A DNA stretch of 36,245 nt from contig JAZQBJ010000228.1 of NCBI GenBank assembly GCA_045545715.1, positions 1 to 36,245 on the forward strand, in the 5' to 3' direction. This DNA comes from Oscillospiraceae bacterium. GTDB lineage: Bacteria; Bacillota; Clostridia; Oscillospirales; Ruminococcaceae. Numbering within the stretch: position 1 is the stretch's first letter; every line of letters starts with the position of its first letter. A model generated the notes under the pieces. It was given only the letters and a program-made list of their open reading frames with translations, was not told the DNA's origin and made no database searches. Shown piece by piece: positions 1-36,245 of this stretch. The translations under genes and the position numbers were made by a program.

Positions 1-391
1 TGGAAAGGATACCGCCGCGGACGGTTTCCGCCATATATGCACCGGTATTGATGGAAACAATGAGAAGTGCGGCGAAATAGATATCCATTTTGTAATCGAA
101 AATCATGATAACACCGTAATAGATGAAAACGGACTGAACTATCATCGGGGTTCCGCGGAAAAGTTCAACATAGCCTTTGAGAAGAAGGTTGACTATGGTA
201 AGGATTATTCTTTTCCAGAGAGGATCTTTTTTCTCGATCGGAACAGTCTGGACAACGCCGACTCCGAAACCGATTATGCAGCCGACTGCGGTTCCTATGA
301 ACGAAACAATAAGGGTGTTAAGCGCGCCATCGAGAAAAGCGGAACCGTATCCGCTCCAGACCTTGATAACGCCATCAATAAATTCTGCAAA
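1..391 (-). CDS. polar amino-acid ABC transporter permease (HisM/GlnP family); 3' part runs off the window and the start codon is unresolved
   Basis: The minus-frame translation reads FAEFIDGVIKVWSGYGSAFLDGALNTLIVSFIGTAVG...VELFRGTPMIVQSVFIYYG...SINTGAYMAETVRGGILS. This is the typical permease signature. The gene lies directly downstream of the binding-protein gene. There is no canonical in-frame start after the upstream TAA TAA, and the SD-spaced TTG (388-390) is out of frame. Confidence 0.75.
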
Positions 392-421
392 GGTTATTCT
401 CCTTTTTTATTACATTATAAA

Positions 422-445
422 CCGCCCGGGGGTTGTTCCGGGCGG
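422..445 (-). terminator. intercistronic GC-rich stem-loop between the binding-protein and permease genes (partial terminator or mRNA stabiliser)
   Basis: CCGCCCGG (422-429) pairs with CCGGGCGG (438-445), giving a perfect 8-bp stem immediately after the binding-protein stop codon. The T-tract on the minus strand is only weak. Confidence 0.5.
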
Positions 446-467
446 CATTTTTAATAAATTTCGATGA

Positions 468-1298
468 TTATTCGCTGAGAGGCTGAACAGCGATTGCTTC
501 CTGCATCATTGCTTCATAATCTTCAACAGTCATGGTGGCAAGAACGCCGTTAACTGCTTCGAGAAGCTCGGTGTTGCCTTTCTTCATGGAGATTCCGAGG
601 TTGATTTCTTCTTCGGAAACTTCAAATTCGCCTTCGGTGCCGGTGAAATCGAGAAGGACCATATCGGAATAAACAGCGGTTGCTGCCATTGCGGTGGGCA
701 TATCGGTTACAACGAGGTCAACTGCGCCGGAATCAAGAGCAACGAGCATTGCGGGTGCGGTTTCCTGTGCGTTCTGGATATCAGCATCCGGAATCTGCGG
801 GAGGCAGATATCATACCAGATGGTTCCGAGCTGGGAAGTGCAGACAGCGCCTGCAAGGTCTGCTACAGAGGTTGCGGAAGCATAAGCGGAATCTGCTTTG
901 GTAAGGGTTACGATGGAAGCATAGAAATAAGGATCGGAGAAATCCACTACTTCAAGTCTTTCTGCGGTGATGGACTGACCAGCGATTACGAGGTCAACGT
1001 CGCCGGAATCAACTGCGGGAACAAGTGCGTCCCAGTCGAGTTTTACGATTTCAAGTTCTTTGCCCATGGATTCGGCAATAAGTTTTGCCATCATTACGTC
1101 ATAGCCGTAAGCGTAGCTGTTGGTTCCTGCGATCGGAACAGCGCCGTTGGAATCATCGTTCTGAGTCCAGTTATAAGGTGCGTAAGCACATTCCATTGCA
1201 ACGCGGAGAACGTTGTCATTTTCGGGTTCGCTGCCGCAGGCTGCAAGGCCCAGGCACATTACCATTGCGAGTACGAGTGCGATAATCTTTCTTGTCAT
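468..1298 (-). CDS. amino-acid ABC transporter substrate-binding lipoprotein (probably lysine or basic amino acids, given the L-box leader)
   Basis: The ORF track entry is 468..1388. The true start is probably the internal ATG at 1296-1298, giving MTRKIIALVLAMVMCLGLAACGS with lipobox LAAC, preceded by GGAAAGAAGGAAAC. The upstream 30 codons overlap the riboswitch terminator. The body resembles family-3 solute-binding proteins (DLVIAGQSITAERLEVVDFSDPY). Confidence 0.85.
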   Translation of the reverse strand: MTRKIIALVLAMVMCLGLAACGSEPENDNVLRVAMECAYAPYNWTQNDDSNGAVPIAGTNSYAYGYDVMMAKLIAESMGKELEIVKLDWDALVPAVDSGDVDLVIAGQSITAERLEVVDFSDPYFYASIVTLTKADSAYASATSVADLAGAVCTSQLGTIWYDICLPQIPDADIQNAQETAPAMLVALDSGAVDLVVTDMPTAMAATAVYSDMVLLDFTGTEGEFEVSEEEINLGISMKKGNTELLEAVNGVLATMTVEDYEAMMQEAIAVQPLSE

Positions 1299-1351
1299 TT
1301 TTGTTTCCTTCTTTCCTAAGAATTCATTTTTTTGCGGCTTTTTTTGAAAAA

Positions 1352-1390
1352 TAAAAAAAGCCATGAATACTTTCGGATGAAGATTCATGG
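1352..1390 (-). terminator. rho-independent terminator acting as the expression platform of the lysine riboswitch
   Basis: The minus strand reads CCATGAAT-cttcatccgaaagt-ATTCATGG followed by CTTTTTTTA. It lies between the L-box aptamer and the SD of the binding-protein gene. Confidence 0.8.
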
Positions 1391-1444
1391 TACATTCTTA
1401 CACAAAATGCTTTGCGGAATATTCTTTATCAATAAACCGCTAAC

Positions 1445-1618
1445 CAATGATAGCTCTCCACCGAAGTGACAGTCCAAAGGATATTTTCCCTTGGCCCAGC
1501 AAACGGAAAACAAGGCCTTTTTCCGAAAGCTTCGGCGAAAGTTCCTTTCTCACAAAACCGGGAGCCTTCCCTTAATCTGCTTTGCGTTACTGATAGCTTT
1601 CGCGCCTCTACCATTGTT
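1445..1618 (-). promoter_or_regulatory. lysine riboswitch (L-box) aptamer
   Basis: The minus strand reads GGTAGAGGCGCGAAAGCTATCAGTAACGC...AAGGGAAGG...TTCGCCGAAGC...GCTGGGCC...TTGGACTGTCACTTCGGTGGAGAGCTATC. The conserved L-box blocks AGAGGCGC, AGTA, GCCGAAG, CTGG, GGACTGTCA and TGGAGAGCTATC appear in the canonical order. Confidence 0.85.
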
Positions 1619-1813
1619 TATGGCAAAGCCAAAAACAATATGTATTTTGTTTTCACATAGTTTTTAAAAACTATGTGACACAGTATAGCAGACTAAAGCG
1701 CTAAAGTCAACACCTTTTTCTGAAAATTTTATTCTTTATTTTATAATTGAAAAAAACATTGGTGCATGTTATTATAAAATGTAATCCATTTATTTTAAAG
1801 GGAGGATTTTTTG

Positions 1814-3010
1814 ATGAAAAGACCCGAACTTCTTGCTCCCGCCGGGGATATGGAATGTCTTGAAACAGCGGTGCATTTCGGCGCGGATGCTGTTTATATC
1901 GGCGGACCCCTTCTTCAGCTTCGCGCAGACAACGTCGGTTTTGACCGCGAAGGCATTGCCGAAGCTGTAAAATATGCCCATGAGCACGGCGTTAAGCTTT
2001 ACGTTACCGTAAACTGCTTTGCAAAAAACGAAGAAATCGATGCCGCGGAAGATTATGCAAAATTTCTCTATTCCGTCGGGGTCGATGCGGTAATCGTTTC
2101 CGATATCGGACTTATTGCCGCCATCCATAAAGCAGAACCAAGACTTGAGATCCATGTTTCCACCCAGGCAAACTGCCAGAACTTCAGCAGCGCAAGGGTT
2201 TATTGGGAAATGGGCGCAAAGCGCGTTGTTCTCGGCCGCGAAATGACCCTTGATGAAATAATCGAATTCCGCAAAAGAATTCCGGAGGAAATGGAAATCG
2301 AAGCATTTGTCCACGGCGCAATGTGCATGGCATATTCCGGCCGCTGCATGATATCCTCCTATCTTGTTAACCGAAGCGGAAACCGCGGAGGCTGCGCACA
2401 GCCCTGCCGCTGGAGCTACCACCTTGTTGAAATGAAACGCCCGGGCGAATTCTTTCCGGTGGTCGAGGACGAAAAAGGCACCGCGATACTCAGTTCCCAC
2501 GACATGTGCGCAGTAGGTTTCCTCGATAAACTCGAGGCTGCCGGGATCTGTTCCTATAAAATCGAAGGACGCATGAAAACTCCTTTTTATGTCGCAACGG
2601 CGGTCAACGCTTATCGCCACGCAATTGACGGTGACGTTCCCATGGAAGTTATCGAGCGCGAACTCGACAGCATAAGCCACCGTCCCTATTCCAGCGCCTT
2701 CTATTTCGGAGAAATGAAGATGAGCCACGGAAATTCCGGCGCATATATCCAGAAATGCACCTTTGTGGGAAAAGTTCTTGATTATTCGGACGGAACGGTT
2801 ACCATTGAACAGCGCAACAACTTCAAACCCGGGGACGAGCTTGAAGTTATTGCACCGGAAAGCATCGGCGAAAAATTCACCGTCACAAAGATTTTTGACG
2901 AGGAAGGAAACGAAAGAGAGGACGCAAGACTTATCAAACAGATACTCCGTCTTCCCTGCCCGATAAAACTTCAAAAAGGCGACCTTTTAAGAAAGAGGAT
3001 CGAAGAATAA
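1814..3010 (+). CDS. peptidase U32 family protein (possibly an RlhA/TrhP-type RNA hydroxylation factor)
   Basis: The N-terminus MKRPELLAPAGDMECLETAVHFGADAVYIGG is typical of the U32 family. GGAGG lies 8 nt upstream of ATG 1814; the track ORF begins at TTG 1811. The stop codon is 1 nt before the tgt ATG. Confidence 0.85.
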   Translation: MKRPELLAPAGDMECLETAVHFGADAVYIGGPLLQLRADNVGFDREGIAEAVKYAHEHGVKLYVTVNCFAKNEEIDAAEDYAKFLYSVGVDAVIVSDIGLIAAIHKAEPRLEIHVSTQANCQNFSSARVYWEMGAKRVVLGREMTLDEIIEFRKRIPEEMEIEAFVHGAMCMAYSGRCMISSYLVNRSGNRGGCAQPCRWSYHLVEMKRPGEFFPVVEDEKGTAILSSHDMCAVGFLDKLEAAGICSYKIEGRMKTPFYVATAVNAYRHAIDGDVPMEVIERELDSISHRPYSSAFYFGEMKMSHGNSGAYIQKCTFVGKVLDYSDGTVTIEQRNNFKPGDELEVIAPESIGEKFTVTKIFDEEGNEREDARLIKQILRLPCPIKLQKGDLLRKRIEE

Positions 3011-3011
3011 T

Positions 3012-4145
3012 ATGTACGAAATCATCACCACCTGCGGAAAAGCCCGCAGAGCAAGGCTCGAAACTCCCCACGGCGTTATTGAAACCCCTGTTTTTATGAA
3101 CGTGGGAACCGCTGCCGCAATCCGCGGCGGAGCTTCCACCGATGACCTTCGGGAAATCGGCACCCTTGTTGAACTTTCAAACACCTATCATCTCCATATG
3201 CAGCCCGGAGAAGATCTTATCGCAAGGTTCGGGGGACTTCATAAGTTTATGAACTGGGACAAACCCATTCTCACGGATTCCGGCGGTTTTCAGGTTTTTT
3301 CGCTCCATAATCTCCGCCGCATAAAGGAAGAGGGGGCATATTTCACTTCCTATATCGACGGCCGAAAAATTTTCATGGGCCCGGAAGAATCCATGCAGAT
3401 CCAGTCCAAACTCGGAAGCGACATTGCCATGGCTTTTGACGAATGCATCGAAAACCCCGCTCCCCGGGATTACGTCGAAAAATCCGTTGCAAGAACCACC
3501 CGCTGGCTCCGCCGCTGTATCGATGAGCACCGCAGACTTTCTCTTGAGCAGGAAACCATAAACCCCGGCCAGCTTCTTTTCGGAATAAACCAGGGCGGAA
3601 CTTATGACGATATCCGAATCGAGCATATGAAAGAGATAGCAAAAATCGAGGGACTTGACGGTTATGCCATCGGCGGACTTTCCGTCGGCGAAAGCGCCGA
3701 GGAAATGTACCGCATAATCGATGCTGTTGAACCTTTTATGCCGAAAGATAAACCAAGATACCTTATGGGCGTAGGAACTCCTCTCAACATTCTTGAAGGA
3801 GTTCACCGGGGAATCGACTTTTTCGACTGTGTTCTTCCTTTAAGAAACGCCCAGCACGGCAACGTTTTCACCTGGAACGGAAAAGTCAGAATCCTTGCGG
3901 AAAAATTCAAATATGACGGCACGCCCATTGATGAAAACTGTGGCTGTCCCGCCTGCCGCAGTTACAGCAAAGGTTATATCCGCCACCTTTTAAAAGCGGA
4001 CGAACGCCTTGGAATGCGCCTTTGCGTTCTCCACAACCTTTGGTTCTATAACGAAATGATGGCGAAAATCCGCGAAGAAATCGAAAACGGAACTTTTGAG
4101 GAATTTTATCAGAAATACAGAGAAATTCTGGATAAACAGGTTTAA
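3012..4145 (+). CDS. tgt: queuine tRNA-ribosyltransferase (tRNA-guanine transglycosylase)
   Basis: 377 aa. Contains ...ETPVFMNVGTAAAIRGG..., ILTDSGGFQVFSL and the zinc motif CGCPACRSYSKGYIRHL. Confidence 0.95.
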   Translation: MYEIITTCGKARRARLETPHGVIETPVFMNVGTAAAIRGGASTDDLREIGTLVELSNTYHLHMQPGEDLIARFGGLHKFMNWDKPILTDSGGFQVFSLHNLRRIKEEGAYFTSYIDGRKIFMGPEESMQIQSKLGSDIAMAFDECIENPAPRDYVEKSVARTTRWLRRCIDEHRRLSLEQETINPGQLLFGINQGGTYDDIRIEHMKEIAKIEGLDGYAIGGLSVGESAEEMYRIIDAVEPFMPKDKPRYLMGVGTPLNILEGVHRGIDFFDCVLPLRNAQHGNVFTWNGKVRILAEKFKYDGTPIDENCGCPACRSYSKGYIRHLLKADERLGMRLCVLHNLWFYNEMMAKIREEIENGTFEEFYQKYREILDKQV

Positions 4146-4176
4146 AAAAATGCTCCCGAAAAGGGAGCATTTTTTG
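4144..4176 (+). terminator. rho-independent terminator after tgt
   Basis: TGCTCCC-gaaaa-GGGAGCA followed by TTTTT. Confidence 0.85.
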
Positions 4177-4205
4177 TGTTGACGGATATTATCAGGTGGC
4201 CCTTT

Positions 4206-4331
4206 CCTCCCTTGGTCGGAACAAAGCCTGTGAAGCGCGTCCTGCGGACGATTCAGCGAACAGGGTTTGGCGCTGCGGTCAAAATATTCAAGGCGTTACG
4301 CCGCAGAATATTTTGGGCACCGCAAGAATGG
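4206..4331 (+). repeat. solo copy of a ~125-130 nt structured repeat; the second copy is at 32717-32845
   Basis: Aligns with 32717-32845. The 3' ~75 nt are near-identical (GGTTTGGCGC.GCGGTCAAAATATTCAAG..GTTA.GCCGCAGAATATTTTGGGCACCGCAAGA). There is a 10-bp perfect stem, CAAAATATTC (4280-4289) with GAATATTTTG (4306-4315), and a small hairpin with a compensatory change relative to the other copy. Confidence 0.8.
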
Positions 4332-4349
4332 TATGCTCCTGATGTCAAA

Positions 4350-4574
4350 TCAAGCCCCGCGTTCCTCTCTCGGCCGGAAGAGAAGAGTAATTCCCCAGGC
4401 GGCGCCGATTCCCACAAGGGTATAGACAATTCGGCTGAGGATCATTTCGGAACCGCCGAAAAGCCAGGCAACAAGGTCAAAATCCAAAAGACCGACAAGT
4501 CCCCAGTTAAGACCGCCGATTATGATAAGCGCAAGGGCAATTCTGTCGACCCATGTAATGGCGCTCATATTCAT
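4350..4574 (-). CDS. DUF378 family small membrane protein
   Basis: 74 aa. VDRIALALIIIGGLNWGLVGLLDFDLVAWLFGG is the DUF378 (YuzA-like) signature. Two TM segments. Confidence 0.8.
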   Translation of the reverse strand: MNMSAITWVDRIALALIIIGGLNWGLVGLLDFDLVAWLFGGSEMILSRIVYTLVGIGAAWGITLLFRPREERGA

Positions 4575-4710
4575 AAAAACATCTCCTTTTTCTTTTTGAA
4601 CCTATTTTTCCCCGATTTTTTGAAAAATATTCCGAAAAGGATTTTACTTTATAAGTGTTTATATGTTATGATATTATAAATACGGAAATTTTTCACCCTT
4701 TCCGAAAAAA

Positions 4711-6057
4711 ATGAAAAGGATGTTAACTGAAAATATGTTCAAAAAAATCGTTTCTATTCTTCTTTGCATAATAACGGTGCTTTCAGTCTGTGTTCCGGCT
4801 TTTGCCGCCGTTCCGTCTTCCGAAATAATTTCCGAAACCTGGTGCGTAATGGACGCAAAAACCGGCCAGATCCTTATCGGCGGAAACGAAAATAAAAAAA
4901 TGGAACCTGCTTCCATAACAAAAATACTTACCTGTGCAATGGCGCTTGAACGCCTTGACCCGAAGGCCGAATATACTTTTTCAAAAGAAGCTGCAAGCTA
5001 TGACAAAGCCAGCACTCACCTTGCTTTTACCGAAGGTGAAACCTGCACCGTTGAGGATCTTCTTTACGGCGCAATGGTCGAATCCGCAAACGACTGCGCA
5101 ATGGCCCTTGCGGAAGCTTCCGCCGGAAGCCAGCTTGCTTTTGTCCGCCTTATGAATGAAAAACTTGCGGAACTTGGCTGCAGCGGTTCCCATTTTTCCA
5201 ACGCCACCGGAATGCCGGAAATGAATCATTACACAACCGCAAGGGATATGGCTGTCATCACCAAATACGCCCTTTCCGTTCCCGGATTCATGACCTATTT
5301 TTCCGCTTGGGAATGGACTATTCCCGCGACCAACAAAAACAGCGAACGCACCTTCGGAACTCACCACAGCATGATAGTCGGAAGCCAGTATAACGCAACT
5401 TTCGGTTACGATTACGCCACCGGCGGAAAGCTCGGCTGGACCGAAGAAGCCATGCACACCGCCGTTACCACCGCAAAAAACGACGAAATGGAACTTATCT
5501 GCGTTGTTATGAAAAGCAAACACAAAAACGCAAAATATAAGGATTCCACTCTTCTTCTGGATTATTGCTTCAACAACTTCAAAAGCGTTGAGATTCCGGT
5601 AACGGTCAAAAAATCCAAGCTCGACGTTTATGACGGCGACGCTTTTTACGGTGAAATGACAGTTTATCCCATGGCGGCTATAAACATTCTCCTCACCGCC
5701 GATATGAGTTCTTCCGATATCACCGCAAAGGCGAACATTCCCGAATCCTGCCAGCTTTCGGAAGTGAGCAGCGTTGCGCTTGAAATTTCCTTTGATAAAA
5801 CAAGCGAAAACATGTCCACGTCCTCTTTTACCCTTTCTCCGGAATATCATATTGTAAAAGAATCCTCCGTTATTTCTTCCGATGCGGAATTTGAAAACGA
5901 AGGAAAAACTTTCCGCTGGTGGATATTCATTCTTATCCCCGTTTGTGTTCTCGGCGCTTTTGTTATTATCATTCTTCTTATCCGCGCATATAATATTAGA
6001 AAATATACCCGCCTTCGCAAGCACAGACATTACAGAAGGCTCGGCCACGATAAATAA
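4711..6057 (+). CDS. D-alanyl-D-alanine carboxypeptidase (PBP5-like serine peptidase S11) with signal peptide and C-terminal TM anchor
   Basis: SxxK motif in EPASITKILT and SxN motif in VESANDCA. N-terminal signal sequence, and a C-terminal hydrophobic segment followed by a basic tail. Confidence 0.85.
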   Translation: MKRMLTENMFKKIVSILLCIITVLSVCVPAFAAVPSSEIISETWCVMDAKTGQILIGGNENKKMEPASITKILTCAMALERLDPKAEYTFSKEAASYDKASTHLAFTEGETCTVEDLLYGAMVESANDCAMALAEASAGSQLAFVRLMNEKLAELGCSGSHFSNATGMPEMNHYTTARDMAVITKYALSVPGFMTYFSAWEWTIPATNKNSERTFGTHHSMIVGSQYNATFGYDYATGGKLGWTEEAMHTAVTTAKNDEMELICVVMKSKHKNAKYKDSTLLLDYCFNNFKSVEIPVTVKKSKLDVYDGDAFYGEMTVYPMAAINILLTADMSSSDITAKANIPESCQLSEVSSVALEISFDKTSENMSTSSFTLSPEYHIVKESSVISSDAEFENEGKTFRWWIFILIPVCVLGAFVIIILLIRAYNIRKYTRLRKHRHYRRLGHDK

Positions 6058-6073
6058 AGTATTAAAAAACATC

Positions 6074-6102
6074 TTGCAATCCGTTTTTTATTATGATATA
6101 TT
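6074..6102 (+). promoter_or_regulatory. sigma-A type promoter of the T-box/cysE operon
   Basis: TTGCAA (6074-6079), 17-nt spacer, TATATT (6097-6102), about 20 nt upstream of T-box stem I. Confidence 0.5.
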
Positions 6103-6120
6103 AAATTCAATATTATAAAT

Positions 6121-6397
6121 GCAATGACCGGGAGAAGTAACCGAAACCTTCAGACAACAGAGATGTGAACATAAAGCTGAAAGTTCACTTGCCTGAGCAC
6201 GGCGAAATGCACCCGATGAGCACGGAACGGGAACGCCGCTTTTTATGAGCACGGCAAGTATCGTTTTGCGGCGGCGCCACCGTTAAGCGGCGCGGGATTG
6301 ACTGATCCGACGAGTTATAAACCGGAGTGGAACCGCGATAAATTTGTTTTTATTACCGCCTCCGTCACAAAGAAATTTGTGGCGGAGGTTTTTTTAT
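6121..6397 (+). promoter_or_regulatory. T-box leader with a cysteine (UGC) specifier
   Basis: Stem I elements are GGGAGAAGTA, CAGAGA...GCTGAAAG. The specifier loop is GAAA-TGC-A (TGC at 6208-6210). The T-box sequence AAACCGGAGTGGAACCGCG is at 6319-6337. A terminator at 6356-6389 is followed by a T-run. The downstream genes are cysE and cysS. Confidence 0.9.
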
Positions 6398-6418
6398 TTT
6401 ATCCCCGGCAATTTTGAT

Positions 6419-6468
6419 TGTAGGGGCGGCTATTAGCCGCCCGCGGACGCATAATATGCGCTCCTACA
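6419..6468. repeat. REP/REPIN-like doublet of GTAG-headed hairpins
   Basis: TGTAGGGGCGGCTATTAGCCGCC...GACGCATAATATGCGCTCCTACA. The two inverted units are GTAGGGGCGG.. and GTAGGAGCGC.., both related to 29108-29129. Confidence 0.65.
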
Positions 6469-6489
6469 GTATGGAAAGGAGATAATTTT

Positions 6490-7173
6490 ATGTTTTCCGG
6501 CCTTAAAAAAGATATATATGCAGTCCGTGACCGCGACCCGGCGGCACCTTCCGCATTCAAAGTTTTTCTGCTGTATTCCGGCCTTCATGCAATAATGTGG
6601 CACCGGCCGGCCTATTGGCTCTGGCACCACGGTTTCAAATTCACCGCCCGTGCCCTTTCGCAGATAGTTCGTTTCTGCACCGGTGTTGAAATCCACCCGG
6701 CGGCAAAAATCGGCCGCGGAGTTCTTATCGACCACGGTTCCGGCGTTGTGATAGGCGAAACCGCCGAAGTCGGCGACAACTGCACAATTTATCAGGGCGT
6801 CACCCTTGGCGGTACCGGAAAAGAAACCGGAAAGCGCCACCCGACCCTTATGAACAACGTCATTGTCGGCGCCGGCGCAAAAGTTCTCGGCCCTTTCACA
6901 GTCGGCGAAGGCGCAAAAATCGCCGCGAACGCCGTTGTCCTGAACGCTATTCCGGAATATTCGACCGCCGTGGGCGTTCCCGCAAGGGTTGTCCGCCAGC
7001 ACGGGAAAAAGGTTGTTCCCGCGGAAAAACTTGACCAGGTCCACATTCCCGACCCTGTTTCCCAGGAAATCTGCAAGCTCTATATGGAAATCGACCGCCT
7101 TAAAGCGGAACTTGCGGAAATAAAAAGCCTTCCCAGAGGGGAAGGTGGCATTTCCGAAGGAAATGACGGATGA
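6490..7173 (+). CDS. cysE: serine O-acetyltransferase
   Basis: 227 aa. Contains RDPAAPSAFKVFLLYSGLHAIMWHR, hexapeptide repeats and GVLIDHGSGVVIGETAEVGDNCTIYQGVTLGGTG. The last 15 codons and the stop codon lie inside the left arm of the DUF559 cassette. Confidence 0.95.
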   Translation: MFSGLKKDIYAVRDRDPAAPSAFKVFLLYSGLHAIMWHRPAYWLWHHGFKFTARALSQIVRFCTGVEIHPAAKIGRGVLIDHGSGVVIGETAEVGDNCTIYQGVTLGGTGKETGKRHPTLMNNVIVGAGAKVLGPFTVGEGAKIAANAVVLNAIPEYSTAVGVPARVVRQHGKKVVPAEKLDQVHIPDPVSQEICKLYMEIDRLKAELAEIKSLPRGEGGISEGNDG

Positions 7174-7594
7174 GGGATAGCGATGCCGAGAAATTTTGAA
7201 TCCAATTCAAATCTGTGCGATAAATCACGGGATTTACGCAGAAATATGACGCCGGAAGAAAAACACCTTTGGTATGATTTTTTAAAAACATATCCGGTAC
7301 AGTTCAACAGACAAAGAGTAATCGGTAACTATATAGTTGATTTTTATTGCAGAAAAGCAAACCTCGTAATTGAAATTGACGGGAAACAGCATTACATTCC
7401 CGACGGGTTAAGTTATGATTCGGAACGCACAGATTATCTTAGCAGTGTCGGAATTGAAGTTGTCCGTTTTTTGAATAAAGATATTAATGGAAATTTTGAA
7501 AATGTTTGCGCACACATTGACCTGGTCGTGAAACGCAGGTTGGGGTAATCCCTCATCCGCCCGCTTCGCGGCCACCTTCCCCTCCGGGAAGGCT
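7126..7594 (+). mobile_element. TIR-bounded DUF559 cassette, type 1, copy 1 (putative selfish or mobile unit)
   Basis: The left arm is 7126-7178 and the right arm 7548-7594. They are imperfect inverted repeats with the architecture H1 hairpin, TGGC, H2 hairpin, GGATGAGGGAT box. The same architecture occurs at 31128, 32715 and 35066. Confidence 0.6.
7183..7548 (+). CDS. DUF559 domain protein (Vsr-like / PD-(D/E)xK endonuclease fold)
   Basis: 121 aa. Contains LRRNMTPEEKHLWYDFLKTYPVQFNRQRVIGNYIVDFYCRKANLVIEIDGKQHY...VVRFLNKDI. The SD GAGGG lies 6 nt upstream of the ATG. Confidence 0.85.
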   Translation: MPRNFESNSNLCDKSRDLRRNMTPEEKHLWYDFLKTYPVQFNRQRVIGNYIVDFYCRKANLVIEIDGKQHYIPDGLSYDSERTDYLSSVGIEVVRFLNKDINGNFENVCAHIDLVVKRRLG

Positions 7595-7619
7595 ATTTTA
7601 ATATAAAGGAGACCCAGAA

Positions 7620-9017
7620 ATGAAAGTTTTTAACACAATGACAAGACAGAAAGAGGAACTTGTTCCTCTCGTTCCCGGCGAATTCAAAATCTATGCCTGC
7701 GGACCCACCGTTTATAACTTCATCCACATCGGAAACGCAAGACCCATCTGCGTTTTTGACGTTCTCCGCCGCTATCTTGAATTCCTCGGCAACAAAGTAA
7801 CCTTTGTCCAGAACTTCACCGACGTTGACGACAAAATCATCAAACGCGCCAACGAAGAAGGAATCACTTCCGCGGAAGTAGCAGAAAAATATATTGCCGA
7901 ATATAAAAAAGATGCGGAAGGACTTGGCGTAAAACCCGCAACCATTCACCCGAAGGCAACCGAAAACATGGCAAAAATCATCGAAATTGTCGAATCCCTT
8001 GTTGAAAAAGGCTACGCCTATCCCCTTTCCGACGGATCCGTTTATTTCCGCGTCCGCAAATTTGACGAATACGGAAAACTCTCTCATCAGGACGTTTCCG
8101 ATCTTGAATCCGGTGCAAGAATTGAAGCAGACTCCGAAAAGGAAGACCCGCTTGATTTCTGCCTTTGGAAAGCCGCAAAACCCGGCGAACCCAGCTGGAC
8201 TTCTCCCTGGGGCGAAGGCAGACCCGGCTGGCATATCGAATGCACCGCAATGATCAAAAACCACCTTGGCGAAACCATTGATATCCACTGTGGCGGTCAG
8301 GACCTTATCTTCCCCCACCACGAAAACGAAATCGCCCAGGGCGAATGCTGCACCGGCCATGAATATGCCCGTTACTGGATGCACAACGGATACATCAACG
8401 TCGATAACGTAAAAATGTCCAAATCCCTCGGAAACTTCTTCACCGTCCGTGACGTTGCAGAAAAATACGGCTATGAGCCCATCAAATACATGATGATCCA
8501 GGCTCATTACAGAATGCCCCTCAACTATACCCTCACCGTTATTGAATCTGCAAAAGCTTCTCTTGAAAGAATGTACACCTGCCGCGACAACCTCGATTTT
8601 GCAATTGAAAACGCACCGGCAGAAAACCAGGGCGGCGAAGAGGAATTCATCGCAATGCTCGGCGAAAAGAAACAGGCTTTCATCACCGCCATGGACGATG
8701 ACCTCAACACCGCAGACGCCGTTGCCGTAATCTTCGACCTCGTCCGTGAAATCAACACCTTCATCACCGCGCCTCACGCAAAATCCGCTCTTGAAGCTGC
8801 AGCAGAGCTTTTTGACGCGCTTACCAATGTTCTTGGAATTCTTTACAACCGCAAGAAAGAAAGCCTTGAGGAAGAGGTTGAACAGCTTATTGCCGCAAGA
8901 CAGGCCGCAAGAAAAGAACGCAACTGGGCCGAAGCAGACCGCATCCGCGATGAACTCAAAGCCATGGGAATCGTTCTTGAAGATACTCCCCAGGGCGTTA
9001 AATGGAAAAAGGCATAA
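7620..9017 (+). CDS. cysS: cysteine--tRNA ligase
   Basis: 465 aa. HIGNARP (HIGH motif), KMSKS motif, and the C-terminal DALR-like region. Confidence 0.95.
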   Translation: MKVFNTMTRQKEELVPLVPGEFKIYACGPTVYNFIHIGNARPICVFDVLRRYLEFLGNKVTFVQNFTDVDDKIIKRANEEGITSAEVAEKYIAEYKKDAEGLGVKPATIHPKATENMAKIIEIVESLVEKGYAYPLSDGSVYFRVRKFDEYGKLSHQDVSDLESGARIEADSEKEDPLDFCLWKAAKPGEPSWTSPWGEGRPGWHIECTAMIKNHLGETIDIHCGGQDLIFPHHENEIAQGECCTGHEYARYWMHNGYINVDNVKMSKSLGNFFTVRDVAEKYGYEPIKYMMIQAHYRMPLNYTLTVIESAKASLERMYTCRDNLDFAIENAPAENQGGEEEFIAMLGEKKQAFITAMDDDLNTADAVAVIFDLVREINTFITAPHAKSALEAAAELFDALTNVLGILYNRKKESLEEEVEQLIAARQAARKERNWAEADRIRDELKAMGIVLEDTPQGVKWKKA

Positions 9018-9020
9018 AGA

Positions 9021-9758
9021 ATGGAACTTGAACAAAGCTATATCTTCCGAACCGATACAGGAACACAAAATGAAAACAGAGCGCTCACCCTTTCCGCTCT
9101 CCAGCGCATAATTGTCGTTATCTCCGAAGAACATCTTGAAAACATCGGACTTGACGTTCCTCATCTTATGAGGGAATACGGCGTTTCCTGGATTCTTCTT
9201 TCCATGAGTGTGGATATAAAATCCCCCATCCGTGACGGTGAAAGACTTTCTGTCAGAACCTGGCACACCGAGAAAAAAGGAGTTTATTTCCGCCGCGAAG
9301 TTGAAATTTGCCATCCGGACGGAAGCGTTGCCGCCGTTGCGGCAACTTTTTCTTCCATCTTTGATATGAAGACCCGCCGCCTTTCCACCGACCCGGAAGT
9401 TCTTGAAAAAGTCGATCAGCTTGGAAACGGAAAGGAACTTCTTAAAGCGGAAAGCCGTATCCGCATAAAACCCGATGATTTCCCCGTTATTATGACCCAG
9501 AAAGTCATGCCCAGCTGGATAGATTCTCTCGGTCACGTTAACAACCTTCGTTACGGTGACCTTATTATGGATGCCCTTCCGGAAGAAGTAAGGGCAAATC
9601 TCGGAAATCTTTCCCGTTATGAAATCGGTTTTACCGGTGAACTTCGCCTTGGCGAAAGCGTTGAACTTCGACTTAAAGAAGAAAACGGCGAAATTTTTGT
9701 TGCAGGAATCCGTTCCAGCGACGGAAAACCCGCCTTTCTTTCAAAACTTGTTTTCTGA
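9021..9758 (+). CDS. acyl-ACP thioesterase family protein (double hotdog)
   Basis: 245 aa. The pattern LSALQRIIVVISEEHLENIGLD...GVSWILLSMSVDIKSPIRDGERLSVRTWH...FRREVEI...FDMKTRRL resembles PF01643-type thioesterases. Confidence 0.7.
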   Translation: MELEQSYIFRTDTGTQNENRALTLSALQRIIVVISEEHLENIGLDVPHLMREYGVSWILLSMSVDIKSPIRDGERLSVRTWHTEKKGVYFRREVEICHPDGSVAAVAATFSSIFDMKTRRLSTDPEVLEKVDQLGNGKELLKAESRIRIKPDDFPVIMTQKVMPSWIDSLGHVNNLRYGDLIMDALPEEVRANLGNLSRYEIGFTGELRLGESVELRLKEENGEIFVAGIRSSDGKPAFLSKLVF

Positions 9759-9761
9759 TAA

Positions 9762-9805
9762 AAAAACAAATGAGCACGGCATTTTTGCCGTGCTCATTTT
9801 TGTTT
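9762..9805. terminator. bidirectional rho-independent terminator
   Basis: ATGAGCACGGC-attttt-GCCGTGCTCAT, flanked by A-runs and T-runs. It lies between convergent genes. Confidence 0.85.
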
Positions 9806-9817
9806 ATTCGGTGCTCA

Positions 9818-10585
9818 TCAGATTTTCTCGCACTTTTTTACTTTTGCTTTCGGGGAAATTTCAACGTTTTCGGAATACTGAACAAGGTCTATATCACAGC
9901 CTTCTCCAATCATAATGTATCTTCCGGTTACATTTTTTGCCCTGGTATGCTCGATCATTATCTCATCGCCCTCAATATATTCGGAAACAACGAAATCGCA
10001 GCTTTTTCTTCCGAAAAGCCGGTCGATAATTCCTTTTTCGCGATAGTTTTCAATGATTATTTTGCTTCCGCCGATGCTTTCGGCTTTTGAACCGGTCGAA
10101 TTGGAAAGTTCCACCCTGAGTTCTTCCGCATTGATAAGTCCGCCGCAGGAAACGCCGCCTTTTATATAGGCTTTTTCCGCTTCGATATCACCGGTTACCC
10201 CGAGTCCTCCGGCAACGTCAAGTTCGGCCGCTTTGATGTTTCCCTTAACTTTCATTCCGCCGGAAACTTCGGTTTCTTCGGAAGAAACGCAGTCTCCCTC
10301 CACCTTAAAAGCGCCGGAAACTTTTATCTCTTTTGCAAAAACAGTTCCTGTTTTTGCGCTTCCCGCGCTGTGGAATTCCTTTGCGGTGATTTTTCCGCTG
10401 TTTGAAAAGGCTCCGGAAATTTTTATATCGTTTTCACATTCAATTTCCGCGTTGCCGGAAAAAGCTCCGGCGCTTCGAAATTCCTTACAGCGAATAAAAC
10501 CTTCTGCCTTTGCGCTTCCGCTTATTGCAACTTTATCGTATTCTCCGCCGCCTATTACACCGGCACCCGAAATTTTCATATCCAT
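9818..10585 (-). CDS. bactofilin-like polymer-forming cytoskeletal protein (DUF583 repeats; YhbE/YhbF-like)
   Basis: 255 aa with repetitive beta-helical segments (ISGAGVIGGGEYDKVAISGSAKAEG, KISGAFSNSGKITAKEF, KVSGAFKVEGD...). It is coupled to the upstream YhbD-like gene. Confidence 0.75.
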   Translation of the reverse strand: MDMKISGAGVIGGGEYDKVAISGSAKAEGFIRCKEFRSAGAFSGNAEIECENDIKISGAFSNSGKITAKEFHSAGSAKTGTVFAKEIKVSGAFKVEGDCVSSEETEVSGGMKVKGNIKAAELDVAGGLGVTGDIEAEKAYIKGGVSCGGLINAEELRVELSNSTGSKAESIGGSKIIIENYREKGIIDRLFGRKSCDFVVSEYIEGDEIMIEHTRAKNVTGRYIMIGEGCDIDLVQYSENVEISPKAKVKKCEKI

Positions 10586-10587
10586 AG

Positions 10588-10986
10588 TTAATCCTCCTTA
10601 AAATCAAGGCCTATATCAGCTGAAATATCTTTTTCTTTTCCGCTTTCGTCAATGATTTTTATTCTTCTGATATCTTTCAGAAGAATACTTTTTTCGCCGA
10701 AAACAGTTTCGATAACGATTTTTGCGTTAGCTTTTTCTTCGCCGGAAATTTTTTCGGCAAGTTCATCAAGAAGAACGTCCTCTTTTTTTGCAAGAATAAG
10801 CTCGACCCGCTCAAAAATAAGGTCTTTGGGGAAAAAAGTTTCCTGACCGGTGGAAGTTGATTTTTTAATGAACCATTCTTCCGGAATAAGGCCTTTTCTT
10901 TTCCATCGGTAAAGCGCGCCATAAGAAATTGAATATTTTTCAAGAAGCTGTTTTTTTGAAACAAGATTTTCTTCTTTTAAATTCAC
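10588..10986 (-). CDS. YhbD-like / DUF4004 MerR-type HTH protein
   Basis: SKKQLLEKYSISYGALYRWKRKGLIPEEWFIKKSTSTGQETFFPKD. I place the start at GTG 10984-10986, 9 nt after GGAGGG. The longer track ORF (to 11073) would run through its own promoter. Confidence 0.7.
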   Translation of the reverse strand: MNLKEENLVSKKQLLEKYSISYGALYRWKRKGLIPEEWFIKKSTSTGQETFFPKDLIFERVELILAKKEDVLLDELAEKISGEEKANAKIVIETVFGEKSILLKDIRRIKIIDESGKEKDISADIGLDFKED

Positions 10987-11031
10987 TGAAAAACGCCCTC
11001 CCTGTTCGGATTTTGCACATGTGCGTAACAA

Positions 11032-11082
11032 TGTTACGATTGTATTATAGCGTAACATTGTTACGCTTGTCAACCCTTTGTT
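11032..11082 (-). promoter_or_regulatory. promoter with two copies of a CGTAACA-N-TGTTACG palindrome (probable autoregulatory operator)
   Basis: The minus strand reads TTGACA-agcgtaacaatgttacgc-TATAAT-acaatcgtaacattgttacgca. One palindrome fills the 18-nt spacer and the second lies just downstream of the -10. Confidence 0.65.
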
Positions 11083-11092
11083 TTAAAATTTT

Positions 11093-11136
11093 TCAAAAAA
11101 AAATAATGCCCTCCGAAAAAACGGAGGGCATTTTGT
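11093..11136. terminator. rho-independent terminator after the lipoprotein gene
   Basis: ATGCCCTCCG-aaaaaa-CGGAGGGCAT, with T-runs on both strands. Confidence 0.8.
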
Positions 11137-11141
11137 TGATT

Positions 11142-11876
11142 TTACGGCCAATGCTGAACTATTTGATAGCTTTCGGGCATTGAAACAAGTGCGGGGTTAA
11201 GATATTTATTGAAAGCGGTGATGTTTTCAATGGTGATACCTGTTCCCTGGTTTATGGTCATTCCGTAAAGAACGGTGTTTTCAAAATAAAAAGTGATGTC
11301 GCCGTCGGTGGTTGAATAACGTTCGAAACGGCAGTCTTTTCCGCCGAAAGTTTCGTTTCCGGTTGCGGAAAGCTTGATGTTGGCAACGGAAATTTCGAAA
11401 GGAACGGCTTTATAATTTTCCGGATTTACGGTGAAAAGCTTTGCCTGGTTATCGTCAACATAGTAGTAGATACCTTCGAAAAGGACTATGTGTTCATGGG
11501 GAATTTCCGGTTCGATCGCGTTTCCGTTTTCATCGTACTGCACTTCGACGTTTTCAAGCTCGGAAGGTTCCGGATAGCTTGTTCCGGTTCTTACTCCGTT
11601 GCTTCCGTACATAACTTCGGTTCCGTCCGCAAGAACGTAGGACATATAGAAAGTTCCGCTTTTAAGCATATTGACATAGCCTTCGGAAAAAATTATTTCG
11701 TGTTCTTCTTTTTCGGTTTCGGTTCCGATGATCTGGGATATGATCATTTCAACATCGTTCGGGATAAGTGCGCTTGCTTCATCGAGCCAGCCGCTTATTG
11801 TTTCCGCCGGCGAACAACCGGAAAAGGAAACAAGCATTATTGCAGAAAGCAAAGCACAGAGAAATCTTTTTGCCAT
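11142..11876 (-). CDS. hypothetical lipoprotein
   Basis: MAKRFLCALLSAIMLVSFSGCSP has a signal peptide and lipobox. I recognise no family for the mature part. Confidence 0.7.
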   Translation of the reverse strand: MAKRFLCALLSAIMLVSFSGCSPAETISGWLDEASALIPNDVEMIISQIIGTETEKEEHEIIFSEGYVNMLKSGTFYMSYVLADGTEVMYGSNGVRTGTSYPEPSELENVEVQYDENGNAIEPEIPHEHIVLFEGIYYYVDDNQAKLFTVNPENYKAVPFEISVANIKLSATGNETFGGKDCRFERYSTTDGDITFYFENTVLYGMTINQGTGITIENITAFNKYLNPALVSMPESYQIVQHWP

Positions 11877-12082
11877 TGTTATCCTCCCAAAATAAAATTT
11901 TGTTGCTTTTTATAACAGCTTTTCTGTTGACTGAAAAGTCAAATGGGTTTATATTTATAAGGTGATGTTTTGTAAAAATGATTACAAAGGTAATTATAGC
12001 TGATTTCTTTTCTTTTGTCACCACTTTTTACATAAACTTAATATTCTTTTCAAAAATATAGTTTGGGCAATCAGGGGGAAAT

Positions 12083-13567
12083 ATGCAGAAAATCGGTTTT
12101 GACAGCGCAAAATATTTCAGGATGCAATCCGAAAAAATCAAGGAGCGAATTGAAGAATTCGGCGGAAAGCTTTATCTTGAATTCGGTGGAAAGCTTTTTG
12201 ACGATTTCCACGCCTCAAGGGTTCTTCCGGGCTTTGCTTATGATTCAAAAGTAAAGCTTCTTTGTGAAATGAAAGACCATGCTGAGATCATAATTGTTAT
12301 CAACGCCACAGATATCGAAAAGAACAAAATCCGCGGCGACCTTGGAATTACCTATGACCTTGAGGTAATGCGCCTTATCGACGCTTTCTCCTCCCTCGGT
12401 CTTTATGTCGGAAGCGTTATTATTGCCCAATATTCCGGCCAGAGAGCCGCCGACGCCTTCCGCGCAAAACTCAATTCCCTCGGAATAAAAAGCTACATTC
12501 ACTATCCCATCGAGGGATATCCCATGGACGTCAACTTTGTTGTCAGCGACGAAGGCTTCGGCAAAAACGATTATGTTGAAACCACAAGACCCCTTGTTGT
12601 GGTAACTGCGCCCGGCCCCGGAAGCGGAAAAATGGCCACCTGCCTTTCCCAGCTTTTCCATGAGAACAAACGCGGAGTTAAAGCCGGCTATGCAAAGTTC
12701 GAAACCTTCCCCATCTGGAACCTGCCCCTTGCCCATCCGGTCAACCTTGCTTATGAAGCAGCGACCGCAGACCTTGATGACGTTAATATGATAGACCACT
12801 ATCATCTTGAAGCCTACGGCGAAATGACCGTTAACTATAACCGCGATATCGAAGTTTTCCCGGTTCTCAACAGAATTTTTGAAACCATTCTCGGCGAAAG
12901 CCCCTATAAATCCCCGACGGATATGGGCGTAAATATGGTCGGAAACTGCATCTGTGACGACGAAGTGGTTTGCGAAGCCGCAAAGCAGGAAATTATCCGC
13001 CGTTTTTATGAAGCTGCCTGCGAATACCGCCAGGGAAAATGTGACGAAAACCCGATGCTTAAAATCGAGCTTCTTATGGAAAGAGTCGGAGTCGGCGTTG
13101 AGGACAGACCGGTTGTTGCGGCCGCCCTTGAAAAAGCGGAAGAAACCGGATTGCCCGCAACGGCCATTGAACTTAAAAACGGAAGGATAATCGTTGGAAA
13201 AACCAGTTCCCTCCTCGGTTCCTCCGCGGCGATGCTTCTTAACGCGCTTAAGGAAATTGCCGGAATCGACGATTCCATCGATATAATCGACCCGCTTGTT
13301 ATGAATCCGGTTGAGGAACTTAAAAAGAAACACCTTGGCCACAACAACGCAAGGCTCCATCTCGACGAAACGCTTCTTGCCCTTGCGGTAAGCGCACCGA
13401 AAAACCCGGATGCGGCAAAAGCCCTTGCCTGCCTTGAGGAACTTCGCGGTTGCGAAGCACATTCCACCGTTATCCTTTCCCAGGTCGATACCCAGACTTT
13501 CAAAAAGCTTGGACTCAACCTTACCTGCGAACCCAAATATCGCAACAAAAAACTTTATCATGCCTAA
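12083..13567 (+). CDS. DUF1846 / UPF0371 family protein
   Basis: 494 aa. The N-terminus GFDSAKYFRMQSEKIKERIEEFGGKLYLEFGGKLFDDFHASRVLPGF is characteristic of UPF0371. Confidence 0.85.
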   Translation: MQKIGFDSAKYFRMQSEKIKERIEEFGGKLYLEFGGKLFDDFHASRVLPGFAYDSKVKLLCEMKDHAEIIIVINATDIEKNKIRGDLGITYDLEVMRLIDAFSSLGLYVGSVIIAQYSGQRAADAFRAKLNSLGIKSYIHYPIEGYPMDVNFVVSDEGFGKNDYVETTRPLVVVTAPGPGSGKMATCLSQLFHENKRGVKAGYAKFETFPIWNLPLAHPVNLAYEAATADLDDVNMIDHYHLEAYGEMTVNYNRDIEVFPVLNRIFETILGESPYKSPTDMGVNMVGNCICDDEVVCEAAKQEIIRRFYEAACEYRQGKCDENPMLKIELLMERVGVGVEDRPVVAAALEKAEETGLPATAIELKNGRIIVGKTSSLLGSSAAMLLNALKEIAGIDDSIDIIDPLVMNPVEELKKKHLGHNNARLHLDETLLALAVSAPKNPDAAKALACLEELRGCEAHSTVILSQVDTQTFKKLGLNLTCEPKYRNKKLYHA

Positions 13568-13579
13568 GGAGGTTTTTTG

Positions 13580-14335
13580 ATGAAATTCGTATCCTGGAAC
13601 GTAAACGGGCTTCGTGCCTGTATGGGAAAAGGGTTTATGGATTCCTTCAACGAAATGGACGCGGATTTTTTCTGCCTTCAGGAAACAAAACTTCAGCCGG
13701 ATCAGATTTCTCTTGAACTTCCCGGATATTATCAATTCTGGAACAGCGCGGAGAAAAAAGGTTATTCCGGAACTGCAATTTTTACAAAGCACGAACCTCT
13801 TTCCGTAAATTACGGAATCGACGTTGAGCGCCACGACCACGAAGGCCGCGTTATAACCCTTGAATATCCGGATTTTTACCTTGTTGATGTTTATGTTCCC
13901 AACGCAAGGCGCGACCTTGAACGCCTTGATTACAGAATGGACTGGGAAGATTGCTTCCGGGAATACGTAAGTTCCCTCGATAAGCACAAACCGGTGATAA
14001 TCTGCGGCGATATGAACGTTGCTCACGAAGAAATAGACCTTAAAAACTATAAAACGAACAGAGGCAACGCCGGCTTTACCGACGAGGAACGCTCGAAAAT
14101 GACCGAACTTCTCGGCGCGGGTTTTGCGGATACTTTCCGCTATCTCTATCCCGAAAAAGGCGATTCTTATTCCTGGTGGAGTTATATGTTCCACGCAAGA
14201 GAAAAGAACGCCGGATGGAGGATCGACTATTTCATCTGTTCCGAACGTTTTGCGGAAAAACTTGAGGACAGCCTTATCTATCCGCAATATTACGGAAGCG
14301 ACCATTGTCCGGTTGCGATCATCACAAAAGACTGA
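13580..14335 (+). CDS. xth: exodeoxyribonuclease III
   Basis: MKFVSWNVNGLRAC...FFCLQETK...GDMNVAHEEIDL...WRIDYF...GSDHCPV. ATG 13580 follows GGAGG; the track ORF starts at TTG 13577. Confidence 0.93.
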   Translation: MKFVSWNVNGLRACMGKGFMDSFNEMDADFFCLQETKLQPDQISLELPGYYQFWNSAEKKGYSGTAIFTKHEPLSVNYGIDVERHDHEGRVITLEYPDFYLVDVYVPNARRDLERLDYRMDWEDCFREYVSSLDKHKPVIICGDMNVAHEEIDLKNYKTNRGNAGFTDEERSKMTELLGAGFADTFRYLYPEKGDSYSWWSYMFHAREKNAGWRIDYFICSERFAEKLEDSLIYPQYYGSDHCPVAIITKD

Positions 14336-14345
14336 TTTAAGAATT

Positions 14346-14387
14346 AAAACCCGCAAAGGATTTTTCCTTTGCGGGTTTTGTTTTTTG
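14346..14387. terminator. bidirectional rho-independent terminator
   Basis: AAAACCCGCAAAGGA-ttt-TCCTTTGCGGGTTTT followed by a T-run. Confidence 0.85.
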
Positions 14388-14390
14388 CGA

Positions 14391-14639
14391 TTATTCCGGT
14401 TTTAAAATTTCGTCATAAGTTGTTTCGAGGATTTCCTTTATTGCGGAAAGCTGGGAAGCATAGATATGCTGGATCCCTCTTTCGATTTTTACAAGGGTTT
14501 CACGGGTCATATCTATTCCGGAAAGCTGGAGCCGGCGGACAAGTTCCGTCTGGCCGATTTTTTTGCTTTTTCGGATATTTCTGATGTTTTTTCCGATTTT
14601 TATATTCTGGTCCTGTTTTATCTTTTGTTCTTCCATCAA
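14391..14639 (-). CDS. XRE-family helix-turn-helix transcriptional regulator
   Basis: 82 aa. IGKNIRNIRKSKKIGQTELVRRLQLSGIDMTRETLVKIERG is a typical Cro/CI HTH. Confidence 0.85.
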   Translation of the reverse strand: MMEEQKIKQDQNIKIGKNIRNIRKSKKIGQTELVRRLQLSGIDMTRETLVKIERGIQHIYASQLSAIKEILETTYDEILKPE

Positions 14640-14663
14640 AAAGCGCCGCCCCTTAATAAATTT

Positions 14664-14734
14664 TGGACTTAAATCAGTCCATTATGCCTTGATTTTATAA
14701 TAGCGCTATGTTAAAATGGGACTAATATCAGTCC
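14664..14734. promoter_or_regulatory. divergent control region with two GGACT-N6-AGTCC palindromes flanking a + strand promoter
   Basis: The palindromes are TGGACTtaaatcAGTCCA (14664-14681) and GGACTaatatcAGTCC (14719-14734). The promoter is TTGATT (14689-14694), 17 nt, TAAAAT (14712-14717). Confidence 0.6.
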
Positions 14735-14760
14735 ACTTTTTAAGGAAGGAGGAAAACGGG

Positions 14761-15435
14761 TTGAAGATTTTTAAGGGTTTTGTTTTTTCTTTTTCGGTTT
14801 TGTTTTTGATTTTCGGAAGCGGATTTTTCCGCTGTTCCTCCCCTTTTTTTGAAAAAAGCAGTTTTTGCAGGATCGACGGCGGAAAAACTTTTGTTGAACA
14901 GCGGGGATTTTGTCTTTTCTTTTCTGATTATACAAGACCTTTGAGCCGAAAAATCGAGCTTTCTTCCGGTTCTGTCAAAAATCCCGGAAAATGTCTTTTT
15001 TACGGAAACCGTGTTTTTCTCCCGGATCGGGATATTTTCATCGGTTTTTCGGAAAAAGGAGAGGCTTTTCTTTTTGGCGGCGCGGTTTTTGACCGAAACG
15101 GCAACATTGTTTTTGAATTTCCGCCGGCGGAAGATTTTTACGGAAGCGGAAAGGTCCTTCCCGAAAAAATTTTTCTTTTGGGAGAAGAAAAGCTTGTTTT
15201 TGTTTTTGACAACCTTTCTTTTGTTTTTGATACGGAAAGCGGAACATGCGAAGCGCGTGTTCCGCTTTTTGCTTTATTGTTTGCGGCAATTTTCGACATT
15301 CCCTTGATTTTGGCCTTATGTTTTTGTATTATTAAAAAGGTATTTATTTTTATAAAACAATTTTTATTTGGCGAGGTAATTTTTGAAAATGATTTCCGTA
15401 AAACGCGTTGTTTCAAAATTCAGAAGGATTTATGA
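14761..15435 (+). CDS. hypothetical Phe-rich membrane-anchored protein
   Basis: The likely start is TTG 14761, 9 nt after GGAGG. The ATG at 14716 lies inside the operator and promoter. There are N- and C-terminal hydrophobic segments. I recognise no family, and the sequence is T-rich and low-complexity. Confidence 0.45.
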   Translation: MKIFKGFVFSFSVLFLIFGSGFFRCSSPFFEKSSFCRIDGGKTFVEQRGFCLFFSDYTRPLSRKIELSSGSVKNPGKCLFYGNRVFLPDRDIFIGFSEKGEAFLFGGAVFDRNGNIVFEFPPAEDFYGSGKVLPEKIFLLGEEKLVFVFDNLSFVFDTESGTCEARVPLFALLFAAIFDIPLILALCFCIIKKVFIFIKQFLFGEVIFENDFRKTRCFKIQKDL

Positions 15436-16171
15436 AGGAAAATTCCTTTTCCGCTGTTTTGTTCTTGTTGCGACCCTTGCTCTTCTTATAGCCGTTCCGG
15501 AAGAGTTCGAAGTTATGAGCGGCTGGAATTTTTTCAGGGAATTTTCTCTTTTCCATATTCTTTGGGTTATCTGGATGGCGGATATGCTTCTCCAGATTTT
15601 CCCCAGCAGAAAATTCCTTCCCCTCGGTTCTTCAAAATTCAGCCTTAAGGATTTTATTCCGAGAGAGATAAAGAACATCCGCAACCTTGAAAACCTCCTT
15701 GCCTATATCAAAAAATGCAACCGCGACACCATAAAAATCGGAATCGTCTGGTTTTTGCTCACTGCCGCAATCGGCGTTCTCTATTTCAGCGGAATTATCG
15801 GAAGAAACATGCTTCTTGTTCTTTCCGTGGCTTTTTATGTCTGCGATCTGATCTGCGTTCTTTTCTGGTGTCCCTTCCGGGTCTGGTTTATGAAAAACCG
15901 CTGCTGCACAACCTGCCGAATTTTCAACTGGGACCACATGATGATGTTTTCTCCCATTGTTTTTGTTCCGGGATTTTTCACCTGGAGCCTTTGCGCCGGC
16001 GCGCTTATTGTTCTTGCAATCTGGGAAATTTCCTTTGCTCTCCATCCGGAAAGATTTTATGAAGGAACAAACGAAGCCCTTAAATGTTCCAACTGCACCG
16101 ACGTTCTTTGCGGAAAGCGAAACTGCGCCGCGGATATTCCGGATTTGGACAACATCACGAAAGGTATCTGA
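15383..16171 (+). CDS. hypothetical polytopic membrane protein with Cys-rich motifs
   Basis: 262 aa with several TM segments. Contains CPFRVWFMKNRCCTTCRIFNWDH and CSNCTDVLCGKRNC. It overlaps the upstream ORF by about 50 nt. I recognise no family. Confidence 0.55.
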   Translation: MKMISVKRVVSKFRRIYEGKFLFRCFVLVATLALLIAVPEEFEVMSGWNFFREFSLFHILWVIWMADMLLQIFPSRKFLPLGSSKFSLKDFIPREIKNIRNLENLLAYIKKCNRDTIKIGIVWFLLTAAIGVLYFSGIIGRNMLLVLSVAFYVCDLICVLFWCPFRVWFMKNRCCTTCRIFNWDHMMMFSPIVFVPGFFTWSLCAGALIVLAIWEISFALHPERFYEGTNEALKCSNCTDVLCGKRNCAADIPDLDNITKGI

Positions 16172-16173
16172 TT

Positions 16174-16890
16174 ATGGCAATAAAAGCAATCTTATGGGAT
16201 TATGACGGAACGCTTATGGATTCATCAAAAAAATCCATCGAGGTTAGCCTCGAAGTTCTTTCCCATTTCATTCCCGACATTTATGAAAATATTCCGGAGC
16301 CCCTTTCCTCAAGGGAAAATTTCCAGGAAACTTACGGAAGAATTTCCGATTGGGTGGAACTTTATCACTTTTGCTATGGTCTTAACGATGAACAGACCCG
16401 GGAAGCAGTTAAAATGTGGGGCGAAGTTCAGCTCCGAAACAAAACCGAAGCGGAACTTTATTCCGGAATCCCCGAAATTCTTGAACATTTTAAAAAAACA
16501 AAAATGGGCGTCTGTTCCCAAAACGGCGCCGGAATTATAAAAAGATCTCTTGAGCACCATTCCGTGCTCAAGTATTTCGGAGCGGTCATCGGGGTCGATG
16601 ACGTTCTTTTTGATGAACAAAAACCCCACCCCTCCGCTTTTATAAAAGCCCTTGAAAAACTCGGAATCGAGGACAGAAACGAAACTTTTGTCTATATCGG
16701 CGATCACAGCGTGGACGTTGCCTTCGGCAGAAACGCCGAAGCCATGCTCAAAAAAGATTTTCCAAAAGCAAAAGTTGTCTGCATCGCGATGCACCACCCG
16801 GGTGATTACTGCGAAGAGGACGAAAACTTCCTTCCGGACTATATTGCCCACAGTTCTTCCGAGCTTTTTGAGATACTGAACGGAATTTAA
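16174..16890 (+). CDS. HAD-superfamily hydrolase (subfamily IA, phosphatase-like)
   Basis: The start MAIKAILWDYDGTLMDS carries the DxDxT motif. Also ...VCSQNG..., and YIGDHSVDV. The ATG at 16174 is 2 nt after the upstream stop codon. Confidence 0.8.
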   Translation: MAIKAILWDYDGTLMDSSKKSIEVSLEVLSHFIPDIYENIPEPLSSRENFQETYGRISDWVELYHFCYGLNDEQTREAVKMWGEVQLRNKTEAELYSGIPEILEHFKKTKMGVCSQNGAGIIKRSLEHHSVLKYFGAVIGVDDVLFDEQKPHPSAFIKALEKLGIEDRNETFVYIGDHSVDVAFGRNAEAMLKKDFPKAKVVCIAMHHPGDYCEEDENFLPDYIAHSSSELFEILNGI

Positions 16891-16962
16891 ACCTTCTTTG
16901 CCGTGAAGGAAGATTTAAGTTCTTTAATTGGCGATTTTTCGCCGGAAAGGACTTTGATTCTT

Positions 16963-18444
16963 ATGAAAACCGATTACAGTAAATTAAACGAAAAAATTTT
17001 TGAACTTGCCGGAAAATTCGGTGAAAACGGAGCTTTTCTTATAAACCATAAAGGCGAAACCGTTTTGTGCACCGTTTACGGCAAAAATCTTTCCACCGAA
17101 GAACCGATAGAGAAGGAAAGCCGTTACCTTTTGCCTCTTGAATGTTCTTCAATGCTCGCACTTTGTGCGTTTATCCTTATTGATGAAGGAAAGCTCCGTC
17201 TTTCCGATAAAATTTCGAAATTTATTCCGGAATTTGAGCACGCGGATAAAATCACTATCCGCCATCTCCTTTCCGGAAAAAGCGGAATCCGGGATTTTTA
17301 TTTCGGAGAGATCCGCAGGACCCTTGATGAGGATAAGGAATATTCTTCTCTTTCCGATTTTGAGCGCAGAAAAAGGGATATGGAGCTTTATCTCCGGGAT
17401 TATTCTTTCGAAGCGGTGCTCGATTCCATAAAAGGAAAAGAACTTGAGCACGAACCGGGCACTTCCGGCGATTTTTCCTCCAGTAACACCGTTTTCCTCA
17501 AGGAAATCATCGAAAGAGTTTCCGGTCTTTCCGCAAGGGAATTCATAAAACTCAATATTTTCGAAAAACTCGGAATGGAAAACACCGAAATCGGAATTTC
17601 CGAAAAGGCTCTTCCGCTTTATGCTCTTTTCCGCAACGAGGAATATATTGAATTTTGCACCGAAAACACCGATTATCCGTTCTTCACCACAACCCTTTCC
17701 GATCTTGAAAAACTTATGCTGGGAATTTTTGAGCACAGGGTTTTCTCCGAAAAGCTTTTTAGGACCGCAACAAGATTCGATTCGGAAAACATAGGGCTTT
17801 GTTTTGAAAATCTTAACGGATATCCCGTTTTCTTCCTTGATTTTGAATCTTTTTCTCCCGTGATTTTCTATTTTGATAAGGAAAACGATTTTTGCTGGAT
17901 GCTTGTTACCCCCTGCTGTTCAAAATACATTATGGAAGGCGACAACAAATATCTCACTTTTTCCAAGGGAACGAGAATGGAGATCGAACCGATTTTTGTT
18001 TTTCCGAAAAACACAAAAATGCTGCCCTACGGAAAGAAAAACTGGCTCCAGGCGACCGCACTTGAAATTCGTCCCGACCAGAGGGAATTTGTTTCCGGCG
18101 CTCTTGAAACCATAGCTTATGCCTGCGCCCACAAAAATCACAGACTTTTTGTTGAAACCGAAGGCGGAAAAGCCGTCGGTCTTCTTGAACTTTCCATAGA
18201 CCGGAAAAAGGGCGATTATAATATCGAAACCGTTATAATCGACCGCCGCTATCAGGGCAGAGGTTTCGGAAAATTCATGCTCCGCTTTGCCGTTGATTAT
18301 CTTAAAAAAGCCGGCGCAAAAAAACTTTCCATCGGGGTCAACCGCTTCAACATTCCCGCTCAGAAATTATACAGATCCGTAGGATTCAAAGAGGACTGCG
18401 TTTATGAGGAAGGAATTTTTATGACCCAGGAGCTTTCCGATTAA
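16963..18444 (+). CDS. fusion of a beta-lactamase-like serine-hydrolase-fold domain and a C-terminal GNAT N-acetyltransferase
   Basis: N-terminal part: FILIDEGKLRLSDKISKFIPEF...ITIRHLLSGKSGIRDF (PF00144-like). C-terminal part: VIIDRRYQGRGFGKFMLRFAVDYLKKAG...QKLYRSVGF (GNAT motif A). The start is probably ATG 16963, since GTG 16903 has no SD. Confidence 0.7.
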   Translation: MKTDYSKLNEKIFELAGKFGENGAFLINHKGETVLCTVYGKNLSTEEPIEKESRYLLPLECSSMLALCAFILIDEGKLRLSDKISKFIPEFEHADKITIRHLLSGKSGIRDFYFGEIRRTLDEDKEYSSLSDFERRKRDMELYLRDYSFEAVLDSIKGKELEHEPGTSGDFSSSNTVFLKEIIERVSGLSAREFIKLNIFEKLGMENTEIGISEKALPLYALFRNEEYIEFCTENTDYPFFTTTLSDLEKLMLGIFEHRVFSEKLFRTATRFDSENIGLCFENLNGYPVFFLDFESFSPVIFYFDKENDFCWMLVTPCCSKYIMEGDNKYLTFSKGTRMEIEPIFVFPKNTKMLPYGKKNWLQATALEIRPDQREFVSGALETIAYACAHKNHRLFVETEGGKAVGLLELSIDRKKGDYNIETVIIDRRYQGRGFGKFMLRFAVDYLKKAGAKKLSIGVNRFNIPAQKLYRSVGFKEDCVYEEGIFMTQELSD

Positions 18445-18457
18445 AAATATTTAAAAA

Positions 18458-18499
18458 CAAAAAAGCGGTGCTTCAAGATTTTGAAGCACCGCTCATTTT
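18458..18499. terminator. bidirectional rho-independent terminator
   Basis: GCGGTGCTTCAA-gatt-TTGAAGCACCGC, with an A-run and a T-run on the flanks. Confidence 0.85.
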
Positions 18500-19858
18500 T
18501 TATCTGTAATCGAAAGTATGGAGCCAATCGCCTTTGAGGTAATATATAAGGAAAATAATGCAGCTTAAAAGCCAGGTTATGGGATATGCCCAATAGACGG
18601 TTTCTATCACCGGATAGAATCGCACCGCAACGGTTATATAGGTAACACGGATTATGCACCAGCAAAGGAGCATTGTGTACATGGGCATTTTTGCTTTTCC
18701 GGCGCCGCGCATTACAGCAGAAACCGCATGGGCAAAGGCCAGTGCAAAGAAGAAGATGGATTCTGTTCTCATCTGGTTGACACCGATTTCAACAACCGCA
18801 GGATCGCTGTTGAAAAGCGGGATTACCCATGGGCAGATTATCCAAAGAATACCGCCGAGTATCTCCGCGGAAGCCATTGCTGAAAGGATTCCGAAGCGGG
18901 AACCTTTGAGGGCGCGTTCGTGATTTCCGGCGCCGAGGTTCTGGCCGATGAAGGTGGTTATGGCCATGGAGAAGGACATTATCGGAATGAAGATGAAGCC
19001 TTCGATTTTTGAATAGGAACCGCAGCCGGCCATGGCATCATCGCCGAATGCATTTATGTTGGACTGGACAACAACGTTTGCTATGGAGATAATTGAGTTG
19101 TTTATTCCGGAAGGAATTCCCTGATGAAGTATCTCTTTAAGTCTGTCAAAATCAAAGCGGATCTTATTGAGATGAAGCTGATAATAGCCTTCGCTCATAA
19201 GCAGTTTTCTGAAACCGAGAACAGCCGAAAGCATCTGGCTTATAACCGTTGCAACAGCCGCACCCGCAACGCCCAAATTGAAAACGCCGACAAAAACAAG
19301 GTCAAGAACAATGTTTGTAAGCGAAGCGATTATCAGAAAACGAAGAGGGCTTTTTGAATCGCCCACCGCCTGCAGAATTCCCGCGCAGACGTTATAGGTA
19401 AGGGTGAAAAAGCTTCCGAAGAAATAGATCCGGAAATAGGTTGTTGAAAGGGGAAGAACGTTTTCCGGGGTTTTCATAAGTATCAGAAGCTTTGGCGCAA
19501 GCCAAAGGCCGAGGATTGAAAGAGTGAGTCCGCAGCAGAGAGCGAAGGCCACGGCGGTGTGGATCGCCTTCTGCATTTTTTCGAAATCCCTTGCACCCAG
19601 ATAGCGGCTTATGATAACGCCGGCACCCATGCAAAGACCCATGAAAAAGCCGGTCATCATAAAAATAAGGTTTCCGCTGCTGGAAACCGCCGCAAGAGCT
19701 TCTTTTCCGACAAAGTTGCCGACGATTATGCTGTCGGCGGTGTTATAAAGCTGTTGGAAAAGATGCCCGATAAAAACAGGTATTGCAAAACTTATCATAC
19801 ACTTCCAGATTGGACCGGAAGTCATATCTATACGTTTTGACGCTTGTTCAGAAGCCAA
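18500..19858 (-). CDS. MATE family efflux transporter
   Basis: 452 aa. GPIWKCMISFAIPVFIGHLFQQLYNTADSIIVGNFVGKEALAAV, with 12 predicted TM-like segments. Confidence 0.9.
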   Translation of the reverse strand: MASEQASKRIDMTSGPIWKCMISFAIPVFIGHLFQQLYNTADSIIVGNFVGKEALAAVSSSGNLIFMMTGFFMGLCMGAGVIISRYLGARDFEKMQKAIHTAVAFALCCGLTLSILGLWLAPKLLILMKTPENVLPLSTTYFRIYFFGSFFTLTYNVCAGILQAVGDSKSPLRFLIIASLTNIVLDLVFVGVFNLGVAGAAVATVISQMLSAVLGFRKLLMSEGYYQLHLNKIRFDFDRLKEILHQGIPSGINNSIISIANVVVQSNINAFGDDAMAGCGSYSKIEGFIFIPIMSFSMAITTFIGQNLGAGNHERALKGSRFGILSAMASAEILGGILWIICPWVIPLFNSDPAVVEIGVNQMRTESIFFFALAFAHAVSAVMRGAGKAKMPMYTMLLCWCIIRVTYITVAVRFYPVIETVYWAYPITWLLSCIIFLIYYLKGDWLHTFDYR

Positions 19859-20048
19859 AAAAACGCCTCCTATTTTTTATTATTTTAAAACCGAAATATA
19901 TTATATTCTTTAAAAATGTTGCTGTCAATTGTAGCATTTTTCTACAATTTTATTAAAACTTGGTTTTTCCATCTTTTCTTCGGAATAAAAAAACTTTTCG
20001 GGGCCAAAATATTGCCAAAAGGATTTTTTTAAAAAAGGTGGTTATAAA

Positions 20049-20765
20049 ATGAAAAACAACAAAAGAAGCGGTCTTGGCGGTTTTCTTGCCGGACGCGGAT
20101 TTTATGCCGCAATGGCTGTTTGTCTTATCGGCGCGGTAACCGCTGCCTGGGTAACAGCAGACCGCACCATAAGTTCGCTTAACGAAAAAAACAACGTCCC
20201 TGTTCCGGAAAACCGGGTGGTTTCCGAAGAAAAATATGATCCGGATGATTCGATTTTTGCTTCTGAAGACGTTGGCGCACCCAAAGAGGATATCAAAATC
20301 GAAAAGGAACCTGAAAATTCCGAACCGGAAGAAAACACTTTTAACTTTTTTGGCAAAGGCAACGTTTTTCTGATGCCGGTCGAGGGCAAAACCGCAGCCG
20401 GACACAGCGGCGGCGAACTTGTGAAATATGAGGCTCTCGGCGAATGGCGCACCCATGACGGAATTGACATTCTTTGTGAAACCGGAAGCGAAATAAAGGC
20501 TTCTTCCGACGGAAAAGTTGTTTCTGTAACAAACGACCCCCTTTGGGGAACGGTTGTTGAAATTTTGCACGACGGAAACGTTGCGACAATTTACAGCGGT
20601 CTTGAACCGGAAGTTTTTGTAAAGGCGGAGGACAAGGTAAAAGCCGGCGACGTTATCGGAAAGCTTGGCGAAACGAACCTCGCGGAGGTTGACGGCGAAG
20701 CGCATCTTCATTTTGCGATGAAAGAAAACGGCAAATTCATCGACCCCATGACCAAATTGAAATGA
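20049..20765 (+). CDS. M23 family metallopeptidase with N-terminal membrane anchor
   Basis: HxxxD motif in THDGIDI and HxH motif in EAHLHFAM. N-terminal TM segment FYAAMAVCLIGAVTAAW. Confidence 0.85.
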   Translation: MKNNKRSGLGGFLAGRGFYAAMAVCLIGAVTAAWVTADRTISSLNEKNNVPVPENRVVSEEKYDPDDSIFASEDVGAPKEDIKIEKEPENSEPEENTFNFFGKGNVFLMPVEGKTAAGHSGGELVKYEALGEWRTHDGIDILCETGSEIKASSDGKVVSVTNDPLWGTVVEILHDGNVATIYSGLEPEVFVKAEDKVKAGDVIGKLGETNLAEVDGEAHLHFAMKENGKFIDPMTKLK

Positions 20766-20795
20766 TTTCAGTTTTTTAAGGCGTAAAATCCCAAA

Positions 20796-20828
20796 TAAAA
20801 AAGCACCGCTTTCGCGGTGCTTTTTTAT
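20796..20828. terminator. bidirectional rho-independent terminator
   Basis: GCACCGC-tttc-GCGGTGC flanked by AAAAAA and TTTTTT. Confidence 0.85.
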
Positions 20829-20845
20829 TGTATCGGGTTTTGTTT

Positions 20846-22267
20846 TTATTTTCCGAGGACGGATTCATAAAGGCGGGTATAGGCGTGAGCGCTTCTGCTC
20901 CAGCTGAAATCGCAGGAAAGGGCGTTGAGAACCGCTTCTTTCCAGCGTTCGCCTTTATAATAAAGGGTTTCTGCGCGGCGGATGGCATCGAGCATATCGT
21001 CAGCGTTATAGGTCTGGAAAGTGAATCCGTTGCCTTTAATTCCGCCGAGATCCTTGATGGAATCCTTAAGGCCGCCGGTTTCGCGGACTATCGGGATAGT
21101 TCCGTAGCGAAGAGCTATCATCTGGGCAAGACCGCAGGGTTCGCTCTTGCTGGGCATAAGAAATGCATCGGAGCCGGCATAAATTCTTCTTGCAAGGGCG
21201 GGGATAAATCCGCAGACAAAGCTTATTCTGCCCGGATATTTATCCTGCATATAGCGGAAGAAACTTTCGAAAGCGGATTCTCCGGAACCGAGGATAGCAA
21301 TCTGGACGTTGTCTTCCATCATTCTGTCACAAACAGCACGCACAAGATCAAGACCCTTGTGGGAAACAAGTCTTCCGACCATGCCTATAAGCATTTTTCC
21401 GGAATCGACTTCAAGGCCCATTTCCTTCTGGAGTTCTTCCTTGCATTTTGCTTTTCCGGAAAGATCGAATTTGGAGAAGGTTGCGGGAATCTCTTTATCG
21501 GTTACAGGATCGTAGCCTTCGGTATCGATTCCGTTGAGGATTCCGGCAAGTTTATATTTTCTTTCGCGCAAAAGGCGATCCATTCCCCATGCAAACCAGG
21601 GATCCTGGATTTCTTCCGCATAGGTGGGGCTTACGGTGGAAATTGCGTCGCACTGGTCGATTCCGGCTTTCATGTAGTTGCAGCGGCCGTCATATTCCAC
21701 AAAACCGCGGCTGTTTTCGGGGATTCCAAGAACGTCCGCAGCAAAATACATATCATAGTTTCCCTGATACTGGATGTTATGGATGGTATAGACGGTTTTG
21801 ATTTTTCCGTATTTCGGTTCTCCGCGATAGAAAAGGCGAAGGAAAGTCGGGATAAGTCCGGTCTGCCAATCGTGACAATGGATGATATCCGGTTCAAAAT
21901 CCATGAATTTAATGGCTTCGAGCACAGCCATGGAAAAATAGCCGAAACGCTCGCCGTCATCAAACTGTCCGTAAATTGCTTCACGCTTGAAATAATATTC
22001 GTTATCAATAAAATAGAAAGTTACGCCGTTATAAACGGTTTTTAAAAGGCCGCAATAAAGATTTCTCCAGCCGAGCCAGACTTTGAATTCCGCGATTTTT
22101 TCCATTTCTTCACGGTATTTATCCGGAATCTGGGAATAGAACGGAAGAATTACTCTGCAGTCACAGCCTGCGCCAAGAAGTGCTTTCGGAAGAGCGCCGA
22201 TCACGTCCGCAAGTCCGCCGGATGCTATGAAGGGACGGGCTTCGCTTGCCGCAAAAAGTACGTTCAT
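20846..22267 (-). CDS. glgA: glycogen synthase (ADP-glucose type)
   Basis: MNVLFAASEARPFIASGGLADVIGALPKAL... 473 aa. Confidence 0.95.
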   Translation of the reverse strand: MNVLFAASEARPFIASGGLADVIGALPKALLGAGCDCRVILPFYSQIPDKYREEMEKIAEFKVWLGWRNLYCGLLKTVYNGVTFYFIDNEYYFKREAIYGQFDDGERFGYFSMAVLEAIKFMDFEPDIIHCHDWQTGLIPTFLRLFYRGEPKYGKIKTVYTIHNIQYQGNYDMYFAADVLGIPENSRGFVEYDGRCNYMKAGIDQCDAISTVSPTYAEEIQDPWFAWGMDRLLRERKYKLAGILNGIDTEGYDPVTDKEIPATFSKFDLSGKAKCKEELQKEMGLEVDSGKMLIGMVGRLVSHKGLDLVRAVCDRMMEDNVQIAILGSGESAFESFFRYMQDKYPGRISFVCGFIPALARRIYAGSDAFLMPSKSEPCGLAQMIALRYGTIPIVRETGGLKDSIKDLGGIKGNGFTFQTYNADDMLDAIRRAETLYYKGERWKEAVLNALSCDFSWSRSAHAYTRLYESVLGK

Positions 22268-22306
22268 AAATTTTCCCTCCTTGCTCCCCTTTTGGGGAAG
22301 GTTTTT

Positions 22307-23416
22307 TTAAAGGACCGTATCCTTCGGGATATAGAGCGGGTATTTTTCGGAACCTGCAAGATGGGTTCCGGCGGGGATAACCACGTTTTTATCGGTGATT
22401 ACGTATTCAAGTTCGCAGTTTTCGCCGACAAAGGTGTTGTGCATGAGCACACAGCCTTTTACTTTTGCGCCTTTTTCGATTGTTGCTCCGCGGAAGAGAA
22501 CGGATTCTTCAACTTCGCCGTCAACATGGCAGCCGTCGGTTACAAGCGCTTTCGAAACTTTTGCCTTTTCACCGTATTTTGCGGAAACCTGGTCGCGAAC
22601 GCGGGTATAAATCGGTCTTTCTGCCGGGAAGAGAGATTTTCTTACTTCCGGATCGAGAAGAGCGAGGCTGGAATCAAGATAGTTGCGAAGACCGGTAAGT
22701 TTATTGCAATAACCTTCGAAAAGATAGCCTTGGATGTTGAGCACGCCTTTTTTTGCCATGAGCACGGAATGGACAAAGCTGTGCTCATCTTTGCTTGCGC
22801 ATTCTGCGATAAGCTCATCGAGAAGCGGTTTTTTGATTATTGCGATATCGAGATAGATATTCTGGGTGCCTTCCAGTTCCGGGTTGAGATAAAGGTCGAG
22901 GAGCTTTCCGCATTCATCAAAGAAGAGTGCCGCACACTGTTTTTTCTCGCGGAAAACTTCGCTGCGTTTATAAATAAGGGTGATATCCGCGCCGCTTTCT
23001 TCGTGCTGTTTTACAACCGGGCGAAGATCGATGTTTGCGACAACGTCGCTGTCGCAAAGAACAACGTTTTTGGCGTCGCTGGCTTTTATGTATTCGCGGA
23101 TCCCGTAAAGAGCTTCCATTCTTCCGCGATAGACACCGCGTTCACCCGCATAGGGAGGAAGGATCGAAAGTCCGCCGTTTTTTCTGGACATATCCCATTC
23201 CTGACCGTTACCGACATGGTTCATAAGGCTCTGGTAATTCTTGCTCGGAACAAGGCCGACGTCATAAATTCCGGAGTTGGTCATATTGGAAAGGGCAAAG
23301 TCGATCATGCGGTATCTTCCGCCGAAAGGAATTGAACCGAGGGTCCTGTTTGCGGTAAGCTGGGGAACAAGGTCATCATGCATGTTACATACGATTATAC
23401 CGAGGATATCTCTCAT
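22307..23416 (-). CDS. glgD: glucose-1-phosphate adenylyltransferase, GlgD (regulatory-like) subunit
   Basis: 369 aa paralogue of GlgC without the GGxGxRL motif. Its position between glgC and glgA is as in Firmicutes. Confidence 0.85.
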
Positions 23417-24588
23417 TTTGCCGCCTCCTTTCCAAAGATTGCGCCGGGTTCGACGGTTGCTTCATCGGCAACGACTGCTTCCGGACCTATAAGGGTTACT
23501 TTTCCGCCGTCGGCGCCGATTTTTGCGTTTTCGCCGATAACCGCATTTTCGCCGACGATTGTTTTATAAAGTTTTGCGCCGGCTTTAACGGTTGAACCGG
23601 GCATTATAACGCTTTCTTTGATCTCCGCGCCTGCTTCAACGGTTACACCCGCAAAGAGAACGGAACGTTCAACTTTTCCGCCTACGGTGCAGCCTTCGGT
23701 TACCATGGAATCTTTGATCTCCGCGCCTGCTTCAACCATATGAGGAGGCATTACCGGGCTGCGGCTGTAAATCTTCCAGCTGTTGTCATAAAGGTCAAGG
23801 TCGCTTCCGTCAAGAAGATCCATGTGTGCTTCCCAAAGGGAATCGACGGTACCGACATCTTTCCAATAACCCTCAAAAGCATAAACGGCCATTTTTTCGC
23901 CTGCTTCGAGCATATTCGGAAGGACGTTCTTTCCGAAGTCGTTTTCGGATTCCGGATCCGCTTCGTCCTCGGTAAGATATTTGCTGAGTTTATCCGCAGA
24001 GAAAATATAGATACCCATGGAAGCAAGGTCGCTTCTGGGGTTAGCCGGTTTTTCCTCAAATTCGGTTATATAGCCTTCATCGTTTGCGATTATTATGCCG
24101 AAACGGGAAGCTTCCGAAAGCGGAACTTTAAGAGCGGCAACGGTTACGGCTGCGCCTTTTTCAATATGTTTTTCGAGCATTGCGGCATAATCCATTTTGT
24201 AAATATGGTCGCCGGAGAGGATTACTACATATTCAGGATCATAGCGCTCAATGAAGCGGAGGTTCTGATAAATAGCGTTTGCGGTGCCTTTGTACCAATC
24301 GCGTCCGGTGTTGCGCTGATAAGGCGGAAGAACAAATGCGCCGCCGCCCATACGGTCAAGGTCCCAGGGCTGTCCGTTTCCGATGTACTGGGCAAGTTCA
24401 AACGGTTCATACTGTGTAAGGATTCCGACGGTATCGACCCCGGAGTTTACACAGTTTGAAAGCGGAAAATCGATGATTCGGTATTTTCCGCCGAAGGGCA
24501 CAGCCGGTTTGGCAAGGTCCTTAGTAAGGGCATAAAGTCTGCTGCCCTGGCCGCCGGCCAGAAGCATTGCTAACATTTTTTTACGCAA
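23413..24588 (-). CDS. glgC: glucose-1-phosphate adenylyltransferase
   Basis: [45 protein letters not shown]. The likely start is the in-frame TTG at 24586-24588, 9 nt after GGAGG. The ATG at 24574-24576 is an alternative. Confidence 0.92.
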
Positions 24589-24641
24589 GTATATCAACCT
24601 CCTTGAGATTTTTAACTGTTTAAAGCTTACCTTCAGGCTTT

Positions 24642-26516
24642 TCAGACAAGTTCAAAAATAGCTGCGGAAAGGGGCGCCATATCGGTGCTGATAACAACTC
24701 TTCCTTCGTCAATATAAGATTCGCGGATTCCGTTTTCATAATTTCCGCTTCCGCCGTAGCATTTTTCATCGGTGGAAAGAATTTCCTTCCAATAGGTTCT
24801 GTGTCCAACTTCAACACGGAAGTTGCGGTATTCGTTGGGGCAGAAGTTGAAAACAAAGAGAAGCGCTCTTCCGTCTTTTGCATAGCGGCGGAAAGCAAGA
24901 ACGTTTCTGTCCGCTTCGTCGCAGCTTGACCATTGGAAACCTTCCCAGTTTTCGTCGTTTTCCCAACAGGCGGGATATGTTTTATAGATCCTGTTGAGTT
25001 CCTTTGAAAGAGCCTGGAGATTTCTGTGGCTGTCATATTCGAGAAGGAACCAATCCAGTTCTCTCTTTTCGTCCCATTCGATGAAATGGCCGAATTCCTG
25101 GCCCATGAAAAGAAGTTTCTTTCCGGGGAATCCGATCATGTATGCGAGCAGAGCCCGGAGTCCCGCGAATTTCTGGTCATATTCGCCGGGCATTTTATTG
25201 ATAAGGGAGCATTTTCCGTGAACAACTTCATCATGGGAGAAAGGAAGGATGAAATTTTCGGAGAATGCGTACATCATTCCGAAGGTGAGTTTGTTATGGT
25301 GGTGCTGGCGATAGATAGGATCAAGGGACATATAGGAAAGGGTATCGTTCATCCAGCCCATGTTCCATTTGAAATTGAATCCGAGACCGCCGTCTGCCGC
25401 CGGGCGGGAAACCATCGGGAAGGAGGTGGATTCTTCCGCAACCATCATAACGCCGGGGTATTCTCTGTTAACAGCGGTGTTGATATCACGGAGCATTCCG
25501 ATGGCCTCGAGGTTTTCTCTTCCGCCGAACTGGTTGCGTTCCCATTCGTTATCGTTCTTTCCGTAGTCGCGGTAAAGCATGGAGGAAACGGCATCGACGC
25601 GGATTCCGTCGATGTGGTATTTTTCAATCCAGTACATTGCGGAGGAAGCGAGGAAGCATCTTACTTCGTTTCTTCCGAAATCGAAAACTTTGGTTCCCCA
25701 GTCTTCGCGTTCGCCCATCTGGGGGTTTTTATATTCATAACAGGGTTCGCCGTCGAAATTCATAAGACCTATGGAGTCCTTCGGGAAATGCGCCGGGACC
25801 CAGTCCATGATAACGCCGATTCCGTTTTTATGGAGGGTATCCACAAAATACATGAAATCTTCCGGGGTTCCGTAACGGCTTGTGGGTGCAAAATATCCGA
25901 GGCACTGGTAACCCCAGGAACCGTCGAAGGGGTGTTCTGTAACGGGAAGAAGCTCGATGTGGGTATAGTTCATTTCCTTGGCATAGGCCGCAAGTTCATC
26001 GGCGGATTTTCTGTAATCGAAGAAGTTTCCGTCGTGATATTTCCTCCAGGAGCCGATATGTACTTCATAGATGTTTACCGGGCTGTGGTACATATCCCAT
26101 TTTTTTCGGTTTTCGAGCCATTTTTTATCTCCCCATTTATATTTCGGGGAACAGACCATTGAAGCTGTGTTCGGTCTTGTTTCGCAATGGAAGGCATAGG
26201 GGTCGGCTTTTTCGATGATTTCGCCCCAGGAAGTTTCAATTGCGAATTTATATCTGGTATAATCTTCGAGGTTATCAACGCGGCATTCCCAAACTCCGTC
26301 GCTTATTTTATGCATCGGGTCTGCGCCGAAAGACCAGTAGTTCCAGTCGCCGACCACGGAAACGGATTTTGCATTTGGTGCCCAGGTTCTGAACATAACG
26401 CCTTTTTTTCTGCTTCCTCTTATCCTATGTGCGCCAAGAAATTCGTATGCGCGATAGTTTGTTCCCTGGTGGAAAAGATATACAGGAAGTTCAAGCGGAT
26501 TTTGTTTTTTTGTCAT
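24642..26516 (-). CDS. glgB: 1,4-alpha-glucan branching enzyme
   Basis: 624 aa with GH13 motifs: DWVPAHF, GIRVDAV and [10 protein letters not shown]. Confidence 0.95.
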
Positions 26517-26772
26517 AGGTTTCTCCTTTCAAATCGGCCTTCCACAAAAAGGAAGGTGCCCGCAAGGCAGGCGGAAGGGTTTTTGACTGTAATTATATAT
26601 ATAATATTGTAACATCTTTAGCATACCTTTTTCAATGCCGAATGTGTAGAAATAATTACAACATTTTATATTAAAATGACGAAAGCTCCTAATTTTTTTA
26701 CAAAACTGTCTTTAAATAAAACACATCCTGTGATATACTGTTTTTATATTCCACCACAGGAGGTTTTTTACT

Positions 26773-27861
26773 TTGTACAGCGGAACTAATGTTGACAAAT
26801 ACAGCTTCAGAAACGATTATTCCGAAGCGGCACATCCCCAGATCATCGAATCCCTTTTAAAACTTGCTTATGAAACAAACACCCCTTACGGAATGGACCG
26901 CCATTCCGAAGCGGCTGCCAATATCATCCGCGAGCTTTGCGGAAAACCGGACGCGGAAGTTGCCTTTACTTCCGGCGGAACCGCCACCAACGTTCTTGCT
27001 ATTTCCGCATTTCTCCGCAACACCTATGAGGCTGTTATCTGCGCGGACACCGGACACATAAACGTTCACGAAACCGGTTCCATTGAATATGCCGGAAGAA
27101 AAGCAATAACCATTCCGGTAGGAGTTGACGGAAAACTTACCCCCGAACTTATCGACCCCGTTTTCAAGGGCTTTGAAAGCGAGCACATGGTCGTTCCGAA
27201 GCTTGTTTATATCTCCCAGTCCACCGAGCTCGGCACCATTTACAGCAAAGCAGAACTCACCGCTCTTTCCGAATACTGCCATTCCAACGGAATGTGGCTT
27301 TTTGTTGACGGCGCAAGACTTGGCAGCGCTCTTATGGCAAAATGCAACGACGTTACCCTTAAAGACATCGGCGAACTTTGCGACGGTTTTTATCTTGGCG
27401 GAACCAAAAACGGTCTCCTCTTCGGCGAAGCCCTTGTTCTTACCGATCCCAAAGTTTACGACCATCTTCGCTGGCTTATCAAACAGCGCGGATATATGCT
27501 TGCAAAAGGTTTTGTCGTAGGCGCAATGTTTGAGGAAGCTCTTGGCAGCGGACTTTATTTTGAAATGGCAAAATATGAAAACGAAGCCGCCGAAAGAATT
27601 GTTGAAGCCATCAAACAGGCGGGATTTGATCTTTACTGCGAATTCCAGACCAACCAGATCTTTGTTCTTCTTCCGGAGGAACTTGGTCAGGAACTTTCCG
27701 ATACTTACGGCTGCTTTATTCAGGCAAAACTTCCGGACGGAAGATGGGCTGTGCGCATTGTAACTTCCTGCGGAAGCACCGACGCCGCCATTGCGGATAT
27801 TTCCGAATGGTTCATCAAAAAAGTTTGCGCCGGAATTGTCAAAAACTATATCGGTAAATAA
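26773..27861 (+). CDS. threonine aldolase / beta-eliminating lyase family PLP enzyme
   Basis: FRNDYSEAAHPQIIESL..., FTSGGTATNV..., GGTKNG (PLP lysine). The TTG start is 9 nt after AGGAGG. Confidence 0.75.
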   Translation: MYSGTNVDKYSFRNDYSEAAHPQIIESLLKLAYETNTPYGMDRHSEAAANIIRELCGKPDAEVAFTSGGTATNVLAISAFLRNTYEAVICADTGHINVHETGSIEYAGRKAITIPVGVDGKLTPELIDPVFKGFESEHMVVPKLVYISQSTELGTIYSKAELTALSEYCHSNGMWLFVDGARLGSALMAKCNDVTLKDIGELCDGFYLGGTKNGLLFGEALVLTDPKVYDHLRWLIKQRGYMLAKGFVVGAMFEEALGSGLYFEMAKYENEAAERIVEAIKQAGFDLYCEFQTNQIFVLLPEELGQELSDTYGCFIQAKLPDGRWAVRIVTSCGSTDAAIADISEWFIKKVCAGIVKNYIGK

Positions 27862-27947
27862 TTTTTAAGCTTTTATTAATTTTTGCGCTTGTTTCTTGAA
27901 GAAATAAAAAAAGAATGTTAACATGAAGAAAAAAGGAGGTTTTACAT

Positions 27948-28379
27948 ATGTTCTGTCCAAAATGCGGAACCCAGGTTCCCGAAAATGACCATTACTGCCC
28001 CACCTGCGGAGAACCTGTTGGTATGACCAACATTCCCGACGAAAGCGACCACACCGCAATGTTTGAAGAAGAGGATATCAGAAGAACCAACATTCTTTCG
28101 GCTCTTTGCTATCTCAGCTTTCTCTTTGTGATCCTTGGACTTCTTATCGAACCCGGTTCCAAGTTCCTTCGCTATCACATCAACCAGAGCATTATCCTTT
28201 ACATCTTCGGGATCCTCTGCGGTCTTGTTGCAATAGTTCCTTTCCTCGGCTGGATCGCCGCAGTGATCGGTTCCGTTGCCTGCGTTGTTTTCATGATTAT
28301 GGGAATCGTCCGTGCCTTTAAAGGTCAGGCAAAAGACCTTCCTGTCATCGGAAAATATATGATCGTTCATTACGACTGA
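27948..28379 (+). CDS. zinc-ribbon plus DUF4870-like membrane protein
   Basis: MFCPKCGTQVPENDHYCPTCGEP, followed by NILSALCYLSFLFVILGLLIEPGSKFLRYHINQSIILYIFG. Confidence 0.65.
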   Translation: MFCPKCGTQVPENDHYCPTCGEPVGMTNIPDESDHTAMFEEEDIRRTNILSALCYLSFLFVILGLLIEPGSKFLRYHINQSIILYIFGILCGLVAIVPFLGWIAAVIGSVACVVFMIMGIVRAFKGQAKDLPVIGKYMIVHYD

Positions 28380-28398
28380 TACATCCGCAAAAAAATCA

Positions 28399-28434
28399 AA
28401 GCCGGACTGCAATTTTGCAGCCCGGCCTTTTTAT
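28399..28434. terminator. bidirectional rho-independent terminator
   Basis: GCCGGACTGCAA-tt-TTGCAGCCCGGC (one mismatch) with an A-run and a T-run on the flanks. It overlaps the stop codon of the convergent minus-strand ORF. Confidence 0.75.
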
Positions 28435-28802
28435 TCTTCATTTTTCGGTTCGCGGATTCCCTTTTCGGATTCCAACAATTTTTCCGCCGCATCGGTCAGT
28501 TCATCCGGCCAGACTTTTCCGCTTTTTATAACGTCTGCCCAGGGACAAAGCTTTTCATAATCATCATCGAAAACAATCGTATAAGGAGGTCCGCAGCGGT
28601 CATTCACAGACATATACATATGTCTTCCTTCGTGCATAATGCTGCCTGCTTCGCTTTCCCGCATTTTTTTATCGAGCTTTTCAAATATTTCCTTTGTTAT
28701 CTCGAAAAGATGATAGTCCTGTATTCCTCCGTATTCGCCGAAATATCTTCCGCTATCGCTGTCGAAACAGGCCTTCCAGCCCGAACCTTTTTTGAAAAGC
28801 AT
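28431..28802 (-). CDS. hypothetical cytoplasmic protein
   Basis: 123-aa ORF with ordinary composition. The start ATG is preceded by GGAGGATGAAC. I recognise no family. Confidence 0.55.
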   Translation of the reverse strand: MLFKKGSGWKACFDSDSGRYFGEYGGIQDYHLFEITKEIFEKLDKKMRESEAGSIMHEGRHMYMSVNDRCGPPYTIVFDDDYEKLCPWADVIKSGKVWPDELTDAAEKLLESEKGIREPKNEE

Positions 28803-28950
28803 TGTTCATCCTCCGGGTGATTCAAGTTTGTTTAACCATCTATATGTTATCACAACCCGGCCGGATATACAAGAACAGACAAAACAACGGTCAGTAAGGT
28901 ATGTTTAAATATTGTGTGGCGGATATATCCGCCTATTTTTTTGCCTTTTT

Positions 28951-29046
28951 GGATGAGGGATTTTTATTGCGGCGGGAGTTGATGTTGGTTTCCACCCTTC
29001 TGTCTTTCGCCTTCGGCGAAATCCACCTCCCCTGATAGGGTAGGCT
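28951..29046 (+). repeat. ORF-less relic of a type-1 DUF559 cassette (inner left box plus right-arm-like end)
   Basis: GGATGAGGGAT (28951-28961) is identical to 7168-7178. About 45 nt later comes CGCCTTCGGCG and then CCACCTCCCCTGATAGGGTAGGCT, which parallels the right arm CCACCTTCCCCTCCGGGAAGGCT. Confidence 0.55.
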
Positions 29047-29052
29047 TTTTTC

Positions 29053-29129
29053 GGGCGAACACATAGGTTCGCCCCTACGGAGACGGAATTAATATCGGTG
29101 TGTTATGGTAGGGGCGGATATTATCCGCC
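29053..29129. repeat. REP/REPIN-like inverted pair of GTAG-headed hairpins
   Basis: GGGCGAACACATAGGTTCGCCCCTAC (29053-29078, reverse orientation) and GTAGGGGCGGATATTATCCGCC (29108-29129). A related hairpin, GGCGGATATATCCGCC, is at 28918-28933. Confidence 0.65.
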
Positions 29130-29151
29130 TGTTATTCGTGGAACAGGGTCG

Positions 29152-29215
29152 ACAATTCCTCAGTCAGCTTCGCTGCCAGCTCCCTTTACACAAGGGAGCC
29201 TGCCCTCCGGGAAAG
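29152..29215 (+). repeat. solo relic resembling the right arm of the type-2 DUF559 cassette
   Basis: AATTCCTCAGTCAGCTTCGCTGCCAGCTCCCTTTACACAAGGGAGCC compares with GAATCCCTCCGTCAGCCTTCGGCTGACACCTCCCTTTAGGCAAGGGAGGC at 33231-33280. Confidence 0.55.
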
Positions 29216-29288
29216 AATTTTTTAAAATTTCCTTATGATATTATAAAAAATATTTGATATCTATATTAAAGGGTGGTAAAATATAAAC

Positions 29289-29297
29289 TGGTATAAT
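29289..29297 (+). promoter_or_regulatory. extended -10 element (TGgTATAAT) upstream of lepA
   Basis: TGGTATAAT lies about 25 nt upstream of the lepA SD AGGAGG. No good -35 element is present. Confidence 0.4.
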
Positions 29298-29322
29298 TTG
29301 CACAGGAGGTGCTTTTTTAACA

Positions 29323-31128
29323 ATGCCGAATGAGAACATAAGAAACTTTTGTATAATCGCACATATCGACCACGGCAAATCCACCCTTGCCGACAGAATC
29401 CTTGAAAACACCGAAGCCGTCACTCCCCGCGAAATGGAAGAACAGCTTCTGGATAATATGGACATTGAACGTGAACGCGGAATCACCATAAAATCCCGCG
29501 CTGTCCGTCTTGATTATAAAGCCGACGACGGAAACAACTATGTCTTCAACCTTATCGATACCCCCGGACACGTTGACTTCAACTATGAAGTTTCCCGTTC
29601 TCTTGCCGCCTGCGAGGGAGCTGTTCTTATTGTTGACGCTTCCCAGGGAGTTGAGGCACAGACTCTTGCAAACACATATCTTGCGGTTGACCACAACCTT
29701 GAAATCGTTCCGGTAATCAACAAAATCGACCTTCCCGCGGCAGACCCGGACAGAGTTGCCCATGAGATCGAGGATATCATCGGAATTCCCGCTCTTGATG
29801 CGCCGCAGATTTCCGCAAAGACCGGCGTTAACATACATTCCGTTCTTGAAGCGATCGTCGAGGGAATTCCCGCTCCGGAAGGAAACGACGAAGCTCCGCT
29901 CAAGGCGCTTATCTTCGACTCCATTTATGACAGCTACCGCGGAGTAATCGTTTACGTCCGCGTTGTTGACGGCGAACTCCATTCCGGCGACAGAATCAGA
30001 ATGATGGCGACCGGCGCGGAATTTGACGTTGTTGAAGTCGGTTATATGGGCGCAACAAGGCTTGTTCCCAGCGGAGTTCTCAAGGCCGGCGAAGTCGGCT
30101 ACATCACCGCTTCCATCAAAACCGTTGCGGATACCGCAGTCGGCGACACCGTTACCCTTGCGGAAAATCCCACCGACGAACCTCTTGCAGGTTACAAAAA
30201 GGTCAATCCGATGGTTTATGCGGGTATTTATCCCCTCGACGGCGCAAAATACGGCGACCTTCGCGAAGCTCTTGAAAAACTTATCCTCAACGACGCTTCT
30301 CTCAGCTTTGAGCCGGAAACTTCCGCCGCTCTCGGTTTCGGTTTCCGCTGCGGATTCCTCGGACTTCTTCATATGGAAGTTATCCTCGAGCGTCTTGAAA
30401 GAGAATATAACCTCGACCTCATAACCACCGCGCCCAGCGTTGTTTATAAACTTCACCTCACCGACGGACGCACCCTTGAACTTGACAACCCGACCAACTA
30501 TCCCGACCCGGCTATTATTGATTCCACCGAAGAACCCTACGTCCGGGCTTCCATCTTTACTCCCACCCAATATATCGGAAGCATTATGGAGCTTTGTCAG
30601 GAACGCCGCGGAATTTATAAAGATACCAAATATCTTGAGGCAGACCGCTGTGAAGTTCACTATGAACTCCCCCTCGGCGAAATTATCTATGACTTTTTCG
30701 ATGCTCTCAAGAGCCGAACCAGAGGTTACGCCTCCTTCGACTATGAACCCTGCGGATATAAAGCCAGCAAGCTTGTTAAACTCGACATTCTTCTCAACGG
30801 AGAAATGGTCGACGCCCTTTCCATGATGGTTTTCGCAGATAACGCCTATCCCAGAGCGAGAAGAATGGTCGAAAGACTCCGCGACAACATCAGCCGCCAG
30901 CTTTTCGAAGTTCCGGTCCAGGCGGCCATCGGCGGAAAGATCATCGCCCGCGAAACCATAAAAGCCCTCCGCAAGGACGTTCTTGCAAAATGTTACGGCG
31001 GCGATATTTCCCGAAAGAAAAAACTTCTTGAAAAACAGAAGGAAGGTAAAAAGAAAATGCGCCGCATTGGTTCCGTCGAGCTTCCGAAGGAAGCATTCAT
31101 GGCGGTGCTCAAGCTGGACGATGACTAA
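29323..31128 (+). CDS. lepA: translation elongation factor 4
   Basis: 601 aa. [36 protein letters not shown], and the LepA C-terminal domain. Confidence 0.97.
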
Positions 31129-31600
31129 GCCTTCCCAGAGGGGAAGGTGGCACAGCCGGCGGCTGTGACGAAAGAGGGATAACAATGCCAAGGATTTATA
31201 AAGCAAATGAAGATCTGCGCAATAATTCCCATGAACTCCGAAAGAATATGACGCCGCAGGAAAAGCATTTGTGGTATGATTTTCTGAATTCATACGAAAT
31301 TTCCTTCAGACGTCAAGTTGTTATTAGAAATTACATCGTTGATTTCTATTGCAGAAAGGCAAAACTTGCCGTTGAAATTGACGGTACCCAACATTACACT
31401 TCCGAATCAATACAATACGATAAAGAACGTACGGAATATCTTGAAAGTTGCGGAATAATGGTTCTTCGTTTTTTAAACAAAGACATTGACCGTAATTTTG
31501 AAAATTCCTGCGCTTATATTGACCTAAATGTGAAACAAAGGCTTGGGTAAAATCCCTCTTCCGCCTCGTTTCACTCGGCACCTTCCCCTCTGGGAAGGCT
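31128..31600 (+). mobile_element. TIR-bounded DUF559 cassette, type 1, copy 2
   Basis: The left arm (31128-31180) is AGCCTTCCCAGAGGGGAAGGTGGCACAGCCGGCGGCTGTGACGAAAGAGGGAT. The right arm (31552-31600) is ATCCCTCTTCCGCC...GGCACCTTCCCCTCTGGGAAGGCT. The first base of the left arm is the last A of the lepA TAA. Confidence 0.6.
31185..31550 (+). CDS. DUF559 domain protein (Vsr-like / PD-(D/E)xK fold)
   Basis: 121 aa. LRKNMTPQEKHLWYDFLNSYEISFRRQVVIRNYIVDFYCRKAKLAVEIDGTQHY...VLRFLNKDI. It is collinear with 7183-7548. Confidence 0.85.
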   Translation: MPRIYKANEDLRNNSHELRKNMTPQEKHLWYDFLNSYEISFRRQVVIRNYIVDFYCRKAKLAVEIDGTQHYTSESIQYDKERTEYLESCGIMVLRFLNKDIDRNFENSCAYIDLNVKQRLG

Positions 31601-31710
31601 TATTATAAAATAAATTTTCTTTTTATTAATTAAAAAGAAGGTTTTTTGCAAAATTCGGTGTATATAGTATATGTAAGACAAAATTTTTTCAAAAAAGGAG
31701 GCGGCAGAAG

Positions 31711-32709
31711 ATGAATATCCGCGAAATTACAGAAAAACTTGAGCGCGAAACCCTTTCGCCAATGGCGACCCTTTCCGCAGAAACAAAAGGCAGACTTTTT
31801 CCTCTTGAATCCGACGGGATAAGAACCGATTTTCAGCGGGACAGGGACAGAATCATCCACTGCAAGGCTTTTCGCCGCCTTATGCATAAAACCCAGGTTT
31901 TCCTCAGCCCGGAAGGCGACCATTACCGCACCCGTCTCACCCATACTCTTGAAGTTGCACAGATTGCAAGAACAATGGCGGTTGCCCTCCGCCTTAACGA
32001 AAACCTGACCGAGGCGATAGCCCTCGGGCACGACCTTGGGCACACCCCTTTCGGTCACGCAGGCGAAAGAGCTCTTAACGAAGTTGCTCCCGGCGGTTTC
32101 CGCCATTATGAACAGAGCCTTCGCGTTGTTGATATCCTTGAAAGGGACGGAAACGGTCTTAACCTTACTTATGAAGTAAGGGACGGAATCGTTTGTCACA
32201 CCAAAGGAAAAGAAGCGGACACCCCGGAAGGAAAACTTGTTAAGCTGGCGGACCATTTTGCCTATGCTCACCACGATTATGAGGACGCAGTCCGCGCAGG
32301 AGTTCTTACCGAAGAAGCCGTCCCGGCAGAAGTTAGGGAAATCCTCGGAAACGGCGCAACACCGCGCCTTGCAAAAATGATAACCTCCGTTATCGAAAAT
32401 TCCGACGGCGACATAAAAATGGCTCCGGAAGTTGCCGCAGCAAGCAAGCTTCTTGAAGAATTCATGTTCTCCGCGGTTTACACAAACCCGGTTGCAAAAT
32501 CCCAGGAGCACAAGGCGGAAGCTCTTGTTAAAGCGCTTTATGAATTCTTCCTTGAAAACGCAAACGCCCTTCCCTCTGAATATCAGGCGATCGCAATGCG
32601 CGACGGGCTCGACAGAGCGGTTTGCGATTACATCAGCGGAATGAGCGACCGCTACGCCATTAAACTCTATAACGATTTCTTTGTTCCCAAAGGCTGGAGC
32701 AGGGAATAA
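31711..32709 (+). CDS. dgt: dGTP triphosphohydrolase-like HD-domain protein
   Basis: 332 aa. FQRDRDRIIHCKAFRRLMHKTQVF, RLTHTLEVAQIARTMA, GHDLGHTPFGHAGE. It lies upstream of dnaG, as in many Firmicutes. Confidence 0.9.
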   Translation: MNIREITEKLERETLSPMATLSAETKGRLFPLESDGIRTDFQRDRDRIIHCKAFRRLMHKTQVFLSPEGDHYRTRLTHTLEVAQIARTMAVALRLNENLTEAIALGHDLGHTPFGHAGERALNEVAPGGFRHYEQSLRVVDILERDGNGLNLTYEVRDGIVCHTKGKEADTPEGKLVKLADHFAYAHHDYEDAVRAGVLTEEAVPAEVREILGNGATPRLAKMITSVIENSDGDIKMAPEVAAASKLLEEFMFSAVYTNPVAKSQEHKAEALVKALYEFFLENANALPSEYQAIAMRDGLDRAVCDYISGMSDRYAIKLYNDFFVPKGWSRE

Positions 32710-32716
32710 AAGGAAG

Positions 32717-32845
32717 CCTCCCTTGCCTAAAGAGCAAAGCTTGCGAAGCGCGCCCAGTGGGCGAAACAGCGAGCAAGGTTTGGCGCCGCGGTCAAAATAT
32801 TCAAGATGTTATGCCGCAGAATATTTTGGGCACCGCAAGAGTTGG
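32717..32845 (+). repeat. second copy of the ~125-130 nt structured repeat (see 4206-4331)
   Basis: The alignment to 4206-4331 is described there. Stem: 32793-32802 with 32819-32828. Hairpin: CGCCC-agt-GGGCG at 32751-32763. Confidence 0.8.
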
Positions 32846-32885
32846 GTGGCATTTCCGTAAGGAAATGACGGAGGGATTCTTTTTT

Positions 32886-33269
32886 ATGGAAAGGAAACAT
32901 AATCCAAAGCTTACGGAAAATGCAAAAGAACTTCGGAAAAATATGACCAAAGAAGAAAAACATCTTTGGTACGATTTTTTGAAAGGATATCCCGTCCGTT
33001 TTCTTCGCCAGAAAATAATCGATGATTACATTGCCGATTTTTATTGCCACAGAGCAAGGCTTGTAATTGAACTTGACGGAAGTCAGCATTATACAAAGGA
33101 CGGACTTTTGAAAGACAAAATCCGGACAGAAAGAATTGAAAAACGTAATTTGACCGTTTTTAGAATTCCGAACGGTGAAATAAATCATAATTTCGAGGGA
33201 ATCTGCAGATTCATTGATGAATTTGTGCAGGAATCCCTCCGTCAGCCTTCGGCTGACACCTCCCTTTAG
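32886..33269 (+). CDS. DUF559 domain protein, type 2
   Basis: 127 aa from ATG 32886 (SD GGAGGG, 9-nt spacing). LRKNMTKEEKHLWYDFLKGYPVRFLRQKIIDDYIADFYCHRARLVIELDGSQHY...VFRIPNGEI. The track ORF start at 32757 runs through the arm and repeat. Confidence 0.85.
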   Translation: MERKHNPKLTENAKELRKNMTKEEKHLWYDFLKGYPVRFLRQKIIDDYIADFYCHRARLVIELDGSQHYTKDGLLKDKIRTERIEKRNLTVFRIPNGEINHNFEGICRFIDEFVQESLRQPSADTSL

Positions 33270-33306
33270 GCAAGGGAGGCTTATATCCCGGAAAGGAGGA
33301 GGACCC

Positions 33307-35061
33307 ATGATTCCCCAGAGTTTTATTGAAGAATTAAAAATGAACTGCGATATCGAATCAGTTGTTTCGAGCTACGTTCAGCTTCGGAAGCGCGGAAGGA
33401 TTTCAACCGGGCTCTGCCCTTTCCATTCGGAAAAAACCGGTTCCTTCACCGTTTATCCGGAAAGCCAGTCTTTTTATTGTTTCGGCTGCGGAGCCGGCGG
33501 CGACGTCATCGGTTTTATCCGCCGGATCGAAAATCTTGAATATGTCGAAGCCATAAAATTCCTTGCACAGCGGGCGGGAATGAACGTTCCGGAAGATGCG
33601 GCAGAAGACAAGACCGCACTTTTAAAAACAAAAATCCTTGAAATGAACCGGGAAGCCGCAAGATTTTATTTTTCCGAACTCACAAAACCAAGCGGCAAGG
33701 CCGCCCTTGATTATCTTCTCGGGCGCGGACTTGAACCAAAGACCATAAAACATTTCGGGCTCGGCTATGCGCCGAACGACTGGACAAGGCTCACCGATCT
33801 TCTTGCATCAAAAGGCTATCGCTATGAGGATATGGTCGCGGCCCAGCTTTCCCGCAAAAGCGAGAAAAGCGGAAGATATTACGACGTTTTCCGTGACAGG
33901 GTTATGTTCCCGATAATCGATTTAAGAGGAAACGTAATCGGCTTCGGCGGAAGAAAAATGAGCGGCGACGGCCCGAAATATTATAACTCCCCGGATACTC
34001 CGGTTTTCAAGAAAACAAAAAACCTTTTCGCCCTCAATTTTGCGAAAAAGCAAAAGCTCGAGCGGCTTATCCTTTGCGAAGGATATATGGACGTAATCGC
34101 CATGCACCAGGCGGGTTTTACCGAAGCGGTCGCCTCCCTCGGAACTTCGCTAACTTCCGACCAATGCAGGCTTGCCTCCTCCTACGTTGAGGAAGCGGTT
34201 CTTGCTTATGATTCGGACGAAGCGGGACAGAAAGCAACGAAGAGAGCCATCGGACTTCTTGACGAAGTCGGAATCCGCTCAAAGGTTCTTACCATTCAGG
34301 GCGCAAAGGACCCGGACGAATTTATCAAAAAATTCGGCGGAGCAAGATTCAAAAAGCTTATTGAGCAAAGCGCAGGCTCGGTTGAATATGAACTTTCGAA
34401 AATCGGCGCGAAATATGACACCGAAACTCCGGAAGGAAAAATTTCCGCACTAAAAGATGCGGTCGGGCTTCTGGCGGATATGAAAAATCCGCTTGAGCGG
34501 GAAGTCTGGGCGGCAAAGCTTGCCCGGGATTACGGCACAACAAAAGAAGGTATTCTCACCCAGGTTCAGACAAAGATAAAACGCCGGGCAAGGGCCCAGG
34601 GGAACAGAACTGTTCTTGGACAGAACGCCCAAAGCGCAACTTTCGGCGGCGCCGTTCCGGAAAAACTTAAGAATCCGGCTTCCGCGGCGGCTGAAGAAAG
34701 GCTTTTGGGCGCAATAATGCGCCACCCGGAAACTTTGAGCACGCTGAGCACGAAAGTTTCCCCGGAAGATTTCGTCTGTGAGCTTTACGGAAATTTTTAC
34801 CGGAAGCTTCTCGAAACTCTGAGCACCGGAGCCGAAATATCCCTTACCCTTTTCGGGGAGGATTTTACTCTTGAGCAGCAGGGCATAATCGCAAAACTTA
34901 CCACCCTTGCCCGTGAGCACCAATATTCCGCCGAAGACGCCGCAGAAGCGGCAAAGACCATTCTTCGCCTTAAGGAAAAGAAAACCGACAAGGAAATCGG
35001 CGAACTTTCCGGAGAGGAACTTGCGGCTTATATTGATAAAATGAGGAAGGCAAAGAAATAA
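33307..35061 (+). CDS. dnaG: DNA primase
   Basis: MIPQSFIEELK..., the zinc finger CPFHSEKTGSFTVYPESQSFYCFGCGAGGD, and the TOPRIM EGYMDVI...DSDEAGQKA. ATG 33307 follows GGAGGAGG. The upstream extension to 33214 lies in the cassette right arm. Confidence 0.95.
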   Translation: MIPQSFIEELKMNCDIESVVSSYVQLRKRGRISTGLCPFHSEKTGSFTVYPESQSFYCFGCGAGGDVIGFIRRIENLEYVEAIKFLAQRAGMNVPEDAAEDKTALLKTKILEMNREAARFYFSELTKPSGKAALDYLLGRGLEPKTIKHFGLGYAPNDWTRLTDLLASKGYRYEDMVAAQLSRKSEKSGRYYDVFRDRVMFPIIDLRGNVIGFGGRKMSGDGPKYYNSPDTPVFKKTKNLFALNFAKKQKLERLILCEGYMDVIAMHQAGFTEAVASLGTSLTSDQCRLASSYVEEAVLAYDSDEAGQKATKRAIGLLDEVGIRSKVLTIQGAKDPDEFIKKFGGARFKKLIEQSAGSVEYELSKIGAKYDTETPEGKISALKDAVGLLADMKNPLEREVWAAKLARDYGTTKEGILTQVQTKIKRRARAQGNRTVLGQNAQSATFGGAVPEKLKNPASAAAEERLLGAIMRHPETLSTLSTKVSPEDFVCELYGNFYRKLLETLSTGAEISLTLFGEDFTLEQQGIIAKLTTLAREHQYSAEDAAEAAKTILRLKEKKTDKEIGELSGEELAAYIDKMRKAKK

Positions 35062-35065
35062 AAAT

Positions 35066-35523
35066 AGCCTCCCTTGCCTAAAGGGAGGTGGCATTTCCGT
35101 AAGGAAATGACGGAGGGATTCTTTTTTATGGAAAGGAAACATAATCCAAAGCTTACGGAAAATGCAAAGGAACTTCGGAAAAATATGACCAAAGAAGAAA
35201 AACACCTTTGGTACGATTTTTTGAAGGATTATCCCGAACGTTTTTTGCGGCAAAAGGTAATTGACGATTATATTGCTGATTTTTATTGCCACAAAGCAAG
35301 GCTTGTAATCGAACTTGACGGAAGTCAGCATTATACAAAGGACGGACTTTTGAAAGACAAAATCCGGACAGAAAGAATTGAGAAACGTGATTTGACCGTT
35401 TTGAGAATTCCACACGGTGAGATAAATCATAATTTTGAGGGAATCTGCAGATTCATCGATGAATTTGTGCAGGAATCCCTCCGTCAGCCTTCGGCTGACA
35501 CCTCCCTTTAGGCAAGGGAGGCT
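35066..35523 (+). mobile_element. TIR-bounded DUF559 cassette, type 2, copy 2 (compact form)
   Basis: The left arm (35066-35121) is AGCCTCCCTTGCCTAAAGGGAGGTGGCATTTCCGTAAGGAAATGACGGAGGGATTC. The reverse complement of the right arm (35473-35523) is AGCCTCCCTTGCCTAAAGGGAGGTGTCAGCCGAAGGCTGACGGAGGGATTC. Confidence 0.6.
35128..35511 (+). CDS. DUF559 domain protein, type 2
   Basis: 127 aa. By manual alignment it differs from the 32886-33269 product at 7 residues. Confidence 0.85.
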   Translation: MERKHNPKLTENAKELRKNMTKEEKHLWYDFLKDYPERFLRQKVIDDYIADFYCHKARLVIELDGSQHYTKDGLLKDKIRTERIEKRDLTVLRIPHGEINHNFEGICRFIDEFVQESLRQPSADTSL

Positions 35524-35575
35524 TAAAAAGTTACCCACAAACTAACATAGATATTTTTTCAGGGGGAATTTTAAA

Positions 35576-36245
35576 ATGGCAGAAAAGAAAATGACTCTTT
35601 CCGAACTTATTGAAAACGGAAAGGCAAAAGGCAAGCTTACCACCAAAGAGATAACCGATTTCATCGAAGAGATGGATTTTGAGGTTGAACAGGTCGATAA
35701 GCTTTATGACATTCTTGAAAGCAACAACATCGAAATAATCGAGGATTTTTCCGCCGCGGCAGACCTTGATTTTGACCTTTCCGACATCGAAGGCGACAAC
35801 ATCGACGAGGACGGAACCATTATCGAAGGAATCAACATCGACGACCCGGTAAAGGTTTATCTTAAAGAAATCGGCCGCGTTCCGCTTCTTACTCCCGATG
35901 AGGAAGTTGAACTTGCGGAACAGATGGCAAGCGGCGAACCCGGAGTTGCCGCAAAAGCAAGAAAACGTCTTTCCGAAGCGAACCTTCGTCTTGTTGTTTC
36001 CATTGCAAAACGCTATGTCGGACGCGGAATGCAGTTCCTTGACCTTATCCAGGAGGGCAACCTCGGCCTTATCAAAGCGGTTGAAAAATTCGACCACACC
36101 AAAGGCTTCAAATTCTCCACCTATGCAACATGGTGGATCCGTCAGGCTATCACCAGAGCTATTGCCGACCAGGCAGAACCATTCGTATTCCGGTACACAT
36201 GGTAGAAACCATCAACAAAGTCAAAAAAGTAAGCTCCCAGCTCCT
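35576..36245 (+). CDS. sigA: primary RNA polymerase sigma factor (partial at window end; apparent 1-nt frameshift near 36174/36175)
   Basis: Acidic N-terminal region, then [62 protein letters not shown] and [21 protein letters not shown]. After that the listed frame reads EPFVFRYTW*. The adjacent frame, starting at 36175, reads [23 protein letters not shown]. Confidence 0.9.

Follow-up and report, generated by a model that had tools for sequence, protein, structure and literature searches.

What is a small nuclease-like gene enclosed by folding inverted repeats doing between cysE and cysS in an Oscillospiraceae genome, and what are those repeats? The locus lies in a contig of 36,245 nucleotides, all of which was analyzed and is called the window here. 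The initial annotation had described a 121-aa DUF559 open reading frame (ORF) bracketed by imperfect inverted repeats, and had read the unit as a compact mobile or selfish cassette inserted into a T-box-regulated operon. The unit spans 7126-7594 (469 bp) and consists of the DUF559 gene between two inverted modules of ~50 nt. We refer to it as copy 1, and its surroundings are as follows (CM, covariance model).

6115-6366, plus strand: T-box leader 5' of cysE (Rfam RF00230, 72.5 bits, E 2.4e-15)
6358-6389: terminator-like hairpin
6490-7173, plus strand: cysE, serine acetyltransferase (Pfam Hexapep/SATase_N)
7126-7177, plus strand: copy 1 left module (CM match 49.1 bits; single-stranded DNA fold z = -4.6)
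7183-7548, plus strand: copy 1 DUF559 ORF, 121 aa (PF04480, E 1e-29)
7549-7594, minus strand: copy 1 right module (CM match 43.9 bits; fold z = -3.9)
7620-9017, plus strand: cysS (Pfam tRNA-synt_1e, E 2e-132)

The T-box match is full length (model positions 1-219 of 219), with a score below the Rfam gathering score of 93. The arms read as first quoted (7126-7178 and, as the reverse complement, 7548-7594), and their outer 28 nt are 93% complementary. As single strands, both arms fold into a first hairpin, H1, and a second, H2, which differs between the arms but folds in each, as had been claimed. In the left arm, H1 is CCTTCCC-AGAG-GGGAAGG followed by a T-G junction, H2 is CATTTCC-GAA-GGAAATG, and the inner box, GGATGAGGG, doubles as the Shine-Dalgarno (SD) sequence of the DUF559 ORF; the right H2, CCGC-GAA-GCGG, is unlike the left one. 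cysE ends inside the left arm, which encodes its last 15 codons and TGA, and this TGA (7171) lies 12 nt 5' of the DUF559 ATG (7183) in the same frame. The 15-residue tail is missing from the CysE homologs P0121 and P0125, which are 95-97% identical. Copy 1 probably entered cysE three codons ahead of its stop, with the arm now providing 15 codons and a stop.

The same architecture had been noted at 31128, 32715 and 35066, and a further copy was found at each of these positions. Within 36 kb, the window holds four DUF559 ORFs with inverted structured arms and three solo modules; copies 2 to 4 were assigned from ORF-arm anatomy, Pfam and the covariance model.

26536-26582, plus strand: solo module in the 5' region of a minus-strand gene at 24642-26516 (CM 25.2 bits)
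28992-29046, minus strand: degenerate solo module (CM 28.1 bits)
29153-29201, minus strand: solo module, type B, upstream of lepA (CM 54.1 bits)
31128-31602, plus strand: copy 2, between lepA and dgt (left module 31128-31179, ORF 31185-31550, right module 31553-31600 on the minus strand)
32715-33281, plus strand: copy 3, between dgt and dnaG (H2 and box 32841-32879, ORF 32886-33269, right module 33231-33281 on the minus strand)
35066-35523, plus strand: copy 4, between dnaG and rpoD (left module 35066-35121, ORF 35128-35511, right module 35473-35523 on the minus strand)

All four ORFs match PF04480 at 88-107 bits (cut-off 20.6), and the eight arms score 38-54 bits in a search of the window with the arm covariance model (E 1e-10 to 1e-14). 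The left H1 of copy 3 is split by a structured insert of ~110 nt (32732-32840) that the initial annotation did not mention; a search of Rfam returned no family matching the arms or this insert. In copy 4, the C-terminal tail of the DUF559 protein is encoded by the right arm.

The proposed covariance-model search for further copies was productive. Genome loci totaling 627 kb yielded 290 modules, nearly the same DNA containing ~87-90 DUF559 ORFs, and independent metagenome loci totaling 211 kb yielded 223 modules, some of them in tandem arrays. A module profile run with nhmmer was far less sensitive (185 versus 290 matches; 5 of the 11 window modules) and gives a rough orphan count only. Among 136 distinct modules, 95.4% of the H1/H2 stem cells are paired, compared to 74% in shuffles and at most 55% in slid controls, a percentage that is inflated because perfect stems had seeded the model to which the alignments (A4 and A6) were fitted; the relation between box and H1 lies outside that model. 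Stem cells altered on both sides number 447, compared to 144 in shuffles and to only 17 one-sided, wobble-type changes, these cell counts not being event counts because the modules are related by descent. G-T wobble is nearly absent, and the covariation first claimed for the window arms holds in this larger set. In H1, a pyrimidine strand pairs with a purine strand, and a near-invariant G.T pair closes the hairpin. H2 abuts H1 directly and is free in sequence yet always a hairpin, 11-30 nt long (~15-35 nt with its connectors), with GNA triloops in half of the loops. The modules carry an invariant G.T / G-C junction, and left and right arms differ systematically (left C-G with right G-C 12 times, the reverse once). 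H1 and the box are common to different elements; H2 is common to both arms of an element in 0 of 30. Solo modules were found in both orientations. The simplest account would be an ordinary, vertically inherited small gene whose palindromic flanks or terminators arose by chance, and copy 2 could be cited for it, given that its ortholog likewise follows lepA in relative L002. We give this account virtually no credence, as it is already contradicted by CM E-values down to 1e-14 with hundreds of modules, by the empty sites in close relatives described below and by position-specific covariation that is three-way.

The third partner in that covariation is the inner box, which is the mirror image of the purine half of H1. 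The triplets C-G*G, T-A*A/T or G-C*T account for 93.8% of 1088 triplets in a single register only; in the same alignment, other registers reach at most 48% and antiparallel Watson-Crick pairing at most 56%. This was replicated on 94 new modules, in which 92.5% of triplets were compatible, compared to at most 47% in other registers. Mutual information between the H1 5' half and the box runs along the parallel diagonal (0.95, 0.55, 0.48, 0.84 and 0.74 bits), while off-diagonal values are mostly below 0.1 bits, the largest being 0.35. The correlation is position-specific, because the off-diagonal values are low between equally variable columns; phylogenetic linkage was considered as its source and was rejected on the same values. 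At T.G wobble cells, the box tracks the purine strand in 24 of 27. Some haplotypes violate the code, for example GCTCCCCT with TGAGAGGT (7 modules), and the CCTTCCC family of the window has one or two C-G*A mismatches. A "TG bulge" considered for the box of this family proved unneeded, as the in-register reading GGAT-GAGG gives T*A-T and one C-G*A mismatch. In the left module of copy 1, read by hand with the code from the module alignment, a triplex-compatible box base stands at 6 of the 7 H1 pairs. Collectively, the covariation indicates that H1 and the box carry the code of a putative purine-motif intrastrand DNA triplex in which H2 would be the linker. The best explanation of the module would be a BoxC/PIT/TM-type intrastrand triplex whose second loop has turned into a hairpin. 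A purine-motif intrastrand triplex of the same block order forms in vitro in TM_ECO, and is impossible in RNA (PMC4666352).

This last point bears on an alternative in which the arms act as RNA hairpins that process, stabilize or translationally gate the DUF559 mRNA within host operons. The box would then be the SD, the H1 5' half would be anti-SD-like and the outer H1 with a U-tract would be a weak terminator, and the protein could be an RNA-binding, RAP-like nuclease. Such a role would fit the position of the box 6-9 nt ahead of the ATG, the terminator-like appearance of H1 with its A/T-rich flank on the outward strands, the strong co-orientation of cassettes with flanking genes and the structural matches of the protein to RAP-like mitoribosomal proteins. 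However, the box follows H1 in the parallel (mirror) register, with the poor antiparallel fit given above, and it departs from the SD when H1 changes, as in GGGGGG or TGAGAGG. Furthermore, the purine-motif code excludes RNA strands (PMC4666352), G-U wobble is almost absent by the counts of one-sided and two-sided changes above, and the right arms are the same module on the opposite strand, with solo modules in both orientations. We regard an RNA-level function as very unlikely. An anti-SD/SD switch, in which the box and the 5' half of H1 would form Watson-Crick pairs, was also considered and rejected, given that such pairing reaches at most 56% at any fixed offset versus 94% for the parallel reading; the near mirror symmetry of the tracts allows 5-7 bp to pair, but in registers that shift.

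The AF2 model of the copy 1 protein (pLDDT 88) was compared with solved structures using Foldseek, and the closest was NGO0050 (PDB 3HRL; TM 0.88, E 2e-19), with further matches to I-Bth0305I (3R3P; TM-score 0.80), to Vsr (0.53-0.59) and to RAP-like mitoribosomal proteins. A sequence-profile match to I-Bth0305I was also obtained (E 3e-3), and the protein is related to PHROG homing-endonuclease families. Its invariant residues (alignment A1) include D53, E64, D66, Q69 and H70. The cassette protein is a predicted nuclease of ~120 aa with a Vsr-like PD-(D/E)XK fold. The ORFs are under purifying selection (dN/dS 0.06-0.13), and the arms of copies 3 and 4 (W3 and W4), read by hand, are identical over a comparable ~97 nt even though dS is 0.29; at the level of sequence, these comparisons show purifying selection acting on the ORF and also on the arms. 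More than 5000 DUF559 homologs were found, many of them on contigs of ~1 kb, which are typical assembly breaks at multi-copy elements. Phage or plasmid vehicles were considered and rejected, as a search gave just 2 metagenomic "phage" matches and no relevant plasmids.

All four window sites show presence/absence among close relatives. The junction between cysE and cysS is empty in L081 (CysE 97% identical) and L082/83 (95%), so that the empty alleles sought by the initial annotation do exist, and a more distant relative (L084/85) holds an ORF-less arm doublet there; the L084 doublet is of a different H1 type and its insertion point is 5 nt off that of the window. The lepA-dgt site holds an ORF-less doublet in L087, sites 2 to 4 are variably filled in L086-L089, and the dnaG-rpoD site of copy 4 is empty in L086-L089. 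L086 also has a lone H1 hairpin, a candidate excision footprint. Such doublets, seen in L081, L084/85, L087, L026 and L051, measure 110-210 bp and lie in intergenic regions and gene ends. L084/L085 carry ~10 modules and zero DUF559 ORFs, and orphan modules exceed the arms of intact ORFs in some relatives. W3 and W4 are 93% identical, compared to 82% for the orthologous L086 copy and 84-87% for host genes against L086, and copy 4 appears to have arisen later as a duplicate of copy 3, arms included. Many different insertion contexts occur among 160 loci. The genes on the two sides of an element run (+,+) in 46 cases as opposed to a single (-,-) case, a bias in which transcription dependence and replication-strand preference are not separable. 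The flanks are rich in A (60% A and 3% G at position -1). No duplicated target site was seen, and neither such a duplication nor a clean excision point could be delimited, the empty alleles having diverged too far for a junction exact to the base. In L044, pairs of modules separated by 360-450 nt had suggested additional cassettes, which were rejected because other palindromic, GC-rich repeats and no DUF559 ORF lie between the modules. The family is common in Oscillospiraceae and other Clostridia and occurs also in Negativicutes and Anaerolineae. The mobile or selfish cassette first proposed is supported by the empty sites, the ORF-less doublets, the variable filling of sites, the likeness of W3 and W4 and the purifying selection. 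Taken as a whole, the unit probably belongs to a novel class of small mobile elements that comprises autonomous cassettes as well as MITE-like doublets, with a Vsr-like nuclease that would act on the folded ends.

Movement of the ORF could also be explained by intragenomic homing, in which a free-standing homing endonuclease cuts doublets or solo hairpins and repair templated by a filled copy, through the ~50-bp arm homology, inserts the ORF; the arms themselves would spread by another route. The relationship to Vsr-like I-Bth0305I and to the PHROG families fits this, as do the H1 and box common to different elements and the doublets at sites that are filled elsewhere (cysE-cysS in L084/85, lepA-dgt in L087). 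Yet the usable homology falls to blocks of ~20-25 nt because H2 differs between arms and copies, and the L084 doublet, with its other H1 type, is displaced by 5 nt. Homing would leave the arrival of doublets at new sites unexplained, and a homing endonuclease is defined by a single cognate site, whereas the window has four unrelated ones. We consider homing unlikely.

The search for similar arrangements was extended to other bacteria. In Escherichia coli, the DUF559 gene ycjD adjoins a canonical TM_ECO; 62% of genomes have ycjD and 95% have the TM piece (separate totals), and the triplex repeats persist in genomes without ycjD. Neisseria gonorrhoeae has 23-27 genomic copies of its repeat, 2 of which flank the DUF559 gene, and the DUF559 genes of Synechocystis and Picosynechococcus are flanked by triplex motifs. 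In Proteobacteria, the DUF559 gene is single-copy and the repeat dispersed. With the cassettes included, DUF559 genes are associated with predicted triplex repeats in four phyla. Knowledge of the BoxC/PIT/TM repeats dates back to the 1990s; they adopt triplexes in vitro and are markers of unstable loci, but a function and an origin have been lacking, with "no transposase or integrase" nearby (PMC4666352); intrastrand triplex repeats were also the subject of Hoyne..Maher 2000, as cited in PMC4666352. We tentatively propose, as a possibility that falls somewhat short of an even chance, that DUF559 proteins are the missing partner of these repeats, acting as structure-specific nucleases that read a single-stranded DNA hairpin-triplex and making up a new mobile class. 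This proposal covers E. coli YcjD, Neisseria NGO0050 and the cyanobacterial and clostridial homologs, and takes two forms, autonomous cassettes in Clostridia and a single-copy gene with dispersed repeats in Proteobacteria. The ends of the element would be set by a three-stranded base code and not by duplex sequence.

The proteobacterial arrangement also invites a different account, in which a domesticated system resembles REP/RAYT: the modules would be dispersed repeats tolerated by the host, and DUF559, inherited mostly vertically, would maintain, disperse or resolve them and be flanked by them because it acts in cis. The single-copy gene with a dispersed repeat in E. coli and Neisseria counts in its favor, and the tandem arrays, the excess of orphan modules in some relatives and the ORF-free L084/L085 are in keeping with it. 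Against it stand four ORF-bearing cassettes with their own arm pairs at four unrelated, site-polymorphic sites in 36 kb, a W4 that looks like a recent copy of W3 moved with its arms, and the many homologs on ~1-kb contigs. We judge this account to be rather improbable.

Returning to the mobile-element reading, we compared the cassette with known systems. It shares with BoxC/PIT/TM_ECO (Holder et al. 2015, PMC4666352) the one-strand order of a pyrimidine block followed by the complementary purines and then by their purine mirror (class II, C-G*G), and a dispersed, multi-copy distribution at variable loci. The second loop of TM_ECO is N3, whereas that of the window modules is the H2 hairpin, and the window modules have the invariant G.T / G-C junction and occur as inverted pairs around a gene. 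Given that the published triplex finder, ITxF, admits loops of 1-6 nt (PMC4666352), the window modules would escape it because their second loop is a whole hairpin. A physical triplex has been demonstrated for TM_ECO only (PMC4666352), and the triplex of the window modules is predicted from sequence. Vsr-like (EDxHD) homing endonucleases such as I-Bth0305I and those of "fractured genes" (PMC3239194, PMC2677866) share the fold family and the habit of small, selfish intergenic or intragenic nuclease genes, but they have one cognate site (an intron, intein or split gene) in place of four unrelated sites per genome, and lack flanking structured inverted repeats and ORF-less derivatives. Integron cassettes have a single 3' attC and an integrase with attI, whereas the window cassettes have two inverted modules and are scattered in housekeeping operons; a search of the window for an integrase (ORFs and Pfam) found none. 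The REP/REPIN-RAYT system likewise has a small nuclease gene flanked by inverted short structured repeats, which are also dispersed as doublets and singlets, and implies a single-stranded DNA fold. This flanking-repeat logic is what first connected RAYTs to REPs. In contrast, the RAYT is an HUH/Y1 enzyme whereas the window protein matches PF04480 only, with no HUH Y1 domain; the REP is a simple imperfect palindrome and not a hairpin-triplex repeat; and the clostridial DUF559 gene is itself multi-copy and site-polymorphic. IS200/IS605 elements are similarly very small, with hairpin ends that differ between left and right, an orientation bias and no obvious target duplication, and base triples are among the DNA-DNA interactions that help set the cleavage sites of IS608. 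They differ in using an HUH Y1 transposase with both hairpins acting on one strand, whereas the modules of the cassette lie on opposite strands (two-fold symmetric) and its enzyme family is unrelated. The ORF-less doublets resemble small repeats such as MITEs, Correia, RUP, BOX and RPE, and RPEs also add residues to host proteins, as in the CysE tail. MITEs derive from DDE-type IS elements and have plain terminal inverted repeats and target duplications; we know of no triplex code in them. Finally, the nick made by Vsr falls 5' of the T of a T:G mismatch, and the window modules carry the comparable near-invariant G.T at the base of H1, but Vsr is single-copy and not repeat-flanked, and the cassette has no cytosine methyltransferase partner.

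The initial annotation had also called the element undescribed. That part stands, insofar as full-text searches of the literature gave no description of DUF559-bearing cassettes or of a DUF559 link to triplex repeats; the arm itself is of the BoxC/PIT/TM_ECO type of triplex motif already in print (PMC4666352). By these searches the cassette is previously undescribed, and this is the first tie of triplex repeats to a specific protein.

In our model, the cassette would be a promoter-less gene for a Vsr-like nuclease of ~120 aa between two inverted ~50-nt modules, co-oriented with the host operon and presumably expressed by read-through, with the left-arm box also serving as its SD. Each module would fold as single-stranded DNA on its own strand, with H1, the abutting H2 and then the 3' purine box, which would run back along the purine strand of H1 as a third strand (G*G-C, A*A-T, T*A-T), a T in the box standing opposite an inverted G-C pair. 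The nuclease would recognize the folded module and nick it, a candidate site by analogy with Vsr being 5' of the invariant T in the G.T pair, and this nick would initiate the copying or relocation not just of the cassette but also, in trans, of the arm doublets. This movement could be transposition proper or nuclease-triggered gene conversion into existing arm doublets. We infer both the role of the DUF559 protein as the mobilizing enzyme and the transposition chemistry; we know of no transposition chemistry that relies on a lone 120-aa PD-(D/E)XK nuclease.

If this model is correct, the cassette would be the first mobile element with ends specified by base triples and the first whose sole protein is a Vsr-like PD-(D/E)XK nuclease, and a triplex-reading protein could be of use as a reagent. 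Triplex repeats gain a candidate partner protein through their consistent physical association, in four phyla, with a single small nuclease family, and the question of their function therefore becomes directly testable. The cassettes probably break metagenome assemblies. They are abundant in gut Clostridia, where they sit inside essential operons and change the C-terminal ends of housekeeping proteins, CysE among them.

The final 15 codons of cysE and its stop lie within the left arm of copy 1 (7126-7178; sequence reading of 6300-8200), and the cysE TGA is in frame with the DUF559 ORF, 12 nt upstream of it (sequence and ORF list). The reverse complement of 7548-7594 is the left arm again with another second hairpin, so the inverted arms of the initial annotation were recovered, as was its T-box leader before cysE (6115-6366, full length at 72.5 bits, although under the Rfam gathering score). 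The cassettes, the genes around copy 1 and the solo modules (single arm units) are as follows:

6490-7173, plus strand, cysE (ORF list)
7183-7548, plus strand, DUF559 ORF of copy 1, 121 aa (PF04480, E 1e-29)
from 7620, plus strand, cysS (sequence reading and ORF list)
26536-26582, plus strand, solo module (covariance model match)
28992-29046, minus strand, solo module (covariance model match)
29153-29201, minus strand, solo module (covariance model match)
31185-31550, plus strand, DUF559 ORF of copy 2 (PF04480)
32886-33269, plus strand, DUF559 ORF of copy 3 (PF04480)
35128-35511, plus strand, DUF559 ORF of copy 4 (PF04480)

Inverted arms surround each of the other three ORFs as well. The four cassettes occupy the cysE-cysS, lepA-dgt, dgt-dnaG and dnaG-rpoD junctions, all on the same strand as the flanking genes, and the left H1 of copy 3 is split by an insert of ~110 nt. 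Both hairpins, H1 and H2, fold in every arm as single-stranded DNA (z = -3.1 to -5.9). A covariance model (CM) of the module returned the eight arms at 38-54 bits, plus the three solo modules.

Other small repeats were seen besides the modules. The ~110-nt element occurs twice in the window (32732-32840, the splitter of the copy 3 left H1, and 4219-4327; 86% identity), each time preceded by CCTCCCTTG and about 8 nt. Its copies carry compensatory differences in at least two stems (GTCC/GGAC versus GCCC/GGGC; CCTGT/ACAGG versus CTTGC/GCAAG), its RNA fold z-score is only -0.9, and it had no Rfam match and was not found among the 89 loci searched; this could be another mobile repeat, small and structured, with H1 as its target. 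In a related genome (L086, Dgt 95% identical), the left H1 of the orthologous dgt-dnaG cassette (region 5503-5620) is split at nearly the same position, after the loop (...AAAG/G), by a different insert that is itself a module, and insertions seem to favor the 3' side of the H1 loop. A palindrome family, GGGGCGG-N-TATTA-N-CCGCC, lies upstream of cysE and lepA, adjoining modules (6423-6441, 29111-29129 and also 28917-28935; 4 matches versus 0.04 expected). In locus L044, the DNA between paired modules is filled with GC-rich palindromes of a similar kind, which suggests BIME-like mosaics. The window also holds a lysine riboswitch (1443-1618, minus strand; RF00168, 102.8 bits).

The proposed covariation of the stems held across 136 distinct modules, with 95.4% paired versus 74% in column shuffles and at most 55% in slid controls, a percentage inflated by fitting the alignment to a model seeded with perfect stems. 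Changes on both sides of a stem numbered 447 cells versus 144 in shuffles, with only 17 one-sided (G-U type) changes, and the compensatory types are plain despite the seeding (for example, the H1 closing pair is C-G in 75 and G-C in 57). The sequence of H2 is free; the same H2 was never found in both arms of one element (0/30). Half of its loops are GNA triloops (GAA 28, GCA 13, GTA 5, GGA 3), which form unusually stable DNA mini-hairpins when closed by C-G. No linker separates H1 from H2, and their junction consists of a near-invariant G2·T28 pair and an invariant G29-C74 pair. Left and right arms are systematically unlike: the H1 closing pair is C-G in 33/44 left arms and G-C in 32/53 right arms, and the left/right combination (C-G, G-C) occurred 12 times and the reverse once.

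The inner box of the module follows each H1 variant in mirror order: CCTCCC/GGAGGG, CCTCCCC/GGAGGGG, CCTCTCC/GGAGAGG, CCTCCCTC with GGAGGGAG, CCCTCCTC with GGGAGGAG, CCCCCC with GGGGGG, and GCTCCC with TGAGGG. Mutual information between the eight columns of the H1 5' half and the box was concentrated on the parallel diagonal (0.95, 0, 0.15, 0.55, 0.48, 0.01, 0.84 and 0.74 bits, the low values being near-invariant columns), with off-diagonal values mostly below 0.1 bits and at most 0.35. Shared ancestry would have lifted the off-diagonal values too, which argues against it as the cause of the diagonal, and the CM carries no term tying box columns to H1. Of 1088 triplets, 93.8% were C-G·G, T-A·A, T-A·T or G-C·T, compared to at most 48% in other registers and at most 56% for antiparallel Watson-Crick pairing. 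Where H1 has a T·G wobble, the box base is G, following the purine strand (16/16 in the first alignment, 8/11 in the metagenome set). The same diagonal was replicated in 94 new distinct metagenome modules (92.5% versus at most 47%), which included new haplotypes such as GCCCCCTC with TGGGGGAG. Judged from these sequence patterns, the H1-box code is that of a purine-motif (reverse-Hoogsteen) triple helix, in which H1 would be the duplex, H2 the linker, and the box a third strand antiparallel to the purine strand. RNA strands are excluded from purine-motif triplexes, according to Holder et al. 2015 and work cited there (PMC4666352); this, the avoidance of wobble pairs and the placement of the module on opposite strands in the two arms point to a DNA-level, single-strand fold. 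By hand tally, copies 3 and 4 match the code at 8/8 positions and the solo module at 29153 at 7/8, and the CCTTCCC family (copies 1 and 2) matches at 5-6 of 7, with recurring C-G·A mismatches. Formation of the triplex in vivo is our inference.

Intrastrand purine-motif triplex repeats are already known as BoxC, PIT elements or TM_ECO, with the pattern CCCTCNCCC-N3-6-GGGNGAGGG-N3-GGGNGAGGG (PMC4666352). The same study demonstrated triplex formation with CD and NMR, counted 3610 copies in 262 proteobacterial genomes, linked them to genomic instability, and reported no known function ("we never found ... transposases or integrases" nearby). In comparison, the clostridial arm is a hairpin-linked version with H2 as the second loop, and would thus escape the published finder, which allows loops of 1-6 nt (PMC4666352). 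DUF559 genes accompany such repeats elsewhere. The ORF of E. coli ycjD runs into a partial TM that encodes the YcjD C terminus (L090, 900-1135); 170 nt downstream comes a canonical TM_ECO, next to a duplicated 3' piece of the gene. Among complete E. coli genomes, 3377/5426 have the ycjD region. Triplex repeats persist in E. coli genomes without ycjD, so a genome need not carry both at a given time. In N. gonorrhoeae, a homolog of the 3HRL protein (L172) has CCTCTCTCCC-TGT-GGGAGAGAG-CTA-GAGAGAGGG repeats on both sides; this repeat type occurs in 23-27 places in the 2.17-Mb genome, and two would fall within 1 kb by chance at about 1e-4, a rough estimate. A plasmid copy in Synechocystis (L171) has one TM on each side, and one on pAQ6 of Picosynechococcus PCC 7002 (L173) sits within arrays of CCCCC-N5-GGGGG-N2-3-GGGGG units. 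Unlike in the clostridial cassettes, the Neisseria repeats are direct and the 5' ends of the Synechocystis repeats face inward. The association spans Bacillota, Chloroflexota (L011, L013), Pseudomonadota and Cyanobacteriota, and parallels the logic that tied RAYTs to REPs.

Comparison of orthologous sites revealed both gain and loss. The arm-encoded CysE tail is also found in 90% identical homologs and is absent from two closer ones, P0121 (97%) and P0125 (95%). Contigs of these two have empty cysE-cysS sites: cysE abuts cysS in L081, and a 23-nt spacer without an element separates them in L082/83. Removal of 7126-7594 from the window yields a cysE tail ...EIKILI-TAA overlapping the cysS SD. 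An 88% relative (L084/85, two NCBI MAGs) carries an ORF-less doublet at this site (left arm, 29 nt, right arm) of another H1 type, 5 nt from the insertion point in the window, and L081 has a doublet between T-box terminator and cysE, with one arm nearly identical to the copy 1 left arm. Across lepA-dgt-dnaG-rpoD, L086 has a frameshifted copy at dgt-dnaG with the other two sites empty, L087 (Dgt 90%) has a doublet at lepA-dgt and nothing at the other two, and modules are entirely absent from L088 (87%) and L089 (76%). At the exact position of cassette 4, L086 carries a 17-nt hairpin, AGCCTTTAAGCAAGGCT (7797-7813), whose loop matches the right-arm H1 loop at 8/9 positions; it could be a footprint left by excision or a proto-H1 target. 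Copies 3 and 4 are 93.2% identical to each other and 82% identical to the L086 copy, compared to 84-87% for host genes between the genomes; most simply, copy 4 is a later copy of copy 3, 2.2 kb away, with gene conversion between them as the alternative.

More than 5000 sequences are related to the DUF559 ORF; those with names come from Oscillospiraceae MAGs, and many are found on ~1-kb contigs, as is typical where repeats break an assembly. Scanning species-representative genomes yielded 80 loci from a set of at least 568 confirmed stretches. Clostridia account for most of the 80 and Negativicutes, Anaerolineae and Desulfovibrionaceae for a few, and arms of this kind flank the ORF in the majority. 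With a strict hairpin finder, 143 distinct modules were identified, and 74 of them were used to build the CM. The search for more copies then returned 290 modules in 627 kb of genome loci, compared to ~87-90 DUF559 ORFs counted over nearly the same sequence, and 223 modules in 211 kb of independent metagenome loci, some of them in head-to-tail arrays that repeat every ~50 nt. Such arrays adjoin DUF559 genes in L129 (1238-2081), L124 (1085-1428), L131 (558-901), L148 and L158, and in some cases an inverted array comes next.

Purifying selection acts on the ORFs (dN/dS 0.10 for copies 3 and 4, 0.06-0.13 for other pairs), and the arms of copies 3 and 4 are identical over comparable stretches (about 97 nt) despite a dS of 0.29. 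No target-site duplication was found at cassette junctions; the base just outside the module is A in 60% and G in 3%. Cassettes are co-oriented with the upstream gene in 59/71 cases and the downstream gene in 66/80 (both flanks +,+ in 46, -,- in 1), which fits expression by read-through and equally a replication-strand bias. A promoter-like TTGAAA-17-nt-TAnnnT match lies within all four ORFs (7370-7398, 31372-31400, 33108-33136, 35350-35378). Its TTGAAA hexamer is part of the coding sequence for the catalytic motif (V/I)E(I/L)DG, and an active promoter here could drive expression of the host gene downstream.

An AF2 model of the copy 1 protein (pLDDT 88) matched NGO0050 (3HRL, TM 0.88) and the I-Bth0305I catalytic domain (0.80) in Foldseek, as well as Vsr and the nuclease domains of PvuRts1I and AbaSI. 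Profile searches agreed (3HRL, E 2e-19; 3R3P, the I-Bth0305I domain, E 3e-3), and PHROGs matches were homing-endonuclease families. Residues D53, E64, D66, Q69 and H70 and an N-terminal T-E-L-W helix are invariant. Foldseek also matched RAP-like subunits of ciliate and apicomplexan mitoribosomes (6Z1P, 9I05; TM about 0.66-0.69), a reminder that the fold can bind RNA. Vsr nicks 5' of T in a T:G mismatch, and by analogy the nuclease may recognize or nick the near-invariant G·T at the base of H1; it would act on the module triplex.

Alongside the anatomy, the cross-phylum association and the covariation of the stems and of the three strands, orthologous sites that gained or lost the element, nonautonomous derivatives and purifying selection support the compact mobile cassette of the initial annotation, which would move by transposition or by nuclease-triggered copying into doublets. 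Its claim of novelty stands for the cassette, given that our full-text literature search found no description of a DUF559-bearing one, but not for the arms, which are a hairpin-linked version of a known, unexplained structural repeat. We rate the DUF559 cassette as categorically new as a mobile element class, and it gives the BoxC/PIT/TM-type repeat a candidate partner enzyme.

Follow-up and report, generated by a model that had tools for sequence, protein, structure and literature searches.

A DUF559 nuclease gene between inverted hairpin arms behind lepA in an Oscillospiraceae bacterium, a putative selfish cassette

Organization of the cassette behind lepA

The window analyzed in this study is a 36,245-nt stretch of an Oscillospiraceae contig (JAZQBJ010000228.1; assembly GCA_045545715.1). 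A unit of 473 nt with sharp ends lies directly behind lepA and was designated copy 2 of the type-1 DUF559 cassettes (Table 1). It consists of a promoterless gene for a 121-aa nuclease flanked by inverted arms of approximately 50 nt, and each arm is built from a pyrimidine/purine hairpin (H1), a second hairpin (H2), and a G-block (R2). The cassette sequence behind lepA is real and lies far beyond chance; the motif CCTTCCCN4GGGAAGG occurs four times in the window, against an expectation of 0.01. An earlier sequence-only reading had placed the first base of the left arm on the last A of the lepA stop codon. The limits of the unit were set from a homologous copy at a different locus, which puts the start of the arm either on that base or 1 nt later.

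The two arms of copy 2 form a perfect inverted repeat of 24 nt, the TAA included (31126-31149 and 31579-31602). The right H1 loop is the left one in reverse complement; the arms are therefore genuinely inverted, and direct duplication of a palindromic target was rejected as the source of the H1 pair. The left arm folds as single-stranded DNA at a predicted -15.5 kcal/mol (z -5.5). A clean H2 is absent from the right arm, where GCCGAGTGAAACGAGGC gives a stem of only 3 bp and the H2 region has a predicted DNA fold of -9.1 kcal/mol (z -2.9); this degenerate form is kept among type-1 units. The left R2 block doubles as a Shine-Dalgarno (SD) sequence 5 nt ahead of the ATG; in the predicted RNA fold its pairing partner is 31553-31563.

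Table 1. Positions of the DUF559 cassettes, their parts and related solo arms in the window
Feature	Position	Strand	Description
lepA (context)	29323-31128	+	601-aa ORF; TAA at 31126-31128 adjoins the cassette
Type-1 DUF559 cassette copy 2, whole mobile unit	31129-31601	+	Limits by homology to L201:2445-2917
Left H1	31130-31147	+	CCTTCCC, loop AGAG, purine block R1 GGGAAGG
Left H2	31151-31167	+	CACAGCC-GGC-GGCTGTG; preceded by spacer TGG (31148-31150); covariation across arms
Left R2 block	31168-31179	+	ACGAAAGAGGGA; degenerate mirror of R1
DUF559 nuclease gene	31185-31550	+	121 aa; putative Vsr-like PD-(D/E)XK; PF04480 match
Right arm inner block	31553-31563	+	TCCCTCTTCCG; reverse complement of an R2 block; anti-SD
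Right H2 position	31564-31579	+	Degenerate, CCTCGTTTCACTCGGC; same form in L001, L002, and L201
Right H1	31581-31598	+	CCTTCCC-CTCT-GGGAAGG; loop is the reverse complement of the left loop
T/A-rich tail	31599-31625	+	With right H1, scores as intrinsic-terminator-like
Copy 1 (type 1), cysE/cysS	7127-7594	+	ORF 7183-7548; orthologous filled site in L003
Copy 1 hairpins	7128-7145; 7149-7165; 7561-7571; 7575-7592	+	Left H1; left H2; right H2; right H1
Copy 3 (type 2), dgt-like gene/dnaG	32715-33281	+	ORF 32886-33269
Copy 4 (type 2), dnaG/rpoD	35066-35523	+	ORF 35128-35511
Solo arm, third type, upstream of lepA	29150-29200	-	GCTCCCTTGTGTAAAGGGAGC-TGG-CAGCGAAGCTG-ACTGAGGA
Solo arm-like element	26538-26580	+	CCTTCC-ACAAAAA-GGAAGG, TGCCCGCAAGGCA, GGCGGAAGGG

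Four intact DUF559 copies were present per 36 kb. Copies 3 and 4 are approximately 93% identical, and the left H1 of copy 3 is split by a nested 114-nt element (32731-32844) that is missing from L211 and L212. Copies 1 and 2 carry the same H1, CCTTCCC-AGAG-GGGAAGG, as had been read from the sequence, and the H2 of copy 1 is CATTTCC-GAA-GGAAATG. The statement that nearly every H2 stem position had changed between them was too strong, as three of the seven pairs (positions 3-5) differ; pairing is retained in all three, in agreement with the proposed compensation. The estimate of roughly 60% identity between their ORFs was close to the measured values (64% for the protein and about 69% for the DNA). 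These two copies are indeed old paralogues of each other, but the sequence-only reading overlooked the recent mobility of the copy-2 unit.

Structure of the arms across genomes

Sets of 84-164 arms from about 80 genomes were compared. With H1 as the sole criterion for an arm (n = 134), 62% showed a perfect hairpin of 5 bp or more directly after H1, compared with 1.9% of shuffles, and 49 distinct H2 stems were found among 99. A hairpin-parsed, N-padded alignment of 84 arms, which replaced a structurally inconsistent MAFFT alignment, was used for covariation; 100% pairing is built into an alignment of this kind, and only its covariation measures are therefore informative. H1 and H2 covaried strongly in these 84 arms, with both-side changes in 16 of 18 pairs. 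The both-side changes amounted to 410 cells versus 117 ± 14 after shuffling (0 of 500 shuffles reached 410), and the covariation score was 0.66 versus 0.20 for shuffled and 0.09-0.15 for slid alignments. The suggestion that the hairpins are under selection, for which an alignment of arms had been proposed as a check, is supported by this covariation and by the H1-defined survey.

The H2 loops (n = 99) were mostly GNA (GAA, 35; GTA, 11; GCA, 7), with a C:G closing pair in 88. In most families, R2 is a mirror image of R1, the H1 purine strand: the mean match was 0.83 for R2 and R1 of the same arm and 0.68 across families, and an own match of at least 0.85 was reached by 100 of 164 arms versus 12% across families. 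The type-1 arms, including those of copy 2, had a mirror score of 0.68 and required a bulge. Arms start with (A)GCC/GGC.

A strict scan detected 195 arms in 1.38 Mb and two in shuffled sequence. The arms are tied to DUF559 genes: 161 of the 195 fell within DUF559 loci and four within the 120 lepA-pattern loci (L081-L200), at least one arm was present at 82 of 103 DUF559 genes, and arm type tracked protein type. Solo arms lacking an ORF numbered 84, and ORF-less doublets and tandems also occurred. Such doublets and tandems suit another explanation, in which a different enzyme acting in trans, most plausibly the RAYT-like Y1 transposase of these genomes, moves the arms as REP-like repeats, and DUF559 is a passenger or partner trapped between two of them, as in a REPIN with cargo. 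A 176-aa RAYT-like gene does lie at the dgt/dnaG junction of L201 (Pfam Y1_Tnp, 26.4 bits against a cut-off of 23; NCBIfam REP_Tyr_transpos, E = 1e-15 but under that model's cut-off), and contigs of runs X25 and X26 have a gene of the same kind at their lepA/dgt junction. However, RAYT-like genes are not arm-flanked, and they occur within 3 kb of a cassette only in L201-type loci and L038. A separate classical REP, GTAG followed by GGGCGGATAnTATCCGCC, is unlike the arms; it is present in the window at 29108-29129 and 6420-6441, and it adjoins the RAYT-like gene in L155. The presence of arms on 80% of DUF559 genes and the match of arm type to protein type also argue against movement in trans, which we regard as unlikely.

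The DUF559 protein

DUF559 is a very large protein family of unknown function; at least 596 relatives were found in a scan of species-representative genomes. The copy-2 protein matched PF04480 (DUF559) with an E value of 5.5e-31 (107 bits, cut-off 20.6), and the 109-position model covers it almost wholly. It also matched PDB 3HRL (3e-24 by profile) and PDB 3R3P, which is I-Bth0305I (E = 0.03 from the sequence alone and 3.4e-4 by profile), and these similarities already place it in a predicted Vsr-like fold. Residues D53, E64, D66, Q69, H70, R82, and R95 are invariant, and the catalytic core (D53, E64, D66, Q69, H70) is invariant in 28 sequences including Escherichia coli YcjD. VSR, DUF559, and DUF2726 have been grouped in one clade and nuclease fold with 1cw0, 3hrl, and 3r3p (PMC3424549). 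The YcjD equivalog model (NCBIfam PRK09767) gave 78 bits, below its curated cut-off of 218, and the copy-2 protein is of the same family as YcjD but not its orthologue.

Phage homing-endonuclease PHROGs were matched at 2e-8 to 5e-7. The matching PHROG and PADLOC profiles have 266-607 positions and were aligned in the nuclease part only, and no counterpart of the extra DNA-binding region of I-Bth0305I-type enzymes was found in the 121-aa protein. An exact-protein look-up of the DUF559 protein of the window returned no record, and tblastn of copy 4 against a plasmid collection gave no match at E ≤ 1e-15 and hence no sign that plasmids carry the cassette. We know of no short DUF559 protein for which cleavage activity or a cleavage site has been established.

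Methyl-directed restriction enzymes and the nuclease domains of DpdF showed weak similarity to the protein. Together with an active site that is kept across many diverged paralogues and with the four intact copies, this similarity would suit a host-beneficial, structure-specific repair or defence enzyme acting on hairpin/triplex repeats or foreign DNA; its gene would be flanked by its own substrates, as domesticated RAYTs are by REPs, and selfishness or a structural role would belong to the repeats. In E. coli, BoxC/TMECO loci tend to rearrange (PMC4666352) and ycjD lies 170 nt from a TMECO, which also fits such an enzyme. A single beneficial function, however, leaves unexplained why four diverged copies, each with its own arm type, share 36 kb, and host benefit does not account for presence and absence among approximately 99% identical strains or for type replacement at one site. 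As no neighbouring defence partner gene was found either, we consider a host-serving enzyme quite unlikely.

Placement and expression context

The sequence-only reading held that insertion is specific to the position immediately 3' of the stop codons of conserved genes and that this precise placement is preserved between copies. Copy 1 breaks the rule, since cysE (6490-7173) runs 46 nt into its left arm and ends at a TGA inside it. About 12 independent left arms lie 1-9 nt past the stop of a co-directional ORF. In three independent cases (four are listed, two of them orthologous) the ORF extends 40-56 nt into the arm, and more than 20 left arms lie 15-350 nt from the stop of the upstream ORF. 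The upstream neighbour is co-directional in 50 and divergent in 29. Post-stop placement is a tendency and no rule, and an H1-type hairpin or terminator position in intergenic DNA is the better-supported description of the context. Different cassettes have come to occupy identical junctions.

The right H1 (31581-31598) with its tail matches the intrinsic-terminator pattern and the left H1 does not; no promoter was found in the left arm. A search of Rfam 15 returned nothing at gathering score and chance-level matches only in sensitive mode (E > 0.3). The arms are predicted to pair in RNA as a panhandle that buries the SD (z -8.7 and -6.5). Metatranscriptome contigs covered parts of the ORF within 31204-31403, and none spanned the junction between lepA and the cassette.

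The strength of the predicted panhandle, the terminator-like right H1 with its T-run, and the solo H1 hairpins at terminator positions could also be read as RNA-level devices, that is, terminator or stabiliser hairpins combined with a silencing panhandle for a toxic nuclease, whose gene would pass down vertically, or be exchanged now and then through ordinary recombination, and would not form a mobile element with ends defined in the DNA. RBS-sequestering hairpins are known upstream of free-standing Vsr-like homing endonuclease genes, and they can outlast the loss of the gene (PMC2677866). The lepA/dgt cassette has been retained since the split from L002, in which the DNA is 84% and LepA 95% identical to the window, and this also suits an RNA-level role. 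Against this reading, the arm grammar is symmetric on DNA and not on RNA, with the right-arm GNA loop and G-blocks on the non-transcribed strand. R2 is retained in right and solo arms, where no ORF requires an SD, and its relation to R1 is one of mirror and not of complement, with no part in RNA pairing; moreover, purine-motif triplexes do not form in RNA (PMC4666352). Considering also the sharp edges of the unit and its copies at other sites, purely RNA-level devices appear quite unlikely.

Alternative sites and empty alleles

In related strains, a copy of the unit lies between dnaG and rpoD, as at L201:2445-2917. It is 92.6% identical to 31129-31601 over exactly 473 nt, whereas identity to the window falls to 82% and 90% in its flanks. 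The same dnaG/rpoD arrangement was found on contigs of runs X3, X14, and X25. In related gut bacteria the cassette sits at different intergenic sites or is missing, and L171 and L092 keep the lepA-dgt synteny with the cassette absent. One cassette type was swapped for another at one site in close strains.

Two empty alleles were recovered. On a contig of run X5, from a strain approximately 99% identical, a single H1 hairpin followed by TGTTTTGC replaces the cassette behind lepA; 31135 is joined to 31608 via ACTCTGGGAAGGCTGTTTTGC, with flank mismatches of 1/106 nt and 5/336 nt. At dgt/dnaG on a contig of run X1, 32729 is joined to 33272 to give AGCCTCCCTT-GCCTA-AAGGGAGGCT, a second hairpin footprint, although both empty alleles are single short contigs of low depth from metagenomes, and loss by nuclease-free slippage fits them equally. 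The sequences of the solo hairpins are TAAGCCTTCCACTCTGGGAAGGCTGTTTTGC and AGCCTCCCTTGCCTAAAGGGAGGCT.

No direct repeat indicative of target-site duplication was present at the flanks of eight insertions; such a lack suits single-strand transposition by a Y1 enzyme, as in the REP-like explanation. A pre-existing site-specific hairpin is unlikely to be the sole source of both H1s, because type-1 and type-2 cassettes, with different H1 types, share the dnaG/rpoD junction in close strains.

Proposed mode of spread

We favor, at a probability of approximately 0.55, the reading that the copy-2 unit is a selfish cassette encoding a nuclease and that it spreads through homing-like repair at folded arms. 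The nuclease would recognise an arm, either folded or as a duplex, or else a solo hairpin, and nick or cut there. Host recombination or repair might then copy the cassette into related hairpins or arms by gene conversion, with the arms serving as homology. Recombination between the two H1s could remove the cassette and leave a terminator-like hairpin. The gene is probably expressed by read-through from the upstream gene, no lepA terminator lying ahead of the cassette. Pairing of the mRNA arms as a panhandle may hide the RBS, and nuclease levels would consequently stay low.

Several points stand against homing. At about 50 nt, the arms offer rather little homology for RecA-dependent repair, the mirror/triplex rule is poorly matched by the type-1 arms of copy 2, and the right H2 of copy 2 is degenerate. 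Filled sites retain two H1s with no evident protection from their own nuclease. The missing DNA-binding region of I-Bth0305I-type enzymes, the lack of any known cleavage by short DUF559 proteins, and the equal fit of nuclease-free slippage to the empty alleles also count against it.

Relation to known systems

The cassette resembles the Vsr-like EDxHD homing endonucleases (I-Bth0305I, "fractured gene"), which are likewise small selfish genes in or between conserved genes (PMC3239194, PMC2677866). In contrast to I-Bth0305I-type genes, it encodes only a catalytic domain of approximately 120 aa, has symmetric inverted arms of about 50 nt on both sides as well as many ORF-less arms, and resides in bacterial chromosomes instead of phages, introns, or inteins; target cleavage is putative here. 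REP/REPIN-RAYT systems share with it short, structured repeats outside genes that occur singly, as doublets, and in tandem, a small nuclease-type gene between two inverted repeat copies, and the lack of target-site duplication. However, a predicted PD-(D/E)XK hydrolase takes the place of the HUH Y1 transposase here, a GTAG/GTGG head is absent from the arms, and one genome contains several diverged DUF559 genes, whereas RAYT genes are usually single-copy.

Members of IS200/IS605 are also small, produce no target-site duplication, and have subterminal hairpins read by shape, but the cassette contains neither a Y1 transposase nor TnpB, and its ends are symmetric where theirs are asymmetric. Like integron attC cassettes, the unit has a promoterless single ORF with presumed read-through expression and a folded site that varies in sequence and is conserved in structure. 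It differs from them in having two arms per cassette and no integrase/attI platform, and in being dispersed in housekeeping operons. The absence of target-site duplication distinguishes it from DDE-type TIR transposons and MITEs.

The closest likeness of the arms themselves concerns the BoxC/PIT/TMECO repeats (PMC4666352). These potential intrastrand-triplex repeats consist of a pyrimidine block, a loop, a purine block, a second loop, and a mirror purine block, an order also found in most arm families but matched poorly by the type-1 arms. Repeats and arms are both intergenic at rearrangement-prone loci, and the frequent inverted pairs of two BoxC subtypes resemble left and right arms. TMECO has a second loop of 3 nt, compared with about 20-25 nt including the H2 hairpin in the arms. 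The TMECO consensus, CCCTCNCCC-N3-6-GGGNGAGGG-N3-GGGNGAGGG, had no match in the window and one match beside E. coli ycjD. As a separate observation, ycjD-positive E. coli tended to carry more near-identical TMECO copies than ycjD-negative E. coli, in a small sample that ignored kinship and is not counted as evidence.

The arms flank a nuclease gene, whereas the BoxC papers give no associated mobility gene, and a 2015 survey never found one near such repeats (PMC4666352). Our literature search found no paper tying DUF559 to BoxC-like repeats. To our knowledge, the origin, enzyme, and role of BoxC/PIT repeats have been unknown since the 1990s. The cassette may indicate the origin of BoxC-type repeats. 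A broader and distinctly more tentative proposal is that DUF559 cassettes are autonomous members of an unrecognised mobile class with hairpin and purine-motif triplex ends and a minimal Vsr-like nuclease, of which BoxC/PIT/TMECO repeats would be ORF-less derivatives; this would hold for the E. coli repeats too, whose enzyme would be YcjD. If this were true, a repeat family orphaned for 30 years would gain an origin and an enzyme.

A physical and evolutionary link between DUF559 and these repeats opens three matters to direct tests: the substrates of short DUF559 nucleases, the capacity of non-B DNA (hairpin plus triplex) to act as a mobile-element end, and the reason that such repeats mark unstable loci. 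Cassettes and arms also break metagenome assemblies and cause false N- or C-terminal extensions of housekeeping genes in gut Clostridia, so that recognising them improves annotation.

Organization of the copy 2 cassette

Copy 2 is one of four DUF559 cassettes in the window, two of each type, which occupy the cysE/cysS, lepA/dgt, dgt/dnaG, and dnaG/rpoD junctions; at least three solo arms (arms without an ORF) are also present. Each arm comprises a pyrimidine/purine hairpin (H1, with purine strand R1), a second hairpin (H2), and a G-block (R2). The outer 24 nt of the copy 2 arms are perfectly complementary to each other, and a clean H2 is absent from the right arm. Four occurrences of the H1 pattern were counted in the window, where 0.01 would be expected.

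Coordinates of copy 2 and of the DUF559 cassettes in the window
Feature	Position	Sequence or remark
lepA	29323–31128	TAA stop 31126–31128; left arm directly 3'
Copy 2 left H1	31130–31147	GCCTTCCC-AGAG-GGGAAGG
Copy 2 left spacer	31148–31150	TGG
Copy 2 left H2	31151–31167	CACAGCC-GGC-GGCTGTG
Copy 2 left R2	31168–31179	ACGAAAGAGGGA
Copy 2 ORF	31185–31550	121 codons; begins five bases past R2
Copy 2 right arm		3' of the ORF stop; reverse-complement grammar: TCCCTCTTCCG, degenerate H2, then H1
Copy 2 right H1	31581–31598	CCTTCCC-CTCT-GGGAAGG, then T/A-rich tail
Copy 1	7127–7594	Type 1
Copy 2	31129–31601	Type 1
Copy 3	32715–33281	Type 2
Copy 4	35066–35523	Type 2

The sequence-only reading had located copy 2 correctly, and its statements that H1 is identical in copies 1 and 2, its H2 sequences for both copies, and its estimate of roughly 60% identity between their ORFs (64% at the amino acid level) agree with our results. 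Its claim that nearly every H2 stem position had changed while pairing was kept is right about the pairing, as all changed pairs are compensated, but only three of the seven pairs differ. The precise post-stop placement was overstated, because cysE runs 46 nt into the arm of copy 1.

This cysE (window 7127–7173) has no stop ahead of copy 1, its final 15 codons are supplied by the left arm, and the cysE end of the orthologous locus L003 is likewise encoded by a cassette left arm. Arms also create false ORF extensions, such as the TTG-start dnaG ORF at 33214, as well as SLRQPSADTSL tails on type-2 proteins and, in protein P0116, a tail repeated three times. The first base of the copy 1 H1 loop (window 7137 and 7584) is A on the left (AGAG) and G on the right (GGAG), and the order is reversed in L003; this swap hints that the two arms have undergone exchange or gene conversion. 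A 114-nt element at 32731–32844 lies within the 3' half of the copy 3 left H1, and a second copy (4219–4327, 86% identical) is preceded by a similar CCTCCCTTG half-site. In L211/L212 (relatives' loci, 94% identical), the copy 3 arm is intact without this element, which is therefore a nested, polymorphic MITE-like insertion; its metagenome depth is 5–10 times that of its flanks. The lysine riboswitch at 1443–1618 on the minus strand (Rfam RF00168, 102.8 bits) is ordinary and not related to the cassette.

Alternative sites and empty alleles

The 473-nt copy 2 shows 92.6% identity with a unit that occupies the dnaG/rpoD junction of the relatives' loci L201–L210, where the flanking genes reach only 82% and 90% identity with the window. 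That unit encodes P0003 (92% protein identity), which was found in at least 10 places among 24 contigs, all in the dnaG/rpoD context. Contigs with a type-1 unit at dnaG/rpoD junctions were also present in metagenome runs X3, X14, and X25; the dnaG end of the X25 strain matches that of the window (approximately 27 nt read), yet type 1 is found where the window has type 2.

An empty lepA/dgt allele was observed in run X5, on a 463-nt contig that matches 31030–31135 with one mismatch and 31608–31943 with five. The two halves are linked by ACTCTGGGAAGGCTGTTTTGC, giving lepA-TAA-GCCTTCC-ACTCT-GGGAAGGC, in which one H1 hairpin replaces the cassette. The lepA/dgt cassette is common to the window and L002, the closest GTDB relative (84% DNA identity), and the X5 strain has approximately 99% identity with the window; the simplest reading of its bare hairpin would therefore be loss of the cassette by H1 × H1 recombination, a direction we infer from these comparisons. 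At dgt/dnaG, an X1 contig joins 32729 to 33272 through a single hairpin (AGCCTCCCTT-GCCTA-AAGGGAGGCT), another, more distant contig lacks the insert wholly, and an X25 contig carries an ORF-less left arm fused to a right H1. The more distant relatives L171 and L092 have lepA–dgt synteny with the cassette absent. No target-site duplication was found at the cassette ends, and each H1 loop is the reverse complement of the loop in the opposite arm, indicating that the arms are true terminal inverted repeats.

The contents of both junctions vary: at lepA/dgt there is a type-1 cassette (window, L211/L212, and L002), a RAYT-like, Y1-transposase-type gene (X25/X26), or just a bare hairpin (X5), and at dgt/dnaG a type-2 cassette (window), a RAYT-like gene (L201), or a cassette of a third type (L002). 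The third type (L002:4537–5030) has arms of ACCTCCCC-TTGA-GGGGAGGT and a protein 60% identical to that of copy 2. RAYT-like genes are thus found at junctions where the window carries DUF559 cassettes. The one in L201 (112–642) encodes 176 aa with an HIH motif (Pfam Y1_Tnp, 26.4 bits; NCBIfam REP_Tyr_transpos, E = 1e-15, below cut-off), and the other lies in a close strain at the place of window 31131–31608. Arms or cassettes could be mobilised in trans by a RAYT-like transposase, but these genomes have their own, distinct GTAG REPs, and the arms do not flank RAYT-like genes. Classical REP-like sequences with a GTAG head and a palindrome, differing by compensated changes, are located at 29108–29129 and 6420–6441 (GTAGGGGCGGATATTATCCGCC and GTAGGGGCGGCTATTAGCCGCC), and a similar REP lies just upstream of a RAYT-like gene in locus L155. 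The GTAG REPs and the DUF559 arms are two independent repeat systems.

Conservation of the arms

A scan of species-representative genomes yielded at least 596 protein relatives. The best 80 loci belong mostly to Oscillospiraceae, Acutalibacteraceae, and other Clostridia, and the rest to Negativicutes, Gastranaerophilales, and a few other taxa. These DUF559 loci are flanked on both sides by H1, a 1–4 nt spacer, H2, and the G-block. A strict arm scan of 1.38 Mb detected 195 arms, compared with two in block-shuffled sequence; 161 were within DUF559 loci and only four in 120 unrelated lepA loci. At least one strict arm accompanied 82 of 103 DUF559 genes or fragments, and 84 strict arms were solo, frequently in doublets or tandems.

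When arms were picked by H1 alone, a perfect hairpin of at least 5 bp followed directly in 62%, compared with 1.9% of shuffles, and 49 different H2 stems were counted among 99. In a hairpin-parsed alignment of 84 arms, whose 100% pairing holds by construction, double changes occurred at 16 of 18 pairs, and the covariation score was 0.66, compared with 0.20 in shuffled and 0.09–0.15 in slid alignments. The double-change cells numbered 410, compared with 117 ± 14 after shuffling, and none of 500 shuffles attained 410; this covariation supports the earlier proposal that the hairpins are under selection.

Other genomes (L006:2900–3000, L010:2900–3000, L013, L019, L021, and L026) contain tandem direct arm copies as well as groups of several solo arms lying no more than a few hundred bases from a cassette, which suggests that arms multiply on their own. 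The solo-arm/REP region upstream of lepA (29018–29276) had a depth of approximately 240–1300×, compared with 10–90× for its neighbours, in four gut metagenome runs, and metagenome contigs end at its arm edges. Such repeats are highly abundant in ruminant/gut communities, and assemblies are fragmented by them.

DUF559 protein and its expression

The ORF encodes a DUF559 protein (PF04480, E = 5.5e-31) in which D53, E64, D66, Q69, H70, R82, and R95 do not vary among 28 diverged members, one of them E. coli YcjD. The nearest solved structures are the DUF559 protein 3HRL (3e-24) and 3R3P (3e-4), the catalytic domain of I-Bth0305I, a homing endonuclease from a group I intron; phage homing-endonuclease families and methyl-directed restriction enzymes gave weak matches. 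VSR, DUF559, and 3r3p form one clade in a PD-(D/E)XK catalogue (PMC3424549). A separate DNA-binding domain would not fit within the protein.

No promoter-like site was found in the copy 2 left arm and no T-run at the left H1, and the right H1 with its tail has a terminator-like score. The RNA is predicted to form a panhandle (z −8.7 for copy 2 and −6.5 for copy 1) in which TCCCTCT, located towards the 3' end, is paired with the SD sequence AGAGGGA, in agreement with the RBS-sequestering hairpins reported for free-standing Vsr-like endonuclease genes (PMC2677866). Metatranscriptome contigs touch parts of the ORF and none crosses the lepA–cassette junction, so we can only infer that the DUF559 gene is expressed by read-through and that its translation is silenced by the panhandle.

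DNA-level features and proposed mechanism

The arms could serve purely at the RNA level, as the panhandle would allow, but this is contradicted by their DNA symmetry, mirror block, and mobility. The H2 loops (n = 99) include GAA (35), GTA (11), and GCA (7), and are closed by C:G in 88. C-GNA-G minihairpins are reportedly unusually stable in DNA (Hirao, Yoshizawa and colleagues, 1990s), and the right-arm GNA loop sits on the non-transcribed strand. In most arm families R2 is the mirror of R1, neither its copy nor its complement, and it co-varies with R1 between families: AAGGGAGG with GGAGGGA(T), GGGAGAGG with GGAGAGGG, AAGGAGGG with GGGAGGA(T), and GAGGGGGC with (T)GGGGGAG. The mirror match averaged 0.83 with an arm's own R2 and 0.68 between families, and a direct copy scored 0.70. 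The GNA loops and mirror R2 point to a role at the DNA rather than the RNA level. Type-1 arms, including those of copy 2, need a bulge to comply with the mirror rule (score 0.68), and the triplex reading is therefore weaker for copy 2.

We interpret copy 2 as a selfish nuclease cassette, with cleavage, direction of events, and triplex formation as its presumed parts. The observed basis consists of sharp unit ends, alternative sites, empty alleles, absence of target-site duplication, the association of arms with DUF559 genes, covariation in the hairpins, and an active site that is intact. The DUF559 enzyme would recognise its own folded or duplex arms, or solo hairpins, and nick or cut there; repair would copy the cassette into related hairpins or arms in a homing-like manner, and H1 × H1 recombination would remove it. 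A nuclease with an intact active site might instead be a host-beneficial structure-specific or defence enzyme whose substrates flank its gene. In our assessment the element is a free-standing nuclease cassette whose inverted arms are structured and which has MITE-like derivatives. Its components have each been described on their own, namely the DUF559 fold, Vsr-like homing endonucleases, BoxC/PIT repeats, and REP-RAYT logic, and our literature search found no paper tying DUF559 to such repeats. There is a substantial chance that the cassette exemplifies a new element class from which BoxC-type repeats derive.

Comparison with BoxC/PIT/TMECO repeats

The BoxC/PIT/TMECO repeats of E. coli share with most arm families the order of pyrimidine block, loop, purine block, loop, and mirror purine block; their second loop is 3 nt, whereas TGG-H2-AC takes its place in DUF559 arms. 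According to Holder et al., these elements form a purine-motif intrastrand triplex in vitro, which cannot form in RNA; they mark unstable loci, often come as inverted A+B pairs, number 23 in the 4.6 Mb of K-12 (TMECOs), and were never found near a mobility gene (PMC4666352). In the 8-kb ycjD region of K-12, the sole TMECO match is canonical and shares the strand of ycjD, 170 nt downstream of the gene, and is adjoined by a partial duplicate of the ycjD 3' end. The chance of a TMECO so near ycjD is approximately 0.002, a figure worked out after the observation. E. coli ycjD, itself a DUF559 gene, has a 16-bp hairpin spanning its SD/start region. Of 5426 complete E. coli genomes, 3377 carry the ycjD locus (L213; in K-12, NC_000913.3 1351150–1351830); among a small sample, those without the locus mostly had fewer near-identical TMECO copies.

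Follow-up and report, generated by a model that had tools for sequence, protein, structure and literature searches.

Why two similar copies of a small gene should stand on either side of dnaG, an essential gene, is the question raised by the stretch of Oscillospiraceae DNA analysed here (36,245 nucleotides (nt); hereafter, the window). An initial annotation attributed the pair to recent duplication, transposition or gene conversion within the dgt–dnaG–sigA operon. Here we describe the two cassettes, C and D, together with further copies in the window, and compare them with homologues and with the corresponding spacers of related genomes (L numbers).

Anatomy of the cassettes

The window contains four gene-bearing cassettes, against a few remnants, and their neighbours are lepA, dgt, dnaG, sigA, cysE and cysS. 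The + strand carries all ORFs. Each cassette has a Vsr/EDxHD-type gene between terminal inverted repeats (TIRs) of about 55 bp, in which an H1 palindrome (pyrimidine-rich then purine-rich), an H2 hairpin and a P3 segment follow one another from the outside inwards. The 5′ strand of P3 is the Shine–Dalgarno (SD) sequence of the gene and its 3′ strand an anti-SD at or just past the end of the ORF, so that the two can pair over a long range.

4219–4327, + strand: second copy of the nested repeat found in C, 86% identical to it
7126–7594, + strand: cassette A (type 1), in the cysE–cysS gap; ORF 7183–7548; repeat I9
28950–29210, + strand: arm-remnant cluster upstream of lepA, with an ORF-less P3-P3′-H2′-H1′ element (28950–29045), a GTAG/CTAC REP-like pair and a solo right arm
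31128–31600, + strand: cassette B (type 1), directly behind the lepA stop codon; ORF 31185–31550; H1 CCTTCCC-agag-GGGAAGG; repeat I11, with 24-nt arms that are 100% complementary
32715–33281, + strand: cassette C (type 2), in the dgt–dnaG spacer; ends AGCC...GGCT
about 32733–32843, + strand: nested structured repeat of about 110 nt (family D3), splitting the left H1 of C after CCTAAAG
32850–32867, + strand: left H2 hairpin of C, CATTTCC-GTAA-GGAAATG
32870–32879, + strand: 5′ strand of P3 in C, GGAGGGATTC, SD of the C ORF; pairs with 33231–33240
32886–33269, + strand: C ORF, putative 127-amino-acid DUF559 (Vsr/EDxHD-like) nuclease
33231–33281, + strand: right arm of C; 3′ strand of P3 (GAATCCCTCC) 33231–33240, H2′ (GTCAGCC-TTC-GGCTGAC) 33241–33257, H1′ 33259–33279
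35066–35523, + strand: cassette D (type 2), in the dnaG–sigA spacer; repeat I3, with 28-nt arms that are 96% complementary
35068–35121, + strand: left arm of D; H1 35068–35088, H2 35092–35109, 5′ strand of P3 with SD 35112–35121
35128–35511, + strand: D ORF, putative 127-amino-acid DUF559 nuclease
35473–35523, + strand: right arm of D; 3′ strand of P3 35473–35482, H2′ 35483–35499, H1′ 35501–35521

Cassette C starts 5 nt after the dgt stop codon (TAA, 32707–32709) and D 4 nt after that of dnaG (TAA, 35059–35061), both co-directional with the operon, as the initial annotation had it. Its description of the arms is also borne out. The left-end H1 of D reads CCTCCCTT-gccta-AAGGGAGG, and its inverse, CCTCCCTT-taggc-AAGGGAGG, stands at the right ends of both C (33259–33279) and D (35501–35521). 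P3′-H2′-H1′ encodes the protein tail ESLRQPSADTSL up to the stop, and the TAG stop codon of the C ORF sits inside the H1′ loop. In cassette A it is the left arm that is fused to coding sequence, with the cysE ORF (6490–7173) extending through it.

C and D have identical right arms (0/66 mismatches), and the final 54 nt of their ORFs are identical too; the tails of their right ends are CTTATATC and CTTAAAAA. The proteins differ at the 7 of 127 residues already counted, and the ORFs at 27 of 384 nt, all between ORF nucleotides 42 and 330. 'Near-identical' here stands for 93.0% nucleotide identity, with dS 0.29 and dN/dS 0.10, and neither is a fresh copy of the other. The suggestion that hairpins and T-rich right ends attenuate read-through is weak for C and D, as an intrinsic-terminator scan of the + strand flagged the right arm of B and not theirs; some other cassette families end in T-runs.

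Cassette C is 109 nt longer than D because the nested repeat interrupts its left H1; the insertion after CCTAAAG breaks this palindrome, and 2–3 nt are missing from its 3′ half. The copies of the repeat at C and at 4219–4327 both lie 6–7 nt downstream of a CCTCCCTTG motif, and two of its stems still pair through compensatory changes. The C cassettes of the closest relatives (L177–L180) lack the repeat, and the D-site cassette of L087–L092 holds it at the same junctions (98% identical).

An assembly artefact, in which repeat mis-assembly made one copy or its placement, is in practice excluded. The source appears to be of metagenome type, and the best database relatives are metagenome-assembled genomes or short contigs that break at the repeat; however, the junctions of both copies with dgt, dnaG and sigA are unique, 27 substitutions and a 109-nt indel separate the two, and DUF559 cassettes are found at both sites in four independent assemblies of the closest relatives.

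Arms and protein across the family

The order H1-H2-P3/P3′-H2′-H1′ is common to 45 non-redundant cassettes with varied stem sequences, and dozens of homologues (48–92% identity) have the same architecture with compensatory changes, the TIRs of most being about 50–56 nt long. Across 16 left arms, 97.9% of cells pair, both sides have changed in 5 of 9 pairs and a one-sided change occurs in none of the H1 pairs, a score reached by 0 of 500 shuffles. Internal compensation is seen separately in left H1 (CCTCCC..GGGAGG) and in right H1′ (GCTCCC..GGGAGC), and H2 stems vary by family yet always pair. Given this recurrence and a whole-cassette RNA folding z of −11, the architecture is not due to chance. 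The arms are real and selected; they vary far less than the ORF, as between D and its L001 orthologue (1/62 in the left arm, 31/329 in the ORF).

The arms could in principle act in RNA. The operon transcript would then form a panhandle in which P3 sequesters the SD, serving RNase III-type processing, stability or translational coupling, with DUF559 perhaps an RNA-acting Vsr-like nuclease and the copies domesticated operon parts moved by ordinary recombination. The full-length D fold (−172.8 kcal/mol, with a 25-bp H1:H1′ stem and a 14-bp P3) and the folding z are consistent with this, as are the invariable placement of the SD inside P3, the likeness of H1 3′ halves to an extended SD (AAGGGAGGTG), an excess of co-directional upstream neighbours (48 versus 13 opposite, in a crude ORF scan) and the start of window-clade cassettes 0–9 nt past stop codons. 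A Vsr-like fold acting on RNA also has a proposed precedent, going by the title of the source, in the RAP domains of FASTK proteins (PMC11879112). We nevertheless consider this decidedly unlikely. The sense strand has no G·U excess, and wobble is nearly absent (5 G·T and 3 A·C in 979 pairs). The H2 loops, including GCGAAGC, read GNA/GNNA on the top strand in left arms and on the bottom strand in right arms; H2′ thus has a UUC triloop in the transcript and GAA on the opposite strand, a mirror symmetry that fits DNA and does not fit a single RNA. Many families combine perfect local hairpins with a mismatched long-range H1:H1′ duplex. Pseudogenes, copies without the ORF and sites that are occupied in some close relatives and not in others speak against a needed host function, and the gene is multi-copy, with four in 36 kb. 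From the wobble and loop patterns, the constraint on the arms looks DNA-level.

Breakpoints cluster at H1 loops: the 109-nt insert lies 3–4 nt 3′ of the loop, an arm fragment of about 70 nt occupies an H1′ loop, and variable 15-nt arrays begin in the H1′ loop. One cassette type can occupy unrelated sites (ftsK–ftsY, upstream of glgB, dgt–dnaG and dnaG–sigA), and a Deinococcus plasmid copy has a related architecture with a 56-nt TIR (95% complementary). The E. coli and Neisseria loci that we inspected lack flanking TIRs. C and D are intergenic and chromosomal, and no intron RNA family was found in the cassette region.

The sole ORF of the cassettes matches Pfam DUF559 (PF04480) with E values of 7.6e-26 for C and 3e-25 for D (90.6 and 88.6 bits; gathering cutoff, 20.6 bits) over residues 8–113 of 127. 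The Pfam search revealed no second domain and no known transposase fold; there is a catalytic domain only, and a NUMOD/HTH N-terminal region is absent. The best PDB match is 3HRL (family profile, 2.6e-20; D ORF, 3.8e-7), and the profile also matches 3R3P, the catalytic domain of the homing endonuclease I-Bth0305I (E = 0.0028), aligned over the DFY and IE.DG motifs. Residues D51, E62, D64, H68 and D77, which are the positions of the EDxHD catalytic set of the I-Bth0305I type (PMC3239194), are invariant in 16 diverse members. Intact copies are under purifying selection (dN/dS 0.07–0.16), and the protein looks like an active, putative nuclease. In a search of phages, the only matches were two unverified faecal 'Bacteriophage sp.' scaffolds (51% and 44% identity).

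Turnover and gene conversion in relatives

In relatives, the lepA–dgt, dgt–dnaG and dnaG–sigA spacers are empty or hold solo hairpins, arm remnants, ORF-less elements, cassettes or RAYT-like Y1 genes; their DUF559 cassettes are of four arm types, and empty sites are found at 90–97% DnaG identity, together with solo hairpins and remnants. The survey of related dgt–dnaG–sigA regions that had been proposed thus yields presence/absence differences, and cassettes B, C and D, within 4.4 kb (31128–35523), do mark a local hotspot with turnover. At the C site, L177–L180 have an intact type 2 cassette, L008 and L087 a type 3 cassette, L001 and L091 a Y1 gene (in L001, in place of C) and L007 a type-2 right-arm remnant, and L009 has no hairpin. 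At the D site, L007 and L009 have a solo hairpin, so that L007 lacks the gene at both sites.

Decay is also evident. The B-site copy has a stop codon in L177–L180, and the D-site copy of L181 carries H68Y and a frameshift. ORF-less, internally deleted derivatives are present at lepA–dgt in L087 and L181, at cysE–cysS in L175, and in L174. The cysE–cysS gap of L175 and L176 holds a type-1 left-arm remnant and an ORF-less type-2 element; their CysS is 99% identical in protein, although the contig is only about 82–90% identical to the window in nucleotides. The proposal that copies persist because they bracket an essential gene is not supported, as in relatives each was lost, replaced or decayed independently (L007, L001 and L181).

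Among the relatives, no clean pair of empty and filled sites was found; hairpin-bearing 'empty' sites can all also be read as deletion remnants, and that at dgt–dnaG in L007 clearly is one. Both flanks of D carry TAAAAA(T/G); at A, B, C and L002 there is at most TA, in an AT-rich context.

The D-site copy of the closest relatives (DnaG 99%) is chimeric, a type-1 left arm and N terminus passing into a type-2 body at the conserved LRKNMT motif, and the 5′ part of cassette B is donor-like for this chimera in L177–L180. The bodies of C and D co-vary within strains: identity between the two is 99.4% in both L178 and L180 and 97.3% in both L177 and L179, and the pairs of L178 and L180 differ by 4–5% from those of L177 and L179 (L180 versus L177 likewise). 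Part of these data comes from short-read metagenome assemblies, which can thread repeat paths wrongly; L177 and L179, assembled independently, nonetheless agree in sequence exactly. The chimera and this within-strain co-variation support the gene conversion that the initial annotation had listed.

Its leading idea, a simple recent local duplication across dnaG, is very improbable. C and D do share type, orientation and right arm and are about 2.2 kb apart. However, their dS of 0.29, at 93% nucleotide identity, stands against a dS of 0.50 when dnaG of the window is compared with that of L001; C is about equally far (6–7%) from the D-site copies of three genomes; and both sites are filled in relatives, with the type-2 remnant still at the C site of L007. 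D is 89.8% identical to its positional orthologue in L001, and the dnaG flank 90.1%, from which D is an old resident, inherited vertically. Divergence in proportion to the flanking genes, which had been named as a sign that there was no turnover, is thus found for D but not for the locus as a whole.

Mode of spread

The cassettes might instead be non-autonomous TIR elements (mobile insertion cassettes or MITEs) that carry DUF559 as cargo, perhaps a nuclease of repair, defence or a restriction-like function, and are moved in trans by an IS transposase or a RAYT-like Y1 enzyme. The TIRs of about 55 bp, ORF-less derivatives and nested insertions are transposon-like, the cassettes lack a known transposase fold, and weak PADLOC matches (methyl-directed REase and DpdF) would suit a cargo. 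HUH enzymes recognise hairpins, and Y1/RAYT-like genes (NF047646, 4e-17, below cutoff) occupy exactly the same lepA–dgt and dgt–dnaG spacers in L001, L009 and L091. Nonetheless, gene and co-varying arms stay together down to about 50% protein identity and into Deinococcus, and P3 is interlocked with the SD and 3′ end of its own gene, which would not be expected of an arbitrary passenger. No clear target-site duplication is evident at A–D, neither H1 nor H2 resembles the REPs of the relatives' Y1 genes (GGGGCGGATAnTATCCGCCCC), to which they are unrelated, and the 36-kb window has no Y1 homologue. The gene-bearing form is also multi-copy, unlike RAYT systems (PMC3116915). We think movement in trans unlikely.

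Several known systems resemble the cassettes in part. They share the catalytic domain and residues of I-Bth0305I and the phage Hef homing endonuclease genes (PMC3239194), which are likewise selfish nucleases between or within conserved genes, with presence/absence, decay and purifying selection. Unlike these, the cassettes lack NUMOD/HTH and any intron or intein, are chromosomal and multi-copy, occupy several unrelated sites per type and have structured TIRs and ORF-less derivatives. With MITEs, IS elements and mobile insertion cassettes (Correia/NEMIS, RUP and ERIC; PMC2229807, PMC3184786) they have in common intergenic location, TIRs that fold into a long RNA stem, an arm fused to the 3′ end of a host ORF (cysE), ORF-less forms and nested insertions; however, their only gene is PD-(D/E)XK/Vsr-like rather than a DDE, HUH, Ser or Tyr transposase, there is no clear target-site duplication, and within the TIRs lie two conserved hairpins as well as a segment interlocked with the SD and stop region of the gene. 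As in REP/REPIN–RAYT systems (PMC3116915), a small gene lies between inverted palindromic units with which it has long co-evolved, clusters arise by insertion into or next to existing units, and RAYT-like genes occur in the same spacers. In contrast, the enzyme is not a Y1 HUH protein, RAYT-like genes are only alternative occupants, in relatives, the GTAG-type REPs of those genes bear no relation to H1 or H2, and in place of a single-copy gene with many ORF-less doublets the cassettes are multi-copy, with ORF-less forms not hugely commoner. The Vsr repair endonuclease, YcjD and 3HRL belong to the same fold or superfamily group (PMC3424549, PMC1189080); unlike Vsr repair genes, the cassettes have no adjacent cytosine methyltransferase (Dcm-type) gene and are multi-copy, polymorphic and TIR-flanked.

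In the cassettes, neither a promoter of their own nor an efficient terminator is evident, and the spacers lie right behind conserved genes, so they would probably be read through with the host operon. P3 and the end-to-end panhandle may hold translation of the nuclease low. In fungal mitochondria, small double-hairpin elements accompany mobile endonuclease ORFs that are inserted where genes end and sometimes replace the host C terminus. Hairpin repeats and a mobile endonuclease ORF are alike in the cassettes; the host is organellar, the nuclease families are others and there is no evidence of homology.

The cassette family is large, multi-copy and apparently undescribed, with no description found in the searchable literature. 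We give about an even chance to the reading that C and D are compact selfish nuclease cassettes, spread and homogenized by break-induced gene conversion. Cutting by the nuclease would fall at, or close to, the middle of H1-type palindromes, whether these belong to other copies, to ORF-less arms or to solo hairpins; repair would then copy an intact cassette into the break, using the arms as homology. Against this, TIRs and MITE-like derivatives are hallmarks of transposons rather than of homing endonuclease genes, and conversion between 460-bp repeats 1.8 kb apart needs no dedicated nuclease. One type at several unrelated sites is also unlike site-specific homing, so the model needs ectopic copying directed by arms or hairpins. 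A crossover between the two copies would remove dnaG and never survive, which would explain why only conversion products are seen. The outcome of break-induced conversion would be homing-like, unlike classical transposition, and would account for fixed sites being filled in some genomes and empty in others, for the exchange of one cassette type for another, for chimeras, for the concerted evolution of C and D and for the build-up of hairpin remnants.

Type-2 cassettes around dnaG

The dgt–dnaG–sigA operon carries a type-2 DUF559 cassette after dgt (cassette C) and another after dnaG (cassette D), and both have the coordinates and features that the initial annotation gave them. Together with two type-1 cassettes, A and B, they make up the four cassettes of the window. 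The flanking genes have the expected domains (HD and HD_assoc for dgt, the full primase architecture for dnaG, and sigma-70 regions 1.1, 1.2 and 2 for sigA).

Cassettes and neighbouring stop codons in the window
7126–7594: cassette A, type 1, cysE/cysS spacer
31128–31600: cassette B, type 1, lepA/dgt spacer
32707–32709: TAA stop codon of dgt
32715–33281: cassette C, type 2, starting after dgt
32886–33269: ORF of cassette C, PF04480/DUF559
35059–35061: TAA stop codon of dnaG
35066–35523: cassette D, type 2, starting after dnaG
35128–35511: ORF of cassette D, PF04480/DUF559

As first aligned by hand, the C and D ORFs differ at 7 of 127 residues, here 27 of 384 nt, and their right arms are identical; all of the differences fall within nt 42–330 of the ORF. 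To call the two copies near-identical, however, was an overstatement: they are 93.0% identical with a dS of 0.29 and a dN/dS of 0.10 (17 synonymous and 7 non-synonymous codon differences). A simple recent duplication is effectively excluded, as is an assembly artefact as the origin of the second copy.

Every cassette has the same plan. The left arm consists of an outer palindrome (H1; pyrimidine run, loop, purine run), a second hairpin (H2) and the 5′ strand of an inner segment (P3) that is also the Shine–Dalgarno (SD) sequence of the cassette ORF (GGAGGGATTC in type 2). The right arm, 3′ of the ORF, has the P3 3′ strand (GAATCCCTCC), then H2′ and H1′. The type-2 ORF crosses P3′ and H2′ and ends at a stop codon within the H1′ loop, which is why the C-terminal tail ESLRQPSADTSL is kept in proteins around 76% identical to the query. 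Insertion of the cassette into the loop of a pre-existing target hairpin, which would supply the outer half-stems, was rejected; H1 and H1′ belong wholly to the element, because the left and right loops are reverse complements in most families.

The predicted RNA fold of cassette D is a panhandle (−172.8 kcal/mol, z = −11) with a 25-bp H1:H1′ stem, a 14-bp P3 stem and local H2 and H2′ hairpins. In a + strand terminator scan, neither C nor D has a terminator-like right arm. The arms match no curated RNA family: an Rfam search of the cassette C region (32650–33350, E ≤ 5) returned a chance snoRNA match only, and the sole match in the whole window at the gathering threshold is a lysine riboswitch (RF00168, 1443–1618, − strand, 102.8 bits).

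Constraint on the arms and a nested repeat

A protein-guided scan of metagenome contigs recovered 80 loci with homologs that are 48–92% identical, most of which share the arm plan and differ in stem sequence. There are at least 10 H1 variants and many of H2, and the P3 variants always pair the SD sequence with the 3′ end. For 16 diverse left arms taken together, pairing holds in 97.9% of cells, 5 of 9 pairs have changed on both sides and no H1 pair has changed on one side only; the covariation score was reached by none of 500 shuffles, and slid controls collapse. In many families, the left H1 reads CCTCCC...GGGAGG and the right H1′ reads GCTCCC...GGGAGC. Compensation occurs within each hairpin even where the two arms differ, so selection acts on the hairpin or palindrome itself. 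The ORF evolves much faster than the arms.

Wobble pairs are nearly absent (5 G·T and 3 A·C in 979 pairs). Among 14 distinct left-end H2 hairpins, 11 have a top-strand GNA or GNNA loop; of 8 at the right end, 5 have a top-strand TNC loop, which reads GNA on the opposite strand (often as GCGAAGC). Descent could account for part of this symmetry, since H2 and H2′ share some homology as an inverted repeat. These sequence patterns point to a constraint at the DNA level, with two-fold symmetry, rather than to purely RNA structure. A mainly RNA-level or domesticated role for the cassettes, with which the panhandle fold would agree, seems to us improbable.

The extra 109 nt of cassette C, missed by the initial annotation, are a nested insertion that splits the left H1 after CCTAAAG.

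Copies of the roughly 110-nt structured repeat
Window 32733–32843: copy nested in cassette C
Window 4219–4327: second copy
L087 (a retrieved relative) 10010–10118: third copy

The insert in C is 86% identical to the copy at 4219–4327, the pairing of both stems is kept through compensatory changes, and both window copies lie 6–7 nt downstream of a CCTCCCTTG motif. The repeat is missing from cassette C of the closest relatives, and a D-site cassette of a more distant lineage carries it at 98% identity with identical junctions. It has no Rfam match (whole window at the gathering threshold; C copy also at E ≤ 5) and appears to be a small mobile element with H1 as its target. Direct copying of C from the insert-bearing D-site allele of L087 is weakened as an explanation by ORF identities (93.8%, versus 93.0% to window D) and by the insert-free C of the closest relatives.

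Turnover in the operon and at other sites

No exact match to the window's DnaG is on record. In most of the 80 Oscillospiraceae and Clostridia species loci retrieved, dgt is immediately upstream of dnaG and sigA is downstream; within this set, lepA is directly upstream only in close relatives, and cassettes at dgt–dnaG–sigA are confined to a close clade. The spacers of that clade vary widely.

Occupancy of the lepA/dgt, dgt/dnaG and dnaG/sigA spacers in retrieved relatives (DnaG identity in brackets; Y1, HUH tyrosine transposase-type gene)
L177–L180 (99%): type-1 pseudogene; type 2 with intact left arm; chimera of type-1 arm and N-terminus with type-2 body
L001 (97%): RAYT-like Y1 gene; Y1 gene, then type-3 H1′ remnant; type 2
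L181 (95%): ORF-less element; type 2; copy with H68Y and a frameshift
L007 (94%): solo degenerate type-1 hairpin; type-2 right-arm remnant; solo hairpin and T-run
L008 (91%): type 1; type 3; solo hairpin and REP
L009 (90%): Y1 gene; no hairpin; solo hairpin
L087–L092: ORF-less element with nested arm fragments; type 3 (Y1 in L091); type 2 with nested insert as in window C

Window D is 89.8% identical to the D-site copy of L001, and the dnaG flank is 90.1% identical; D thus diverges like its flanks and is old and vertically inherited. Compared within a genome, the C and D bodies share 92.2% identity in the window, 97.3% in L177 and L179 and 99.4% in L178 and L180, and C/D pairs compared between strains are 4–5% different. 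C and D thus evolve in concert, by gene conversion.

The RAYT-like Y1 genes of relatives (L001 6040–6540 and 7631–8137, L009 2344–2847 and L091 138–644; NF047646, 4e-17, below cutoff) sit in the lepA/dgt and dgt/dnaG spacers, with start codons that overlap the upstream stop (TGATATG, ATGA). Each has a GTAG...CTAC REP-like hairpin pair within its coding sequence, flanking the HUH motif; between L001 and L009 these hairpins differ in sequence and have the same position.

At cysE/cysS, the cysE ORF (6490–7173) runs through the left arm of cassette A and stops in P3 (TGA, 7171–7173), such that the last 18 or so residues of the serine acetyltransferase are encoded by the arm. Two relatives (L175 and L176; CysS protein 99% identical to that of the window) have only a type-1 left arm here, followed by an internally deleted type-2 element, and their cysE also terminates inside the arm remnant. 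With around 82–90% nucleotide identity to the window, their contig represents a related lineage and not the same strain. The type-2 family also occurs at ftsK/ftsY and upstream of glgB. Neighbour orientation, from a naive ORF scan made noisy by shadow ORFs, indicates a trend only.

Whole-window comparison with the related loci L182 and L183 for clean pairs of empty and filled sites was set aside, as they are too divergent (around 82–90% nucleotide identity). The otherwise collinear L183 has no counterpart of about 11 kb of the window (9750–20846), between the thioesterase gene after cysS and the glycogen synthase gene. Upstream of lepA, a cluster of arm remnants (28950–29210) includes an ORF-less P3–P3′–H2′–H1′ element, a solo right arm and a REP-like GTAG/CTAC pair (around 29047–29131), and a solo left arm lies at 26538–26580, upstream of a minus-strand gene.

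The nuclease, its distribution and a proposed selfish life cycle

The family profile matches the DUF559 protein 3HRL (2.6e-20) and the catalytic domain of the homing endonuclease I-Bth0305I (3R3P, 0.0028) in the PDB. Its invariant residues D51, E62, D64, H68 and D77 correspond to the EDxHD/Vsr catalytic set (PMC3239194). A domain search found no additional DNA-binding domain in the cassette protein, and intact copies are under strong purifying selection (dN/dS of 0.07–0.16). With sequences clustered at 50% identity, one cassette protein as query matched the representatives of 15,644 clusters at E ≤ 1e-3 and of 2,570 at E ≤ 1e-10.

The association extends to other phyla. Inverted hairpin repeats also flank the DUF559 gene of the Deinococcus proteolyticus plasmid pDEIPR03 (L186 278–750), as a 56-nt terminal inverted repeat (TIR) that is 95% complementary and has a CCTCCCCC-GCAA-GGGGGGAGG hairpin; a plasmid DUF559 gene of Picosynechococcus PCC 7003 (L187 199–853) is flanked by inverted arrays of CCCCnnATTnGGGG hairpins. 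The 3HRL-type gene of N. gonorrhoeae has no TIRs, with direct repeats of around 110 nt flanking it instead, and one E. coli ycjD-like locus has no TIR and a single upstream 17-bp palindrome; the TIR association is therefore not general to every DUF559 gene. Matches in the plasmid collection were all below 60% identity (25 of 29 matching records non-mobilizable) and those in the phage collection were two unverified fecal scaffolds, so the cassettes are not obviously carried by known vehicles.

Several homolog loci have further arrangements. On one unverified fecal 'Bacteriophage sp.' scaffold, an ORF-less H1–H2–P3...P3′–H2′–H1′ element (L174 1306–1460) lies directly upstream of a DUF559 gene without its own arms. 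In five loci (L123, L125, L126, L127 and L129), a 15-nt unit, CACAAGGGAGGCT(T/G)G, is tandemly repeated beside the right arm; the array begins in the H1′ loop, ranges from 1 to more than 10 copies across assemblies that share the insertion site, and carries an SD-like AAGGGAGG in every unit. The 1.1-kb contig L146 consists of a cassette nested in the arms of another element, forming a composite inverted repeat of around 160 nt.

We class the cassettes as a selfish nuclease-encoding element, a known kind in a new form. A selected nuclease, conserved structured ends, ORF-less derivatives and pseudogenes, together with presence/absence alleles, type replacement, chimeras and concerted evolution, make this feature set the life cycle of such an element. 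We favour homing-like gene conversion over classical transposition, because the sole gene encodes a nuclease of the Vsr/EDxHD type, a clear target-site duplication was not seen and secondary events tend to break at the H1 loop; cleavage by the nuclease would stimulate conversion, with the cassette arms as the template. Mobilization in trans by a transposase, possibly one of the RAYT-like enzymes that share cassette sites, is an unlikely alternative to this homing-like route. A promoter-less and potentially toxic gene is probably tolerated in essential operons through sequestration of the SD sequence by P3, the panhandle and the position after a stop codon.

The nearest known systems are free-standing Vsr-like homing endonuclease genes, MITE- and IS-type TIR elements and REPIN–RAYT systems; the cassettes share features with each, yet lack a defining feature of each. 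In the full-text literature searched, which covers few subscription journals, DUF559 genes are nowhere described as cassettes flanked by TIRs. More tentatively, and with considerable doubt, small DUF559 proteins may serve as the nucleases of mini mobile elements that are autonomous, occur across phyla and form a hitherto unrecognized class. The Vsr-like nuclease, as sole gene, would recognize the element's own terminal palindromic hairpins (possibly as DNA hairpins or cruciforms) and spread the element by break-induced copying, with intergenic sites that carry hairpins as recipients and ORF-less, MITE-like forms as its own parasites. Such a mechanism would be a distinct mobility class, separate from both classical transposition and site-specific homing. 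If true, a nuclease-only, TIR-bearing type would join the repertoire of bacterial mobile elements.

For DUF559, a very large family of 'unknown function', the cassettes suggest a role open to experiment, in which the protein would cleave the palindromes of its own element. They place repeats of around 460 bp within core operons (lepA–dgt–dnaG–sigA, cysE–cysS and ftsK–ftsY) that break short-read assemblies, can rewrite host C termini, as at cysE, and leave conversion tracts in loci that are essential to Oscillospiraceae abundant in the gut.
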